Assembly (NCBI GenBank): GCA_002269645.1
Contig: NIVC01000769.1
Location: 1 to 64,000 of the forward strand
Source of the DNA: Macrostomum lignano
Lineage: Eukaryota
DNA length: 64,000 nt
Direction: 5' to 3'
The notes beneath the pieces were generated by a model. That model ran no database searches. It was not told where the DNA came from and worked only from the letters and a program-made list of their open reading frames with translations. The translations under genes and the position numbers were made by a program. The first letter of the stretch is position 1; each line of letters begins with the position of its first letter. Positions 1 through 64,000 of the stretch are shown here, in pieces.

Positions 1-3000
1 GCTCCATTCTGCAAATCTCCTGCAGAAGAATTCGCGCGCGAATTGTAAATGGACTCAGAAACCCGCATGGGTCGAACACCATCGCAACGCGCTTGAGCAG
101 CTGTCGTTTCGACTCAACGGACACTTCCTTCGCACCTGCATTTCCCGTGATCGCGAGCATATCATCATTGGCTGTCCAAGTCACTCCCAACGCCTTCGAC
201 GTCGCCATTTCTCCACGAAGCACGTGCTGCGCTTTCACCGCTCGATCCTCCGGAGCTACTGTCTCCAACACCTCAGACGCGTTCGACATCCATTTTCTCG
301 CACGCATGCCGGCTTTTTCCCACAGAGCTGTCAGTTCGCGGCGCAACTGGATAGCTTCATGGACGCTGTTCACTGAGTCCAAACCGTCCAAACTGTCGTC
401 CATGTAGGTCGACTTCAGAATGGTTTCTGACGCTCTTGGAAAAGTTTCCTGATGACTCCTAGCATGCTCCTGCGACACGAACTGAGCAAGAAACGGCGAA
501 CAATTAACTCCAAAAACGACACTCTGAAACTCGAATACCTCAAGTTTGCCCGTTTCGGTCCTGTCTCGCCACAAAAATCGAAAGTAGCACCGATCTTCTG
601 GCTTGAGGCGAATTCTGAGGTACATCTCTTCAATGTCGCAAACGATTGCCACTGGACCGCGACGGAATCGAAGGAGCACTTGAAATAGGTCGTTCTGAAG
701 CTTCGGTCCTGGAAGGATGACGTCATTGAGACTCACTCCTTGGCAGCGCGCGGAAGCGTCAAACACGATACGGACCTTGGTGGTGTCCTTGTCTTCTCTG
801 ATTACCGGAAAATGCGGCAGGTACCATTCGGTGTTTTGAAGCTCACTGCTGTCTTCGACCTTCTTGAGATAACCTTTTTCCAACTGGCCTTCCAACACCT
901 CCTGATACACTTTTGGCAATCCTTCACTCCTCTGCAGTCGCTTCTCCGTGCTGATCAGTCTGCGTTCCGCAGCTTCACGATTGCTCGGCAGAGCACGATT
1001 TTGAGACTTCCATGGAATGGCTACCTGATATCTTCCTTCCACCACCGACATCGACTCCTTGACTACCGCCACAGCACGCTGCTCATCCGCAGTTAACGTC
1101 CCTCTTTCGCGGTTCAGCTCAGCTACATCAGGAACTTCCTCGATCGCCCACAACCTTCGAACCTGACTGTCGACCTGATCTTGACACTCGTGGCAGAGGA
1201 ACGATTCCCCGCTCTTGCTGCTTCCCTCATCCGAACCTAACTGCCCGATGCAGGTCCATCCAATAGGAGTCAGTCGAGCTATTGGTTCCCCTGGCATTCC
1301 ACAGACTTCTTTGCAAGCCAGATGCATCTCGGCATTGTCGACACCGATAAGCATGTCAACCGTCTTCCGGCTTGATGTTGACTCAAACGGAATGCCTCTC
1401 AGATGCGCCCAGTGCTCCGCCAGTTGACTCCAATCCACTGCCTTCATTCCGCCGGTTACTTTCTCCGCTGTGAAAGCAACAATTTTTGTTCTCAAACGCT
1501 GCATCGACACTCCGGACTGTCACCTCTACAGGCGCTGTTTCAAACGACTCGACTCCTCCGTTGAGCACCTTAACGTTTATGCGCTGAAGTTTACCTTCGA
1601 GTCCCAGCTCTGCTGCTACGTCCGCATTGAGGTACGTGCGCGTACTCGCATCATCAAGCAACGCGTTGATCCGAACTTGGCGCTCACCAGCCACCAATAT
1701 CACCGGCACCGTCCTCAACGCAGTTTCCTTTACGACTTCAGCCAGCATAGTGCGCTCCTTCTTCGTCGCCGCTGATATGTCCTCGCGGGTTTTCGTGCCT
1801 CTCCTTCGCCGCCTCTCGTCACTGCAGCTGCTGGTTTCGGCTCCCGCTTCTGGTGAAGCATTCGATGGTGTTTTCCTTGGCAACCATCTACGCCACAGGT
1901 TCTAGACCGCCGACAAGCTAAACCAGAGTGATTGACGCCGAGACAATGAAAGCACAGCTTCTTCTCACGAGCAACGGCCCATCGCTTCACTACATCCATC
2001 TCCACAAACTTCGGGCACTCCCAGCGCCATGGCTTCCTTCACAGACACGGCAGTTTTTCTTGCGCTGCTCATCGGCTCTCGTTGACTCCGCGACAGCGCC
2101 AAAATGCGTTCGAGCTGTTTCCGTGCGCTGCATCCCGCTGAATTTCTTACTTTGCTCCATCTTCCCTGCTCCTGGCCCATTCTGTGCCGCAACTCCATGC
2201 ACTGCCTCCATAGCAACCGTCTGATACTCAGCCTCCCGCAGCAGCCATTGATGAAGAGCGCTGAGCGTGTCATTTCTGCCATTCTCCCCGACCCATCGGT
2301 GGTACCGTGCCAAGGTGTCAGTCGGCAATTTCTTTTGCACGCGAAGATGAAGCAATCCATTGCTGTCTAGTTCAGCTTCACGACCCGCCTCCATCAGATT
2401 GATAACCGCTACATCCACCAGATCAGCCAGCTTCTTCAACTGAGGCGCGCTCTCCGTCACAATGGGCCGAAAACGGTCCAAGTCCTCCAACACTAGCACC
2501 AGCCGGCGCCGCTCTCCTCCATATTCTCTCTCCAACCTATCCAGAGCCGCCTTGTACGCAAATTCAGAATGCCCTAGGTTGGCTATTAGCTTTAGCGCAT
2601 CGCCCTGCAGACACTGCCTCAGTTGCAACAGCTTGTACACACGAGAGGAGGGTGCAGCATCTACACACGCGTAAAAGGCCGCCTTCCACCCTCGTATTGA
2701 CGCTTATCACCTGAGAAACTGGGAATCGCCACCCGCTGCAATTGCCGCCACATGTCCTGACTGACCTGCCTCTCCGCTTCTTCTCTCACCCTCTGTGTAC
2801 ACTCTTGCTGAACGATTGGCTCTCTAAGTTGCCACTGTACACTGGCTGACTGTGAGGTGGCTGGCCTGGGTGCAGGGTTTTGTTTTATCGATCGCTCGCC
2901 TGACCCCCTTCGTGGGCAGTCCAATCAGCTTTTTCACTCCTGTCTGGCGCAGCGCTTACACCCACCTCAGCCCCAATCGACTGTTCAGCCAAACCTGAAC

Positions 3001-3606
3001 CTGGGCTAGCCCTTTCACACGGGCTCTCTGCCTTAGTGCTGCCAGTAACAATTTTCAATCGCCTCAGCTCCTCTGCCAACTGCTCATGCCGTTGTTGATA
3101 GTCTCTCTCTAGCTCTCTCTGCACCTCTTCCAACTCCAGCGCTCTGTGCTCTGCGGCTTGCACTTTTCGCTGCTCTTCCTCACGCCTCTGCTGTCCTTCA
3201 GACTCCGCCAAGCGATCCTGTTCCTCCCTCTCAGCTGCTTCACTTCTGCTACGATCTTTCCAGAACTCGGTCATCAGACCCACAGTCTCACCGTAGTCCT
3301 TTTCAGCATTCTCCAGCTCCTTGATCGTTTGGCGACGCAGTGGCAGGTCGTTTCCGGCGAGCTCCAACATCTTCTCCAGCTCAGTTGTCACCGCCTCGAA
3401 TAGCTTCTCCATGAGAGTCGCTTGCTGTTGTACTTCGGCGCCGTCTTGACCACCAGCAGCGAGTTGTTGTACCAGCCGGTTTCTTCCTTTGGTAAATGCG
3501 GCCTTGGCCCTCGTCTTGGCGGCCTTCGCGTCCATCAGCTTGCGTTCTTCCTCGTCCGCCGGCGGGTAGTTCGACTCGAATTCTTCTCCGTCCTTTTGCA
3601 TTTTTC

Positions 3607-3624
3607 AACCACGCTCTGCTACCA
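3607..3624 (-). promoter_or_regulatory. Primer binding site complementary to initiator tRNA-Met
   Basis: Minus strand TGGTAGCAGAGCGTGGTT lies 2 nt after ...TTAACA. It matches the complement of the eukaryotic tRNAi-Met 3' end (TGGTAGCAGAG..GGTT). Confidence 0.85.
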
Positions 3625-3626
3625 GT

Positions 3627-3834
3627 TGTTAAATCGACTAACTCTTCGAAACCGAAAAATAACTAAGTAGGCAAAAATCGGATGCTTGTAGGCTTCAATA
3701 CCTCTGCGTTCTCGCGCAGGCAAAACAAAACAACCCAGTTAGCAAAAAACACGCTGACCAAAAATCACGCCCTTTTTAATTATTATTTAACGTGGGGTGG
3801 GGTTAGCAAATTGAGGGGGGTTGGCTCATGTACA
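3627..3834 (-). repeat. Putative 5' LTR of the BEL element
   Basis: Ends in ACA next to the PBS. A TGTACA start at 3834 is plausible but cannot be confirmed without the 3' LTR. Confidence 0.55.
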
Positions 3835-3909
3835 TTAAATAAAGAGCAAATACATGTACAATTAAATAAGTAAAACCCCAAAAATATGACAAAAAATGAA
3901 CCTCCAGAA

Positions 3910-4576
3910 CAAAGCTAGCAAGGCTTTTTACATGAGCAAAAATGCAAGCTACATTTGGCTTTCAACAATACGTGCATGTATATCTATTAGTAAAAGAAGC
4001 GTCTTGTCAAAAAAGAGAAGCGAAGTTATGTCAAGCACAAGCCGTCATGTAAAACATAAAAGAAACTTCATCAACCATAAAAGCAGCGTAAAGGTAGGTA
4101 ACACAGAAGAAACGTCATCTAAAATATAAAAGAAGCGTCATTTAAAAATAGTTTACGTCTTGCGATGTTAAGGCCTACGGGGGGCAATTTCTTCGATTTC
4201 GATTTCGAGTTGCTTATTGGCCGCCCCGAAGGGGGGCGCAAGATTGCTACTAATGTTCAAACAGATTTTTTACATGTAACTGTGTTCAACGAATGCTGTT
4301 TGTAGTTTTCTTTTTCCCATATCATTAATCTCATATTTGAATCTTATTGATTCTTTCAGATTTTTTAAAAATACTCCTATCAGAAAAGCTTTATTAGGCC
4401 TAGTCAAAGCTAAAGTTAATGATACGCTAGCGCGCGGCTAGCTCTATAAACAGCATTCATTGGACACAGCTACATGTGGAGGATCCGTTTGAACATTAGT
4501 GGATATACATGCACGTATTGTTAAAAGCCAAATGTAGCTTGCATTTTTGCTCATGTAAAAAGCCTCGCTAGCTTTG
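3910..4576. mobile_element. MITE-like element with ~75-bp terminal inverted repeats
   Basis: 3910-3984 is the reverse complement of 4502-4576 with 2 mismatches. No TSD found. Confidence 0.65.
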
Positions 4577-6016
4577 CATATAAATACGGTCATGAATAAT
4601 TAAGAGCCTGGAGTGTTTTTAGGTAGTCATTTTTGGCAGTCAAATTGTCCGCAGTCAAATTTACCGCCGTCAAATTGTCGGCAGTCATTTTGCCCGCAGT
4701 CAAATCGTCTGCAACGTACGGCCGGTTTACATGTCCTAAACGACAGGACTCAAATAACGGGAGCACTTTATGGGTAAGAACCAGGAAGTCTGACGATTAT
4801 CAAACAAAATTTGTTTACACAGTTTAGAGTCCCCAAGCTGGCCAGTCACGTGGTGCTCTCAAAGGCTTGCGCGAGTATTCTTGAGTTTGCACTCAGTAAC
4901 AATTGTAAAATGCATCCCGCCGATGCAAAATGGGATCAGAATTTTCTAGTCAGATATGGATTCCATTAATTAAGTGGCCTACACGCAGCATTGGGTTTTT
5001 TCGCCAAATTGGTGCTACATGATGACGTAACCCAGACCGCGTGAAAACACACGTGCAACCCTTGGCCTCTGGCGCTGAAAGGCCCTGTCCCCTAGACTTT
5101 GTCCGCCTCTGGATGGTGCGGTAGCTCCTGTTGCGGCCAAGATCCCATTATCTAGACAGCGGGCCCGGTGTTACACTTTAGACTATTCGGGGTTTCTTGT
5201 CTGGCCCGGATATCCGAACGCACTTACGATATCCGCCCGGATGCTGTGAAGCAAAAAACCTGCTTTGCTTCTCCTTCCCGGATATTTTGAGCTGCTTTGC
5301 AATGTCCGGGCACCTTGAGGTGTCTCTCACGACACTGCATGACTCTGCTATATCCGCCCCGGAGATTACAAGTAGGGGAAGTTGTCTTAGGACATCCGAC
5401 TGTAGGTTGAAAGGGGCGGAGTCTGCTGAGGTTGCAGAATCTGCTGAGACAAAGGTTTGCTTTAGGACATCCGGCTACTGATATCTGGGGTTAAGAATAG
5501 CAAAATTTAGAGATCACTTTCACGAAATAGAAAATAACTTTTTGCTACTTTTTCAATTGGCAAACATCTGTGCCATGCTTATGTTGTACCTGTGGTTGTC
5601 CTGATGTCCAGCGCAGTGACTTGGGCTCTCCGTCTTCTCACTCGGAAGCCTTCTTAACTCTTAGTAGCGTAGGTAGTGCTGCCACCAGTTCCTTCAGGTC
5701 TCGGCCTTCGATGAGGTGAGCTTCCCGTCGGAACGAAATAACGAAGTCAACGAACTCAGCACCGGGTGCAGATTTGCAGTTCAACGTACAAGGCGTCTCG
5801 TCAGCAGCACCTGCCGGGTTTGGTTGGTTCAGGGAGGGCTGAGTTAGCCTCTCGTAGGCTTGAGGTTGGACTTTAGTGGGGTCTCAGTCAGACCAGTACA
5901 AGCAGATTCAGTATACGCAAAGGGCACCTAGTTAGACACTGATGCACACGGGAGCTTAGTGGATGGATTCTCCGCAGATAAGAAGCCTCCTTGACGGAAA
6001 CAAGGGGAGAGGGGTC

Positions 6017-6221
6017 CTATTTATAGCCGGGAGACACCCACGCACAAGACCTCGTGACTCGTTCTATTTTTAGAACTGACGTCACTTGAGGTCTCGGGGC
6101 AGAGTCTCAGTGCGCGCCAGACCTCGTGACTCGTTCTATTTTAGAACTGACGTCACTTGAGGTCTCCGGCCAGAGTACACGCGGCTGTGACTCAGTTGCT
6201 ATTTTTAGCAACATGAGTCAC
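6017..6221 (-). promoter_or_regulatory. TATA promoter with three tandem palindromic enhancer units (CRE/AP-1), LTR-like
   Basis: CTATAAATAG on minus (6017-6026). Near-identical hairpin units at 6047-6094 and 6119-6165 carry TGACGTCA; a related unit at 6187-6221 carries TGAGTCA. Confidence 0.5.
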
Positions 6222-6334
6222 TCCTCTCCTTAGAGAAGGGAGGGGTCCGAAAGCACGTGATTCTCCCGGTAAACAGGGCCAACGAGTGCAGTAAACATGG
6301 CTGTCAGCGTCGGCTCGCGAAGCGCTGCTGCAAA

Positions 6335-6602
6335 AGTTCTCGCGGTGTAGGTCTCGCGTCCTGCGGTCTTGCGGGAGGCGGCTGATGGCGGAATACTCAC
6401 GGGCGTAGGCCTCGGCGATGTCCTTCGACTGGACGAGCGTCTTCTGGCCAACCCGGAGCGCTGCGTCCCGCTGCAGGTTGCTATTTCTGCCGTCGAGGGA
6501 GCGGACAACTCTCCAGATCTTGGAGTAGTCGCTGTCGACTGCCACCTCGCCGGCGAAGGTCCTCCAGCTCTCGCGTTTGGCGTCGGCAATCGTCTTCTTG
6601 AC
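6335..6602 (-). mobile_element. Non-LTR retrotransposon (LINE, I/Jockey-like) ORF2 fragment, linker between endonuclease and RT
   Basis: VKKTIADAKRESWRTFAGEV...SKIWRVVRSLDG...KDIAEAYAREYSAISRL resembles the conserved pre-RT region of LINE ORF2. Confidence 0.7.
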
Positions 6603-6674
6603 TAAGTTAGGAGGTCTAAGTTAGGCCAAAGTTCCAGGAGGCGGAGCAGGAAGTTGAGTCCGAGCGGGCCAAAA

Positions 6675-6830
6675 ACGCCGTTTTATATAGCCACCAACTG
6701 GACCGCAATTTGTTATAATGGAACACCTTGACGCTGATTGGCTGAGCCGATTTGTTATAACGCACGTCGAATTTTCTGATTGGCTGAGCTTGTTGCCACC
6801 CAAACTCACGTGACCAGAAGATCCTATCAG
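6675..6830 (-). promoter_or_regulatory. TATA + two CCAAT boxes + E-box promoter-like module abutting the LINE fragment
   Basis: Minus-strand CTATATAAAA near 6680-6690, two GATTGGCTGAGC repeats (CCAAT on minus) and CACGTG. Confidence 0.4.
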
Positions 6831-9800
6831 TTCCCTCGGGGCCATAAAAATACGCCAGGTGCGGTCATAAATCACTCAAAATCGCTACATATTGATTTAT
6901 GACCTTTCGCATAGGAATGACAAAAATTAATGAAAAAATATACATTAGAAAGCTCTTATTAAGTAGATAATGAAGATAATGAAGAGAAATCGCTAATCGC
7001 TAATCCCAACGTACTTTTAGGGCCAAAACGCATAGTTGTCAAAGCTGTCACACGCTTGAGTAAACACGAAAATAATAGGCCTTGACCTCATAAATCTTGA
7101 TGGCCTGTCAAAATGAAGAGAAAAAGCTGCCACCCGCATCCTCTCAGACCATCTGGCGCCAGTCTCAGCATTGAGTGAGGCGCAGGTGGCTCTCAGGCCA
7201 GCTCGAAAGCAATGATTTATGACCCAAAAGCCGCACCTATGTTATTATAACTACAAGTATGGCAAAATCATATAACTAGTATGAATTCTAGGAAAATTAC
7301 ATAAAGAGAAGAAAAGATGCCCATAGCCTGTTGTTAGTATAGGCTAGTAAGTTTGGAGCCCATGTGCGAGCGTGAAGTTTGGAAAAAAGTGCGTCCTCAT
7401 CAATAGTACGACGAACCTTTACGAAAAGTGTAAGAATGCTCTTTTCTCTGATCTTTCTTTTTACTCGTAGATTCTCTTTTGTTCTGGAATGTTTCGACTG
7501 CTCAACATACTTGTCGTTCAGAACGTAAAAAACACTTGATTAAGCGGTTACTTTAGCCATCGAGACAAAAAATTCCAGAACGTAGTAGCACTTGGACAAG
7601 AAATATACTCGACCTATATCTGAAAAGTTAGCTCGTAAGTGTACGAGCTATTACGAGTATATGCAGACCTTACTGTGTCAGTCACTCTGCAGACCTCACT
7701 CTGTCACTCACTCTGCAGACCTCACTCTGTCAGTCACTCAACTTTCACAACACATTCCTTTGTGGCTATTAGCTCGTACACTGATCTTCATTGCATGTAC
7801 GTTTGTAGTGCAAGCAATGTGACGCCAGTCTATTTATCGATTTATTCTTAGACTGCACCTTATCTGCCCCTCCCCAGCCCTCTGTGTCAGCCCATTCTCT
7901 CTTAATGAAATGTTCTTCTGCCCCACACATTGATATGCGCCTCAGCAGGTAAATAATTTGACCAACTTGCCACCCCAATCTTTATTCACCCCGAAAAATT
8001 TAAGACCCAGGATATTTCAAAGCCAGATTTTGTTGTGCCTTGGATTATCCAGGGTAGGTTATCACAAAGCGATAATGATTTTGCTTTGCGATGTCCGCCG
8101 GATAAATTGAACAACGGTGGACAGAAAGCCTAACACCAGGTTGTTTGAAGGTACACGCCAGAGGCGCGGCCGCCACCAGTCACCTGTTGCGGGAGTACAC
8201 CCGCGGTAAAAAACTCCCATAACTAGACGTTAACTCCCGGTCTGTAACAGACAAAGGTTCTTGACCCCAACTGTACTAGAAATGGCCGATTAAAAGGGAC
8301 TCTATGCGAGGCATACAAGGAAACGAGGACTTTTGCATAGGGGGGTTGTTTAGCTGCATGGTGAGCGATTTTAAGTCTACGATTCCCTCTTACGCCCCAG
8401 GATCCCAAGGTCAAATAATAGGTAACGCCATTTTTGTGTCATCCTCCTTAGATGGGTTCGATGCTGCAGGGAATGGGGAATTGCAGGTTCCAGAGCTCTC
8501 TTGTGGTGCACATCCTGAAGGGACTTGTTTAGAAATATTGTTACTGCTATGAATTTCGGTTGAATTCGGCTCATACTCGGTGATCTTCCGTAAACTTAAT
8601 CTGCTTAACATGTCAAACAATGCGTGCAAATGTACAATTAAATAGAATAATTAAATGCCAATAATTACTTTGCAAAAAGACTTTTACAACGACGGTACAC
8701 TAAAAGATGTACAAAAACTCAAGCCGTCACACTCAGCTTCCATTCCATGCCCTGTGACAGGCGCACTCACTACTCACGCTTCATACCACGATTCCTGGTA
8801 AATAAGTGTAAACAGACAGAAGCAACAGAGTTCAATAGCTAACGCCTTGAACTATGGCCCTAACAGTTCGGAAAAACGGAATAAGTTAAGATTAAAAGAT
8901 TAAGAAATCGTGAGCAATGGGGGGAGACCGGGCTAACGATACCCAAGGGCAGCGCAACAGAGGAAAAATACGAGTACCTTACAGACGCGGCCGACGGGCA
9001 GGGCTATTTGGCGCGGTGGTCGTCGGATGGTCACGGCGGCGGCTGCAGTCACGGATGATCAGTCCAATCAAAACACGTCAGAAAGGGAGGTTAAAGCAAA
9101 GGGGCCGGAGAGACGGAGGGAAAAGGAATGAAAGAAAGAAAGAGGGAGGAAGAATAAAATCAAGACGTGTCGCCTCGAGAGTAGCCGCTCAGGGCTTAAA
9201 GCGGGCTCCTATTCATAGCCCTGAGTTACGCAACGCGAAAATAGAAGGCCGTGGCTTGTCCTTGGCCTCTGTTACCAAGCAACCGTGATGACGTCACCCA
9301 CCAGCCGCGCTGTGATTGGATGAAAAATAGGGGTGGGGCGCAGCGGAGAAAAATGATTTATGATGGGGGATTACGTAAAAGGTGGGAAAGAGCTTAATGA
9401 GATAGTGGGTCAAAACTGTCACACGCATGAATGATTTCGAACAATAGAAAGGTGGTGGGGCACTGGTGCGCGGGTATCGAGTGGGGTGGGCGATAATCAT
9501 GTGTCACCAGAATCACAGGGGAGAAAGGGAGGGTGCGCAAAATTAGTGGTGGGCCCAGGACGTGCCTCATCAATAAGTCTGAATGAGGCACTGAAGGCGC
9601 TCTGCGCTGAAACGCTGCTCCAGGTGGTGTCCGATACGGTAATTTTTGTGTCACCATCATCATCATCAGGTCCGTAGACAATGGCCGTTGATGCATCCAT
9701 TTCTCGACAGCGACTCTCTACCTCGTTCGATCTACATATAAGGCCATCCTCATCAGCTGCACCACCCTCTTTTGACTCCACTCCTTCAGATTGTCCGTCC

Positions 9801-10004
9801 AGTCCCATTGTGGCCTGACTCTACCCTTTCGTCCACCTTCCACCTTTCCACCACCTTCAACCACAGACTCAGCACTCCATCACTTCTCGCAACGTGCCCA
9901 AATTTCCTTTCTGTAGGTCTGTAGGATCTGTAGGTCTGTAGGTCTTCATCTCGAAAGCTCTGAGCCGCTTTTCATCTTTTTTCCCATTGCCCAGCTCTCA
10001 CACG

Positions 10005-10200
10005 GGAGCACGAGAATTGCCCGCAGACGGATTCCCCGCTGAGATTTGCCCGTCGAGCTTTTCCAGCCGAGAATTGCCCTCCGAGATTTGCCCGCAAGTG
10101 AATTGCTCGCGAGCAAATTGCCCACCGAATTTTTTCCCGCCGAGGTTTGCCCGCAATGCTTCTTTTCCTGCAGCGCATTTAATCACGCGGCAGGTTTTGT
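10005..10200. repeat. Degenerate ~15-bp tandem array (foldback/MULE arm-like)
   Basis: Repeated GAGA(A/T)TTGCCC(G/T)C units. A similar short array (GCAGTCAAATTGTCC) lies at 4636-4712. Confidence 0.6.
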
Positions 10201-11270
10201 CTGCCATGCCTCCCTAATGCTTAGTAATTGTCTTAATAAAGAGATTTGACCCGATCAAAACGTTTCGATGGTAACTGCGTATCAAATGCATTTTTTCTTG
10301 TGGGTTTTCATTTCTATATAGAATACATGCAGGGGTACATCAGTGAGCTGCATTCATATGCCATGCCACTTAATTGTCCCCTAAATCTCTACAACTCTGA
10401 CAACCAATTCTAAGACCTTCCCACCAATATTTTGAAGACCATTTTAGTATATGGGTGATAGTCACAGATCGGAGTATGAGCGTACACTGGTGTATTATAG
10501 GCCGCAGTTAGATTAGTTTTTCGTTTCTGCCGTTCGGGACTTTCGCGCATGAACAATTTTGTTTATCGACCAGTAAGACCTAGGTAACTTTTAACTGCTT
10601 TAAAGAATAGCTACATGTGTACATGTATATCCAAGCAGAAAATATCAAAGCTCACAGCCCCCATATGCAGGTACCTTGAATTTATACAGCCTAGGTAAGT
10701 TTAAAATGCACAATTTACTTGGAAGTTGAGCAGCTCTGTTCACCAGTTTCAAGAAAAAAAAGATTTCAGAAAATTAATACTCTGCAAAAGTACTCGTCAT
10801 TTCAATCTCATTTCTGCTGGTCGCAAGTACATTTTTGTATCTTCACACCTGGACTAAAAACATCTAAACTACCCTTCTTATCTGAGCCACGAGACGTGCC
10901 AGACAAGCCATACCAGCATACTGCATGGACAAGTACGTACCATGTGAAGTTCATTCCTGCATTTTAAATTTATAGTTTGTCTTCGAATGTTTGAAAAGCT
11001 CGATATAATGCTTACATGTACACGCTTCGTCACTGCCAGTGTCTGCTGAAATCTGTCCACCGGTCCCATTCCTATTCTAAAAGCTCTTTCACTGGCTGCT
11101 TCAGTGGACAGCATAGGCTATGGCGATATCAGTTGGAAAGAGCTTGATAAGGTGGATTGAGCTTAATTAAACTGTGTCGCAAGTAGACCATATGGAACAA
11201 ATAGAATGCATGCTGCGTATGCATTTCCAAGGAGAAGCGGGCCAATCTGTGAGAAAAATAAGCGAGAGAA

Positions 11271-11807
11271 ATGTCCAGCGTGGAAACTGTCACAGTGGAG
11301 TCGCTCGAAACTCAGGAGGACCCGAGTCAGACTGACACTGACAGCAGCATTATGGATCTGAGAATGCCCATTTACCGGACAAGCATTGTGCACCTCACGC
11401 TGTCCGGCATAAACAGCCTCCTCACTCTGCTGCTGCTGTGCGCCAAGCTTTTCACAATTATCTTCAATGGAGTCTTCCCGTCCCTATGGTACCTCAGCTT
11501 CCTGTACACTGTGTTACGCATCCTCCACATCTGCGCAGGCGCAACAGCCTACACAGTTAAGGACGTCTCTATTGACCATTTAAAAACCCGCGTTAGCATG
11601 GCGTGCGCCGTCTGTGGAATCAGCGTCCTATTCTCGCTGGGCGAAGCCATCGGCAGAGGATTCGAGACCAACTATTACATGAAGACGAATGACGTGCTGA
11701 ATGGAGTCGGTAGCGGCGTCCAGGTACTACTGAATCTGGGGCTCTGCATTCTCAGTGCCATTCTGACTGTTATGTGCGCAACGCTTACTGGCAAGCTGAG
11801 GTCATGA
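11271..11807 (+). CDS. Intronless 178-aa protein with four predicted transmembrane segments (tetraspan-like orphan)
   Basis: ATG-to-stop ORF, GC-rich against AT-rich flanks. Acidic N-terminus followed by four hydrophobic stretches. Family not recognised. Confidence 0.75.
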   Translation: MSSVETVTVESLETQEDPSQTDTDSSIMDLRMPIYRTSIVHLTLSGINSLLTLLLLCAKLFTIIFNGVFPSLWYLSFLYTVLRILHICAGATAYTVKDVSIDHLKTRVSMACAVCGISVLFSLGEAIGRGFETNYYMKTNDVLNGVGSGVQVLLNLGLCILSAILTVMCATLTGKLRS

Positions 11808-12557
11808 GCGAGAGAGCGCCAATTACAATTTCGTCAACCGGAAACAGATATACGGAATATGTTTTCTTTTCTAGTTCATCTTGTAACTTGGGAATTCTTA
11901 TTGGCGCAAAATTTTTGCTCTACAAGTATACTTTATCTATTTTTATATTGATTTTTAGACTTTAATAAGTCTCACCACAATTTTGCATTGCTTGTGCTCC
12001 GAAAAGATATAGTTTGAGATTTTTTCTATGACAATTATAAAACCTATGCAGAAAAATCAAAACTTTGCATCGCTAATCATGTGCAAAATGTATCTGAAAT
12101 AACAGACCACGAGGTCAGAGTAGCTAAAGAAGGACGTCTAACGCTTATCTAATCCCCCCACCCCTACAAAAGTACCGCTCCCATAAAAAGTTCCATCCGC
12201 TAACAACTGAATGAGAGGCAACCATGCAACCAGCGCAAGCTCGACGAATGACAGGGCTCAACTTTGCACCTACAGTGTATTAGATGTCGTGGAATTGCGC
12301 TAGAAGACAGGGGTAGGCCGGGCGCCACCAGACTGTGCACTGAGAAATATATGTAGGGGGTGTCCACCAGAAATACATGTAGGTGCGCCCCCTCTAGGCA
12401 CCATGACATGTACTAGCATACATGTACCGTGTTTGCGCATAAATTTGCCTGCCGCGATGCTTACCCTCCAGGGTGGATTTCATGAAGCCACTTAGACAAA
12501 TTACAAGTGACAATTGGTGACAACTCCGACAAGTAATGCGTTTCATGAGATTAAGTA

Positions 12558-12703
12558 TAAGATAATCCCCACTTGATTTCGTTTCTTTGGCCTAGGAACG
12601 GCTGAGGACTGCGTTTCTAGGCCGAGGCGAAGCGTAAATATTATAATCCCCACTTGATTTCGTTCCTAGGCCAAAGAAACGAAATCAAGTGGGGATTATC
12701 TTA
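12558..12703. mobile_element. 146-bp MITE with TA TSD
   Basis: Perfect 46-bp inverted repeat (12555-12600 / 12661-12706) including flanking TA, plus an internal third partial copy of the TIR. Confidence 0.8.
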
Positions 12704-15528
12704 TACACACACAGAGGAGATAGGCAGCTGGCCGGGCCAAAGCGGGGATTAAATGACAAATCGACAAGTTGCAAGTAACAGGAGACTATATTTAATTTTC
12801 AAGTGCTCTCCTGACCACTTGTAGACATAGACTATACGCTTTTGTGACCAAGCAATCACTGGAATGCTCTGGAGCACATTGGTGCATCCAAGCTTCACTA
12901 TCAGTTTTTGTGATCGATCAGCGTGATGCATGTTTAGCGATATTGAGGATGAGGACAATTGGTTGATTGAGCAAGCTTCCCAAACATGCAGGACCGCCCC
13001 ACTATAAAAATAATCAATCTAAAAGAAAGACTCGGCTTCTTTGTGCTTCATTTAAAATAGGGAAAATAAGTCAAAATTCAAATGACTAATAGGGATAAAA
13101 ACATCTTCGACGAGATTTAGATCATTTTTGCACATAGACATGGAATTTCGAGCGAGCACTTTCAATAGTTGTCAAGCGTTTTGTAAAAGCTGTGTCACTT
13201 AATTGTCACTTTTCTCACTTGTAGTTTTCTCATGAAATCCACCCCAGCGTTTTTCCCACCAACCATGAGGGCGGCACCACGGCCTCCTAACCCTGTGTTT
13301 CTCAATTCTACCCTGCAATGGCTTCTCTCGCGTCCCATTATTTGGCCCCCCGCTGCTCGCTCCACAATTCACTAGCTAGCTCTCTCTGTCCCTGCAAAGT
13401 CAATTCGATCAAACCCGGACAACTGAAATGTATATACGTACATGTAAAATGTATAATAAATTAATAATTCTGCTATCGACTACCGATACAGTTTAGAGTA
13501 AGGGTTGAGTGGCCGGTGTCCGCGATCAGTATCGATATATCGGCCTTTGATCCCATTGGCATGGCTATCGGCCCCGCCCTGGGCCATACATGTACATGTA
13601 CGTACATGTGCATGTTACATATACATAGCTAGCACTAGCACGGATCCTGCTCGAGAGAATTTGTCTATTGCGGTAAACTAAACGTTCAAGGACGACAAGC
13701 ACGCGTGTGCTTAAGGACACAACAGGACATGCAGAGAAGACTCGGTTCTCGGTTATCTGCTACGAACATAGGAGCTATTTATTTTTCGGCATGACTCAGT
13801 TATCTGCTACGAACATAGGAGCTTTTTATTTTTCGGCATGAAAATAGCGATAGTTTTTTCATTGGAAGCTAATGGAAAGCCCCAATTTTTTTATAAGAAA
13901 CGACGTTTCCTGTACATGTATTCTTTATTATAGTGCTTGGTTAAAGCCTCATTTAGAGCACACGCTTGAATGCATTCTCTCAATAATGAGGCTTTTAACA
14001 TTTTACCAATTCCAGAACCATGCAGAATACATGTAGGTTCCGATCTCCCAAAAAAACAATATTTAAATACTATAATTAACTTTTGTTGAATTTTTTACTG
14101 CCTTAACAGCCTCACTTTACACAATTTTGACTTTCTTCTTGGCTATTGCCATTCAATACAATGTAATTACAACTTATAGCACGTAACCCCTCTAGTTTAA
14201 GATACAGAGAGTTAATACATGTACATGCTTTGCAAATATAGGATCTGCATGATCTGCAAATACTTGAACCGGACCAATATTAAAAGGCCCAATGTAATTT
14301 GATCATGTCTTTTCCCTAAATTCAGTACTCTAGTATGCATAGTAGTAGAAATAAATAACTTTTCTACATTCACATGCATAAAATACAAATGTACATGTAT
14401 GCAGGGTCTTGGAAATGCAAACGTTTTATATAGTAAGTATGGAAAGCCCTCCGCATACAGTCAGTAATTGTCAGGCCTGTCAAATGCATGGGGCAGGGAC
14501 AACTAATCTTGTTTGATTTTTTCTCTACGTACTTTTAGTTGTCCCTGCATGGCATGGGGTAAGAGTCATAGAACCATACGGTGCAGTTACGCGTACGTGG
14601 TATATGCAGTTAGTTTATGTAAACGTACAGCTGTAGAGAAAAAATCAAACTAGATTAAAACGCAAAAATTAGGTGAGAAATATAACACATGAATAGCTGG
14701 ACAAAACTAGAAAGGAAGAAAATTCCAAAAACAGAAGGAAAGAGACAGAAACGCCCAGGTGTTACTCAAAGGGGAAACCCGTTGCTGTCAAAGTTTAACA
14801 CAGACGCGAAGAAAAGAATATAGACGTAAGCATTATTTTAAATACATTAAAAAAGTGCAAATATTCATAGTAGACAGCAACACTTTGCTGGAACAGAATT
14901 TTCTTTACAAGTTCATCAAGATAAATCGAAATTTTAATTATATAAAATTACCCAAGAATCACCGACAGCGCGACCCGCTTTTTATTATTAACATGTCAGT
15001 AGAGCACAATCACACAAACATACTGCAAGTAATTTCCTAGAATTTTTCTGCAAAAAGTGGGCTGTTTTAATAGCTGGAGCATTGACTGCATTTTAGCAAA
15101 TTATAACATGATTTTGTTTAACAAAGTATTTCGAAACCGACTTTTTTCTTACAATTCTCTGTCATCTCTGGTAAGTCTAGGCCTGACTTGGTTGGGGTCA
15201 GGAGAAAATGACATCAATCCTTTTATTGCTATATTTTGGCCATGCAGCAATCTAATGTTGGCGATGTAGTCAACATCCTAATGTCTATTGATATATCTAT
15301 ATGATGACATAAGTATTGGAATGAGAAGGGCCCATCCCATTTTTAAGTAGGGGGGGCATCAGTAGTACCTGCCCACCACTTTTGAAAAAGCTTTTGATAT
15401 ATTTTTCTTCAAATAAAGTGTTGAATTTTTATAATTTATAATCCATATAAGTATTTGTTACTTTGGATTAGTGGATTAGTGATAGGCTTAGACCCATTTA
15501 ACCATAGTCAGGAAGATGGCCTTTTTCA

Positions 15529-16570
15529 ACCTGTATAACTTTCGCCGACACATTTTCAGACAGATTTTCCGACACTTTTTTGCGACACTTAAAATGTTGC
15601 AAAAAGTGTCGGAAAAAGTGTCGCAACGGTTGGCTTTCGCTGACGCATTTTCAGACGGATCTTCCGACACATTTTACAACACTTAAAATGTCACAAAAAG
15701 TGTCGGAAAAAGTGTCGTAAAAGTTAACATTCGCCGACACATATTTTCCGACACCTAAATTAATGCTGCAGTGTCTGATGCTTTACTTCTGCCAACACAT
15801 CTTCCGACACTTAAAATGTCACTTCTTAGAGCGAGGTCATATACATATAGCTACATGTATGCACAAAGTATTTCGAAAAAGTTAGTATCCATAACGTTCG
15901 AAAATTTGGACATTAATTAGATCAAGCTTTTGATTCGGATTACTTTGGAGTGCCGTACTACGATTATCTGATATTCTGACTTCACTGGCATTTAGTATTA
16001 CGTATTTACTTAGTAATTATAGCTAGCATTTTTTTGTATTAATTTGACTGCAAATACATTTAACACTGAAAATATCATGCCCTCAATAACAATACATACT
16101 GTTTGTAATCAGAAAATGCCAACTATTACATGTACATATACATGTAATGTATATCAATTGATGCAACTAAATGATGCGCAACACTGCAGTCTGCTGCAGT
16201 ACCTTAACAAACATACATGAAGCTAACATGAATAGTACGAGCTACATGTACGATGTACATGACCTCGCTCTAAGAAGTGACATTTTAAGTGTCGGAAGAT
16301 GTGTTGGCAGAAGTAAAGCATCAGACACTGCAGCATTAATTTAGGTGTCGGAAAATATGTGTCGGCGAATGTTAACTTTTACGACACTTTTTCCGACACT
16401 TTTTGCGACATTTTAAGTGTCGTAAAATGTGTCGGAAGATCTGTCTGAAAATGTGTCGGCGAAAGTTAACCGTTGCGACACTTTTTCCGACACTTTTTGC
16501 AACATTTTAAGTGTCGCAAAAAAGTGTCGGAAAATCTGTCTGAAAATGTGTCGGCGAAAGTTATACAGGT
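15529..16570. mobile_element. Foldback/MULE-like non-autonomous DNA transposon
   Basis: 312-bp arms (15529-15840 / 16259-16570) made of CCGACAC subrepeats. Perfect 9-bp TSD CCTTTTTCA (15520-15528, 16571-16579). Confidence 0.9.
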
Positions 16571-17171
16571 CCTTTTTCATGGAAAATTCTAGTGCAAAAA
16601 GGCATTGAATGTGTGCCATACAAGCACATTTTGCCACAACAGCAGGCAGCAAGGAGGAGGGGAATCTGGTGCAATATAGTGTAAGACAGTTTAGGCCTAA
16701 GACAAATTTTGGTATAATTTGGTCTTAGTGCAAGACAAAACCTTTTAGTCAGACAATATTTTTGCAAATAGCTTTTTCAATTAAATGTTAACATTGTATT
16801 TTCTTTGAAAAGAATTCAAATATAAGTTTTATTGGTTTTTGTCAGTTTTTATAAAATTATAAGGCATTTTATTAAGTAAAAAAGTTATATTGGCTTTTTA
16901 AAACTTTGAATGTAAATCTAAATGTCAATTGGAAAATGAATATATATTTATGCTCCTATATTTTTATAAAAATGTTTATGACATATAGTGCAATAAACTT
17001 ATTTGATAAGATTTGTTGTGAGGCAAGGTGCAATCAAACTTTTTTGATAAGATTTATTGTAATATAGGTATGCCATGATCTTAACTATGGTGATAGACCA
17101 AATATAGATTTATAGAAAGGCAAAAATCAACATTAAATTTATAACAACGCATTTCACACAAAACTGTGCAT

Positions 17172-18347
17172 TAGGGGGCGACCCAGTCCCAGGCCTGGGC
17201 CCGAAAAGTCGGGAATCCTGACCAAAATTGTGGCCCGACCTGGGCCCAGGCCCGACCCTATAAGAGTCGGGAAATCGGGACAAGTCTTTTTTCCCTAAAG
17301 GCACTAACCGCATGCAAATTGCACTTTTTTGCAATATTGATTCCACTTTACACGCTGCAGGCTGCAGCCTAAAAGCAAAAATATGATTCTTTAAAAAGTT
17401 GATTTGTCATTTTTAAGCTTTTGTAAATAACATTTCCTATTTACATTCTAAGAAGTACCTATTAAGGGCCAAGGCTACCATTTTTCCAAGAAGTTTGCTA
17501 TCTATCAGAGTTTGTAATTGTGTTCATATTTGTATCGTATTCATAGGTAGTCGTAGTCATAGACTCATAGTATCATATTCATAATCATATTTGTTTAGGT
17601 AGGTAGGTGAGCAGGTAGGCAGGTATCAGCTAATTACTTGTATTTCCATTGTCTGTTTGCCTATTCTGTTGAGACAGTTGAGTGTTGTGTTGTCACTTCA
17701 TTTGTGTTCTGTTCTGTTGTCTTGTCTTGTTGTCTTACTGAATACTGACTGTGTACATGGCTCTTTACATTGAAGCTATGTAAAGGAACTAAAAATTCAA
17801 ATAAAAGAATCAATCAATTGATTTGGTTCTTACTTCCTTACTGCTTCCAATGCCAAGTGCCTTACACTTAATGCTTTAGCTTTTCTTCTTTTTGCTTACT
17901 GCCACTGCCAGTGCCAGCCGCACTGCCGCAGTGCCTGCTTGCCTACCTCACTGCCTGTTAGTGTCAGTGTCACTGGCACACACACAGTACTTGTGCCACA
18001 CAGTGACATTGAATTTGAACTATTGAGTATATTGATATTTGAGTATTAAGTCTTTTAATGTAACTCTTATCTATTCTGAAGTCTTAACTAATGTATTAAA
18101 TAATAATAATATTTATTATATATTTAATATATTTATATATTATCATATATTTAATGTTTATCATATATTTATTATATTTTAAAAGTAATCCGCATATGCT
18201 AAAAGTATTAAGATTTATTATGATTTTTTTCCAATTATTGAGCTGTCCTAAAGATCTTGTCCCGAATTCCCGAGGCCCGACCCAGGCCCGAGTCCTCATT
18301 CCCGGGCCTGACCTGGGCCCAACTTTGGCCATCCCGGTTGCCCCCTA
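17172..18347. mobile_element. Non-autonomous hAT element
   Basis: TAGGGGGC(G/A)ACC termini and GC-rich subterminal GGGCC(C/T)G motifs. Perfect 8-bp TSD CTGTGCAT (17164-17171, 18348-18355). Confidence 0.9.
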
Positions 18348-19095
18348 CTGTGCATCTTCAGGCTAGGTTTATTTTTGAGCAGAAAAAACGAGTGAGAACG
18401 GCAATAAATACAACATTTTTGGGGTTGTAAATTCAATCAGTATTTAATATTTGATATTCAAAGTACATGTTTATTAGTCCAAAAGCCAAGAGGCAAAGTC
18501 CAGGGACGGAATGGTAGTCGAAATAGTTAGAAGTATAATAATGTATATCCAGTGCCCCCTCCCTCAGAACACACGGAAGACATGTTTGGATAGATTTTTT
18601 CAAAACCAAATCTAAATATACAAAAAATTGAAATTAAAATCAAAATAATAAAATATCTCTAAATACATTTCTAAATATAAGCACAAAGTTAAAATTAAAC
18701 AGTGGGAATGACTATAAAACTTTTATGAAAAATACCTTATCATCTAATTAATGATCTAATTAGTGCCCCATAAATTGACTAACAAGATTCTATTTGTCTA
18801 AGGCTTATACTATATTTATATTTAAAAGCACATTTAGAAATTAAAAAAATTCTAAATGTAAAACTTTTTTTCTAGAAAAGTGAAACATTTTTGGATTTAG
18901 AATATTCAGTTAAATCACTACTTTGGATTAGCAATTAATTGATTATAAAAAGTGAATCATGATCATAGACATCAAAACAAAAAGAGCATAGCTTATCACT
19001 TTTTAAAGTATGAAGGCATCAATGATAGTTGCCCATTCTTTATTTTTTATTTTTTATTCTGATATCTATTGAGATATCCTTACAATATTCTATTC

Positions 19096-19370
19096 CATAC
19101 ATGCGCAACTGCTGGCCAACCTGGCCGATCTGGCTACCATAAATTGTGGTAGACCAGGGGTAAGTTGCAAAAATGCTACCCCAAAGAATACGGATGTAGT
19201 ACTAATTAAATGCCGAGGCATTTAGGCCTGATAAGACAGTCATAGTTACTTCTGCCGTTTACCCGAAACTGCATTAATTTTGCTTTAGGTTTCTTACACA
19301 GGTAAGTCGCATTTTTGGTCAAAAAGTAAGTCGCATGGCCAGTGCAAATCAGGGGAGTTGCGCATGTATG
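19096..19370. mobile_element. 275-bp MITE (hAT or P superfamily)
   Basis: 15-bp TIR CATACATGCGCAACT. Perfect 8-bp TSD TTCTATTC (19088-19095, 19371-19378). Confidence 0.88.
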
Positions 19371-21213
19371 TTCTATTCTATCTCTTTTAATCCCAGATTG
19401 CTATCATACTCTTAGCAGCATATAGTTATCCCCTTTGCAGTCTAAAGCCTTTATTAACATTAAGAATTTATCATTTCAACAGCCTAAATTTTTCTTCTTA
19501 GCAAACCACAATAATTCACTTAGTAACTCATAGTTGCATTAATCCCTCATAAAACTGCATTTAATCTTCCATTATTACTATCCACTCAAAACTATAACTA
19601 TCCTCCTTAAGTCTGTCATTATCCTCAAAATAGTCTATAGTTATCCCTTAGCAGTTGGCAGCTATGCATTCATAGGTATAGAGGAACTGCCTTAGCATTT
19701 TGCAGTTTTCCCCTTTGAAGTCTACAATGATCTTTTCAACAATCTGCAGATCTCCTTAATAGTCTATAGTCCATTTGCAGCCTACAACAGTTCCCTTAAA
19801 AATTCTCATTTATCCTCTCAGTAGTCTGCAATTTTCCTCTCAGCCAGCTTTTTAGACTCTTTAGCAAATAGTAATGATCCTTAGAATGATCTAAAAATTT
19901 TGAATGAAAATTTAGTATGACTTACTTTTCTATTTTTATATATATTGGCAATCTAGCACAACTTAGCATTTAGCAGTACCTTCAACAGTTTAGCAATATC
20001 ATTTGTAGTTTAGCAATTTCATTACTAATGGGCAATACCCATTAATTCAATTAGAAATGTTCAAAGCAGTTTTTTACAAGTCAAATTTGCTTAGCAACTT
20101 GTGCCAAATAGCAAAAATAATTCATAATTCATCAAACAATAATTTTCTAATTAGTTGAGGCACAAGCTACAAATATATGAATTAATTTAATTTTAAATGT
20201 CTGCTAGAAAGTTTATTCAAACCTGGGACCCTATGCCTAGCCTAAACTTAACCCCAGTGCCTACAATAAGGCTATTCCACCTATTGATTTGAGGGCAAGA
20301 AAATTAGCCTCATATGCTGTGGCACAGCAATCAAGTATATAATAGTAACAGATTACTTTTGTATGCACAGGTTGTGTGTAGGCAGAAGCAATGCATAGTT
20401 AAATGAAATATATAAATAGCAATTGTCTATACAGTCTACTAGTCAGCCAAGGTCAGAATATACATATGCAGCAACTGAGTATTTTTCTTTCCCTTGCACA
20501 CTATAGCTAGTATTGAGGCCTACACAATGAAAAGAAAAAAGTTGTATTGAAATCTTAAGTGTAATTGCAATTCAGTCAATAAAGTTTCTTATAATGCATT
20601 TTAAGTAAAAAAATTGTTTCACCCTTGCAAAAAAGCATGTTTTTGAAATATTTAAACATCTTCCTATTCAATTTTTTAATTTTATAAGAATTTCTATTTG
20701 AATAAAACAAGTTTGAAAAAATTGATTTAGGCATTCAGGCATGAGACTGAAATACCAGTTAGATAGATCTTAGAGATTTGTATAATGTATATTATATCAT
20801 TGTGACTTGCCAATTCCAACCCCCTTGGGGTTTTCTATCCTCACTCTATCCCTTGGTTGTTCCACACAAAACAATTCTACGTCTGTCTATATCATGAAAA
20901 TTTCTACCATAGCATTATATGATGTCTTTTTTATTCAGTCTGCCAATAAGTAAACATGTCACAATTGTAGTATTTTCTAAACAAATGTGTTTATTTTTAT
21001 TTTTATTGAATTATTCTTTTTGCTGTTCCATTATTTAAAACATGAGAACACGCAGTCCTTATTTAAAACATGAGAAAACAAATTGACCAAGCATCAAAAG
21101 CAAATTTTCATACTTTTATCATTTTCGCATATTAGGCACCCAAATCTGTCTCCTGGCAAATTTTTCATAAAAATAGAACACTCAGAATTATTTTATTTAT
21201 ATACCTAAAGTTT

Positions 21214-23282
21214 ATGGCGTCTAGCAAGGTAACATATATTCCCGAATCTGTAGTCTATATATGTAGTCTTCCAAAATAGCCCCATTTGTCATATACTCAT
21301 TAAAGCAGCTAAAAGTGAGCACAGTAAAAAAAAGCTGGTTTTCCCATTGTTTCACCAGGTGCGTCAATTCAGCCAGTATGCCACTGCAAGTGTGTCGCCA
21401 TCAATCGCAAAAGTGCCCGAGGCCCGTATTAGCCAACTGGAGAATGGAATGCGCGTCGCATCTGAGAACTGGGGCACGCCAACATGTACTGTAGGCGTAT
21501 GGGTTGACGCTGGCAGTAGATTTGAGACGGACTACACCAATGGAGCTGCGCACTTCCTAGAGCACATGGCATTCAAAGGCACGCGCAGTAGATCCCAGCA
21601 AGATATCGAGCTGGACGTTGAAAACCGCGGTGCACATCTCAATGCATACACTTCACGCGAAATGACAGTTTACTATGCGAAGTGCTTTAGCCGAGATCTA
21701 CCTTGGGCTGTGGCTATTCTGGCTGATATATTGCGTAATTCTACATTTGAGGAGGCCCAAATCGAGCGCGAGCGAGGTGTCATTTTGAGGGAGATGCAAG
21801 AAGTCGAAACTAATCTGCAGGAAGTGGTATTTGACTATCTTCACGCTGTGGCATACCAGGTGTGTCCTTTTTCCAGATTGTGCGGTTGTTTCATATTATA
21901 ACCAGTTTTTAAAAGAATGTGGTAATGCATCTGATATGCCTTTTCAAAAAAATTATGCAAGCGGAAGTCTACTTAGTCGAGATCAACCATATTGCTGTGT
22001 CACTATAGGACTGAAAAATCACAGCTGAACTCTCACTAATCTTGCTGCTTCTCATAGCTCTTGAGATGAGATTATTGAGATCTCAATAATCTTGCTACTT
22101 GCAATTTCATCGAAACTATTAAAGTGATTGTCATAAGCATCTTAGAATTTTACCTATGTGATAACTAAATAGCAGTGGTTAAAACTATTCTCTAACCCAT
22201 GCATCCCACAGAGTACCCCTCTATCGCGCACTATCCTCGGCCCGGTAGAAAATGTAAAATCTCTTCGTCGGCAAGATCTTCAGCAATATGTTGCCGACCA
22301 CTACAGACCCCAGCGCATGGTGGTGGCCGCGGCTGGGGCCATCGACCATACGGAACTTAATGACCTGTGCCGGCGCCACTTTGGCAGTATGCCAGCTGTA
22401 GAGGCTTCACCAGGAGCAGTGGACCAGACGCCAGTTCGCTTCAGCGGCTCTAGCATTCTTGATCCTGATGATCAGCTGCCATTCGCTCACGTTGCATTAG
22501 CTGTTGAAGGTCCCGGTTGGAGTAGTGCCGATACGGTGCCGCTGATGCTGGCCTCAGCCTACATTGGCTCATGGGATCGAGCGCAGGGTGGAGGCAGCGG
22601 CAGCGGTGGCTCCGCCGCTGCCAGGCTTGCAAAGCGAGCACGGGATACGTATGGCGGCGGTGTTCTCTCCTACCAGAGCTTTTTCACCTGCTATACCGAC
22701 ACCTCACTTTGGGGTATGCACGCTGTGGCCAATAAAGAATCAGTTGGTCGATTTCTAGCTGATTTTCAGGTAATTTGCACTGATTTCTGTCTAGTTTTTT
22801 CTGCTTTTTAATTTTATATAATATATGTAAGTGATTCCTCTAAATGTAAGTTAAGAGTATTGTAAAACGAATTAGCATTTAGGAGGTTAATGCAGTTGGG
22901 AATCTAGTGGCTATTGCATTTGTGCGACTATCTAATAAAGCACCATTTTTAAATAAAGGCTGACTGGCGCCGACTGGCCAGAGGCATCGAGCCTGCCGAC
23001 CTGGCTTGTACTCGTGACGCACTGCTGACCAGCCTGTACCTGCAGCTGGACGGCACCACGCCAGCCTGCGAAGAGCTCGGACGGCACGTTCTCTGCTATG
23101 GCCGGCGTGTGCCGCTGGCCGAGCTGGAGGAGCGCATCATGCGTGTCACTCCGGAGTCGCTTGCTGAAGTGGTGGGCCAGTACGTGTATGATCGCTGCCC
23201 GGCCCTGGCCGCTGTTGGACCGACTGGTGATTTGCCAGACTATGCGGTCATCAGACGGGGTATGTTTTCCGGTGACAAATAA
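21214..23282 (+). CDS. PMPCB: Mitochondrial processing peptidase beta subunit / cytochrome bc1 core 1 (M16 peptidase)
   Basis: Exons 21214-21228, 21359-21859, 22212-22769, 22959-23282, all GT-AG and phase 0, giving a continuous frame. Contains the HFLEH zinc motif, [21 protein letters not shown] and C-terminal LDGTTP.CEELGR.VLCYGRR.P. Confidence 0.93.
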
Positions 23283-23559
23283 CCTCAGTTGACTGTATTA
23301 CCGCTAGCATATCCAGTGTCAGCTATGTATTGTGTATAATATAAGCAAATGTTTCGCTTGCGCCCACGAAAACAGCCTCACTGTACGAAGGCTCTTGAAA
23401 TTTTAGGAAAGAACGCTATTTTAGTTTTCTTTGGCATGATGTCCGCGTAAACTATCTATGTGTGTGCATTGTTAATAAAACAATTTAAAATTGTGGCATT
23501 GAAAATTAAGGACAAAAGGCAAATTAAGAGATTTTAAAGATTAACAGCTAATCAAAATA

Positions 23560-24752
23560 CGAGGGGTGTCCAGAAAGTTCTTTTAATCTGACAGTAATAG
23601 CTGCAAGCACAAATTTGGTGTCATATTAAAGCGGCACATCTCTTCTTTCCGATGATTTCAGTCGCGTGTATTTTGGTCATTTCATTCAAAATTTATGTAT
23701 GAAAAACCATTGCAATGTTACTGATAGTCTTACAGTAAAAGTTTAAAAAAAACCCGTCACGCGGCGGAGGGTTGCTTTCACAAACTTCACAAGCTCGAAA
23801 TTTCATATCCTCGAAAACCATTTTAGCAGCCGACTTCACAAGCTCGAAATTTCATATCCTCGAAAACCATTTTAGCAGCCGACTTCACAAGCTCGAAATT
23901 TCACAACCTCGAAAATGTACTGTCTATCTTAGTGTCTTAGTGTCTGTCTGTCTGTTTGTCTGTCTGAGCTTAACCCACAGTTTCGAGAATATGAAATTTC
24001 GAGCTTGTGAAGTCGGCTGCTAGAATGGTTTTCGAGGTTTTGAAATTTCGAGCTTGTGAAGTCGGCTGCTAGAATGGTTTTCGAGGTTTTGAAATTTCGA
24101 GCTTGTGAAGTCGCTTGCTAAAATTTTCGAGGATATGAAATTTCGAGCTTATGAAGTTTCGGGTTTGTGAATGAAAGGAAGTGCTTTTCGAGGTTGTGAA
24201 ATTTCGAGCTTGTGAAGCGACCCCGCGGCGGAGGGGGGGCGGAGGAGAGGTGGGCGAAGGGAGAGGGGTGGGGTTAACACACTCTACACTGAGGCCCACG
24301 GAGCAGGTCCAGTGTAAAGTAGACATCATTTATCATCATCATCAACGTTTAAGGCAGCCTTCTCAACATAGTCTCAACCTGTAGCAACACACTTTTCCCA
24401 GCACTCAAACATTCCGTGCCTTCGGCTTCTTTCGATTGCACACTTATGATGCTGTTTATAATCACAAAAATAAAAAAACACTTGACTAATCAAAATTTCG
24501 CAAGGTTTGCGACTAAGTTATGTACTTCACCATGCATTAGTCTCTACTGTACTGAGTGTCTATTGTAAGACAATTAGTGGTATTGCAATTGGTTTTTTAT
24601 ACATAAATTTTTAATGAAATGACCAAAATAAATTCGACTGAATTCATTGCAAGGAAGATATGTCCCGCTTTAAAATGACACTAAAGCTGTGCTTGCAGCT
24701 GCTACTGTTTTCGCTCTGGGATTAAGTGTTAGAACTTTCCGGACACCCCTCG
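23560..24752. mobile_element. Non-autonomous mariner-like element
   Basis: TA-CGAGGGGTGTCC(A/G)GAAAGTTCT termini, degenerate ~190-bp inverted arms, TA TSDs at 23558-59 and 24753-54. Confidence 0.85.
23769..24223. mobile_element. MULE/foldback MITE nested in the mariner element
   Basis: GGGT(T/C)GC termini, 49-bp tandem units inverted between arms, 9-bp TSD CGCGGCGGA (23760-23768, 24224-24232). Confidence 0.85.
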
Positions 24753-26676
24753 TACAAAGAGTTTGCTGATTTGAAATGTTTCACATGCATGTATCGCATG
24801 TGATTGCTGTTGCTTAGCGAAACGCGTTTGCACAGGGAGAATGAATAGACTAATGTTCATGCTCAACAATAACTTCGATGTGCATCGCTTGAACGTATCA
24901 ACTTGTCATCGCTAAGATCCTTAAACTGAAATACAGCGTCAAGTTTTCATGATTTCTGCTAAATTTTCCAACTATTTCGATCTTTTGATTGTTCCTTGGA
25001 TTTCAGTTTATTTTGTTACTTTGCTTGTGGAAGAGGTTGCCTCGAAAAGGAAGTTCTAAAACTTTGTCGAAGAAATATTAAGTTTAAGTTCAAAGTTCAA
25101 TAATGCATTAAGTAGGCCAAGTGCAGTACAAGACCTTGCTTGATACTGTAGTTATAATAGGACGTAAAACTCAAAGGTGTAATGTTAATAATGAGAGGCC
25201 AATTTCGTTAATAAAATGGACTGCGGAGATAGGAAAAAATATTTCTTTCATAAAAAAATCAATGATTGCATTGGATCTGGGACGGTGACGATTTTCTTTT
25301 TATTTACCATGCACAACATATTACTCTGTCATAATTTTATATACGATTAGTTGTGCAGTGAGTTTCATGTTCGTATTGTTTTTAATTTTATTTCATAAGC
25401 CCAAGCCAAAGTTGTAAATACTTACAAGTGAAATTTTTGTTCTTTTCCTACTAAAATTGTTCCATGCAGGTACTCTTAAACCATTATGGTAGGTAAGATT
25501 GAATTTAAATGCATATTAGTAGCTATTCCTAGACCTGTCTAAATAATTAAATGTATTTAAAAGTTTACCAATATCATTTTTCATATTGTTGACCCAGTCT
25601 TCAGAAAGATACCAATTTTAAGCCAAGGCCTTGCTTGAGACTAAGAGTACCAGCATGCAAGTTTTATTACAAATATACTTGATTTAAAAAATAATTCACT
25701 TGTAAGTATTTACAACTTTTGCTTGTGCTTATGAAATAAAAGTAAAGCAATATAAAAACGAACTTCCTTTCACTGCCCAACTATATCAAATACAATAGAG
25801 TAACATGTGCATGTTAAATAGTAATTTTCACTGCCCCAGATCAAATGCATTCATTGATTTTGATGAAAAAAGATTTTTTTCTGTCTCCGCAGTGTATTTT
25901 TTCCAAGAAATTCACAATGAGTTTTGCGTCCAGTTACAGCTACGAAGTACTACAGTGGTCCTTGGCATGTTGTCCCACTCGACCGCGCACTTGTGCCATG
26001 TCTTGCTGCGGTAAGAAAAATTATCTGCCCGGTTATCTTTTGCGTTGCAGCGAAAGCATCCATTTTGGAGTCTGTGCCTTTTCAGGTAACTCCTTGAGGC
26101 TGCTTCCAGTGCTCCCAAACTGCAGATCCAATAAGACACTGTTGCAATAGGTTATTCCTAGGAGGCCGACGAAAAATCAGTTTCGTCGCTTGTATTGCCT
26201 CTTGAAGAAACGCGCCGCAGAAATGTGGCAGCTACGAGCGTACATGTACATATAGTGTTGTAACTTCCGTGGATTTGCAAGAAAGCCACATATTCACCTT
26301 TGTGATACTAATCTCTCGACAACTTTAGGCGTGAGAATTGAAATGTTCCCTCAACGATCTTTTTTACTTTGGTCATCGTACATGTAGATTGTCTAGATGT
26401 AGGACACATCCTTAAGTTTGTTTGGCGATAGGATGTTCTGAAGATCAAGCTGCTAGCAATCGTTTCGATGATTCACTCTCTTCTGCGCCTTGTCAGAACT
26501 TTAGAAACAACGAAGAACAGTTGAGGCACTCTTCAATTTGTAGGCCTCCCGTAAGTAATTCCGATTGGAACTCTATCTTACTCGTCGCCATTGTAACGTT
26601 TTCTACTTCTACGAGTATAAAGACTCCAGTTGAAGTAAACTCGTTATTGAAGAAACGGAAGCATTTCGTAAAAATA

Positions 26677-27701
26677 TACCTTTCTGCAATCTAGTTAGCC
26701 AAAACTGCACGATCAATTTGGCCAGGGATAGGAAATCCTTCGCTTTCGCGAGTTGGCTCACCCAGTTGAGCTGAGCTAAAAGCCATAGACAGTGTAAACT
26801 GCAACCAATTTGGCCTAAACTGCGATCAAGTTGGCCCAGCCAGATCGATCGCATTCGCTAGTCGACGCCTTTCAAGTTAAACTTAGAGCCATAGATAACT
26901 TCGTTTGTGTCCGGCTGTACTGCTATTATTGCACTCTATTTCTCTAAGCAGCAACCTTAATTCGGCCTTTAATCGGTGATCACATCTACATGTACCATAG
27001 CTGAAATCGGAAATCGCAGACTATGGCTCAGAGAAGCCCATGCATGAAAATCTCGACTCTGGATCGCCAGAGGTTGGTGAGCGCCTTTGAAAATGGAAAA
27101 GACTGGCGAATTCTCGGCCGGCTCTTGGGAATCGCACGGAAAACAGTTACAAACACTATTTTGAGACTTTCGCAGCAGCTGGCGCATCGGCACTCTGCCT
27201 CGAGGTGTCAGGCGTTCGTCCCTTAGCAAAGCCATGATCGACAGCATCTGCACCTTAGTCGGCAACATTCCAACAGCCACGCTAGAGCAGATGAAAGGTC
27301 ACCTCGCGCAAGAATTCCCTGCTGCCCAAAATGTGAACCTGACAACCATCAGCCGAGCTCTAAATAGCAGATTTATCACTATTAAACTGCTCCGAGGTGC
27401 CACAGAACTGGAACAACGAAATTACGGAGGCAACGAAAATGCATGTAGAGTGGCTGCTTGGTGACGGAAGCCTAAGCCATCTACAGTACATGGACGAATT
27501 TGGCATCAATCTTTGGACAGCAGAACATGTCGCTTCTTTCTTATTCTACCCACATACAATAAAATTGCGTTGGCCAACTTAATCGCAGTTTAGGCCAAAT
27601 TGGTCGCAGTATTTCTATGGCTTTCAGCTCAGCTGGGTAAGCGGAAGGATTTCCTATCCCTGGCCAAATTGATCGCAGTTTTGGCAGATTGCTAAAAGGT
27701 A
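26677..27701 (+). mobile_element. IS630/Tc1 superfamily (ISRm11-like) deletion derivative with transposase N-terminal remnant
   Basis: TA-TACCTTT...AAAGGTA-TA termini with ~150-bp imperfect inverted arms. Frameshifted ORF pieces 27023-27582 encode two HTH-like regions and the first catalytic motif YMDEFGINLWT. Confidence 0.85.
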
Positions 27702-27712
27702 TAATACCCGAC

Positions 27713-29397
27713 GGGATAGCGACGTTTGCCAGCCGACGTTTGCCTGCGGGACGTTTGCCAGCCGACATTTGCCAGCCGACGTTTGCCAGCCGACGTTTGC
27801 CAGTGGGACGTTTGCCAGCCGAAGTTTGCCTGCCGGACGTTTGCCAGCCGACGTTTGCCTGCGGGACGTTTGCCAGCCGACATTTGCCAGCCGACGTTTG
27901 CCAGCCGACGTTTGCCAGCGGGACGTTTGCCAGCCGAAGTTTGCCTGCCGGACGTTTGCCTGCGGGACGTTTTCCAGCCGACGTTTGCCTGCCGGAAGTT
28001 TGCCAGATAAAATTTGCTAGCCAATATAAAGCGAGTCAGTGAAAAATTTGATACTGAAATATTCGCAGTTTAGCGGTTTGACAAAAACCGTTTTTACTCC
28101 AACTTTTTGACGGTTATTCGCATATATACAAGTTTGCAAGCAAAATATATAAATTTTGCAGTTCACCAGTCTAACGTCCAATATCTAGTTTAACAACGAT
28201 TTTGGCACAACATATCAAAAGATGAACATTGGGTTTGCCTCGTATGAAAGCAATAACAATTGTTGTGCGGAAAAGATGAAAACTTCCTATCTCCCTATGG
28301 CCTTCAAAACATTTTTCATAGATTTCGAGTGCTGCGTACTTCTACTTTAGTAGTCCTTGGCATGACTAAGCTTTGCATACGTAGTGTCTAGCGCTTGCTA
28401 TTCTACTAGCTTGCTACTGGCGGCTTGTCTGGCTATTCAGCTATATACATGTAGCTTACTATAAAAACGTACCGCATTCGACTCGTCTACACTACACATG
28501 TACGTTGAGATCGCGGTTTCCTTGCTTACTTGAGTAGTAATACAACAGCATTGGAATCAATTTGCTTACTTTTAGATCTCCCAATGAACTGAGAAATATA
28601 TGAGCCAGAATTACCGCTCAGCAGCTCTTTTTGTTTGCCTCATAACTTAATCGCTGGAGATTCCCGTTGTAATCTGCGCGTCTTCTTTCGCACATCAAAA
28701 ATCAAACACCTCAAACTGGGAAAAACGATACACAATTGTCAAAAGTAAACAATATTTTCACATTCAAAGAAAATCGTTGTTAAACTGGATATTAGATGTA
28801 AATCTATATAAATTGCATAATTTATATAGATTTTGCATAAATTTCATAATTTATAGATTTTGCTTTCAAACTTGTATATACATGTATGCAAATAACCGTC
28901 AAAAAGTTGGAGTAAAAACGGTTTTTGTCAAACCGCTAAACTGCGAATGTTTCAGTATCAAATTTTTCACTGACTGGCTTTATATTGGCTAGCAAATTTT
29001 GGCTGGCAAACTTCCGGCAGGCAAACGTCGGCTGGCAAACGTCGGCTGGCAAACGTCCGGCAGGCAAACGTCAGCTGGCAAATGTCGGCTGGCAAACGTC
29101 CGACTGGCAAACGTCCCGCTGGCAAACGTCGGCTGGCAAACGTCGGCTGGCAAACGTCGGCTGGCAAACGTCGGCTGGCAAACGTCCCGCAGGCAAACGT
29201 CCGGCAGGCAAACTTCGGCTGGCAAACGTCCCGCTGGCAAACGTCGGCTGGCAAACGTCGGCTGGCAAATGTCGGCTGGCAAACGTCCCGCAGGCAAACG
29301 TCGGCTGGCAAACGTCCCGCAGGCAAACGTCGGCTGGCAAACGTCCCGCAGGCAAACGTCGGCTGGCAAACGTCCCGCAGGCAAACGTCGTAGACCC
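27713..29397. mobile_element. MULE (Phantom/foldback-like) non-autonomous element with 15-bp satellite arms
   Basis: GGG...CCC termini, long inverted arms (27713-~28205 / ~28770-29397) starting with (CCGACGTTTGCCAG/TG)n arrays, perfect 9-bp TSD ATACCCGAC (27704-27712, 29398-29406). Confidence 0.92.
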
Positions 29398-30795
29398 ATA
29401 CCCGACTATGCGACTTGCTTTCTGACTACAAGTTGCAGGCAGCTCTTTAAAGCTGACACAAAGTAAAGTCAACCATAGAAGTATATGCGCTTCTGGACCT
29501 TCGACAGGTCAATTTATGGAATTATGTGCGCTAAACATAAAGGAAGCTCATCTGGTGAACTTGAAGCAGCCAGATTTCATGTCCTTAATTTTCCCGCCTT
29601 GCAAGTTTTCAGTTCCTTCCTTATAGAAACAATTGGAATTTGAAGGTTTTCGTGTCTTGCACTTATGGGAGTTTTATTTACTCATCAACCATCTTGCATA
29701 ATTCGATGGTAGAATATATTTTATTCATAGGTTGATAGTACGTTTATTACACACAAAGTCGATAAGCTTGAATTTTTTGCTTTTTCGTTTTGACAAACTT
29801 TGAGGAAAAACAAAATCGCTGAAATACATCTTATTTTTAACAGACAAATTCTGTACACAATGTCTGTTGTATAAAGTGCAATAATTTAGGTACTTGTAGA
29901 GCCAGCACTTGCAGCCTCGTTTTGACGCACTAGTTCTCTGGAAAAGCAAGTGCAGCAAATCCTAATGGATGAAATAATAAAAACTAAATACAGAATTTAT
30001 CAAGCCAAAAAGAGCTTCATATTTACCTTGCTATCCGCGCTTTTTCGGCAGTTCTTTCGAGTTCTGAAATAATTAGAGAAAAGGAATCTTAATCATTTAA
30101 GCGCTTCAGGTTCGTTCACAGCCATCAAAAAGACCATTATTTTGGTGATCACAGTTTGTACATAATTTTGTGTCGTTTTGAATATAAACCAGCTGTCAGT
30201 GTAACTTGATAGCTCAATTAATGGCGATGTGAACGAGCCTTTATAAAAACTCTCGTATAGGGCATAGCGTACTTGGGGATAGCTAGAACAGTACAGCAGA
30301 GGTAACACTCAAACGCAATATAGCAAAGCAGGCCCAGGTGGTAGGGACAGGTAAGGCTAATAATATTTCTAATACAGCAATTAAAGAATTAATTGCTGAT
30401 CCATGGATCAAAGACCACAGAATAAAGCTCTAAAAAAAGCGTGTGAATATTGTATAAAGTAATTTACAATAAACTATAACTTTTTATTGTTTTTTGCTTT
30501 TGCTTTCATTTTTCTTTAAGCCTAATTTTTTGTTTATTTCTGCTACACTGACTGCTAGAAGACTGGTCCATGAAATGCTTCCGCTTTTTTCTTCAATTAG
30601 CTCGTAACCAGCTCATATATCTAACAAAGGAGAAATTGATAGTTTTCATAAATTTTTATAAACATTTTTCGCACTACTGAGAAAATTTCCAACATAAGTA
30701 GGTTGCGCGAATTTTAATTCTTTTTGTAGCAAGAATCATTATTGAACATTCTGTGGTTCAAAACGGACAAAAATGAGATAAAAGTAAAGCCATTG

Positions 30796-31731
30796 CTATT
30801 GTGAACTCTCAGACGACAGACGTGAAGCAAAAAGTTGTAGAATAGATTTCCAGGCTATTTCTAGAATGAAATTATGACCTGCTCGGCAATTATGCAGCTT
30901 TGTAAGTTTTTTGCTGGGAATTGATTTAACAATGCATCTAATCAGCTACTAAGTAAGCTGATGCCCACCTTTATCTTCTCTCTGCCGCCTACCTCTGAAT
31001 GCAGGGTGAGAATTGCAAGATGCGATACAGGAGCATGCTTATACGAGGGGTGCTTTTCACAAGACCTAAATTTCACAACGCCTAGCTAAAATTCACTGTA
31101 AGATCACTGTAAGATTCACATGACATGAGCAACCTTGGGAATCACTCGGCCGTTTCTATTGGCAACACACACATGTAAGTCGCTATTGGCTGAGAGCAGT
31201 CACGTGACTACTATTCTGTCCAATAGCGACTTACATGTGTGTGTTGCCAATAGAAACGGCCGGGTGAATCCCTAGGTTGCGCCCAAGCATGAAGATTCAT
31301 AGACCTAAATTTCACATCACCCAAACTCTAATTAGTATGCCACTTCACTATGCTAAATTCTTAAAAAATTTGAACCATACCATTTCACAATTCAAAACTT
31401 CACTTCAAATTTAGAGAATTATTATGTAGGCTCAAAACTTTTTGGTGATGTGAATGTTTGGTTCTGTGAAGTTTTGGCATAATAAAAAAGTGTTTTTGGC
31501 CAAAAAGCATCCATTTCAATACAATACCTAAAATTCACAGTACCTCAATTATGAGAAAGTTTAGATTTAGCCAGGAAATGAAAATGCACACAGTAAATTA
31601 ATCTCACCAGCTTTTCTCTCTTGATATGTGCGAGATGTGTCCCAGTAGATAAATCCAAAAGTTGCTGTCACAGCAATTACAGATGCAGGCGACACTGTGA
31701 GAACAGCAACCAACTGTTTAGCTACGTTCAT
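30796..31731 (-). CDS. Candidate 62-aa single-transmembrane microprotein, two coding exons
   Basis: Exon 31608-31751 (TTTTGCAG acceptor, GTGAG donor, ATG at 31731) joined to exon 30796-30860 (TTCATTCTAG acceptor) gives MNVAKQLVAVLTVSPASVIAVTATFGFIYWDTSRTYQERKAEIAWKSILQLFASRLSSESSQ*. Confidence 0.5.
31129..31280. mobile_element. 152-bp hairpin MITE
   Basis: 61-bp near-perfect inverted arms (31129-31189 / 31220-31280) around a GTCACGTGAC palindrome. Confidence 0.7.
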
Positions 31732-34700
31732 GGTGATCAGTGCTTGGCATGCTGCAAAATTAACATTTCAGTCCTGTAATTTCTCATGATAACTTTAAAG
31801 CACAAGAGAAACAATAAGATGACATTATTACATGTATTTGAAATATGGTTTTTAAAGTAAAAAACCTGATTAACTGAAACAAAATCAAAGTAATCCATGC
31901 ACTGCAGAACAGGGGGAATAGTGGAAAGTTGCCATGTCATTGACATATTTAGATAGATACTAGCAATCTGCGCCCCCATATTGAGGAGGCAACCATTGCC
32001 CACATGTATACCTTGTAGTTGTACAGTCAGTATTGTTAAACTCTTAGGGAAAATAATGCTTAATACAGAGAGTATCCACTCAATAAGCTAGCAATCTAAA
32101 GAAAGCTTAAGCTTAAAACCTCTATGAGTTTTGTCTTCAACATCTGAGCAACCCCTAGGAGTTTGAAATCATTAAAAATCATTTTAACAATACCCACAGA
32201 AACCTTGGCATTTTATTGATTTTCCTGAACCATGGAATTTTAGCAATTTTCTTTATGAGTCTAGAAATCTCAGAAATTTCACCATGAGCCTTGAAATCTT
32301 AGGGCCTAACAATACCCTCACAAGCCCTGACATCTTAGCAATTTCCATGTAAATCTTTTGTTTGGGAAGGCAATTTTTTATAATTAACCTTAACCCTAAC
32401 CCTGACTTTGTATTGGAAAATGTAATTTTTATGATTGGCCAACTGTCACAATTTTAGATAGACCCCCTGACAATGCTATAATGCAGGAAAAGAGGAAAAG
32501 AGTGGTTTATAAAAGAACTTTTTAGCCTCTGACAAATTTATAGCTTTCAAAAGAAGCTTTGCAGTCTATGATAGACTCAAATAAGATAGGTCCAAGCATA
32601 GCTAAGCATGCAAATAACATGTGCCACCGAGTAGAAGCCAAGCAAATATTCTCAAATATGAGATAGTGCAACATGTTACAACTGACATATATGTATATCT
32701 TAGCCAATTAGCCAGTGGACTAAGGTGTTCAGATGAGACAAATATTTGGAATATTTTAATTTGATCAAATTGACCAATATTTTATTTAAATCAGAATTAG
32801 AAAGTTGACAATCCAGACTAAATAGTTCCTTTGATGTAGGGCAAAGATTTGGAACAAGTCAAGAGTTAAATATTGGTGTTGTGGCTCATAAATGGGGGGG
32901 GGGAAGTAGGGATGAATAGGAATTAGAGGATTAAAGACTAAGAAGTTTGCATTTGAAGAGTTGAGTTTTTTAGGGGTTGTGGGATTGTGGCTCATAAATA
33001 AGAGGGAATTTAGGATAGGATAGAATATACTACATCTTGAACAAAAGGCAGAGGTGCTTGAGCAGTTGCAAGCATATTATTCTCAGATTGAATAGTAAGA
33101 CTTTAGGAGTGTTAGAGGCTTAGAAAAGTTTATGGAACATAGATTTAAAGGCACTTACTCCTACAAATTCAGAGGGGTATGGTTGGTTTTTGGTGTAGGT
33201 GTATTTCATTAGACAAGAAATAAAGATGCAAGCCTTTTGGTTAAGGGCTATTAAAGGGAATAGGGCTAAATGTAAAATACCATATGCTTCTAGCAGTGAG
33301 TAAAACTAGACATTTCTATACAGGCTTAATCATTGCAATTTAGGGCTTTGCCAAAACACTTACCTTATCTATATAGAACACACCAAAAAACTTTGCCAAC
33401 TCCTTGATGCATACTATGCAAGCAATATTAGACTGCCTATGACCTTGTTGCATGCAAGAATTTTCCCCAAAAACAATATAGGAATATGGGTCATATGTAG
33501 GTGTTTTTAAAATATCATTTATTTTTGTTTTCTAAATTAACTTTAATTTTTATTAATAGAGCAACGAGATATTCTATTTGTTGTTGACTTTACTAGAATA
33601 TATAAAATATTCTTATTTTATTTTATTATATATAATTATTGATGCTAAATACAATCCTTTTCTAGAATCCTAGACTAAAACTAAAAATCAAAATCCTAGC
33701 CTAAAATTTTACTTAAAAAACCAAATTGTTTGATAAATGAACGTTTATTGTTTAGAGCAAGCATATTATAAGTAGAACTCAGAGGAAATAATATTGGCTC
33801 TTTTTGTTTTAAAAGGTAAGTATTTAAAGTTTTAAATTATATGTATATTTGATTTAATTAAAAACTAAAAGCAACAATATAATTTAATTTAAGGTTATAT
33901 ATAAGTAAAATAACAAAATATTTATCATAGAATTTTGTATATACTCAACTTACTATACAATTTCAACATAACTTTTATTACATTATTTGATACCCAAGTA
34001 GAATTTATTCCAAAAACAAATAAGGCATTCTGTATAGAAAAAATTATATATACATAGCCTAGATATATACAAAACTTCATTAAAATTATAAAATTTTATG
34101 CAAAGGCCTGACTCCTAAAAGAGCTTTAGTAAATTAATATTGGTGTTAGTATTATCATTGCAATATTTAAATCCAATATTATGTGCACTTTTTGGGAAAA
34201 AATCTACTGTTCTATAAACCCTTCTTGGTCAATTTTTTTTGTTTTGCATGCTTGATATACAAAGTACACCCTAGTATAATGCTAGATTATATAGGCCTAG
34301 TTATATTACCAAGTAGGGGCCTACTAGACCCTAGGCTAACCAATCTCTAGTTTAGAGCTAATAATATTTTAAAACTATAAGTCTAATTTCATTAGTCAAA
34401 ACTTGCACAATAAGCTAAAAAATAAAAATGTAGCCCTAACATTATTTACTAATATGACTATTTATGACATGACCTCTTACCCATTTTGCAAATGGTGGGG
34501 TATATGCCGGAAAATTCCGGCATACACTTGATTTCCGTGGTGTACACCAATGTACATTTCTTGGCTATGTACAGTGTGGCATATAGTGTGGTGTATGGCA
34601 ACTGGCATAGAAATTAATATAAAGAATTTTTTATGCTTTTTCTGTGTTAAGTTATTTCAAAAACCTTTTTTTCTGCTACTATTTTCTCATTTACCAATAA

Positions 34701-36667
34701 TTTTAATTACTCAGAATTGTCACGACGATCATTATGTCATTATCAATTTTTTGTAGTTTAAATTTAAATTTAAATATTCGTTGATTTTTTTTACCATTTT
34801 TTAAGTTGGCATACATTTCAATAATAAATTCAATAAAAATGTGTCCAGCATACACAGAAAATCTTCCACAATATGGCCTCTTACTATTGTGTTGCACTTG
34901 CACTAGGCCTTGCCCCCAATGCAAAAAATCATTACAATTCATTAATACTCTATCCTTGGTAGTATTTCTATTTGGTTTAGGTCTATATCGTTTTTTTAGC
35001 TAAGCTACTTTTAGCAAGCCTTTTGACAATAGGCTAATCTTTCTACTTAACTAGCCTACGCATAACACAGCATCCATCAATGGAACAGATGTCAGATCAC
35101 TTAGTTAGTCAGATGGGCTGGCAGCTATGGTATTAGTGAATAAAGCATTAGGCCTATTCTATATGCACTCTCATATTTTGAAAGCATCATTGTACGTTTA
35201 TACTTGTAATTTTACATGTAGAGTTTCAAAGCCATAATAATACACTACAATTAATTGGTCAATATGTTCCAAAGCCAAAGCAGATCTAGGCTTTTCACAA
35301 AGATTGGTTCCAGAACCAGAATAATTCCAATTCCAGAAACAAAGTAGGAAAATGAAAAGCGTCGAACTTTTCTATTCTATTTCTGTCTAATTATATTGCT
35401 TCTCAAAAGATGAAAAACATTTTTATCTAAAATCGAGAAACCAGTAGGGGCCTATTCTTTTAAAATGTTATTTCAAATTCGTCCTTTTGTTGCTATAAAA
35501 ATGCGACAACGGATCGAGAAAATTTCTCGAACCGAATTCCAGAATAGGATCACGGTTCTGGAACCGATCTAAAATCGGAACGGACAATATAAAAAGCTTC
35601 AAACCGATTCTAGTTCTGAAATCGGTTATATGAAAAGCCTAATTGTGTGAAAAAAATCGTATTTCGTATAAATCTTTCTGAGAAGAAAAAATTTCTAAAT
35701 TACTGCACGACAACGTTTAAACAAAACACATTTTTAAAGAAAAAATCAACGCTTAAACCTAAAAGGAATTATTTAGTTTTTATTTTAGTTTCGTTTATTA
35801 TTCTATAAGAATTATAACTTTTATAACTGAGGTCTGCAAAATTGTTCAATTATCTTTGAATGGGCAGGCTGGGTGGGCCTGTCCACAGGCTTCTTGCCTG
35901 AGCCAACTTACTACTACTACTGTCGCAATTTTGAATAACTCAAATTTCGACTGCTGGAACCTACCTAACTCTAGCCTTAACTGTTAACCCTATATTGTTT
36001 GTCTCATTCTAACCCAGTCTATGAGCAACCAATCTCAGCCAGCCTATTTAGCACATGGTGTTAGCCAGAGCTGGGTTTTAATCACACTCCTCTTTTTACA
36101 AAATTCGATCAGTCGTCTGATACATGTATATACATGTACGAGCCATCTATCCCGATTCTCATCGAAATGGTTTATTTCAATGCCACGGACTTTCAAAGTC
36201 ATTCTAATATGCAAACTTCTAATTGTACATTGACAAGCCAAATTATTTAGCTTTAAATCCCCTAAGGAAACTGAGTACAGGCCATTCAAGTAAGTAAAAA
36301 GCATTGAACCACACAATCTACCCTTCTATCTATGCGCGCTGGACGCCGCGCTGTGCCTGTAATAGAACAAAACTGCAATAACGCAAAAAATATTTAAGCC
36401 AGCTAAATAGGGCTCACAAATTCAACTCGAGGAAATCCGAAAATATAAGATAAACTAAACTTAATCAATCAAATTTTTGGAGAATTAGTTTTAACATGGT
36501 CGATTAGATTATATCAATCAGGTATTTAATTCTCAAAAAATGCATGCCTCCTGTATAATCGGGGGACTCTTGGGTGATTCCTGCTGCAGTGAATCTTTAA
36601 TTGGCAGGTTCCAAAGCAACTCGGCCAACTCGTTCGAACAAAATGTAGCAACCACACGCATCACAGG

Positions 36668-39009
36668 CAGTGGCGCGTCCAAGGGGGGGCTAGGGGGGGC
36701 CTGGGCCCCCCAATTAAGCCATGGGCCCCCCTGTGGCCCCCCCCCAATTAAGCCACAGGCCCCCCTGTGGCCCACCCCCACTTTCAGTTTTTTTCACTTT
36801 GGATTTTCCAAAAAATAGTTTGAAAAACCATTTTTTTTCTTTTTTGCAATTTTAATTTTAGAAACAATAGTTTTTATACGAGCACTTGTAAGTTGTTGAA
36901 ACCTGTGGATCTTGAACCCATGGAATTCCAATCTCCGGAATTATTTTCGCACATATTCTAGAATTTGAAGTCATACTCAAACAAAAACTTGTTAATAGTT
37001 AGGATGGAGATGAACATAAAATGGAGTAAATTCATGTAAAATTAAGATTTGAGGCAAGCATTGATCTTGTTGGCTAGGATGCTGTGCAGAATATCAGGCA
37101 ATGTCGATCTAAAACATGTATTGGAAAAGTCAGGAAAACTCTGATCTCTGCCTCTCTCTACATGTACATCCCTCGGATCCTTTGAAACTTCTATCTTTGC
37201 TTCTGTTTCCTCTCTTTTCTCTCATCTTTCGTCTCTCCTGTCATCTCTTCTTTCCTCTTTCTTCTCTTCTCTCTCCCCTCTTCTTTTGTCTCTTCCCCTA
37301 CCTCTCTTCTCTCACGTCTTTTCTCTGATCCCTCCTTTCTCTTCTTTTATCTCTGCACTCTTATCTCTTCACATTTCTCTTTTTTCTTGCCTCTCTCTTC
37401 TCTCATCTCATCTCTTCCCTGTTCTTTCCTCTCTCCTCTTTCCTCACTTTTTTCTCTCTGCTCTCCTCTTTCCTCTTTCCCCTCTACTCTCATCTCTTCC
37501 CTTTCCTCTCTTTTCTCTCCTCTCTTCTCTTCTCTCTCATCTCTCTCATCTCAAATCTTCTCTCTTATTTCCTCTCTCCTCTCTCCTCTTACTTATCTCT
37601 CTGCTCTCCGCTCCCCATCTTTCTTCTCTCTACTTTCTCCCCTCTCCATTCTCTTCTTTCCTCTCCCCTCTCTCCCCTGTTGTCGATTCTCTCCCCTCTT
37701 CTCTCTTTACTCCACTTCTTTCTCCCTTTGTATCTCTTCTCTGCTCTTACACATTTTTCTTCTCCCTACTCTCTCCTCTCATCTCCATAATCTCTTCTCT
37801 GTCCTCTGTTCTCTCTACTCTCCCATCTCTTGTCTGTTTACTCTCGTCTCTGTTCTCTGTTCTCCTCTCTCTCTTCTGTCAACTTTAATCTCTTATATGT
37901 TCTCTCATGTCTTTCCCCTGTACTCTTTTATTTCCCGTCTTTGACTCCTCTCTTTCCTTTCTCCTCTCTTCTCTTCTCTTGTCTCTTCACTTCTCTCTCC
38001 ACTCTCCTCTCTCTTCTCTTTCATATCTCATTTCTTATTTCTCCTGTCATCTCTACCACCTTATCTCTTTTCTCTTAACTTTACTCTTTCGTCTCTCATA
38101 TTTCTTCTTTTATATCTGCTTGCTCTCTTATCTCTTCTCATTTCTCTCTGCTCTCCACTCTCTCCTCTCTCCCCTCTTCTCACTTCTCACTCTCCCATCT
38201 CTCAAAACTTCCCTCCTCTTCTCTCTCTCCTCACTTCTTTCTACTTCTCTGCTCTCATTTCTCATCTCTCCTATCTATCTCCTCTCTCCCTGATCTCTAA
38301 TCTGTACTATCCTTTTTAACATCTCTTCTCTCTTCTCTCTGCTTGCTTATCTCCACCCTTTCTAATCTCTCCCTTCTCCACTCTCATCTTTCTACTCTAT
38401 CCTATCTACTCTCTCCTCTCTCATCTCTACTCTCTTCTATCTGCTCTCTACTTTCTCCCATCTTTTCTCTCTTCTCTCATCTCTACTCTTTTCTATCTCC
38501 TCTCTTTATCCTTTATCCTATCTACTTCATCCTATCTACTCTCTCCTCTCTCATCTCATCTCTCTCATCTCTCCCTCTTCTCACCTCTACTCTCTCCTCC
38601 TATTTATCCCTCCCTACTCTCTCCCCTTTCCTCTCAGTAAAAATATATACTTTGCAGAGATTAGCCAATAATTAAATGAACCAACAGAGTTTTTTTTGAT
38701 GAGAATCTGCCAGGAAAAGTAAACTGTAAAGTTAAATGAATTTGTGTTTAGCTTTCTATTCAAAAATTTTCCAATTGCAAATCCTAAAAAGTGTTCTTGG
38801 GCAAAAAACATTTAGAATGTTAGTTAAATCAACTTAGCTATAGCATTCATTCTTTGCGAGATCTTTTTTGGATGTCATTTTTACTTTTCGGTAAAAATTA
38901 GCTTTTACAATAATTAAAAAACTCAATTCAAGATGCTGGCATTGCCCCTTCAGTTTTTACTGGGCCCTAACTAGGCCCCCCCATCCTGAAAACTCTGGAC
39001 GCGCCCCTG
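36668..39009. mobile_element. Non-autonomous hAT element carrying a long polypyrimidine tract
   Basis: CAG(T/G)GGCGCGTCCA TIRs, GGGCCCC subterminal motifs, perfect 8-bp TSD ATCACAGG (36660-36667, 39010-39017). Confidence 0.92.
37140..38635. repeat. ~1.5-kb CT-rich low-complexity tract
   Basis: Strongly pyrimidine-biased + strand, degenerate (CT)n/(CTCTT)n with scattered A. Confidence 0.95.
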
Positions 39010-40209
39010 ATCACAGGTTTTACGAGCTCCCAGGTCGGCCACCATGCAGCTTCTTTCTCGACAAAGTTTGGAGCTGTAGATAGCTGTTGCCTGATTTGGA
39101 CCTTCACAGCGCTGTGGGCCATCTTACAATTCGATTCAGAAATGGCGAATGGTGAATGATGGCGAATGCATGGAAGCAGCGGCAACGAGAACTGAGTAGT
39201 TGCCGATTTCCAGCGATTGTGACACCTTAATGGAACATACCCGGTGGACCGTCGCAAACAACTACAACTCTTGCGTCACCAACTTAGCCATGAACTTGCT
39301 CAACCATAGCTCGTTGACAACTATTGGAAACGTGACCTTGTCTGGCCACCGCGGAAAACCTCACTCTTGACCAAGCCATTGGAAGTTGAGCACAGGGACT
39401 ACTCAATAATTGATTGGTTGAGCCATGGAGAGAGACAAATGACAGAGCATGTGCGTTTGTGCTTTGGGTAAGAAAGAGTTTCGCGTAGGCTGACTTTGAT
39501 TGTAAAAAGAGAGCATGTCGTGGTAAAACCCAATTGCTCTGGCTACACCATGTGCTATGGGCTGGCTAAGATTGGTTGCTCGTAGGCTGAGCTAGAATGA
39601 GAAAACCAATACTAAATCCAAACCTATAAACCTTTTTCCCAATTCTTACTTAACCTGAATATAGAAGTCAAATAGCTAGCTGGCAAAAAGTTGCTCATGG
39701 CAGTCAAATTGCGACTGTCAATAGCAGTTGTGCTCCCCGGCCAAATATACATTTGGAAATCCATGAAGGAGAGAAAATCGCATTTTAATTACAATTGAAT
39801 TTAAATGTGATGAAAGTTTATGTGTAAGAGTTTCTATCTCAACTTAGTTTTCAGCAATTTTTAAGTTCTATAAAAATTCATCCTTTGCGAGAGAAAAATC
39901 CATCTCCTCAAAGGAAGCAGACTGCTAAAGAGTAGAGTTCAAATTAAAGAAAATCATGCAGTATGTAGAAATTGGTGAAAATATAGCTGATATTGTTATG
40001 TAGAGAATGCATGGAATTCAACTTTGAAAGTCTATACAATATAAAGATCATGGTTTGGGCCATAGACACCGCGCAAATTTTGGACTGAAAACTCAACTGA
40101 GACAAGCAAACCCACAGAATACACCAAACTGCCCAATCAGCTGGTTTATCTAAAGTCGAAATAAAAAGCCATATACGAGTATATTAACTCCTGAGGTGAA
40201 GAATAACTA

Positions 40210-40428
40210 ATGCTTACGTCGGAAGAAGAGGTCATGGCTGTTGTCGATGGCTGTGTGTCAGAAGCTACTAAGAAGAAAGCTACTTGGGTGGTCAACACAT
40301 TCATGGAATGGCACAACGAAAAGAAGACACAGTGGGCGTCTGGCGAGGAAACTGGACTGATGGTGCTCAAGGAGCTGCATGAGATGAGCAAATCGGATCT
40401 GCAGATGCTTCGACCTCAAGGACTCTGA
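40210..40428 (+). pseudogene. Crypton-type tyrosine recombinase N-terminal fragment
   Basis: SEEEVMAVVDGCVSEATKKKATWVVNTFMEW...LHEMSKSDL resembles the N-terminal core-binding domain of Crypton / ZMYM-KCTD1-type YRs. Truncated by a 51-bp tandem duplication (40427-40528). Confidence 0.6.
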
Positions 40429-41706
40429 CGGTTGCCACTGCTCGTGATGCTGGAGGCGCTCCAACAACTGGGACTACGACGGTTGCCACTGCTCGTGATG
40501 CTGGAGGCGCTCCGACAACTGGGTCTACGACGGTTTTTTTTTTCTCCTGCGAAGAAAATGCGAATCGAAGTTTCTAAAAATGATAACACCATCGTGATCA
40601 CTATGGAGTGAGAAAGACAAAAAGTGCTTTACTGTCATTGACTATTAGTCTATTAGCGTTAGTGTCAACCATAGTTGCTTTTTGTGGCTTTTTGTTGTTA
40701 TTGTCAGTTCCAAATAAATCGTTTCTTCGTCTGGGACAAATAAATATTTCTTCGTCCCGGACAAATAAATGCTTCAACACTAGACCATAGACTTATTTGA
40801 CCGGGACAAGTGGGGGATAAAATCGAAGCGAGGGCTTGAGGGTGTCTCCATTCTCGCTATACTGGCAAAGTCACTAATGTCTTCAGCTATTTCGTGCGCA
40901 AGCGTTGTAATCAAATTGCTTACACAGCATCAAACTATCGCTATCGCATCAAACTCGGGACTGTTCCGTTTCGATCAGAACCATAGACTGTTGAGCTATA
41001 GTTCTTTTTTTCCACAAGACCGAGCCAAGTTGTGGAAACATTAGATATATAGTCCTGTGGCGGCCAGACTATGCGACCGGCAGCACCAGTGCAGCCGCAC
41101 TGGAAACCCCCCCGCCAACCTCTGTCTAGCTGAGGTGGGGTGGTGGCGCCCCGCGCTAGCCGGCTCGCTAAGCCAGGGGGGTTGGCGTAGCCAGTCACGC
41201 CACGCCACATGTGCGCACCTCCCTTGGCCCCTCAATAATCTCGCGCTGTTTTCACTTGTATAAATATATGCGCAATGCAGTGCAACATCTTCGCTGCCAT
41301 TCCATCTATTGAACTAAAAGGCCTTCCGCCTCAGTCCATTGACAGTCTTTAGATTTCTTACGCGGTATGAAAATAACCCCCGAAAAAGGCATGTGTAATC
41401 TCGTAATAAACTATAGACTAGACTCCGGGATTATATTGGATAATATCCCGGAGTTGTATTAACATACCGCATCTCTGAATATACTACCGGAAGGCATAAA
41501 ATCTATGGTTTATTAAACATGCCTTTTAAGGGAGTTATTTGTATAAATCACGAAGGTGTAATCTCGTATAAACCATAGACATAAAGACTTTACGGGATAT
41601 TATTGAATATTACCAAATAAAATCCCGGAGAACGCAAATATTGTCATGGAAAGTCCATATCTATGGATTATTTATACATACTTACATACATAATTACATA
41701 CATATG

Positions 41707-41974
41707 CATAGAATATGCCAACGTAGCTTTAAAAAGTGAAGCCGATTTTCACTTTCCGCCGAGAGTTTGGCTTTGGACCATAAACTTAAGTGTTTTGAGC
41801 TAAAAGTATATTTGTGATAAATATACTCGTACAAGTACAAGTACAAATAATTAATTGCATATATATTTCTAGCTCGTAGCACCTGATTTTTTATATATTT
41901 TTAGTCTATGGTCCAAAGCCAAACTCCCGGCGGAAAGCGAAAATCAGCTTCACTTTTTAAAGGCATATTCTATG
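41707..41974. mobile_element. MITE with CATAGAATATGCC termini (possibly P superfamily)
   Basis: Inverted arms 41707-41785 / 41904-41974. Terminus resembles the P-like TIR at 43150. No TSD recovered. Confidence 0.55.
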
Positions 41975-43020
41975 TATACGAAATATTCTCTGTCCACCAC
42001 TAGACTTTATGTTTTAAATTGCGGGCACTATGAGAGTTGCCTCATGCTCTATTGAGATTGTAAACATCATTGTAATTATACTTTTACCCAGACGCAATGA
42101 AAAAATATTTTGGCCATTATTCCACAGTTTTGATGTGTACCATAGACATTTGGATTGAAAAAATCCATGGCTCAGTATTTTTGTTAATAAATACAGAACA
42201 ACAAGAAGTAAATGAACAAAAAGGAAAAAATCATTAAAACTAAAGTACCAGCTACACGAAAAGAGTTAATAATAAATGTCACAGCTAGTGCAGTTCATCA
42301 GTTTGTAGTCGAAATTTGACAATGTGAAAATCAATTTGTCACCCAAAGTGAAACATGCACAGTTCTCAAAGCCGCAGTTTCCAAAGATGCTCGACAGTTT
42401 AGCCTGATGATTTGGCACTGCAAAAGGAGTTGGTCTATGTTGAATGTTTTCTATGAAAGAGAAATACAGGTGCTCAAGTATAGTAAGATGCACGTCTTGG
42501 TTAAGTTGGCATGCGACTGATGAGCTTCGTCTGATGAGCTTCTTTGGTACATTCAAGCTGGGATTCTTTGGGACTGTCGGCTACTCGACTGAATCGATTG
42601 GCCGCTTTCAGGCATCGTTTATAGCCGTCGAGGCGTTGAAGACTGCATGGTCGCGTTTTCTTCCTAGGTAGCGCCGCACGGTTCGTTCAGTCGTCGAAAG
42701 GAAGATTTTTTCAATTAATAAGCGCGGCTGTTTGACGAGATGCACTATAGCCATAGTTGTTTGACAAGACAAATAGCTTTTTCTCCCACTACTCGCTTTA
42801 CTGATTTCTCGCAAGACGCAAGCAAAATCAGCACTCATCACAGTGTTGTCTATGGTCAAACTAAGCCACACAACTCAGTCGTCTATGGGTAAAACAACTC
42901 TTAAAACAGCCAATTGAAGCATGATAAAAAGTGTGGAATAATGACAGCGACAAAAGTGTGGAATAATGGCAGCAAAAGTGTGGAATAATGACTGAGCGCT
43001 GAGTGAAAGTATAAATACAA

Positions 43021-43149
43021 TGGTAGATTGTATAGTATGCAACTGAGTTGAATAATGGCCAAAACTCGAGTGCGCGTAGCGCACGAGTGTCTATGTGTAG
43101 CGCACTCGAGTTTTGGCCATTATTCAACTCAGTTGCATACTATACAATC
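43021..43149. repeat. Hairpin element with perfect 50-bp arms, interrupted by the P-like element
   Basis: 43026-43075 is the reverse complement of 43100-43149. The arm resumes at 44309-44321 after the insertion. Confidence 0.85.
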
Positions 43150-44308
43150 CACAGAATATACACAGAATGCCAAATCGAGCGATTTCCATGAAGCCGAATT
43201 AAAATTCGTGTGCACTACTCTTGTGAAGTCTATGGCCAGTAGTATAAATTAGCGAAGAATAATTTATCAAAGTCTCGCAGGCAGTCAGAGATCCTACCTG
43301 GAGGACCAAATGTAAAATTTTATCATTTTTTCGTATTTTATCATCTAAACAAATCAAACACTCTGAAGAACTCCAGTTAAGCAAAATTCATTCGCATCAT
43401 CAACAAACAACAGCTAAGCAGAATTCATTTGCATCACAGTTAAACTACAGTCAAACAGCATTTAATCGCATCAGCTTCTTCCTCTCTTCAGCTCTCTTTA
43501 TTCCTGTCGTACGCCCCCGCTTTCTCTGCTGAGCGAGCGTCCTCTGACTGTTGCACCAGTGATGCAGGCGAAGTCTGGCAAATAACTTGGCCATTGCCTT
43601 AGCGCAGCGTTCGCCGTGATCCGAGCTGTGCGTCTGAATATTTGCAAGAACAATGGGAAAGAACTTTTCCTGAAGCCGTTTGCTCACGTCCTTCAGACGT
43701 CCTTCCATCTGACAGACTGCAGATCTATGACTGCCTTGTTGGGAATGATCAGATTTCCAGTCCCGCCCTGTCCGTTCTTGAGCTGCAGGAAGCGCATCGC
43801 CTTTTAACGACTGCTGGCACTCCTCGCACTTTTCCTCAGATTTGAATAGCTTGAAAAGCAGCCAGCCTCCAATGTAGGCGCACTTCTCATTCTCAATGCT
43901 GCCGACTGTGCCAGCAGGCAGGTCTTGAGCTTCCTCAGTGGAGTCTGCTGAAATCAGACCATCGCCCTGCGGACCAGGACTGGGCGCACTTGCACTTGCT
44001 GTTACTTTGGCCTGAAACTCGGTCAGCAAGGTGCTGCCATCGTTCTCGCAGTTGCTGTTGGTCTGCGATAGACAGCCCAACAAGTGGTTGACAGTGGATT
44101 TTCCAGCCATGCTGCGCAGAAAAGCTCAGACTGAACTTAGTTTTCAGTTGAAAGCAAAGAATAAAAGTCGCTCTTAGAATAGTTTATGGCAAAAACTCAA
44201 GCCCTACTTATCAAAGCTTCACAACAAGAGTAGGCTGGTGTGATTTCAATTCTTGCACCCATTTTTTAAACAAAAATGCTCGAATCGGCATTCTGTGTAT
44301 ATTCTGTG
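43150..44308 (-). mobile_element. P-element/THAP9-superfamily deletion derivative retaining the transposase C-terminus
   Basis: 22-bp perfect TIR CACAGAATATACACAGAATGCC and 8-bp TSD ATACAATC/ATACGATC. ORF 43451-44110 has CAYIGGWLLFKL...CEEC and KLFARLRLHHWC, typical of the P transposase C-terminal domain. Confidence 0.88.
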
Positions 44309-45849
44309 ATACGATCTACCAGTGCTGCAAGTCTGACTGGTAATATAACTGATAACTACACTCAACTACGAGCTAATTAAAATACCATAGACCGGAAAAG
44401 AAATGGCAAATACATGGCATTTCTGTGCGGCCCTCAGATTAACGTGGGAATAGTAATCCTGTAGACCTTCTAGGACCAGAATGGTGGAGACTCCGAGGGC
44501 GGCGAAGTGATGGCACATTCGATATTCACAAGACAGCAAAATGGCGAGTAAAACGAATTGCCGCTCTGGATTCTTAGAAGCGAAATCGAACAAACTTTTT
44601 TGTTATCTAGTACACGTAGATCTACACTGCGGACCGGATGTATACTGTGGGCTTCAATTGTCTATGGTTTAAACTTTCCTTTAAGATCATGAAATGAAAT
44701 GATCAAATTATTATTAAATGCGCTTATTCTGCTATTGAACGCAAGATAAATTTAAGAAATACCATAGACAGCAGAGCTGCTGGTTTGTTCTACATGTACA
44801 GGATACGTGAGTCCCAACTGTCCTAAGTCTTGGCAGCCATCGAATCATACCTCTATTCAGTCTAAATAATTCGTTACATTTAGCCATCCATGCGAAGAAG
44901 AGAGTTTGGCTAGTGCCGTATATTAATTAAAGGGTAAGAATTATTAAATAATTAAATATTTGCTATAGCGCTTGTACTTGCTTTTTTACTTTTGCATACA
45001 GTATGACTTCTCCCACTTTTTGTCGTTTCTCAAATGTGCGGATTTCAATAATAAATAGTGAAAATTAAAGAATATTAGTGTCTACTCGCTTCATCAAAGT
45101 AAAATCAATAAGACCAACTAGATACTTGGCAATTGTCAAGTTTCGTTCGTTAAATTATTTTGACTCCAGAAAAGTAATCTACGAACTGTTTAAGTACAAA
45201 TAAATACTTTTAAAAGACTTAAGCCTGCATGATTAAGCACTAATTCTATGCTTCAAAACTTTTTATAATGTATCTGACACAGGAAAGCTGCAATAGTCTA
45301 TGGCCAGAACCTTTGAAAAATTTTTCAACGGAACTTGACAATTGCCGAATATTTAAAGACCAGGAGACAAAGACTGCGAGAAAACGAGATTGGGTCGCTC
45401 TGTTGTTCAATTGCTCGAGTGGTTGAGATCGTCCCTGTGTTGGGAATAAAGCGAGCCGTTTTTCGACTGAGTCTCGGATCAATATGGGCGTACAGCAAGC
45501 AGTGGTCTATTGCCCTCTGTCCCTCCTCCTCCGCCTTTTTCATAAAAATCCCCGTTTCTAAATCTCCTATGGGTTGACAGCAGCGTTTCGTAGTTTACGA
45601 TTTCCACTACCATTACGAAAACGAAGGCAGTTCCTGCTTGATTCTTGAAATTTTGATTTTAAAGGAAGCTTCGGCCGTGATCCTGAAAAGTCGATATTGA
45701 TTTAAATTTACACAGGAAGACTACAAAACTGGTCACTACGAGTATTTGTACAGTAGGAAGAGTTAAAGAAGTAAGCGAGACACAAATTCAAGTCCAAATA
45801 TTCTGCCTTACCCGGTAGATCTAGACTCAGAATTTTTTATTTTCTTCCA

Positions 45850-46314
45850 ATGGCCAGCAACTTTCTATTCAGCGCCTGGAAGGTAATTCATGCCAAATTT
45901 GTGAAGCCGGTAGACAAAGCACTGGACAGCTTCTCTATGCTCATGCTGCAGTGGGTGCTGGGAACCTACAACATCTGGGATGTGCTGCAAATTATGTTCA
46001 ATGTCTGTGTCTCAGCGGTAGTCTACGTGGCCTATGTGATCCGTAATCCATCGATTCTCTGGACCAAGGTGGCGCAGGCGGAGGATGTTGAACTTGACCC
46101 GGGGGCTTGCGACGAGGCCAACCCCGAAATTGAAAAGGACGACAACGATAAAGAAGGCGGTGATATCGAATCCATCGACCAGAAAACGGACCCGGAGGAC
46201 TTATCGGTGGAGGCTTCGGAGACAGCGCATCAGCACCGGCAGCGCGTCACGCTGGAGGAAGCAATGGCGGCGCCCGCCGTGCGGCACAGAGTTCAGTCAA
46301 CTGATGCGGCTTAA
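45850..46314 (+). CDS. Intronless 154-aa orphan membrane protein with acidic C-terminal tail
   Basis: ATG-to-stop GC-rich ORF in AT-rich flanks, hydrophobic segment at aa ~28-64, D/E-rich tail. Confidence 0.65.
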   Translation: MASNFLFSAWKVIHAKFVKPVDKALDSFSMLMLQWVLGTYNIWDVLQIMFNVCVSAVVYVAYVIRNPSILWTKVAQAEDVELDPGACDEANPEIEKDDNDKEGGDIESIDQKTDPEDLSVEASETAHQHRQRVTLEEAMAAPAVRHRVQSTDAA

Positions 46315-47139
46315 ATAGGCTGGGAATTTTACTTGAGGTGTTAGTCACGACCTTATTAACTTAATTTAGCCTATTTTTAATATTAACCACAGTTCATTAT
46401 GTTCTAACATCCTAGGACACTTTTCGTCGTTGAGTTTTAGGTTATTGGTTGTTTTATGATGTTGAAGAAGGTGCCGTAATTCAATGTAAGTTTTGTTTTC
46501 TTTGAAACTTTTCAATTGTTGTGTCATTTTTGGTTAAATAATTACCAATTTTCCAAAGAAAGGAAAGAATTACCAAACGAGCGTTAATATTTATGCTACA
46601 AAAAGAAACCTTTGTACGTTATTTATGAGCGTGTTATAAGTAAAGTATTGCTAGCATATGGCATGAGTTACATTAATGACACTTTGAAATAAAAATGAAT
46701 AAAATATCATGACTCAGACAGCTCGTAATTAATAACATTGCCATATTCATGCCATACGGAAGTACGTATGGTAGGATAAGTTTTCCATGGCTAATGGCCT
46801 GGTCAGATGTACGATATGAGCGTAAATGATTGAGTCTTTTCGTCGTTTGATGATCAACTTTGTCTAAAACATGTCAAAATTAGGACGATTTCATGTCCCT
46901 GAAAAGTTTATAGCAAAGATTATACGATTTTTTAATAAGTTAGTTAGCTTTGAAGACAGTAGTGTATGCTCAGTCAATACGAGCGTAGAAACTGGCATAG
47001 TCTGTGCTGGAATCGGCACTCAATATTTGAATGCAAGATGAGCAGTAGCGATGCAAGATGAGTAACTCGATCATGGCAGGGATGAGTGATCAGCTGGACC
47101 AACGCTCTTAGCTGTATCAACGCTTGGCGTCAAATTCTA

Positions 47140-47610
47140 CCTGGAGCGAAGCACCTTCTAGGGTTGTTGCGATTACTGTCTCCTGTACGTGGATTAGCGT
47201 AAAACCTTGAGCGAAGCACCTGCAAGGACTGTTGCAACAACTGTATTGTGTGGATCAGCTTGAAACCTTGAGCGAAGCACCTGCAAGGACTGTTGCAACA
47301 ACTGTATTGTGTGGATCAGCTTGAAACCTTGAGCGAAGCACCTGCAAGGACTGTTGCAACAACTGTATTGTGTGGATCAGCTTGAAACCTTAAGCGAAGC
47401 TCCTGCAGGAGCCTGTTACGATAATTACTACTGTCTTTATTGATATTTACTGGATTTATGGTAATAATGTAGATACATAGCTGTATAGTTGCATGTGTGT
47501 ACAGCAATACGATTGCGTGAATCAGCGTCAACCTTTGAGCGAAGCACTTATAGTGTAGGAATGTTGCAACTACTGTCTCGTGTGGATCAGCGTCAATTTC
47601 AATTTGAAGC
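47140..47610. repeat. 61-bp minisatellite
   Basis: Three identical units (47202-47262, 47263-47323, 47324-47384) with diverged units on both sides. Confidence 0.9.
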
Positions 47611-48044
47611 GAAGAGACTTATTGAAGAGACATCAACAACTTTAATAGCATCGGCCACCACTAAGCGAATAAAAACTTTGGCAAACAGCGAAGCTAATAT
47701 TGTGCCGTTCGTTTTCGAGTAGAGTTCGAGAAGGATTCGAATGTAGCCTCAGTAACTGCAGCTTGCGTGCCCGCTGTTTTAAAACTTTGAACTTTGAAAT
47801 CGATTTGAGACATAGACAAAGCTCTAATCAGCCAAGTCAAGGAGTTCTATTATTAGCAATCTGGAGTGGAAACGAGTTTTACCTCATGAGGCCACGCCAA
47901 TTGTAAAGATAAGGAGCCAGCACTGAATGTCCATGGCTCTGTCTGACTCTGTCTATGCTAGTCTGGGAAACTGAAAAACTAGTTTCCACTCCAGGTTGCT
48001 AACTATAGAACTCCTTGGCCAAGTGGAACAATCTTGGGCGAAAC

Positions 48045-49623
48045 CAGGGACTTCTGCGATACTAAATTTACCATAGAAAGAAGGAACTGGAAACTCGGCT
48101 TTAATGAGTAAGAAATTTTGAGGCTGGCTGATTTCAATAATATGTGTGTATTTGTTAGCTGAAAAAGCTTAGTTAGCGAGAGCATCTTACGGCCATGGTG
48201 AGAAAAGTGCGCGGTTTTCGGGTGCTCAATATACTAAGATTCCAAACCAGAAAGCAACGCCGTGCGAATTTATCGCTTTCCAACGGACGAAGCGGAGCGT
48301 CAGCGCTGGTTGGCCGCATTTAGGGGTGTTCGGGGTTTGGGGTTAGGTCGGGGTTCGGGGTCGGGATTAGGGGTCGGGGTTCGGGGTCCCGATGAATGTT
48401 CGGGATGGGGTTCGGGGTTCCCGATAAATGTTCGGGATCGGGGTTCGGGACGAGATTTTGGACCGGGTTTTCGGGGTTTCGCAAATTTTCTGAATTCCCA
48501 TAGAACTACGAAAAAATCCTTATGAATTAGAATTAGCGGCCCGCATTGCATTGCCCAACATCGTTAATGGCAAAGTCGAGAATCTGGGGAGCCAAAATGG
48601 TCAAAAAGAAGGGGCGAAAACGTCCGGCTGATTCACCTACCGAGTTGGCTCATTTGCCGCCAACAATGCTTCGGCAGGTAAAACCTCCCTCAATAAGAAA
48701 AAATGCAAATAGGCTTGTTTCAGCTGAATCGCGCGCAACTGCTGATGATAATCGAGAGCTTGAACTGTTCAAGAAGACGGACCCATTCCTGATAAGTTTC
48801 CAGCTTTCTGTCAAGAGGCGATTAAGAAGTTCAGTGGCAGCAAGGATTTATTCAGTAAAATAACCGAGTCAAGGTCGAGTTCAGTGTCAAGATCCGATCC
48901 GACTTTTACGCATCTGCCTCACTGTGGACGTATCTGATCTGCTTGGATTCGGCCGTCAGCTTCAGAGCTGGTCTGCTCTCGACAAAATCATTGCTCGCGC
49001 TAAAAACTTTCTCGTAGCACCACTAGTAAAACTGCTGAAGACGTCTGTAACAGATTTTTCTAACAAAGTTGCCTTGCTGATGATGTAGAAGATTCTGATC
49101 TTAGGACAACGCTGCTTTTCTTGGCTTAACAGCTGCTGCTGCGGCTGTCTGACCTTGTGATCATGCTGCATGGACGTTGTTACTCTGCACTCACTATGCT
49201 ATGCTATGTCTGACCTTCATGCTTAAAAGCAAAGCTTGCTACGCAACTCTGCGAGAAATTCTTTGCCTGCCACATCTAGACTCTTCAGAAACAGTTGGGT
49301 TGTTTTACGACCGTTGCATCTCAGAGTGAAGCAGAGCATACTGCTTCTCATGTATTTGCATCACTGCCTCCAATTAGTAGGAATTGTGCACTGATGTTTG
49401 ATGAAATGCACATTAAGCCATCTATACTTTTGTTTCCTCGTTCGTTAATGCGTCCGTCGTTAGATTTATTGGCGTATCCTTGGATTTTTTACTTCCTTTT
49501 TAAGCTGATAAAATACAGGTGTTCTTCTTACCTTAAATCAGCCAGCCCCCACTTTTCTTACTCACTGAAGCCTAGTTTCCAGTCCCTTCTTTCTATGGAA
49601 AATTTATATCGCAAAAGTCCCTA
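48045..49623 (+). mobile_element. Degenerate THAP-domain P-like transposon
   Basis: THAP remnant from ATG 48195 (MVRKCAVFGCS...YRFPTDEAERQRWLAAFR) and catalytic-region remnant RNCALMFDEMHIKP (~49375-49420). ~120-bp imperfect inverted ends at 48045-48170 / 49500-49623. Confidence 0.75.
48321..48480 (+). repeat. G-rich (GGGGTTC)n-like insert, G-quadruplex prone
   Basis: More than 10 G3-G4 runs interrupting the THAP coding remnant. Confidence 0.7.
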
Positions 49624-50953
49624 ATTGCGAAACCGACATTCTACGAGTAGTTGGTATTCATGTGGTATGGAAAAATTTTGCTGCTGCGCTTTGAGTGAAA
49701 ACTGACATCTGGCAACTGGCACCTGGCAACTGGCATGGCATCTACGAGCAACACGTTTTGGTTTAGCCTTTGGTATATGTATTAGCTTTGATTCTTTTGA
49801 AGGCTAAATGAATCGCTGAAGGAATTTGATCAGCGATAAACTCCCAGTTTGAATAGTCAAGCAGCTGTTTTACACATGGCAGTCCCAACGGTCCTACAGT
49901 TCTCCTTTTTCCCGATAGATGCGAGGCCTTCCAAGCTATTCGTTGGAGCTCCCGATCCAAACTGAAAGGCGCGTGACGAACTTTGATATTTGAATAAAAA
50001 GTAAGCTGCGAAGTACAAAGCGCATGAAGTTATCTTTTAAAAGCTCCCATTTTGGTAAAAATACAATACAATAGACAGGATAACATGCTGCGTTGAGACT
50101 TCTTAAAAATTGTACAGAACCAGGGTATTCAATTGAAACAAGCCCATTAGATACATTCTAGCCGTACAAGATTCGAGGTAGCAGTGAGCAGCAGATGTCA
50201 AAAAGGCGATACGCTAAGAAAATGTTTTACTTTAGCCGCAGAGCACACTGCCGCTCTAGGGCTAGACAGACAGAGCTGACTGCCCACAGAATTTACTTTT
50301 GTTTAACTCAAACCTGCTTTACTCTCTATATATATCTTTCTTACATTGCCACAATGCAAATGTAGGCTTGTGCAAAACTCCTTCGGAGCGATAAAGTTAA
50401 AGTAGAACTGGTTCTGGTGAGTCACCTTGTAAACCAACTGGCAATGGTTGCTCTTGTTCGTTGAGTTTATCGACCGGAATACACATGTAGCTCCCTTTTG
50501 GTTTTTGCGCTATGCAAATTTTCCCATTGTGTATTTAGCCTTTCTGACTTATGTTTTTCAACACTTATTGACGACTTACGTGTGGGTATTTGGGGTTGTT
50601 CTTCCGTCCTGCATATAATTATAGGTTTTTTCGCCTTGTAATTAATGAACCTCAGATTTTTTACTGTGTTGACGACGTGTTCACTTCATAGTTTTGCATA
50701 AAAATAAATATTGGAGCGCATGGGACACTGCCAGACACGGCTAGCGCAATCTTAACTCTGCTTTTATTTTCGCTATTTGAGAAAACTATATAAAGCAGCC
50801 CATTGAATATTCTGGTGCGTTGTTTTGTTCATCCTACTAAAGTTACAAAATTGTTGCAAGCACGTTTTCATAACATAAAAGCTGTAGAATTTCCAACATT
50901 TTCTACCAGGTGAGACAGCCGAAAGCTCAGCCTTTTACGGCCCTGTCAGCCGG

Positions 50954-53900
50954 ATGGACAGCATCTTGGAAGAGCAAACAGAGCCCGACATGCAACAACC
51001 CAAACAGCAGGTCGCACCGCCTGAAGCCCAGGATGGGACGCAAAGAGTGCTGCGGAAATCCAGCTGGGCCGCAGGCAAGCAAAGAATCCGGGTTAGCCGA
51101 CCAATATTCACGCAGTACAACTTCGATGCCCGCTACCAGTTTACGGAGCCCCAATCTGGCAATGGCATCCCGGGCGGGCAAGAGACCGGCCTCAGCTGGG
51201 GCGGTGAAAACAGCGGTGACAGTGGTCTTGGCGCTCGACTGCGCCGCCAACTACACAACCTCCGATGCAGCGGCGATTGTGCGCTCTCCAATGCTTTCCG
51301 CCTGCTGCCCTGTCTGGCCATTATGCGGGCTTATCGACCGCGCAGCGATCTGCTGCCAGACCTTGCAGCCGGACTGACGGTCGGCATCATGAACATCCCG
51401 CAGGGCATGGCCTATGCGCTGCTTGCTGGCCTTCCACCCGTGTGCGGCCTCTATCTGGGCTTCGTGCCTCTTTTAGTTTATTTTCTGTTTGGAACTTCCC
51501 GTCAGGTGCGTCGTTAGATACAAGTTCACTACCTAAACTGATTTGATTTGATTAAAACTTTTTGCTGGAGTAAACCTTGACTGCACTGACACCCTCACAG
51601 GTTAGCATGGGTACTTTTGCCATCGCCAGTCTCATGCTTGCTGAGTCGGTCTCCCGTTTAGCTGGTGGCGCTGGCCGCCCACCAGTTCCGGAGCTGCTGG
51701 ACATCCTCGGCCCGCCACCAGCAATGTACGGCCCTGATGATGCAAACGAGACAACCAGCGCAATGGGCAACCCGCTGGTTGGCGAGGCGAAGGCCTGGTA
51801 CCGCACGCAGGTGGCTTTGAGTGTTAGCTTACTGGCCGGTGTACTGCAAATTCTGCTGGGTCTAATGCGCTTCGGTTTCATTACACTTTATCTAAGCACG
51901 CCTCTGGTATCCGGATTCACCACGGGCGCAGCTCTGCATGTCCTCAGCTCACAGGTAAGCATTGTGACATAAGTTATGAAAACTCATCTAAGTACTCGTA
52001 GATTTTTTGCCTACATACCAGCAAGTCAACATTACGAATGGAATACAACAAGCTTTCTTAACTCTAAAATAATTTAGATCATGATGTGTCGAAGTTCCAG
52101 TAATTTTAGACTTCACCCGCAAGATATTTAGTTTGCAACAAGTAGTGCATCCTGACGCGTACATTTGATCTGATAGCCTACGACAAAGAATCTTAAAATG
52201 AGAAGTTTTATCACCAGGTGCCAGCCATCTTTGGTATCAAGGTACCTCGTCGCGAGAGCCATTTCGAGTTGGCCGTATTTTATGTCGATGTAGCCCGCCG
52301 CTTGGGCGAGACAAACCCTGTCAGCGTGCTGGTGTCGGCACTGTCTCTGGGCCTGCTTCTGTTGTTCCGATTGTTCCTCAGTGATCGTCTGCGCCGCTGC
52401 TGTCGCTTCCCGGTCCCAGTGGAGCTTCTGCTGGTGGTTGGAGCCACCGCGATTTCGCACCTGGCTAGTCTGGAGGCCAACTACGGTCTGCGCACGGTAG
52501 GCGTCATACCTAGCGGCATTTCTGCGCCGCGTCTGCCAAGCGTTCGTCTCTGGCCAGCACTTTTCCAGGACGCAGCGCTCCTGGCCGTGGTCATGTATGT
52601 GTGCACCTACTCTGTGTGCAAGATCTACGCCGAAAAGAATAATTACCAATTGGATGCCAACCAGGAGCTTTTTGCGTACGGCCTGGTAAACATCCTGGGG
52701 CCAGTGTTCGGCTGCTACTTTTCGGCTGGGTCGCTCAGCCGTTCGCAGGTAATATGAGGAAAGATTTTTGTGATTTTTTTCTATTGGAGCTGCTTCAAAA
52801 CTACCGGTAGTAAATCAAGTAAATATGTATGGCATGAGACTATTCGTTCATAAGTACCATTTGACTAATTTCTACTGCAGGTTCAAGCTGAACTGGGTGG
52901 CAGAACACAGCTGGCCAGCTTGGTGTCAGCCACGCTGATGCTATTTGTTCTACTGTTTCTGGGACCAATGTTCAGCCAGCTGCCCAATGCTGTTCTTGCC
53001 TGCATAATTGTAGTTGCGCTTAAAGGCCTTCTAATGCAGTTTACTGATGCGAAGCGCTTGTACCGCATCTCAAAGTTTGACTTCAGTATTTGGATGGTCT
53101 GCTTTGTAAGCGTTGTGGCGCTAAATGTCACTTATGGCCTGATGATCGGCTTTGCCTACAGCCTGTTGACTGTAGTTTGCCGCACTCAGTCACCTCGGGT
53201 GTCGATTTTGGGTCGTCTACCGTTGACTGACATCTACCAAGACTACCGCTACTATCAGTGCGCAGTTCAGGTTGTTTGCTAACTTAGAAAACTTTTTATT
53301 GAGTTGGTACGGGTCACCTTGGTATGGTATAGACTTGACTCAAACGATCTGGCAGTTAATCACTCAGCCCTGAGCTAGAATTAGCAACTTTATGGAGGAG
53401 GAAGGGAGAAAAAGAATTCGAAATTCGTGCTAGACGCTGAATAAAAAAGTCCAGTAACACACCCTGCACCACCAGGTCCCAGGCGTGGTAGTGTTCCGTT
53501 TCGACGGCGCTCTGTACTTTGCCAGTGTGGAGAATTTCCGCCGCAAGCTGGCCAAGCTGACAGGCTTTGATCCCAAGCTGTCCCGCGGCGAGGATGAGAG
53601 CCTGCACCACATCGTGCTAGATTGCTCAGGAGTCAACTATGTAGACAGTGTTGGCGCGCGGTTTTTGCAATCCCTGGCCGAAGAATACAAATTGGCGGGA
53701 GTTTGCATCTTGTTCGCCTGCTGCCCGCACCAGTTCCGCCGGATGCTGGAGCGCAGCGACTTTCCCGACCGTTCTGCCTGCGTCTACATCTCCGTCCACG
53801 ATGCTGTAGTGGGCGCGCTGGCCGACTACCCGGAGGTGCGCCGATGGGTCATCTCCGACGTGCGCAGCCGGAATAACAGCGTCGTGGAGCCTGGAGCCTC

Positions 53901-54054
53901 AGCAGTTGTGACTGGCATTCATAGCGCAGCGGATTCCAGTGCTGACGCTTTACGGGGGGAAACGGTGACAGGAGTCCAGCGTTTTGTCCGGGCCGGTGAC
54001 GAGGAAGCGCTGTCTTTGACAAGGAACAATGGAACCAGTGAAATTTCCTGCTGA
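50954..54054 (+). CDS. SLC26/SulP anion transporter (prestin/pendrin-like) with STAS domain, ~801 aa
   Basis: Exons 50954-51505, 51601-51954, 52218-52748, 52881-53270, 53476-54054 (GT-AG, phase 0). Motifs DLAAGLTVG...PQGMAYALLA, GTSRQVSMGTFA, SGFTTGAA, NQEL.AYG, GSLSRS; STAS FRFDGALYFAS and LDCSGVNYVDSVG. Confidence 0.95.
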
Positions 54055-54480
54055 AAGAAAGCTTTGCGGCCGATATCACTGGCAGTTGATATAATACCCA
54101 AACTGAGTTATATGATGTCTCGCTACCACAATAGAATTAACTTTCTCAGTCAAATAAAGCTATCGCTTTTCTAATCTTGTCAACAATTTATCAATAGATT
54201 AATGTTTTCTTTTTTATGTTGCGAAATATTATATTTAGGTCCCTTTTTAGGTAACTCTTCCCAATGGCCTTCTAAGTCCCTATGTTATTCTACTCTAATT
54301 TATCTCTGCTATAATTGGTATAATTATTGGTATAATTGGTATCACTGATTATTTTGTACATCAGTCTACGAGACACTATGCAATTTCAAAGCATGTAAGA
54401 GCTCATGAAATAATTTACGCTGATAGTTAATTCTGAATTAATCGGAACACAGTTCGAACTTGTTCTGAGATGAATCTCAG

Positions 54481-54675
54481 TTAATTTCATCCTAAAACTA
54501 CCGGTAATAATAATCGATAAAGATAAGAGCTTTTAATAGGTGACATTCTTATAGTGTACTACAAGCATTACTGGCTAAGTGCAACATCATTTCACTCAAT
54601 CAGTCTTTGTGGCACTTCTGTATGAAAGCAATAATATTCATTGTGCTCATTGTGTCACTCCTTGCGCTCATAATT
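54481..54675. repeat. 195-bp direct repeat, copy 1
   Basis: Identical by eye to 57861-58055. Confidence 0.95.
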
Positions 54676-55017
54676 GTGCTTTGTCAGGTCCTGAGCGCCG
54701 TTCAGCCGAAACCACAGTGAAAGCGAGCTGACGTGACCGCGAACGCTACTGTAGGCTCGCAGGCGCCTGCCCGCGAGGCCAGCCAGGTAGTTTAGCAGCG
54801 TGGACACAGTACACCCGGCGGGGTCGAGTCCCTTGGCTGAGCAGTACGCGCGCCAGGACCGCACGTGTGAGCTGATGGCGCTTTTCGAGCGGGCCGCGTA
54901 GGAGGAACCGAGTAGTTCACGGGCTCGGTGGCTGAGGTGGTCTGGCGCAGTCTGGCGACCTGAAAACGGAGAAAAGCGGATGTGGCAGCAGAAAGCGTGT
55001 GCCGGGAAAGCGAGCAA
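54676..55017 (-). pseudogene. Tyrosine recombinase N-terminal (SAM-like) domain, truncated at the insertion junction
   Basis: SYAARSKSAISSHVRSWRAYC...TLLNYLAGL...SSVRGHVSSLSLWFRLNGAQDLTK. The frame then runs into the flanking repeat and stops. The catalytic domain is absent. Confidence 0.85.
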
Positions 55018-56612
55018 TTGGTGAGACGCACCAATGAGCCATAAAAGCGCAGCAAAAAATTCAACAACTGACTGCCCTCGTGCAGCCGAGATGCGGCGTC
55101 AGCAAAAATATGAAACGGCCCTGGCACATGGTAAGCACGCAGCTGAATGTTCTGACGAATGCAAAGCAGCGCCACCGTCTGCAACAGCCTCAACACCAGA
55201 GGGCACTTGGAGACCACATTGTTGATAATACAGCACGCTCCCATATTATCGCAGTAGATGCACAGCCGACAGTTGTGCAGGCGGTCCCGCCACGACAGCA
55301 ACGCCATCAGAGGCATCACAGCCTCCTTGTAATTGATAGGCAGATCCCGAAAAACAGCATCCGCGTCGAGATCCCAATTAACGTAGCGCCAGTCACTCAC
55401 GCCCCCCGGCAACCGCAGCACGGCTGCGCCGCCCACCAGGCAGGCGTCCGACTCGATCGCGGCATCGAAGTCGCCATTGAACCAGAGAGTCTTCCACCTT
55501 TGAGCTAGCAGAGCACACTTCCACCAGCGCAGCTGACTACGCAGGGCCGCATCCACCTCATCTTGCTGACCGACGGCCAAATTGTTAGAGCGCGAAATCA
55601 GGTCCTGAAGAAAGGGGCGACCGCATTCGATCACCTGCGAAGCCCACACCAGCCTGCCGATGATCTGCTGTAAACTTTGCTTGCTGATGCGATCCTTGGC
55701 AGCAGCATCGTCCAGTTGCTCTAAAAGTTTCTCCACTTTCTCGTCTGAAAGCCGCTTCAGGCCCTTGACGGTGTCGAGCTCCACACCGAGAAACGTCATC
55801 CTTTGCGAAGGCCGCTGACACTTCGTCCAATTCACGGTGAAGCCCAGTCTGGTCATCAGCGACGTCAAAACATTAAAGAAGGCCTCGCACTCGTTTTGCA
55901 AACCGCAAAAGGCAAAATCGTCCAGATAGGCCTCAGTATTGACGAAGCCGCGGTGCACCATCATCAACTTGACCGCCTCGCTGAGATGATAGAAAGCCGT
56001 GACGGAAGCAGCAGCACCAAATGGCAGGCGCGTGTCCACCATGTAGGTGTCGCAAGCATCGCTACCTAGCCGAAACTTCAAACCGGTAAACTTTTGGTCG
56101 TCAGGATGGATCCCACATGAACGATAGGCTTCGCTTAGATCGACCTTGCACATAAAGTAATTCTTCTTAAGCCTCTTAGCAAAGTTCTGGACACAGGTGA
56201 AACGCAGTCTCTGCTCGCTCTCGTAAGCGGAGTTGACAGACTTCCCTTGCGGCCGGCTGCAGTCATGGATTAAGCGAACGCCACCGTTGGACTTCGGCAG
56301 CGCACCAAGGGCGCTGACTATGCGAGGTTTGTCACCAGCAGCACAGAGACGATAACGACCGAGACGAAGCTCATTAGCAATCTGACGCGCAACTCTGTCA
56401 TGGTGCTTAAAAACCGATGAGTAGTTTGCCACTTCAACCAGCTCGTTGCCATGCCTCTGACGATTGGTGATGCGAAAGCCACTAGCAACGCCATCAAGGA
56501 TAAAAGCCATCCGACCGGGCGGGAGATCCAGCTTGGACAACTCCGCCTGCCACTGGGCCAGATTGAGATCAGAGGATAAAACAGGAGGAATAAAATTCGC
56601 GCTATGATCGAG
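54792..56612 (-). CDS. Reverse transcriptase-RNase H (pol) of the Ngaro-like element
   Basis: Uninterrupted frame with RLIHDCS, KVDLSEAYR, RLPFG, YLDD, TFLGVELD. RNase H motifs IESDAC, INYKE, YCDN, ADAASR. Confidence 0.95.
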   Translation of the reverse strand, partial: LDHSANFIPPVLSSDLNLAQWQAELSKLDLPPGRMAFILDGVASGFRITNRQRHGNELVEVANYSSVFKHHDRVARQIANELRLGRYRLCAAGDKPRIVSALGALPKSNGGVRLIHDCSRPQGKSVNSAYESEQRLRFTCVQNFAKRLKKNYFMCKVDLSEAYRSCGIHPDDQKFTGLKFRLGSDACDTYMVDTRLPFGAAASVTAFYHLSEAVKLMMVHRGFVNTEAYLDDFAFCGLQNECEAFFNVLTSLMTRLGFTVNWTKCQRPSQRMTFLGVELDTVKGLKRLSDEKVEKLLEQLDDAAAKDRISKQSLQQIIGRLVWASQVIECGRPFLQDLISRSNNLAVGQQDEVDAALRSQLRWWKCALLAQRWKTLWFNGDFDAAIESDACLVGGAAVLRLPGGVSDWRYVNWDLDADAVFRDLPINYKEAVMPLMALLSWRDRLHNCRLCIYCDNMGACCIINNVVSKCPLVLRLLQTVALLCIRQNIQLRAYHVPGPFHIFADAASRLHEGSQLLNFLLRFYGSLVRLTNCSLSRHTLSAATSAFLRFQVARLRQTTSATEPVNYSVPPTRPARKAPSAHTCGPGARTAQPRDSTPPGVLCPRC

Positions 56613-57672
56613 TCAGTATTGCGGTTTCTCCTCACCGCTCGATTCGTCGCGGTGGAAGGCTGCCTCAGAGTGCGCCAGGCCGCATCTTCGGCAGCGATGC
56701 AGGAACCGACAGCTCTTGCGTTCGCACCCGCGTATCCTGTTGTAGTCGAAGCAAACCAGTTGATTGCGCTTCTGGGCACCACCCCCGATTGCTGCTTCTG
56801 GGGAGCCATGAGGTACGCCGCAACCAGACTCAGGTCCGAGCTGTGCGACTCCCACTTGCCATCAGTCGCTTGGCTGAGCCGGCACTCGTCATCAAATCTC
56901 ATGACACGGCTCTTGTCGAAGCCCAGGTCCAACAACTCGCCAATGCGTGCGGTGTACCTGAGATAGTCTCTGAGCTCTGCCACATCCAATCGACCATGCT
57001 GATCCAGTCTGACTAGACGCCCGTCAGTCAGCATCTGAAGCATCGCCTGCGCATTGCCTGTCACCCAATCGCCTAACGACAGCGCCTCGACCGCCACTTC
57101 TTTAGACTTACTCTGGCCTAGAAGACACTGCTTGCGCTTGCTGACGAAGTCAACGATTCGGTAGACGCTACTGGTACTTCTCCCTGAGGCTCCCATGTTC
57201 TCATGCTGCTGCCCAACTTCATGCTGCACACATCCAGTTAGGCAATTTAGCAACTCACCCGGTACATCACGTGCCTCAGAACGGCCGACCCGTAGCTGCG
57301 CGAACTCGGATTCCAGCTGCGCTTCTTCTTTGCGCAGCTTCAGCAGACGGATTCGCTTCTCCGCCTCCAGCAGCTGTTCGTCCAGGCCGCCAGCCGCGCC
57401 AGACCCACCGTTCTCGACCTGTCGCCGATTTGGGGGGCTGCCCCGCTGCTCGCTACCGCCGAGTTCTGCCCTGTAGCTCGCAGAATGGCCTGAACGTTCG
57501 TCAGCTCGTCACTCTCGACAGAGGTCTCCACGTCTTGAATATGGGCGCGAAGCCTTTGGACTAGTTTTGCTTTGTTGCCAGAGGTTGGCAAACCAAGCTC
57601 CTTTAGTTTCCCTCGCAGTGCTGGCACAGTTGTGGGGACGGAATCGGCTGACTGGCTACGGGTGCGGTTCAT
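56613..57672 (-). CDS. Gag-like protein: N-terminal SAP domain, coiled coil, C-terminal Cys/His finger (two 1-nt frameshifts)
   Basis: SAP-like TVPALRGKLKELGLPTSGNKAKLVQRLRAH; C-terminal CFDYNRIRGCERKSCRFLHRCRRCGLAH. Adding one base in the C6 run (~57432-57437) and the G5 run (~56782-56786) joins the three ORF pieces. Confidence 0.8.
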
Positions 57673-57860
57673 GACTCAGCAAAAGTTTCTATTTCTAAGT
57701 CAAAAAAATTCACTGCGAGAAGGCAAAGTGAGCCGCCAGTAGAGCGCGACGGGGGTTTAAAAACACCCCTGCCACCCAAAGGGGGGGCAGGCGGCGATGT
57801 ACAACCAACGCGCTGGGCACTAAAGCCGGTTTGTGCACTTTCGCCGCACAAACCAGTCCA

Positions 57861-58055
57861 TTAATTTCATCCTAAAACTACCGGTAATAATAATCGATAA
57901 AGATAAGAGCTTTTAATAGGTGACATTCTTATAGTGTACTACAAGCATTACTGGCTAAGTGCAACATCATTTCACTCAATCAGTCTTTGTGGCACTTCTG
58001 TATGAAAGCAATAATATTCATTGTGCTCATTGTGTCACTCCTTGCGCTCATAATT
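57861..58055. repeat. 195-bp direct repeat, copy 2
   Basis: Identical by eye to 54481-54675. Confidence 0.95.
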
Positions 58056-59120
58056 CAACGCTTCGAAACAATTTTTGAACTAATACAACATTCATGAGAC
58101 AATGTTTCTGTGAGTATGGTTTGCTTCTGGATAATAAATAATTTTAACAACTCGTGAAAAAATCATTGTCTAACTCTAGAATCATAAATAGACACAATCA
58201 ACCATTATATTCGATATATTCATTGGTATGCGAGCATACTACGTCATACTAACTACACAGCATCATATTAGTCATAGTAGCTCATGACTAACTAACTGTG
58301 ACTAGTTCACTCTGAATTTATCAAATCAAATTCATAACCGCAGTCACAATACTGCAGTCAATTTTCAAGAGGCCGTAAGCCGCTGCACAAGATAGGAGTG
58401 TCCAAAGTTCAGGCAAATTAGAAACACTGAGCCGCATGAAGTGTCCTTTTATTTCAGTAGCTACTGCAGTCAGGTCTTTCACATTTCTTCTCTCCCCTCC
58501 GTGCCCTGCCCAGTCAGTGTAACTCTAGCAAAAGTCAGCGAGGAGAAGGATTGTGCTGCCGTGAGTGTACAATGAAGACCTGCGCACTCGTACAGTACGC
58601 ACTCGAGTCAACTTTGCTCCGTTCCCCTGTCGTCTGTTTGCCAAAGCTTTAAAAAGACCAGAGCACTCCGATACAAGAAACCGCTGCGCCTTTTGAAATC
58701 AACCTTATTTGTTTTATTCGCAAGCTCGGCTTAACAGCAGGTCAGTTGGAGCTAGTTTTTTCATTTAATCAAACAAAATTTTATAAACAACTTACTTGCC
58801 TCTCATAAAAATGGAATTTTTACTTTTGAAATCCTAGACTGATGTTAATCATAAAGAACCAAAATTTACGCAGCAGAAAATGGAGTTGTATCCATCTAAC
58901 TTGAGAAAGTTTCTGAAATGTGGTTATTAGTTCTCCAAAAACCTTACTTCTGCCATCATCACTACGCTCCGTTTTCTATCTTTAATCAATTGTGATTGCA
59001 ATGCAGCTCAATAGTCGGGTTTTTAATGCTTAAATGTCTATTGCCACCGAGTGCGCTCAAAATCGACTATAGACTGTAGAGGTAAAACTTTCCCGTCACA
59101 TGCTCTCTCATGTTCTAATA

Positions 59121-59296
59121 TACCTTTTTGCGATCTAGTTTGCCAAAACTGCAATCAAATTTGCCCGCGGAAAAATATCACTTATAATTTTGCTTTCTAG
59201 GCCAAGTCTGCTCATAGGAGACAGCAAAATTATAAGTGATATTTTTCCGCGGGCAAAATTGATTGCAGTTTTAGCAAACTAGATCGCAAAAAGGTA
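59121..59296. mobile_element. 176-bp Tc1/mariner MITE related to the element at 26677
   Basis: ~74-bp inverted arms, TA TSDs (59119-20, 59297-98). Terminus TACCTTTTTGCGATCTAGTTTGCCAAAACTGC closely matches 26677 onward. Confidence 0.88.
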
Positions 59297-59524
59297 TAAC
59301 TTTGTAACTTTGGCGGCTCATTTGGGCTTACTCGCATCATTGAATTAATCCAAGATGTTTGCCGAAGTAATGGAGCTTTTGTCTATGGTACATGTAGCAC
59401 AGAAGCATTTAATTTGGTTCAAAAACATCAATTTGGTCCTTATATTCTATAGGTTCTTCTATAGGTATGCAGCAAAACATAGAATTTTTTGTGTCTCGCC
59501 AACAGCTTTGGTGACTGCATCGTG

Positions 59525-62227
59525 ATGTCAGCATCGCTTACTCTTTTCGGCGTGGCCGCCATCGCTGGCGCAGTCGTTTGGTTGCTGCGACGCGTCTTCT
59601 TTGGCAGCGGCAGCCGGACGCCGAGCCCGTTCCTGCCGCCATCACAGCTTCCGGCGCGGTCGGCAGTGGAAACGCGCCAGTCTGTTCGGGACGAATCGCT
59701 AAAGCGGGGCTTCTCCCCGGCCCGGGTGCCTGCGAATCTGGATGCCATTGTGATCGGATCCGGTATTGGTGGCCTGTCAGCGGCCGCCCTCCTAGCCCGG
59801 GCCGGCCGTCGGGTGCTGGTGCTGGAGCAGCACGACGTGGCCGGCGGCTGCTGCCACACGTTTTGGGAGCGCGGCTACGAGTTTGACGTTGGCATTCACT
59901 ACATTGGAGAGATGGCTCCCGGTTCAGACATGCGAGCTCTGGTCGACCAGGTGAGTGGCTGTGTATGCGAGAGTTGTGTTCAAAGGTGCCAATCTTACTA
60001 ATTATGTACGAGTATAAATAACCATTGTCAGGAGGGTTGTGGGTACCCTGGCGCAGCGACAGCAGTCAGCAGTTATCGAGGATCAGCGACATCCTCGTAC
60101 ATTCTGCCCATTTAGTACAGTAGTACAAGTACATTAGGACATTAGTATACAAGCTTGCTGTACGCAGGCATGCAATCATACGAGCTATTGATATGTCGTT
60201 GATATACGAGCGTACCTGAAATTGACAATTTTCTTCTTCTTCTCACTGTTAATCTGACGGGTATGCAGTGCGCAGTTTTGAGTGATTTTTTCTTAGCTCT
60301 AGCAAGTCAAGGTGCATTTTTCCCCAGAACCCAGACAGACTGTCTTCTCTTTTTCCACAGTTGACAGCGACTTGAGTTCAAGCGATCAATTAGAAATATG
60401 AGGGGATTCTTGTCGGAAATGTCGCTGCATTTTGAGCATAGCAACTCGTACCGCTCGCACCACCGCGCAGATAACGGACGGCCAGCTAGACTGGGCCCCG
60501 CTGGACCCCGACTGCTACGACGCCATCATGATCGGTGACGACGAGACCAAGCGAGTCTACAATGTCAGCGCTGACCGGAGAAAGTTCATCGGCCTCTTGT
60601 GCGAGAAATTTCCCAATGATGTGGACGCAATAAAAAAATTCTTCAATTTCGCAGACTCGTTACGCAAGGGCTCGGAACCTTACTGGGGTCTGAAGTTCCT
60701 GCCGCTAACATTGAGCAGGCTGCTCGCCAGGTCCGGCCTACTAAAGTACTTCTTCCCCATCTTCAGGTTTGTTGTACTTTTATATTGCTTTATTTAATCC
60801 CTTGTTTACGAGTTCTTTCTCCGAGCGAATGTGAATGGTCAGAAAAAGTCTAATACTTGTTTCTTTAGCATCAAATTTTTTATTGAATTCTGACTGATGC
60901 AGTAGATTTGATTTTACCTCATGAATGTTGTGGCATCTAGTCACACCCCACTGTTTTATGGTTCTGTTTCTTTCAACTAATACCTAGGAAACTTTCGTCT
61001 TCGCTGGAAGTTGTGGTAAGGATGTTAAAGTAATATTGCAGCCATGGAGCTTGACCGCTTATCTCCCTCTATCCCTGAATTTGCAGGCACCTAGACGAAA
61101 GCATCGATTCGCACCTGTCCCAGCTGACTGACAACCAGGAACTTCGCGCAGTTCTGAGCTACTGCTATGGCGACTACGGAACCCAGCCCAGCAAGGCCTC
61201 GGTTGTCATGCAGGCCTGGCTATTCAATCATTTCCAAGGTGCCGGTGCGTTCTACCCTGTAGGCGGTGCCAGCGAGATCGCCTACACCATCCTGCCAGTC
61301 ATTCGCCGCACAGGTGGCGAGGTCCTCGTTCGGGCGCGCGTCACCCAGTTGCTGGGCAACCCAAGCACCGGTGCTATCGAGGGCGTCGTTGTCAACGGCA
61401 AATCGGAGGTCCGTGCACCGCTGGTGATATCGGCAGTCGGGCTAAACAACACGGCAGCCATCATGCCGCCTGGCATTTCCGCGGGCCGCCTTCCCGGACT
61501 TCTGAATGACATGCCGATTGGAGTGGCCGCCATGTCGGTGTTTGTCGGCCTCAAGCTGCCCACCGATCGGCCAGTCGAGTCGCTCGGCCTGCGCCGTCAA
61601 AATGTGTGGCGATTCACTGATCCCAACCTGGACAAGTCCGTGTCCGAGTACCTGGCCTTGGACCCGCAGGAGGCCGCTGCCTCAGATGCCCCGCTGATGT
61701 TTGTGTCATTTCCCTCGCTGAAGGACCCGACGTGGGCGAAGCGGGCGGCTCTGGACCGTCTCACCTGTGCCCTGGTGACGCTCACCAACTGGGACTGGTT
61801 CGCTGACTGGTCCGACGCGAGAGTGAAGCACCGCGGTGCTGACTATGAGGGTCTGAAAGGCGCCATCGGTCGCCGCCTGTGGGAGCAGACTAAGGCCATC
61901 TTCCCGCAGCTGGCTGATCTGGAGGTTGAGGCCTTTGAGGTTGGCTCTCCCGTGACTAATAACTTCTACATCGGCTCGCGCCGCGGCGAAATCTACGGCC
62001 TTGACCATGGACTCGCCCGCACCTCTGCCGATGGCTGCGCCCGCCTCCGCCCCGACATTGGCGTGCCCGGTCTCCTGTGCTCCGGCCAAGACGTTGCCAG
62101 CTGCGGCTTTGTCGGCGGCCTTGTGGGCGGCCTGCTGTGCGCCTCGGATGCTTTGGGCAGAAACCTCTTCTTCGACCTGGCCGCTCAGGTGCGGCAGGAG
62201 AGGCGAAGGGCCAAGCAGATGGATTAA
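59525..62227 (+). CDS. RETSAT: All-trans-retinol 13,14-reductase (retinol saturase; phytoene desaturase family), ~620 aa
   Basis: Exons 59525-59950, 60471-60766, 61087-62227. N-terminal membrane anchor, DAIVIGSGIGGL Rossmann motif, LEQHDVAGGCCHTF, FDVGIHYIG, YPVGGASEIA, GEIYGLDH, GQD. Confidence 0.93.
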
Positions 62228-64000
62228 GCCACGGCCGTGCTGGGGAAAATTCGGTTCAGATCAGGTTAGAGACGCCAAAAACTTTGACCGAATAGAGGAC
62301 TGCATAATCAAATTAAAACATGCCAAGTTTATGAGGTTCAAGCTCTTCAAATCAAAATACTAATACACTTTTTATTATGACTAAGAGGCTATTAATAACT
62401 TATAATTGCGAAAAGATTTTGTTGACGGAGCCAGTTTTTAATAGTGTATTATTAAAATGTGTGTACGCATCTCCTTTGCTTTGTACACGTAGAAATTTGT
62501 GTTTAAAATAAATTTTGCAATATGCAGAATGTTGCGCAGACTTGAGGCGTAGAGTTCCATGTGCCATGTGTTTTTAGAAAGTTGTGGTTTTATGTGGTTA
62601 AATAATAAATTGTCATGATTAAAACGATTTAAATTTTGAAATCAAATATATTACTGAACAAAAGTAGTTCGTTGTTCACACTTAGAAATTTCGTAAAATG
62701 TCAAACGAGTATTTTTTAATATTCATTACTTTATTAACAATTATGACAACTTAGGCTCATAGAGGGGAGTCCCTAATTATGCCCTTGCTTGTTCGCCTCT
62801 ATCCCAAAGTCCAACTTTTGTCGCTCTTTTGCCAAACCCAACTTCTTTGTGTCACTGTGAGCAAAATGATGTATCATTTGTGTACCATGATTACTCGGGC
62901 TCCACTTTATATGCTTAAGTTGACAGGCCCTCTCTAGTAGTTAATGAAAGAAGGCTTAGCTGCCATGAAATCAATACTTCTTAACTACAAGTATTCCATT
63001 ACTTCCCGTGTCGGTCTTAGCGTCATGGTTGCTGACGTTAAAAAATTCAAATATCAAAATATCAAAGGTTTGCAAGTTTGTGAGAAATAAAAATTCTAGT
63101 ATTTTTCAAGTAATAAAACAAGCAAATAGAGCAAAATAGGCACCAGCCACAGCTGGCAGCAGCTTTACAGGACTCGAATTTGTTTTTATTGGCTTCAGCT
63201 TTCACCTCTCAGAGACTCAGTATTGGGTTGGCCAGCGTCTACAAGGAAAGAAAATCGTTTAAGTGTTTTACTGTTTTATGACCAAGGAATCTCGGAATTC
63301 TTTCTGCCAACCTCAGGAGTCTTTTATCTCTCATCAGCCCTAATGCTCTAGATCCTCATGGAGCTCTGCCTAGCAAAACTGGATATAACTGGAATGGAAG
63401 CAGCTGAAGGCGCATTCTCCATTCTTCCCATTCGTTCCCGCTTAAAAAATTGCTTTCTGTTCTGCCCGCCTCCCCTCCACCTTTTCGTCTCCACTCTGCA
63501 GAGCCTCCCCTCCCTCCAGTAAAATGTCATTAGGATAGAGTACGCTTTCTGTCGCTCTTTCTCGGCCTCTGTATTCGCTCCTATCTTTTTTAAGTCCTTA
63601 TCAGGTGATAATAGTGAAATTATGAAAGCCAATCTTCGAAATTAATGCAGGCAGCTCAACAACAATCTGTTAATTTAACAGCGATCAAAAGTGACCTGTG
63701 CTCAGCATTATACTGTCTGCGTAGCACAAGCGTAACACGGCGTAACCCTGCAGTCTCTATAGTAAGGGTAGGTAGAGTGCTTGCTTAACTGTTTCGCCAC
63801 TGCCCCCTTAACATTTGACACACTTCATGTGTTGCATTTGACACATCCATGCAACACATTGCCAGTAGGCTGTGAGAAGCACATCGCTATTCTTGCTGGC
63901 GTGTCTAAAAATTCCTATCCATAATTCCTCGAACCGGTTCTGGCATCCAGAGCTGAGAACCGGTTAAACCAGCTTTCAAGATCTGAGTACAAACAGGTAT

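What the first reader, a model, noticed from the sequence alone, without database searches (positions are those of the whole stretch)
54481..58055. Truncated Ngaro/DIRS retroelement inserted between two perfect 195-bp direct repeats
Seen: 54481-54675 equals 57861-58055 and exactly brackets a 3185-bp element. The element seems to keep its 5' leader but is cut inside the YR ORF, has no poly(A), and lacks its catalytic recombinase. Known: DIRS-order elements integrate by tyrosine recombination and normally make no TSD; unusually long TSDs are reported for some non-LTR elements such as RTE-clade Rte-1. Inference: this copy was inserted by a non-native route, such as trans-mobilisation by a long-TSD LINE machinery, templated repair of a widely staggered break, or recombination of a circle carrying the 195 bp. 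A short hairpin (CTGAGATGAATCTCAG, 54465-54480) abuts the left junction.
Basis: partly seen in the sequence, partly recalled or inferred. Interest (0 to 1): 0.8.

Follow-up and report, generated by a model that had tools for sequence, protein, structure and literature searches.

The report
Broken Ngaro retrotransposon between duplicated flanks
A young, 3'-truncated copy of a Ngaro-type (tyrosine-recombinase) retrotransposon sits between two identical 195-bp copies of AT-rich DNA in an animal genome. It most likely arrived by normal integration and was later cut down by break repair, so it is an unusual rearranged copy rather than a new way of transposing.

Summary
54481-54675 and 57861-58055 are identical over 195 bp and bracket a 3185-bp GC-rich insert. 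On the minus strand the insert reads: 188-nt leader, gag (SAP motif, CCCH finger, two frameshifts), an intact RT/RNase H ORF, and the first 114 codons of a Cre-like tyrosine recombinase (YR). It then stops dead, with no catalytic domain and no poly(A).

Relatives with 35-66% identical RT carry gag-RT/RH-YR. Four relatives on long contigs show all or part of the Ngaro split repeats A1-[ORFs]-B1-A2-B2. So "truncated Ngaro" is right.

The "non-native insertion" reading is only partly supported. The leader length (188 nt) fits the A1-start-to-ATG distance of relatives. The flank touching the 5' end ends in TTAA, which copies the ...TTTAA end of relatives' B repeat, as other 5' flanks do. So the 5' junction looks recombinase-made, and only junction 54675|54676 is aberrant.

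Best model (confidence about 0.5): normal integration at 54480|54481, followed by repair against the empty homologue. This copied 195 bp of flank and end-joined it into the YR gene.

Rivals are one-step capture at a staggered break, LINE-mediated insertion, the 195-mer being the element's own B repeat, and misassembly. No empty allele or second family copy could be retrieved. Interest is modest.

The parts
54465..54480 (.). 16-bp palindrome CTGAGATGAATCTCAG, immediately left of the left 195-bp copy and next to the inferred original integration point 54480|54481
   Evidence: 7-bp stem, 2-nt loop. Base rate is 1.1 per kb in this window, so the adjacency is only suggestive.
54481..54675 (.). Left copy of the 195-bp direct repeat (X), 34% GC, continuous with the left flank. 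Interpreted as flank DNA copied from an empty allele.
54676..57860 (-). 3185-bp 3'-truncated Ngaro-type retrotransposon copy (leader/A1, gag, RT/RNase H, N-terminal part of YR)
54676..55017 (-). First 114 codons of the tyrosine recombinase ORF (N-terminal, core-binding-type domain). It ends '...DLTKH' at the aberrant junction 54675|54676, and all catalytic residues are missing.
   Evidence: The ORF3 profile of relatives matches Cre recombinase at E=3.5e-14.
54792..56540 (-). Intact 582-aa RT/RNase H ORF (YLDD motif; RNase H motifs up to about residue 505). There is no room for a methyltransferase domain before the YR frame.
56613..57672 (-). gag, split over three frames: ATG at 57672 with a SAP-like motif (57672-57340), a middle part, and a CCCH finger (56855-56613). 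Frameshift 2 is at 56786-56792, on a 5-base homopolymer run (window 56782-56786). Frameshift 1 lies somewhere in 57341-57508, an interval that contains a 6-base homopolymer run (window 57432-57437).
   Evidence: Relatives L001 and L003 have a single gag ORF.
57673..57860 (-). 188-nt 5' leader, interpreted as a complete A1 repeat. It has a 10-bp-stem hairpin at nt 7-33 and a CCCC..GGGG hairpin followed by a TATA-like TTTTTAAA at about nt 95-102.
57861..58055 (.). Right copy of the 195-bp repeat (X), the original flank. Its first four bases, TTAA, abut the element's 5' end.
50954..54054 (+). Context: exons of a SulP/SLC26 anion transporter gene. The last (STAS) exon ends with a stop at 54052-54054 and AATAAA lies at 54153, so the insertion is about 430 bp downstream of the stop and probably intergenic.
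59489..62227 (+). Context: exons of a retinol saturase (RETSAT)-like gene downstream. The best database hits are only 45-49% identical (named hits include Saccoglossus and Branchiostoma), so the host is a metazoan with no close relative in the database.

Best explanation
This is a two-step history with a single aberrant junction. Step 1 (inferred): a full-length Ngaro element integrated in the normal way. Its tyrosine recombinase recombined a circular DNA copy with the chromosome, without target duplication, at a TTAA between 54480 and 54481, in minus orientation. The element's 3' part (YR catalytic domain, B1-A2-B2) then lay next to the left flank L, and its 5' end (A1) lay next to the 195-bp segment X. 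Step 2 (inferred): while the insertion was heterozygous, a break in or near the element's 3' part was repaired using the empty homologue (L-X-R). The L end copied, or was joined to, 195 bp of X. The product was then end-joined, without visible microhomology, to the remaining element inside the YR gene (junction 54675|54676). The result is L-X-[YR-N..RT..gag..A1]-X-R, which is exactly what is seen. Aborted synthesis-dependent strand annealing, a replicative template switch between homologues, non-homologous joining between a broken empty and a broken filled homologue, and re-integration of an excised circle [X+element part] by homologous recombination all give the same product. Sequence alone cannot separate them. 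What is shown: the anatomy, the truncation point, the perfect duplication, and a 5' junction of canonical appearance. What is inferred: the order of events and the involvement of an empty allele.
For: The 195-bp duplication is perfect and unique in the window. The element is Ngaro-like: gag-RT/RH-YR order, no methyltransferase, and relatives with split direct repeats. The truncation is inside the YR ORF, where relatives continue. The 5' end looks native: the leader is 188 nt against 197 (L008), about 184 (L002), 84 (L009), 76 (L010), 307 (L014) and 378 (L011). Relatives' B repeats end ...ATTTAA or ...ATTTAG, and the 5' flanks of integrated copies partly mimic that end: L004 TTAc, L009 ATTT, L002 TTAA. 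The window flank ends AAATTAA, and TTAA occurs at 0.78% of local intergenic positions. A1 in the window and in relatives carries a CCCC..GGGG hairpin and a TATA-like box well inside the repeat. RNA would therefore lack the first 100 nt or so that are present here (this is inference). With a native 5' junction, only one junction needs a non-canonical origin. Aborted SDSA finished by end joining is an established outcome of break repair at transposon sites (PMC8951532). DIRS-order integration normally leaves no target duplication (PMC3266345).
Against: No empty allele, no full-length allele at this site and no second copy of this family could be retrieved. The closest RT is 66% identical, and the host genome is absent from the searchable collections. 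The nativeness of the 5' end therefore rests on relatives with 37-57% identical RT. The short motifs shared between the window and L002/L008 5' ends (TGGA; GCACAAA(A)CCG) are not significant in a shuffle test. Leader lengths in relatives vary widely: 76-378 nt, and 1074 nt in L004. The model needs two events and heterozygosity. The 195-mer also resembles a Ngaro B repeat in size, AT content, a poly(A)-signal-like ATTAAA 57 nt from its end, and its terminal TTAA.
Confidence: 0.5

Rival explanations
1. One-step, recombinase-independent insertion. A Ngaro DNA or cDNA fragment was captured at a chromosomal break with ends staggered by 195 nt (fill-in plus end joining), or was copied in by a replicative template switch from another genomic copy. 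The 195-bp target duplication arose in the same event.
For: Exact bracketing by a perfect duplication. The 3' end is arbitrary, with no poly(A). The gag frameshifts would fit copying from a defective genomic copy. A palindrome lies at one edge of the duplicated segment.
Against: It needs two non-canonical junctions and an unusually wide stagger. A random fragment would hit the native A1 start only by chance, yet the leader length and the TTAA flank look canonical. Circular intermediates have no free end at the A1 start.
Confidence: 0.12
2. Trans-mobilisation of a Ngaro RNA by a LINE, through target-primed reverse transcription with an exceptionally long target-site duplication.
For: A target duplication is present. 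L1 duplications are said to range up to several hundred nt (PMC1291365, citing others). The orientation is geometrically compatible with priming from ...CATAATT-3' at 54675.
Against: The copy is 3'-truncated and 5'-complete, the opposite of the usual LINE signature. There is no poly(A), microsatellite or LINE 3' tail. Relatives' sequence after the breakpoint (GTG.../GCC...) gives no complementarity to the primer end. RTE duplications are mostly 7-15 bp, and RTE mobilisation needs a shared 3' end (PMC6007223). The insert includes the promoter-like part of A1, which should be absent from the RNA (inference).
Confidence: 0.04
3. The 195-mer is not host DNA but the element's own B repeat. The structure would be B-A-gag-RT-(YR deleted)-B, a rearranged, permuted or non-autonomous derivative, and the empty site would be L|R.
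For: Relatives' B repeats are 169-256 nt and AT-rich: 32-38% GC in L008 and L009 against about 51-53% for the element body. They carry AATAAA 36-57 nt from the B end (about 105 nt in L004), end in ATTTAA or ATTTAG, and abut the A start. In element sense the 195-mer is 34% GC, has ATTAAA 57 nt from its end, ends AAATTAA and abuts A1. The Logan contigs of the two closest relatives end 55 and 83 nt past the window's truncation point, which might reflect YR-deleted derivatives.
Against: In 5 of 5 full-length relatives A1 is preceded by host DNA, not by B. Every native arrangement containing B-A-ORFs-B also has a second A upstream, and none exists in the window. It requires the host|B boundary and the internal deletion endpoint to fall on the same nucleotide. 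There is no significant similarity to any relative's B. AT-richness equals that of the host flanks.
Confidence: 0.1
4. Assembly artefact, for example a chimeric read, or a mis-join of the empty and filled haplotypes at a heterozygous full-length insertion.
For: The duplication is perfect. gag frameshift 2 sits on a homopolymer run, and the interval of frameshift 1 contains one, as residual long-read errors would. A heterozygous insertion is exactly the situation in which haplotype mis-joins occur.
Against: There are no Ns or gaps in the window. There is no sequence overlap between the end of X and the YR region that could drive a false join. The structure is clean at single-base level, with an otherwise intact 582-aa RT ORF.
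Confidence: 0.12

Closest known systems
Ngaro retrotransposons (DIRS order), e.g. those described in zebrafish, sea urchin, cnidarians and Cafeteria burkhardae (PMC8547959, PMC4157794)
   Same: gag-RT/RNase H-YR gene order. No methyltransferase domain. GC-rich body. Relatives on long contigs have A1-[ORFs]-B1-A2-B2 split direct repeats. ORF3 of relatives is Cre-like.
   Different: This copy lacks the YR catalytic domain and the whole B1-A2-B2 end. gag is frameshifted, and the copy is flanked by a 195-bp duplication, whereas Ngaro/DIRS integration normally makes none. Relatives here have a 62-339-nt spacer between A2 and B2.
DIRS1-like and PAT-like elements (PMC3266345)
   Same: Tyrosine-recombinase retroelements thought to integrate from a circular intermediate without target duplication.
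   Different: DIRS1 and PAT encode a methyltransferase domain. DIRS1 has inverted terminal repeats and an overlapping YR ORF. None of this is seen here.
Aborted-SDSA / end-joining repair products at transposon sites, as in the Drosophila P{wa} assay (PMC8951532)
   Same: A partly deleted element with a stretch of newly copied template sequence, joined by end joining at an arbitrary internal point.
   Different: In the fly assay the break is made by transposase and the template is usually the sister chromatid carrying the element. Here the template must have been an empty homologue, and the cause of the break is unknown.
LINE-mediated retrocopies with long target-site duplications
   Same: A direct duplication of target DNA flanks a retro-derived insert.
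   Different: There is no poly(A) or LINE tail, the truncation is 3' rather than 5', and the duplication is about ten times the usual length (PMC6007223).

Membership tests
Ngaro (DIRS order) | RT/RNase H homologous to those of YR-encoding retroelements | tested here: met
   219 hits, best 66% identity. Fetched relatives (L004, L005, L008-L011, L014) all carry gag-RT-ORF3. YLDD and RNase H motifs are present.
Ngaro (DIRS order) | Tyrosine recombinase ORF directly downstream of RT/RNase H, same strand | tested here: met
   The 114-codon remnant aligns with the N-terminus of ORF3 in L001, L003, L004, L009 and L010. The ORF3 profile matches Cre over its full length at E=3.5e-14. L005 ORF3 carries PF00589 (weak).
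Ngaro (DIRS order) | Intact catalytic YR residues (R...HxxR...Y), i.e. an autonomous copy | tested here: not met
   The copy ends before the first catalytic Arg, and no remnant lies elsewhere in the window. This bears on autonomy, not on ancestry: it is a defective derivative.
Ngaro (DIRS order) | No methyltransferase domain between RNase H and YR (distinguishes Ngaro/VIPER from DIRS1/PAT; PMC3266345, PMC4157794) | tested here: met
   The RNase H motifs end at about residue 505 of the 582-aa ORF, and the ORF's tail overlaps the start of the YR frame.
Ngaro (DIRS order) | Split direct repeats A1-[ORFs]-B1A2B2 | not testable with these tools
   The 3' end is missing from this copy and there are no internal repeats. 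The feature is met in L004, L008 and L009; in L014 only the A1/A2 repeat was detected by the self-comparison and its B repeat was read from the sequence. No copy of the same family was available.
Ngaro (DIRS order) | Integration without target-site duplication | tested here: inconclusive
   The copy is flanked by a 195-bp duplication. I interpret this as secondary, but the empty allele could not be obtained.
LINE-mediated (TPRT) retrocopy | 3' poly(A)/microsatellite or LINE 3' tail at the insert's 3' end | tested here: not met
   The sense 3' end is ...GACCTGACAAAGCAC, followed directly by the 195-mer.
LINE-mediated (TPRT) retrocopy | Intact 3' end with variable 5' truncation | tested here: not met
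   The opposite polarity is seen: the 5' leader is present and the 3' third is missing.
LINE-mediated (TPRT) retrocopy | Target-site duplication of typical length (about 7-20 bp) | tested here: not met
   195 bp. Typical ranges are from PMC6007223.
LTR retrotransposon with 195-bp LTRs | TG...CA LTR termini, 4-6-bp target duplication, tRNA primer-binding site next to the 5' LTR | tested here: not met
   The repeat starts TTAATT and ends CATAATT. The flanks (...CTCAG / CAACG...) do not match each other, and no PBS-like sequence follows.

The most novel reading that the evidence does not exclude
A DIRS-order (Ngaro) element copy was inserted without its own tyrosine recombinase, through a break-repair or target-primed route that duplicated 195 bp of target. 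This would be a second, recombinase-independent way for YR retroelements to enter chromosomes.
Probability: 0.15. Interest if true: 0.6.

Novelty: new member of a known kind. Interest (0 to 1): 0.3.

Why it matters
If the two-step reading is right, the locus is a clean natural example of how a fresh retroelement insertion is partly erased by repair against the empty homologue. It leaves a truncated copy and a flank duplication that mimics a giant target-site duplication. That matters for annotation pipelines, which would misread it as an insertion signature. It also adds a new, apparently recently active Ngaro family, with an intact RT and a perfect duplication, in a poorly sampled metazoan lineage. 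It hints at a TTAA/TTTAA-like integration preference shared by a Ngaro clade. If the one-step reading were right, it would show recombinase-independent integration of a DIRS-order element, which has not been documented in the papers I could read.

Tried and rejected
1. Search for the empty allele or the host genome. The STAS-exon ORF next to the insertion gave no hit. The RETSAT exon gave at most 49% identity, and the RT at most 66%. The host is therefore not in the searchable collections.
2. 5' ends of the closest relatives. L001 and L003 start only 38-39 nt before the gag ATG. The L002 leader does not align significantly with the window's.
3. Similarity between the 195-mer and relatives' B repeats or downstream regions. 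None is significant, whereas L008 B against L009 B is.
4. Rfam on 53.5-59.5 kb. Nothing in the element or the 195-mer; only sub-threshold miRNA-like hits to the 59119-59298 hairpin.
5. LTR-element reading of the 195-bp repeats. Rejected: no TG/CA termini, no short target duplication, no primer-binding site.
6. Composition as proof that the 195-mer is host DNA. Rejected as an argument once relatives' B repeats turned out to be equally AT-rich.
7. The idea that roughly 3-kb Logan contigs define a natural gag-RT unit. L006 and L007 did not follow the pattern.
8. It could not be confirmed in the papers read; SR3, an RTE-clade element, has 10-12-bp duplications.
Full report
**Observation**

The two 195-bp segments 54481-54675 and 57861-58055 are identical at every base, with a start-to-start spacing of 3380. 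The bases just outside the two copies differ, so the repeat is exactly 195 bp. Neither the 195-mer nor the 3185-bp insert (54676-57860) recurs in the 64-kb window. The insert is 56.5% GC. The 195-mer is 34% GC and the adjacent 400 bp on each side are 32-35% GC. The palindrome CTGAGATGAATCTCAG at 54465-54480 exists, but palindromes of that quality occur 71 times in the window, about 1.1 per kb. The window has no Ns.

**Anatomy of the insert (sense strand is the minus strand)**

- **Leader.** 57860-57673 is a 188-nt leader. It has a 10-bp-stem hairpin near its start and a CCCC..GGGG hairpin followed by a TATA-like TTTTTAAA.
- **gag.** gag starts at ATG 57672 with a SAP-like motif and ends with a CCCH-type finger. 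Relatives L001 and L003 encode gag as one ORF, but here it is spread over three frames.
  - The second frameshift lies at 56786-56792, exactly on a run of five G in the sense strand.
  - The first lies somewhere in 57341-57508, an interval that contains a run of six C in the sense strand.
  - Both are compatible with single-base deletions. They could be real slippage mutations or residual long-read errors.
- **RT/RNase H.** The ORF at 56540-54792 (582 aa) is intact, with YLDD and RNase H motifs up to about residue 505.
- **YR remnant.** A third frame (55017-54676) encodes 114 residues that align with the N-terminal domain of ORF3 of relatives. It ends '...DLTKH' at the last base of the insert. 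L001, L002 and L003 continue from that point ('VLTGHLLRG.KR...'). Complete relatives place the catalytic Arg, HxxR and Tyr further downstream.
- A profile of relatives' ORF3 matches Cre recombinase over its whole length, E=3.5e-14.
- No catalytic remnant exists anywhere in the window, and there is no poly(A) at the 3' end.

**Classification**

- The RT ORF has 219 homologues. The closest is 66% identical and comes from a Logan assembly.
- Relatives on longer contigs have gag-RT/RH-YR. Four of them show all or part of the Ngaro repeat pattern:
  - L008: A1 5629-5812, B1 9444-9699, A2 9698-9881, B2 9975-10230.
  - L009: A1 5739-5899, B1 9553-9733, A2 9734-9894, B2 9957-10137.
  - L004: A1 3701-3916, B1 8541-8709, A2 8706-8921, B2 9261-9429.
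  - L014: A1 5382-5650, A2 9795-10063; its B repeat was seen only by eye in the sequence, not in the self-comparison.
- This is the A1-[ORFs]-B1A2B2 structure that defines Ngaro (PMC8547959), here with a 62-339-nt spacer before B2 where B2 was located (L004, L008, L009).
- There is no space for a methyltransferase domain, which separates Ngaro from DIRS1 and PAT (PMC3266345, PMC4157794).
- The copy is therefore a defective, 3'-truncated Ngaro. It lacks about 220 codons of YR plus B1-A2-B2.

**Context**

- The insert lies about 430 bp downstream of the stop codon of a SulP/SLC26 gene. The gene's exons match TIGR00815, the last exon is the STAS domain, and an AATAAA lies 98 nt after the stop.
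- It lies 1.4 kb upstream of a RETSAT-like gene.
- The best RETSAT hits are 45-49% identical, and the named hits include Saccoglossus and Branchiostoma. The host is therefore a metazoan with no close relative in the searchable data.

**Is the 5' end native?**

This question separates the models.

- The distance from A1 start to the gag ATG in relatives is 197 nt (L008), 84 (L009), 76 (L010), 307 (L014), 378 (L011) and 1074 (L004). In L002, the closest relative with a 5' flank, it is about 184 nt if its A1 starts at the TGGAATTAAC motif it shares with L008. The window has 188 nt.
- In L004, L008 and L009 the B repeat ends ...ATTTAA, and in L014 ...ATTTAG. The circle-junction-like B1|A2 reads TTTAA|ATGGAATTAAC in L008 and TTTAA|GGGGTATTAAAC in L009.
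- The host flank next to A1 partly mimics the B end (L004 ..TTAc, L009 ..ATTT, L002 ..TTAA). This is expected if integration crosses over in a short stretch shared by the circle junction and the target (model from PMC3266345).
- In the window the flank next to the 5' end reads ...GAAATTAA|TGGACTGG. TTAA occupies only 0.78% of positions in the local intergenic DNA.
- The short motifs shared by the first 40-60 nt of the window, L002 and L008 are not significant in a shuffle test. I give them no weight.
- Overall I put the probability that 57860 is the true A1 terminus at roughly 0.6-0.7.

**Why a native 5' end matters**

In the accepted model, the A1 start is never a free DNA end. The RNA starts inside A1, and the DNA intermediate is a circle. 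A1 becomes joined to host DNA only by the recombinase. A native A1|host junction therefore argues that this copy arrived canonically. That leaves one aberrant junction, 54675|54676.

The simplest way to obtain L-X-[YR-N...A1]-X-R with one aberrant junction is to join an empty allele (L-X, ending 195 bp past the integration point) to a filled allele broken inside the YR gene. Four routes give this product:

- Aborted synthesis-dependent strand annealing on the empty homologue followed by end joining, a documented repair outcome at transposon sites (PMC8951532).
- A template switch between homologues.
- Direct end joining of two breaks.

A new insertion is heterozygous by definition, so an empty template is available. 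The junction shows no inserted bases. Judged from relatives' sequence after the breakpoint, it shows no microhomology either (weak inference). The perfect identity of the two X copies dates the second event as recent.

**Rivals**

(a) *One-step capture at a break staggered by 195 nt, or a replicative template switch from another genomic copy.* This is possible. It needs two non-canonical junctions, and the 5' breakpoint must fall on the A1 terminus by chance.

(b) *LINE-mediated insertion.* The evidence is against it:
- The polarity of truncation is wrong, and there is no tail.
- There is no primer complementarity.
- The promoter part of A1 is present.
- RTE-clade duplications are mostly 7-15 bp, and RTE mobilisation depends on a shared 3' end (PMC6007223).
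- The statement that Rte-1 makes long duplications could not be verified.

(c) *The 195-mer is the element's own B repeat.* I take this seriously.
- For: relatives' B repeats are 169-256 nt and AT-rich, end in ATTTAA or ATTTAG next to the A start, and carry a poly(A) signal 36-57 nt from that end (about 105 nt in L004). In element sense the 195-mer is 34% GC, has ATTAAA 57 nt from its end and ends AAATTAA. Composition therefore cannot prove host origin.
- Against: no full-length relative has B upstream of A1 (5 of 5). Any native B-A-ORFs-B arrangement also needs a second A, which is absent. Two independent breakpoints would have to coincide at one base. There is no similarity to any B.

(d) *Misassembly.* It cannot be excluded without reads. 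The homopolymer-associated frameshifts suggest a long-read assembly. However, no sequence overlap exists that would drive such a false join.

**Unexplained**

The Logan contigs of the two closest relatives (L001 and L003, from the same run) both start 38-39 nt before the gag ATG. That fits a contig break at the A1 boundary. Both also end 55 and 83 nt beyond the window's truncation point. Two other Logan contigs do not show this pattern. It could be chance, an assembly-graph branch, or a hint that YR-deleted derivatives are common in this clade.

**Verdict**

The element identification is correct. The 'non-native insertion' inference is only partly supported. The best explanation, at confidence about 0.5, is a canonical Ngaro insertion later truncated by repair against the empty allele, which produced a pseudo-target-site duplication. 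Novelty: a new, rearranged member of a known kind. Interest is about 0.3.

Noticed in passing
L004, L008, L009, L014 (B1|A2 junctions and B2 ends; e.g. L008 9690-9710 and 10222-10230): In four Ngaro relatives from different samples the B repeat ends in ATTTAA or ATTTAG. In L008 and L009 the B|A junction forms TTTAA-N6-TTAA(A), an inverted repeat around a 6-nt spacer that resembles a recombinase core site. 5' flanks of integrated copies partly mimic the B end.
   Followed up: partly
L001 and L003 (whole contigs, Logan SRR31628392): The two closest relatives' contigs both begin 38-39 nt upstream of the gag ATG. Both end 55 and 83 nt beyond the point where the window copy is truncated. The cause is unknown.
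   Followed up: partly
window 56782-56792 and 57432-57437: The second gag frameshift sits on a 5-base homopolymer run, and the interval holding the first frameshift contains a 6-base run. These may be residual long-read indel errors rather than real mutations.
   Followed up: partly
window 59119-59298: A near-perfect hairpin with 80-nt arms (96% complementary) and a 20-nt loop, about 190 bp upstream of the first RETSAT-like ORF. It gives only sub-threshold Rfam hits to miRNA precursor families.
   Followed up: no
window 1383-3601 (minus strand): Three consecutive GC-rich ORFs (166, 216 and 238 aa) include a CxxCxxxH zinc-knuckle-like motif. They look like the gag region of another, unrelated retroelement.
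   Followed up: no
window 27720-28022 and 28987-29390: Two arrays of a 14-bp minisatellite (CGACGTTTGCCAGC, with higher-order periods of 29 and 115 bp) lie in inverted orientation about 1 kb apart.
   Followed up: no
window 15529-15846 and 16253-16570: A 318-bp inverted repeat (97.5% identical), itself built of 94-95-bp tandem units. It resembles a foldback or MITE-like element.
   Followed up: no
window 37211-38635: About 1.3 kb of strongly strand-asymmetric CT-rich low-complexity sequence, with GC skew about -0.66.
   Followed up: no
L002 138-159 and 334-354: A 22-nt motif, TGTTCCCA(C/G)ACTTTTTT(T)CCAC, recurs at the same offset in the 196 nt upstream of the putative A1 start and within the leader. 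This suggests a diverged tandem duplication of the A region in that relative.
   Followed up: no
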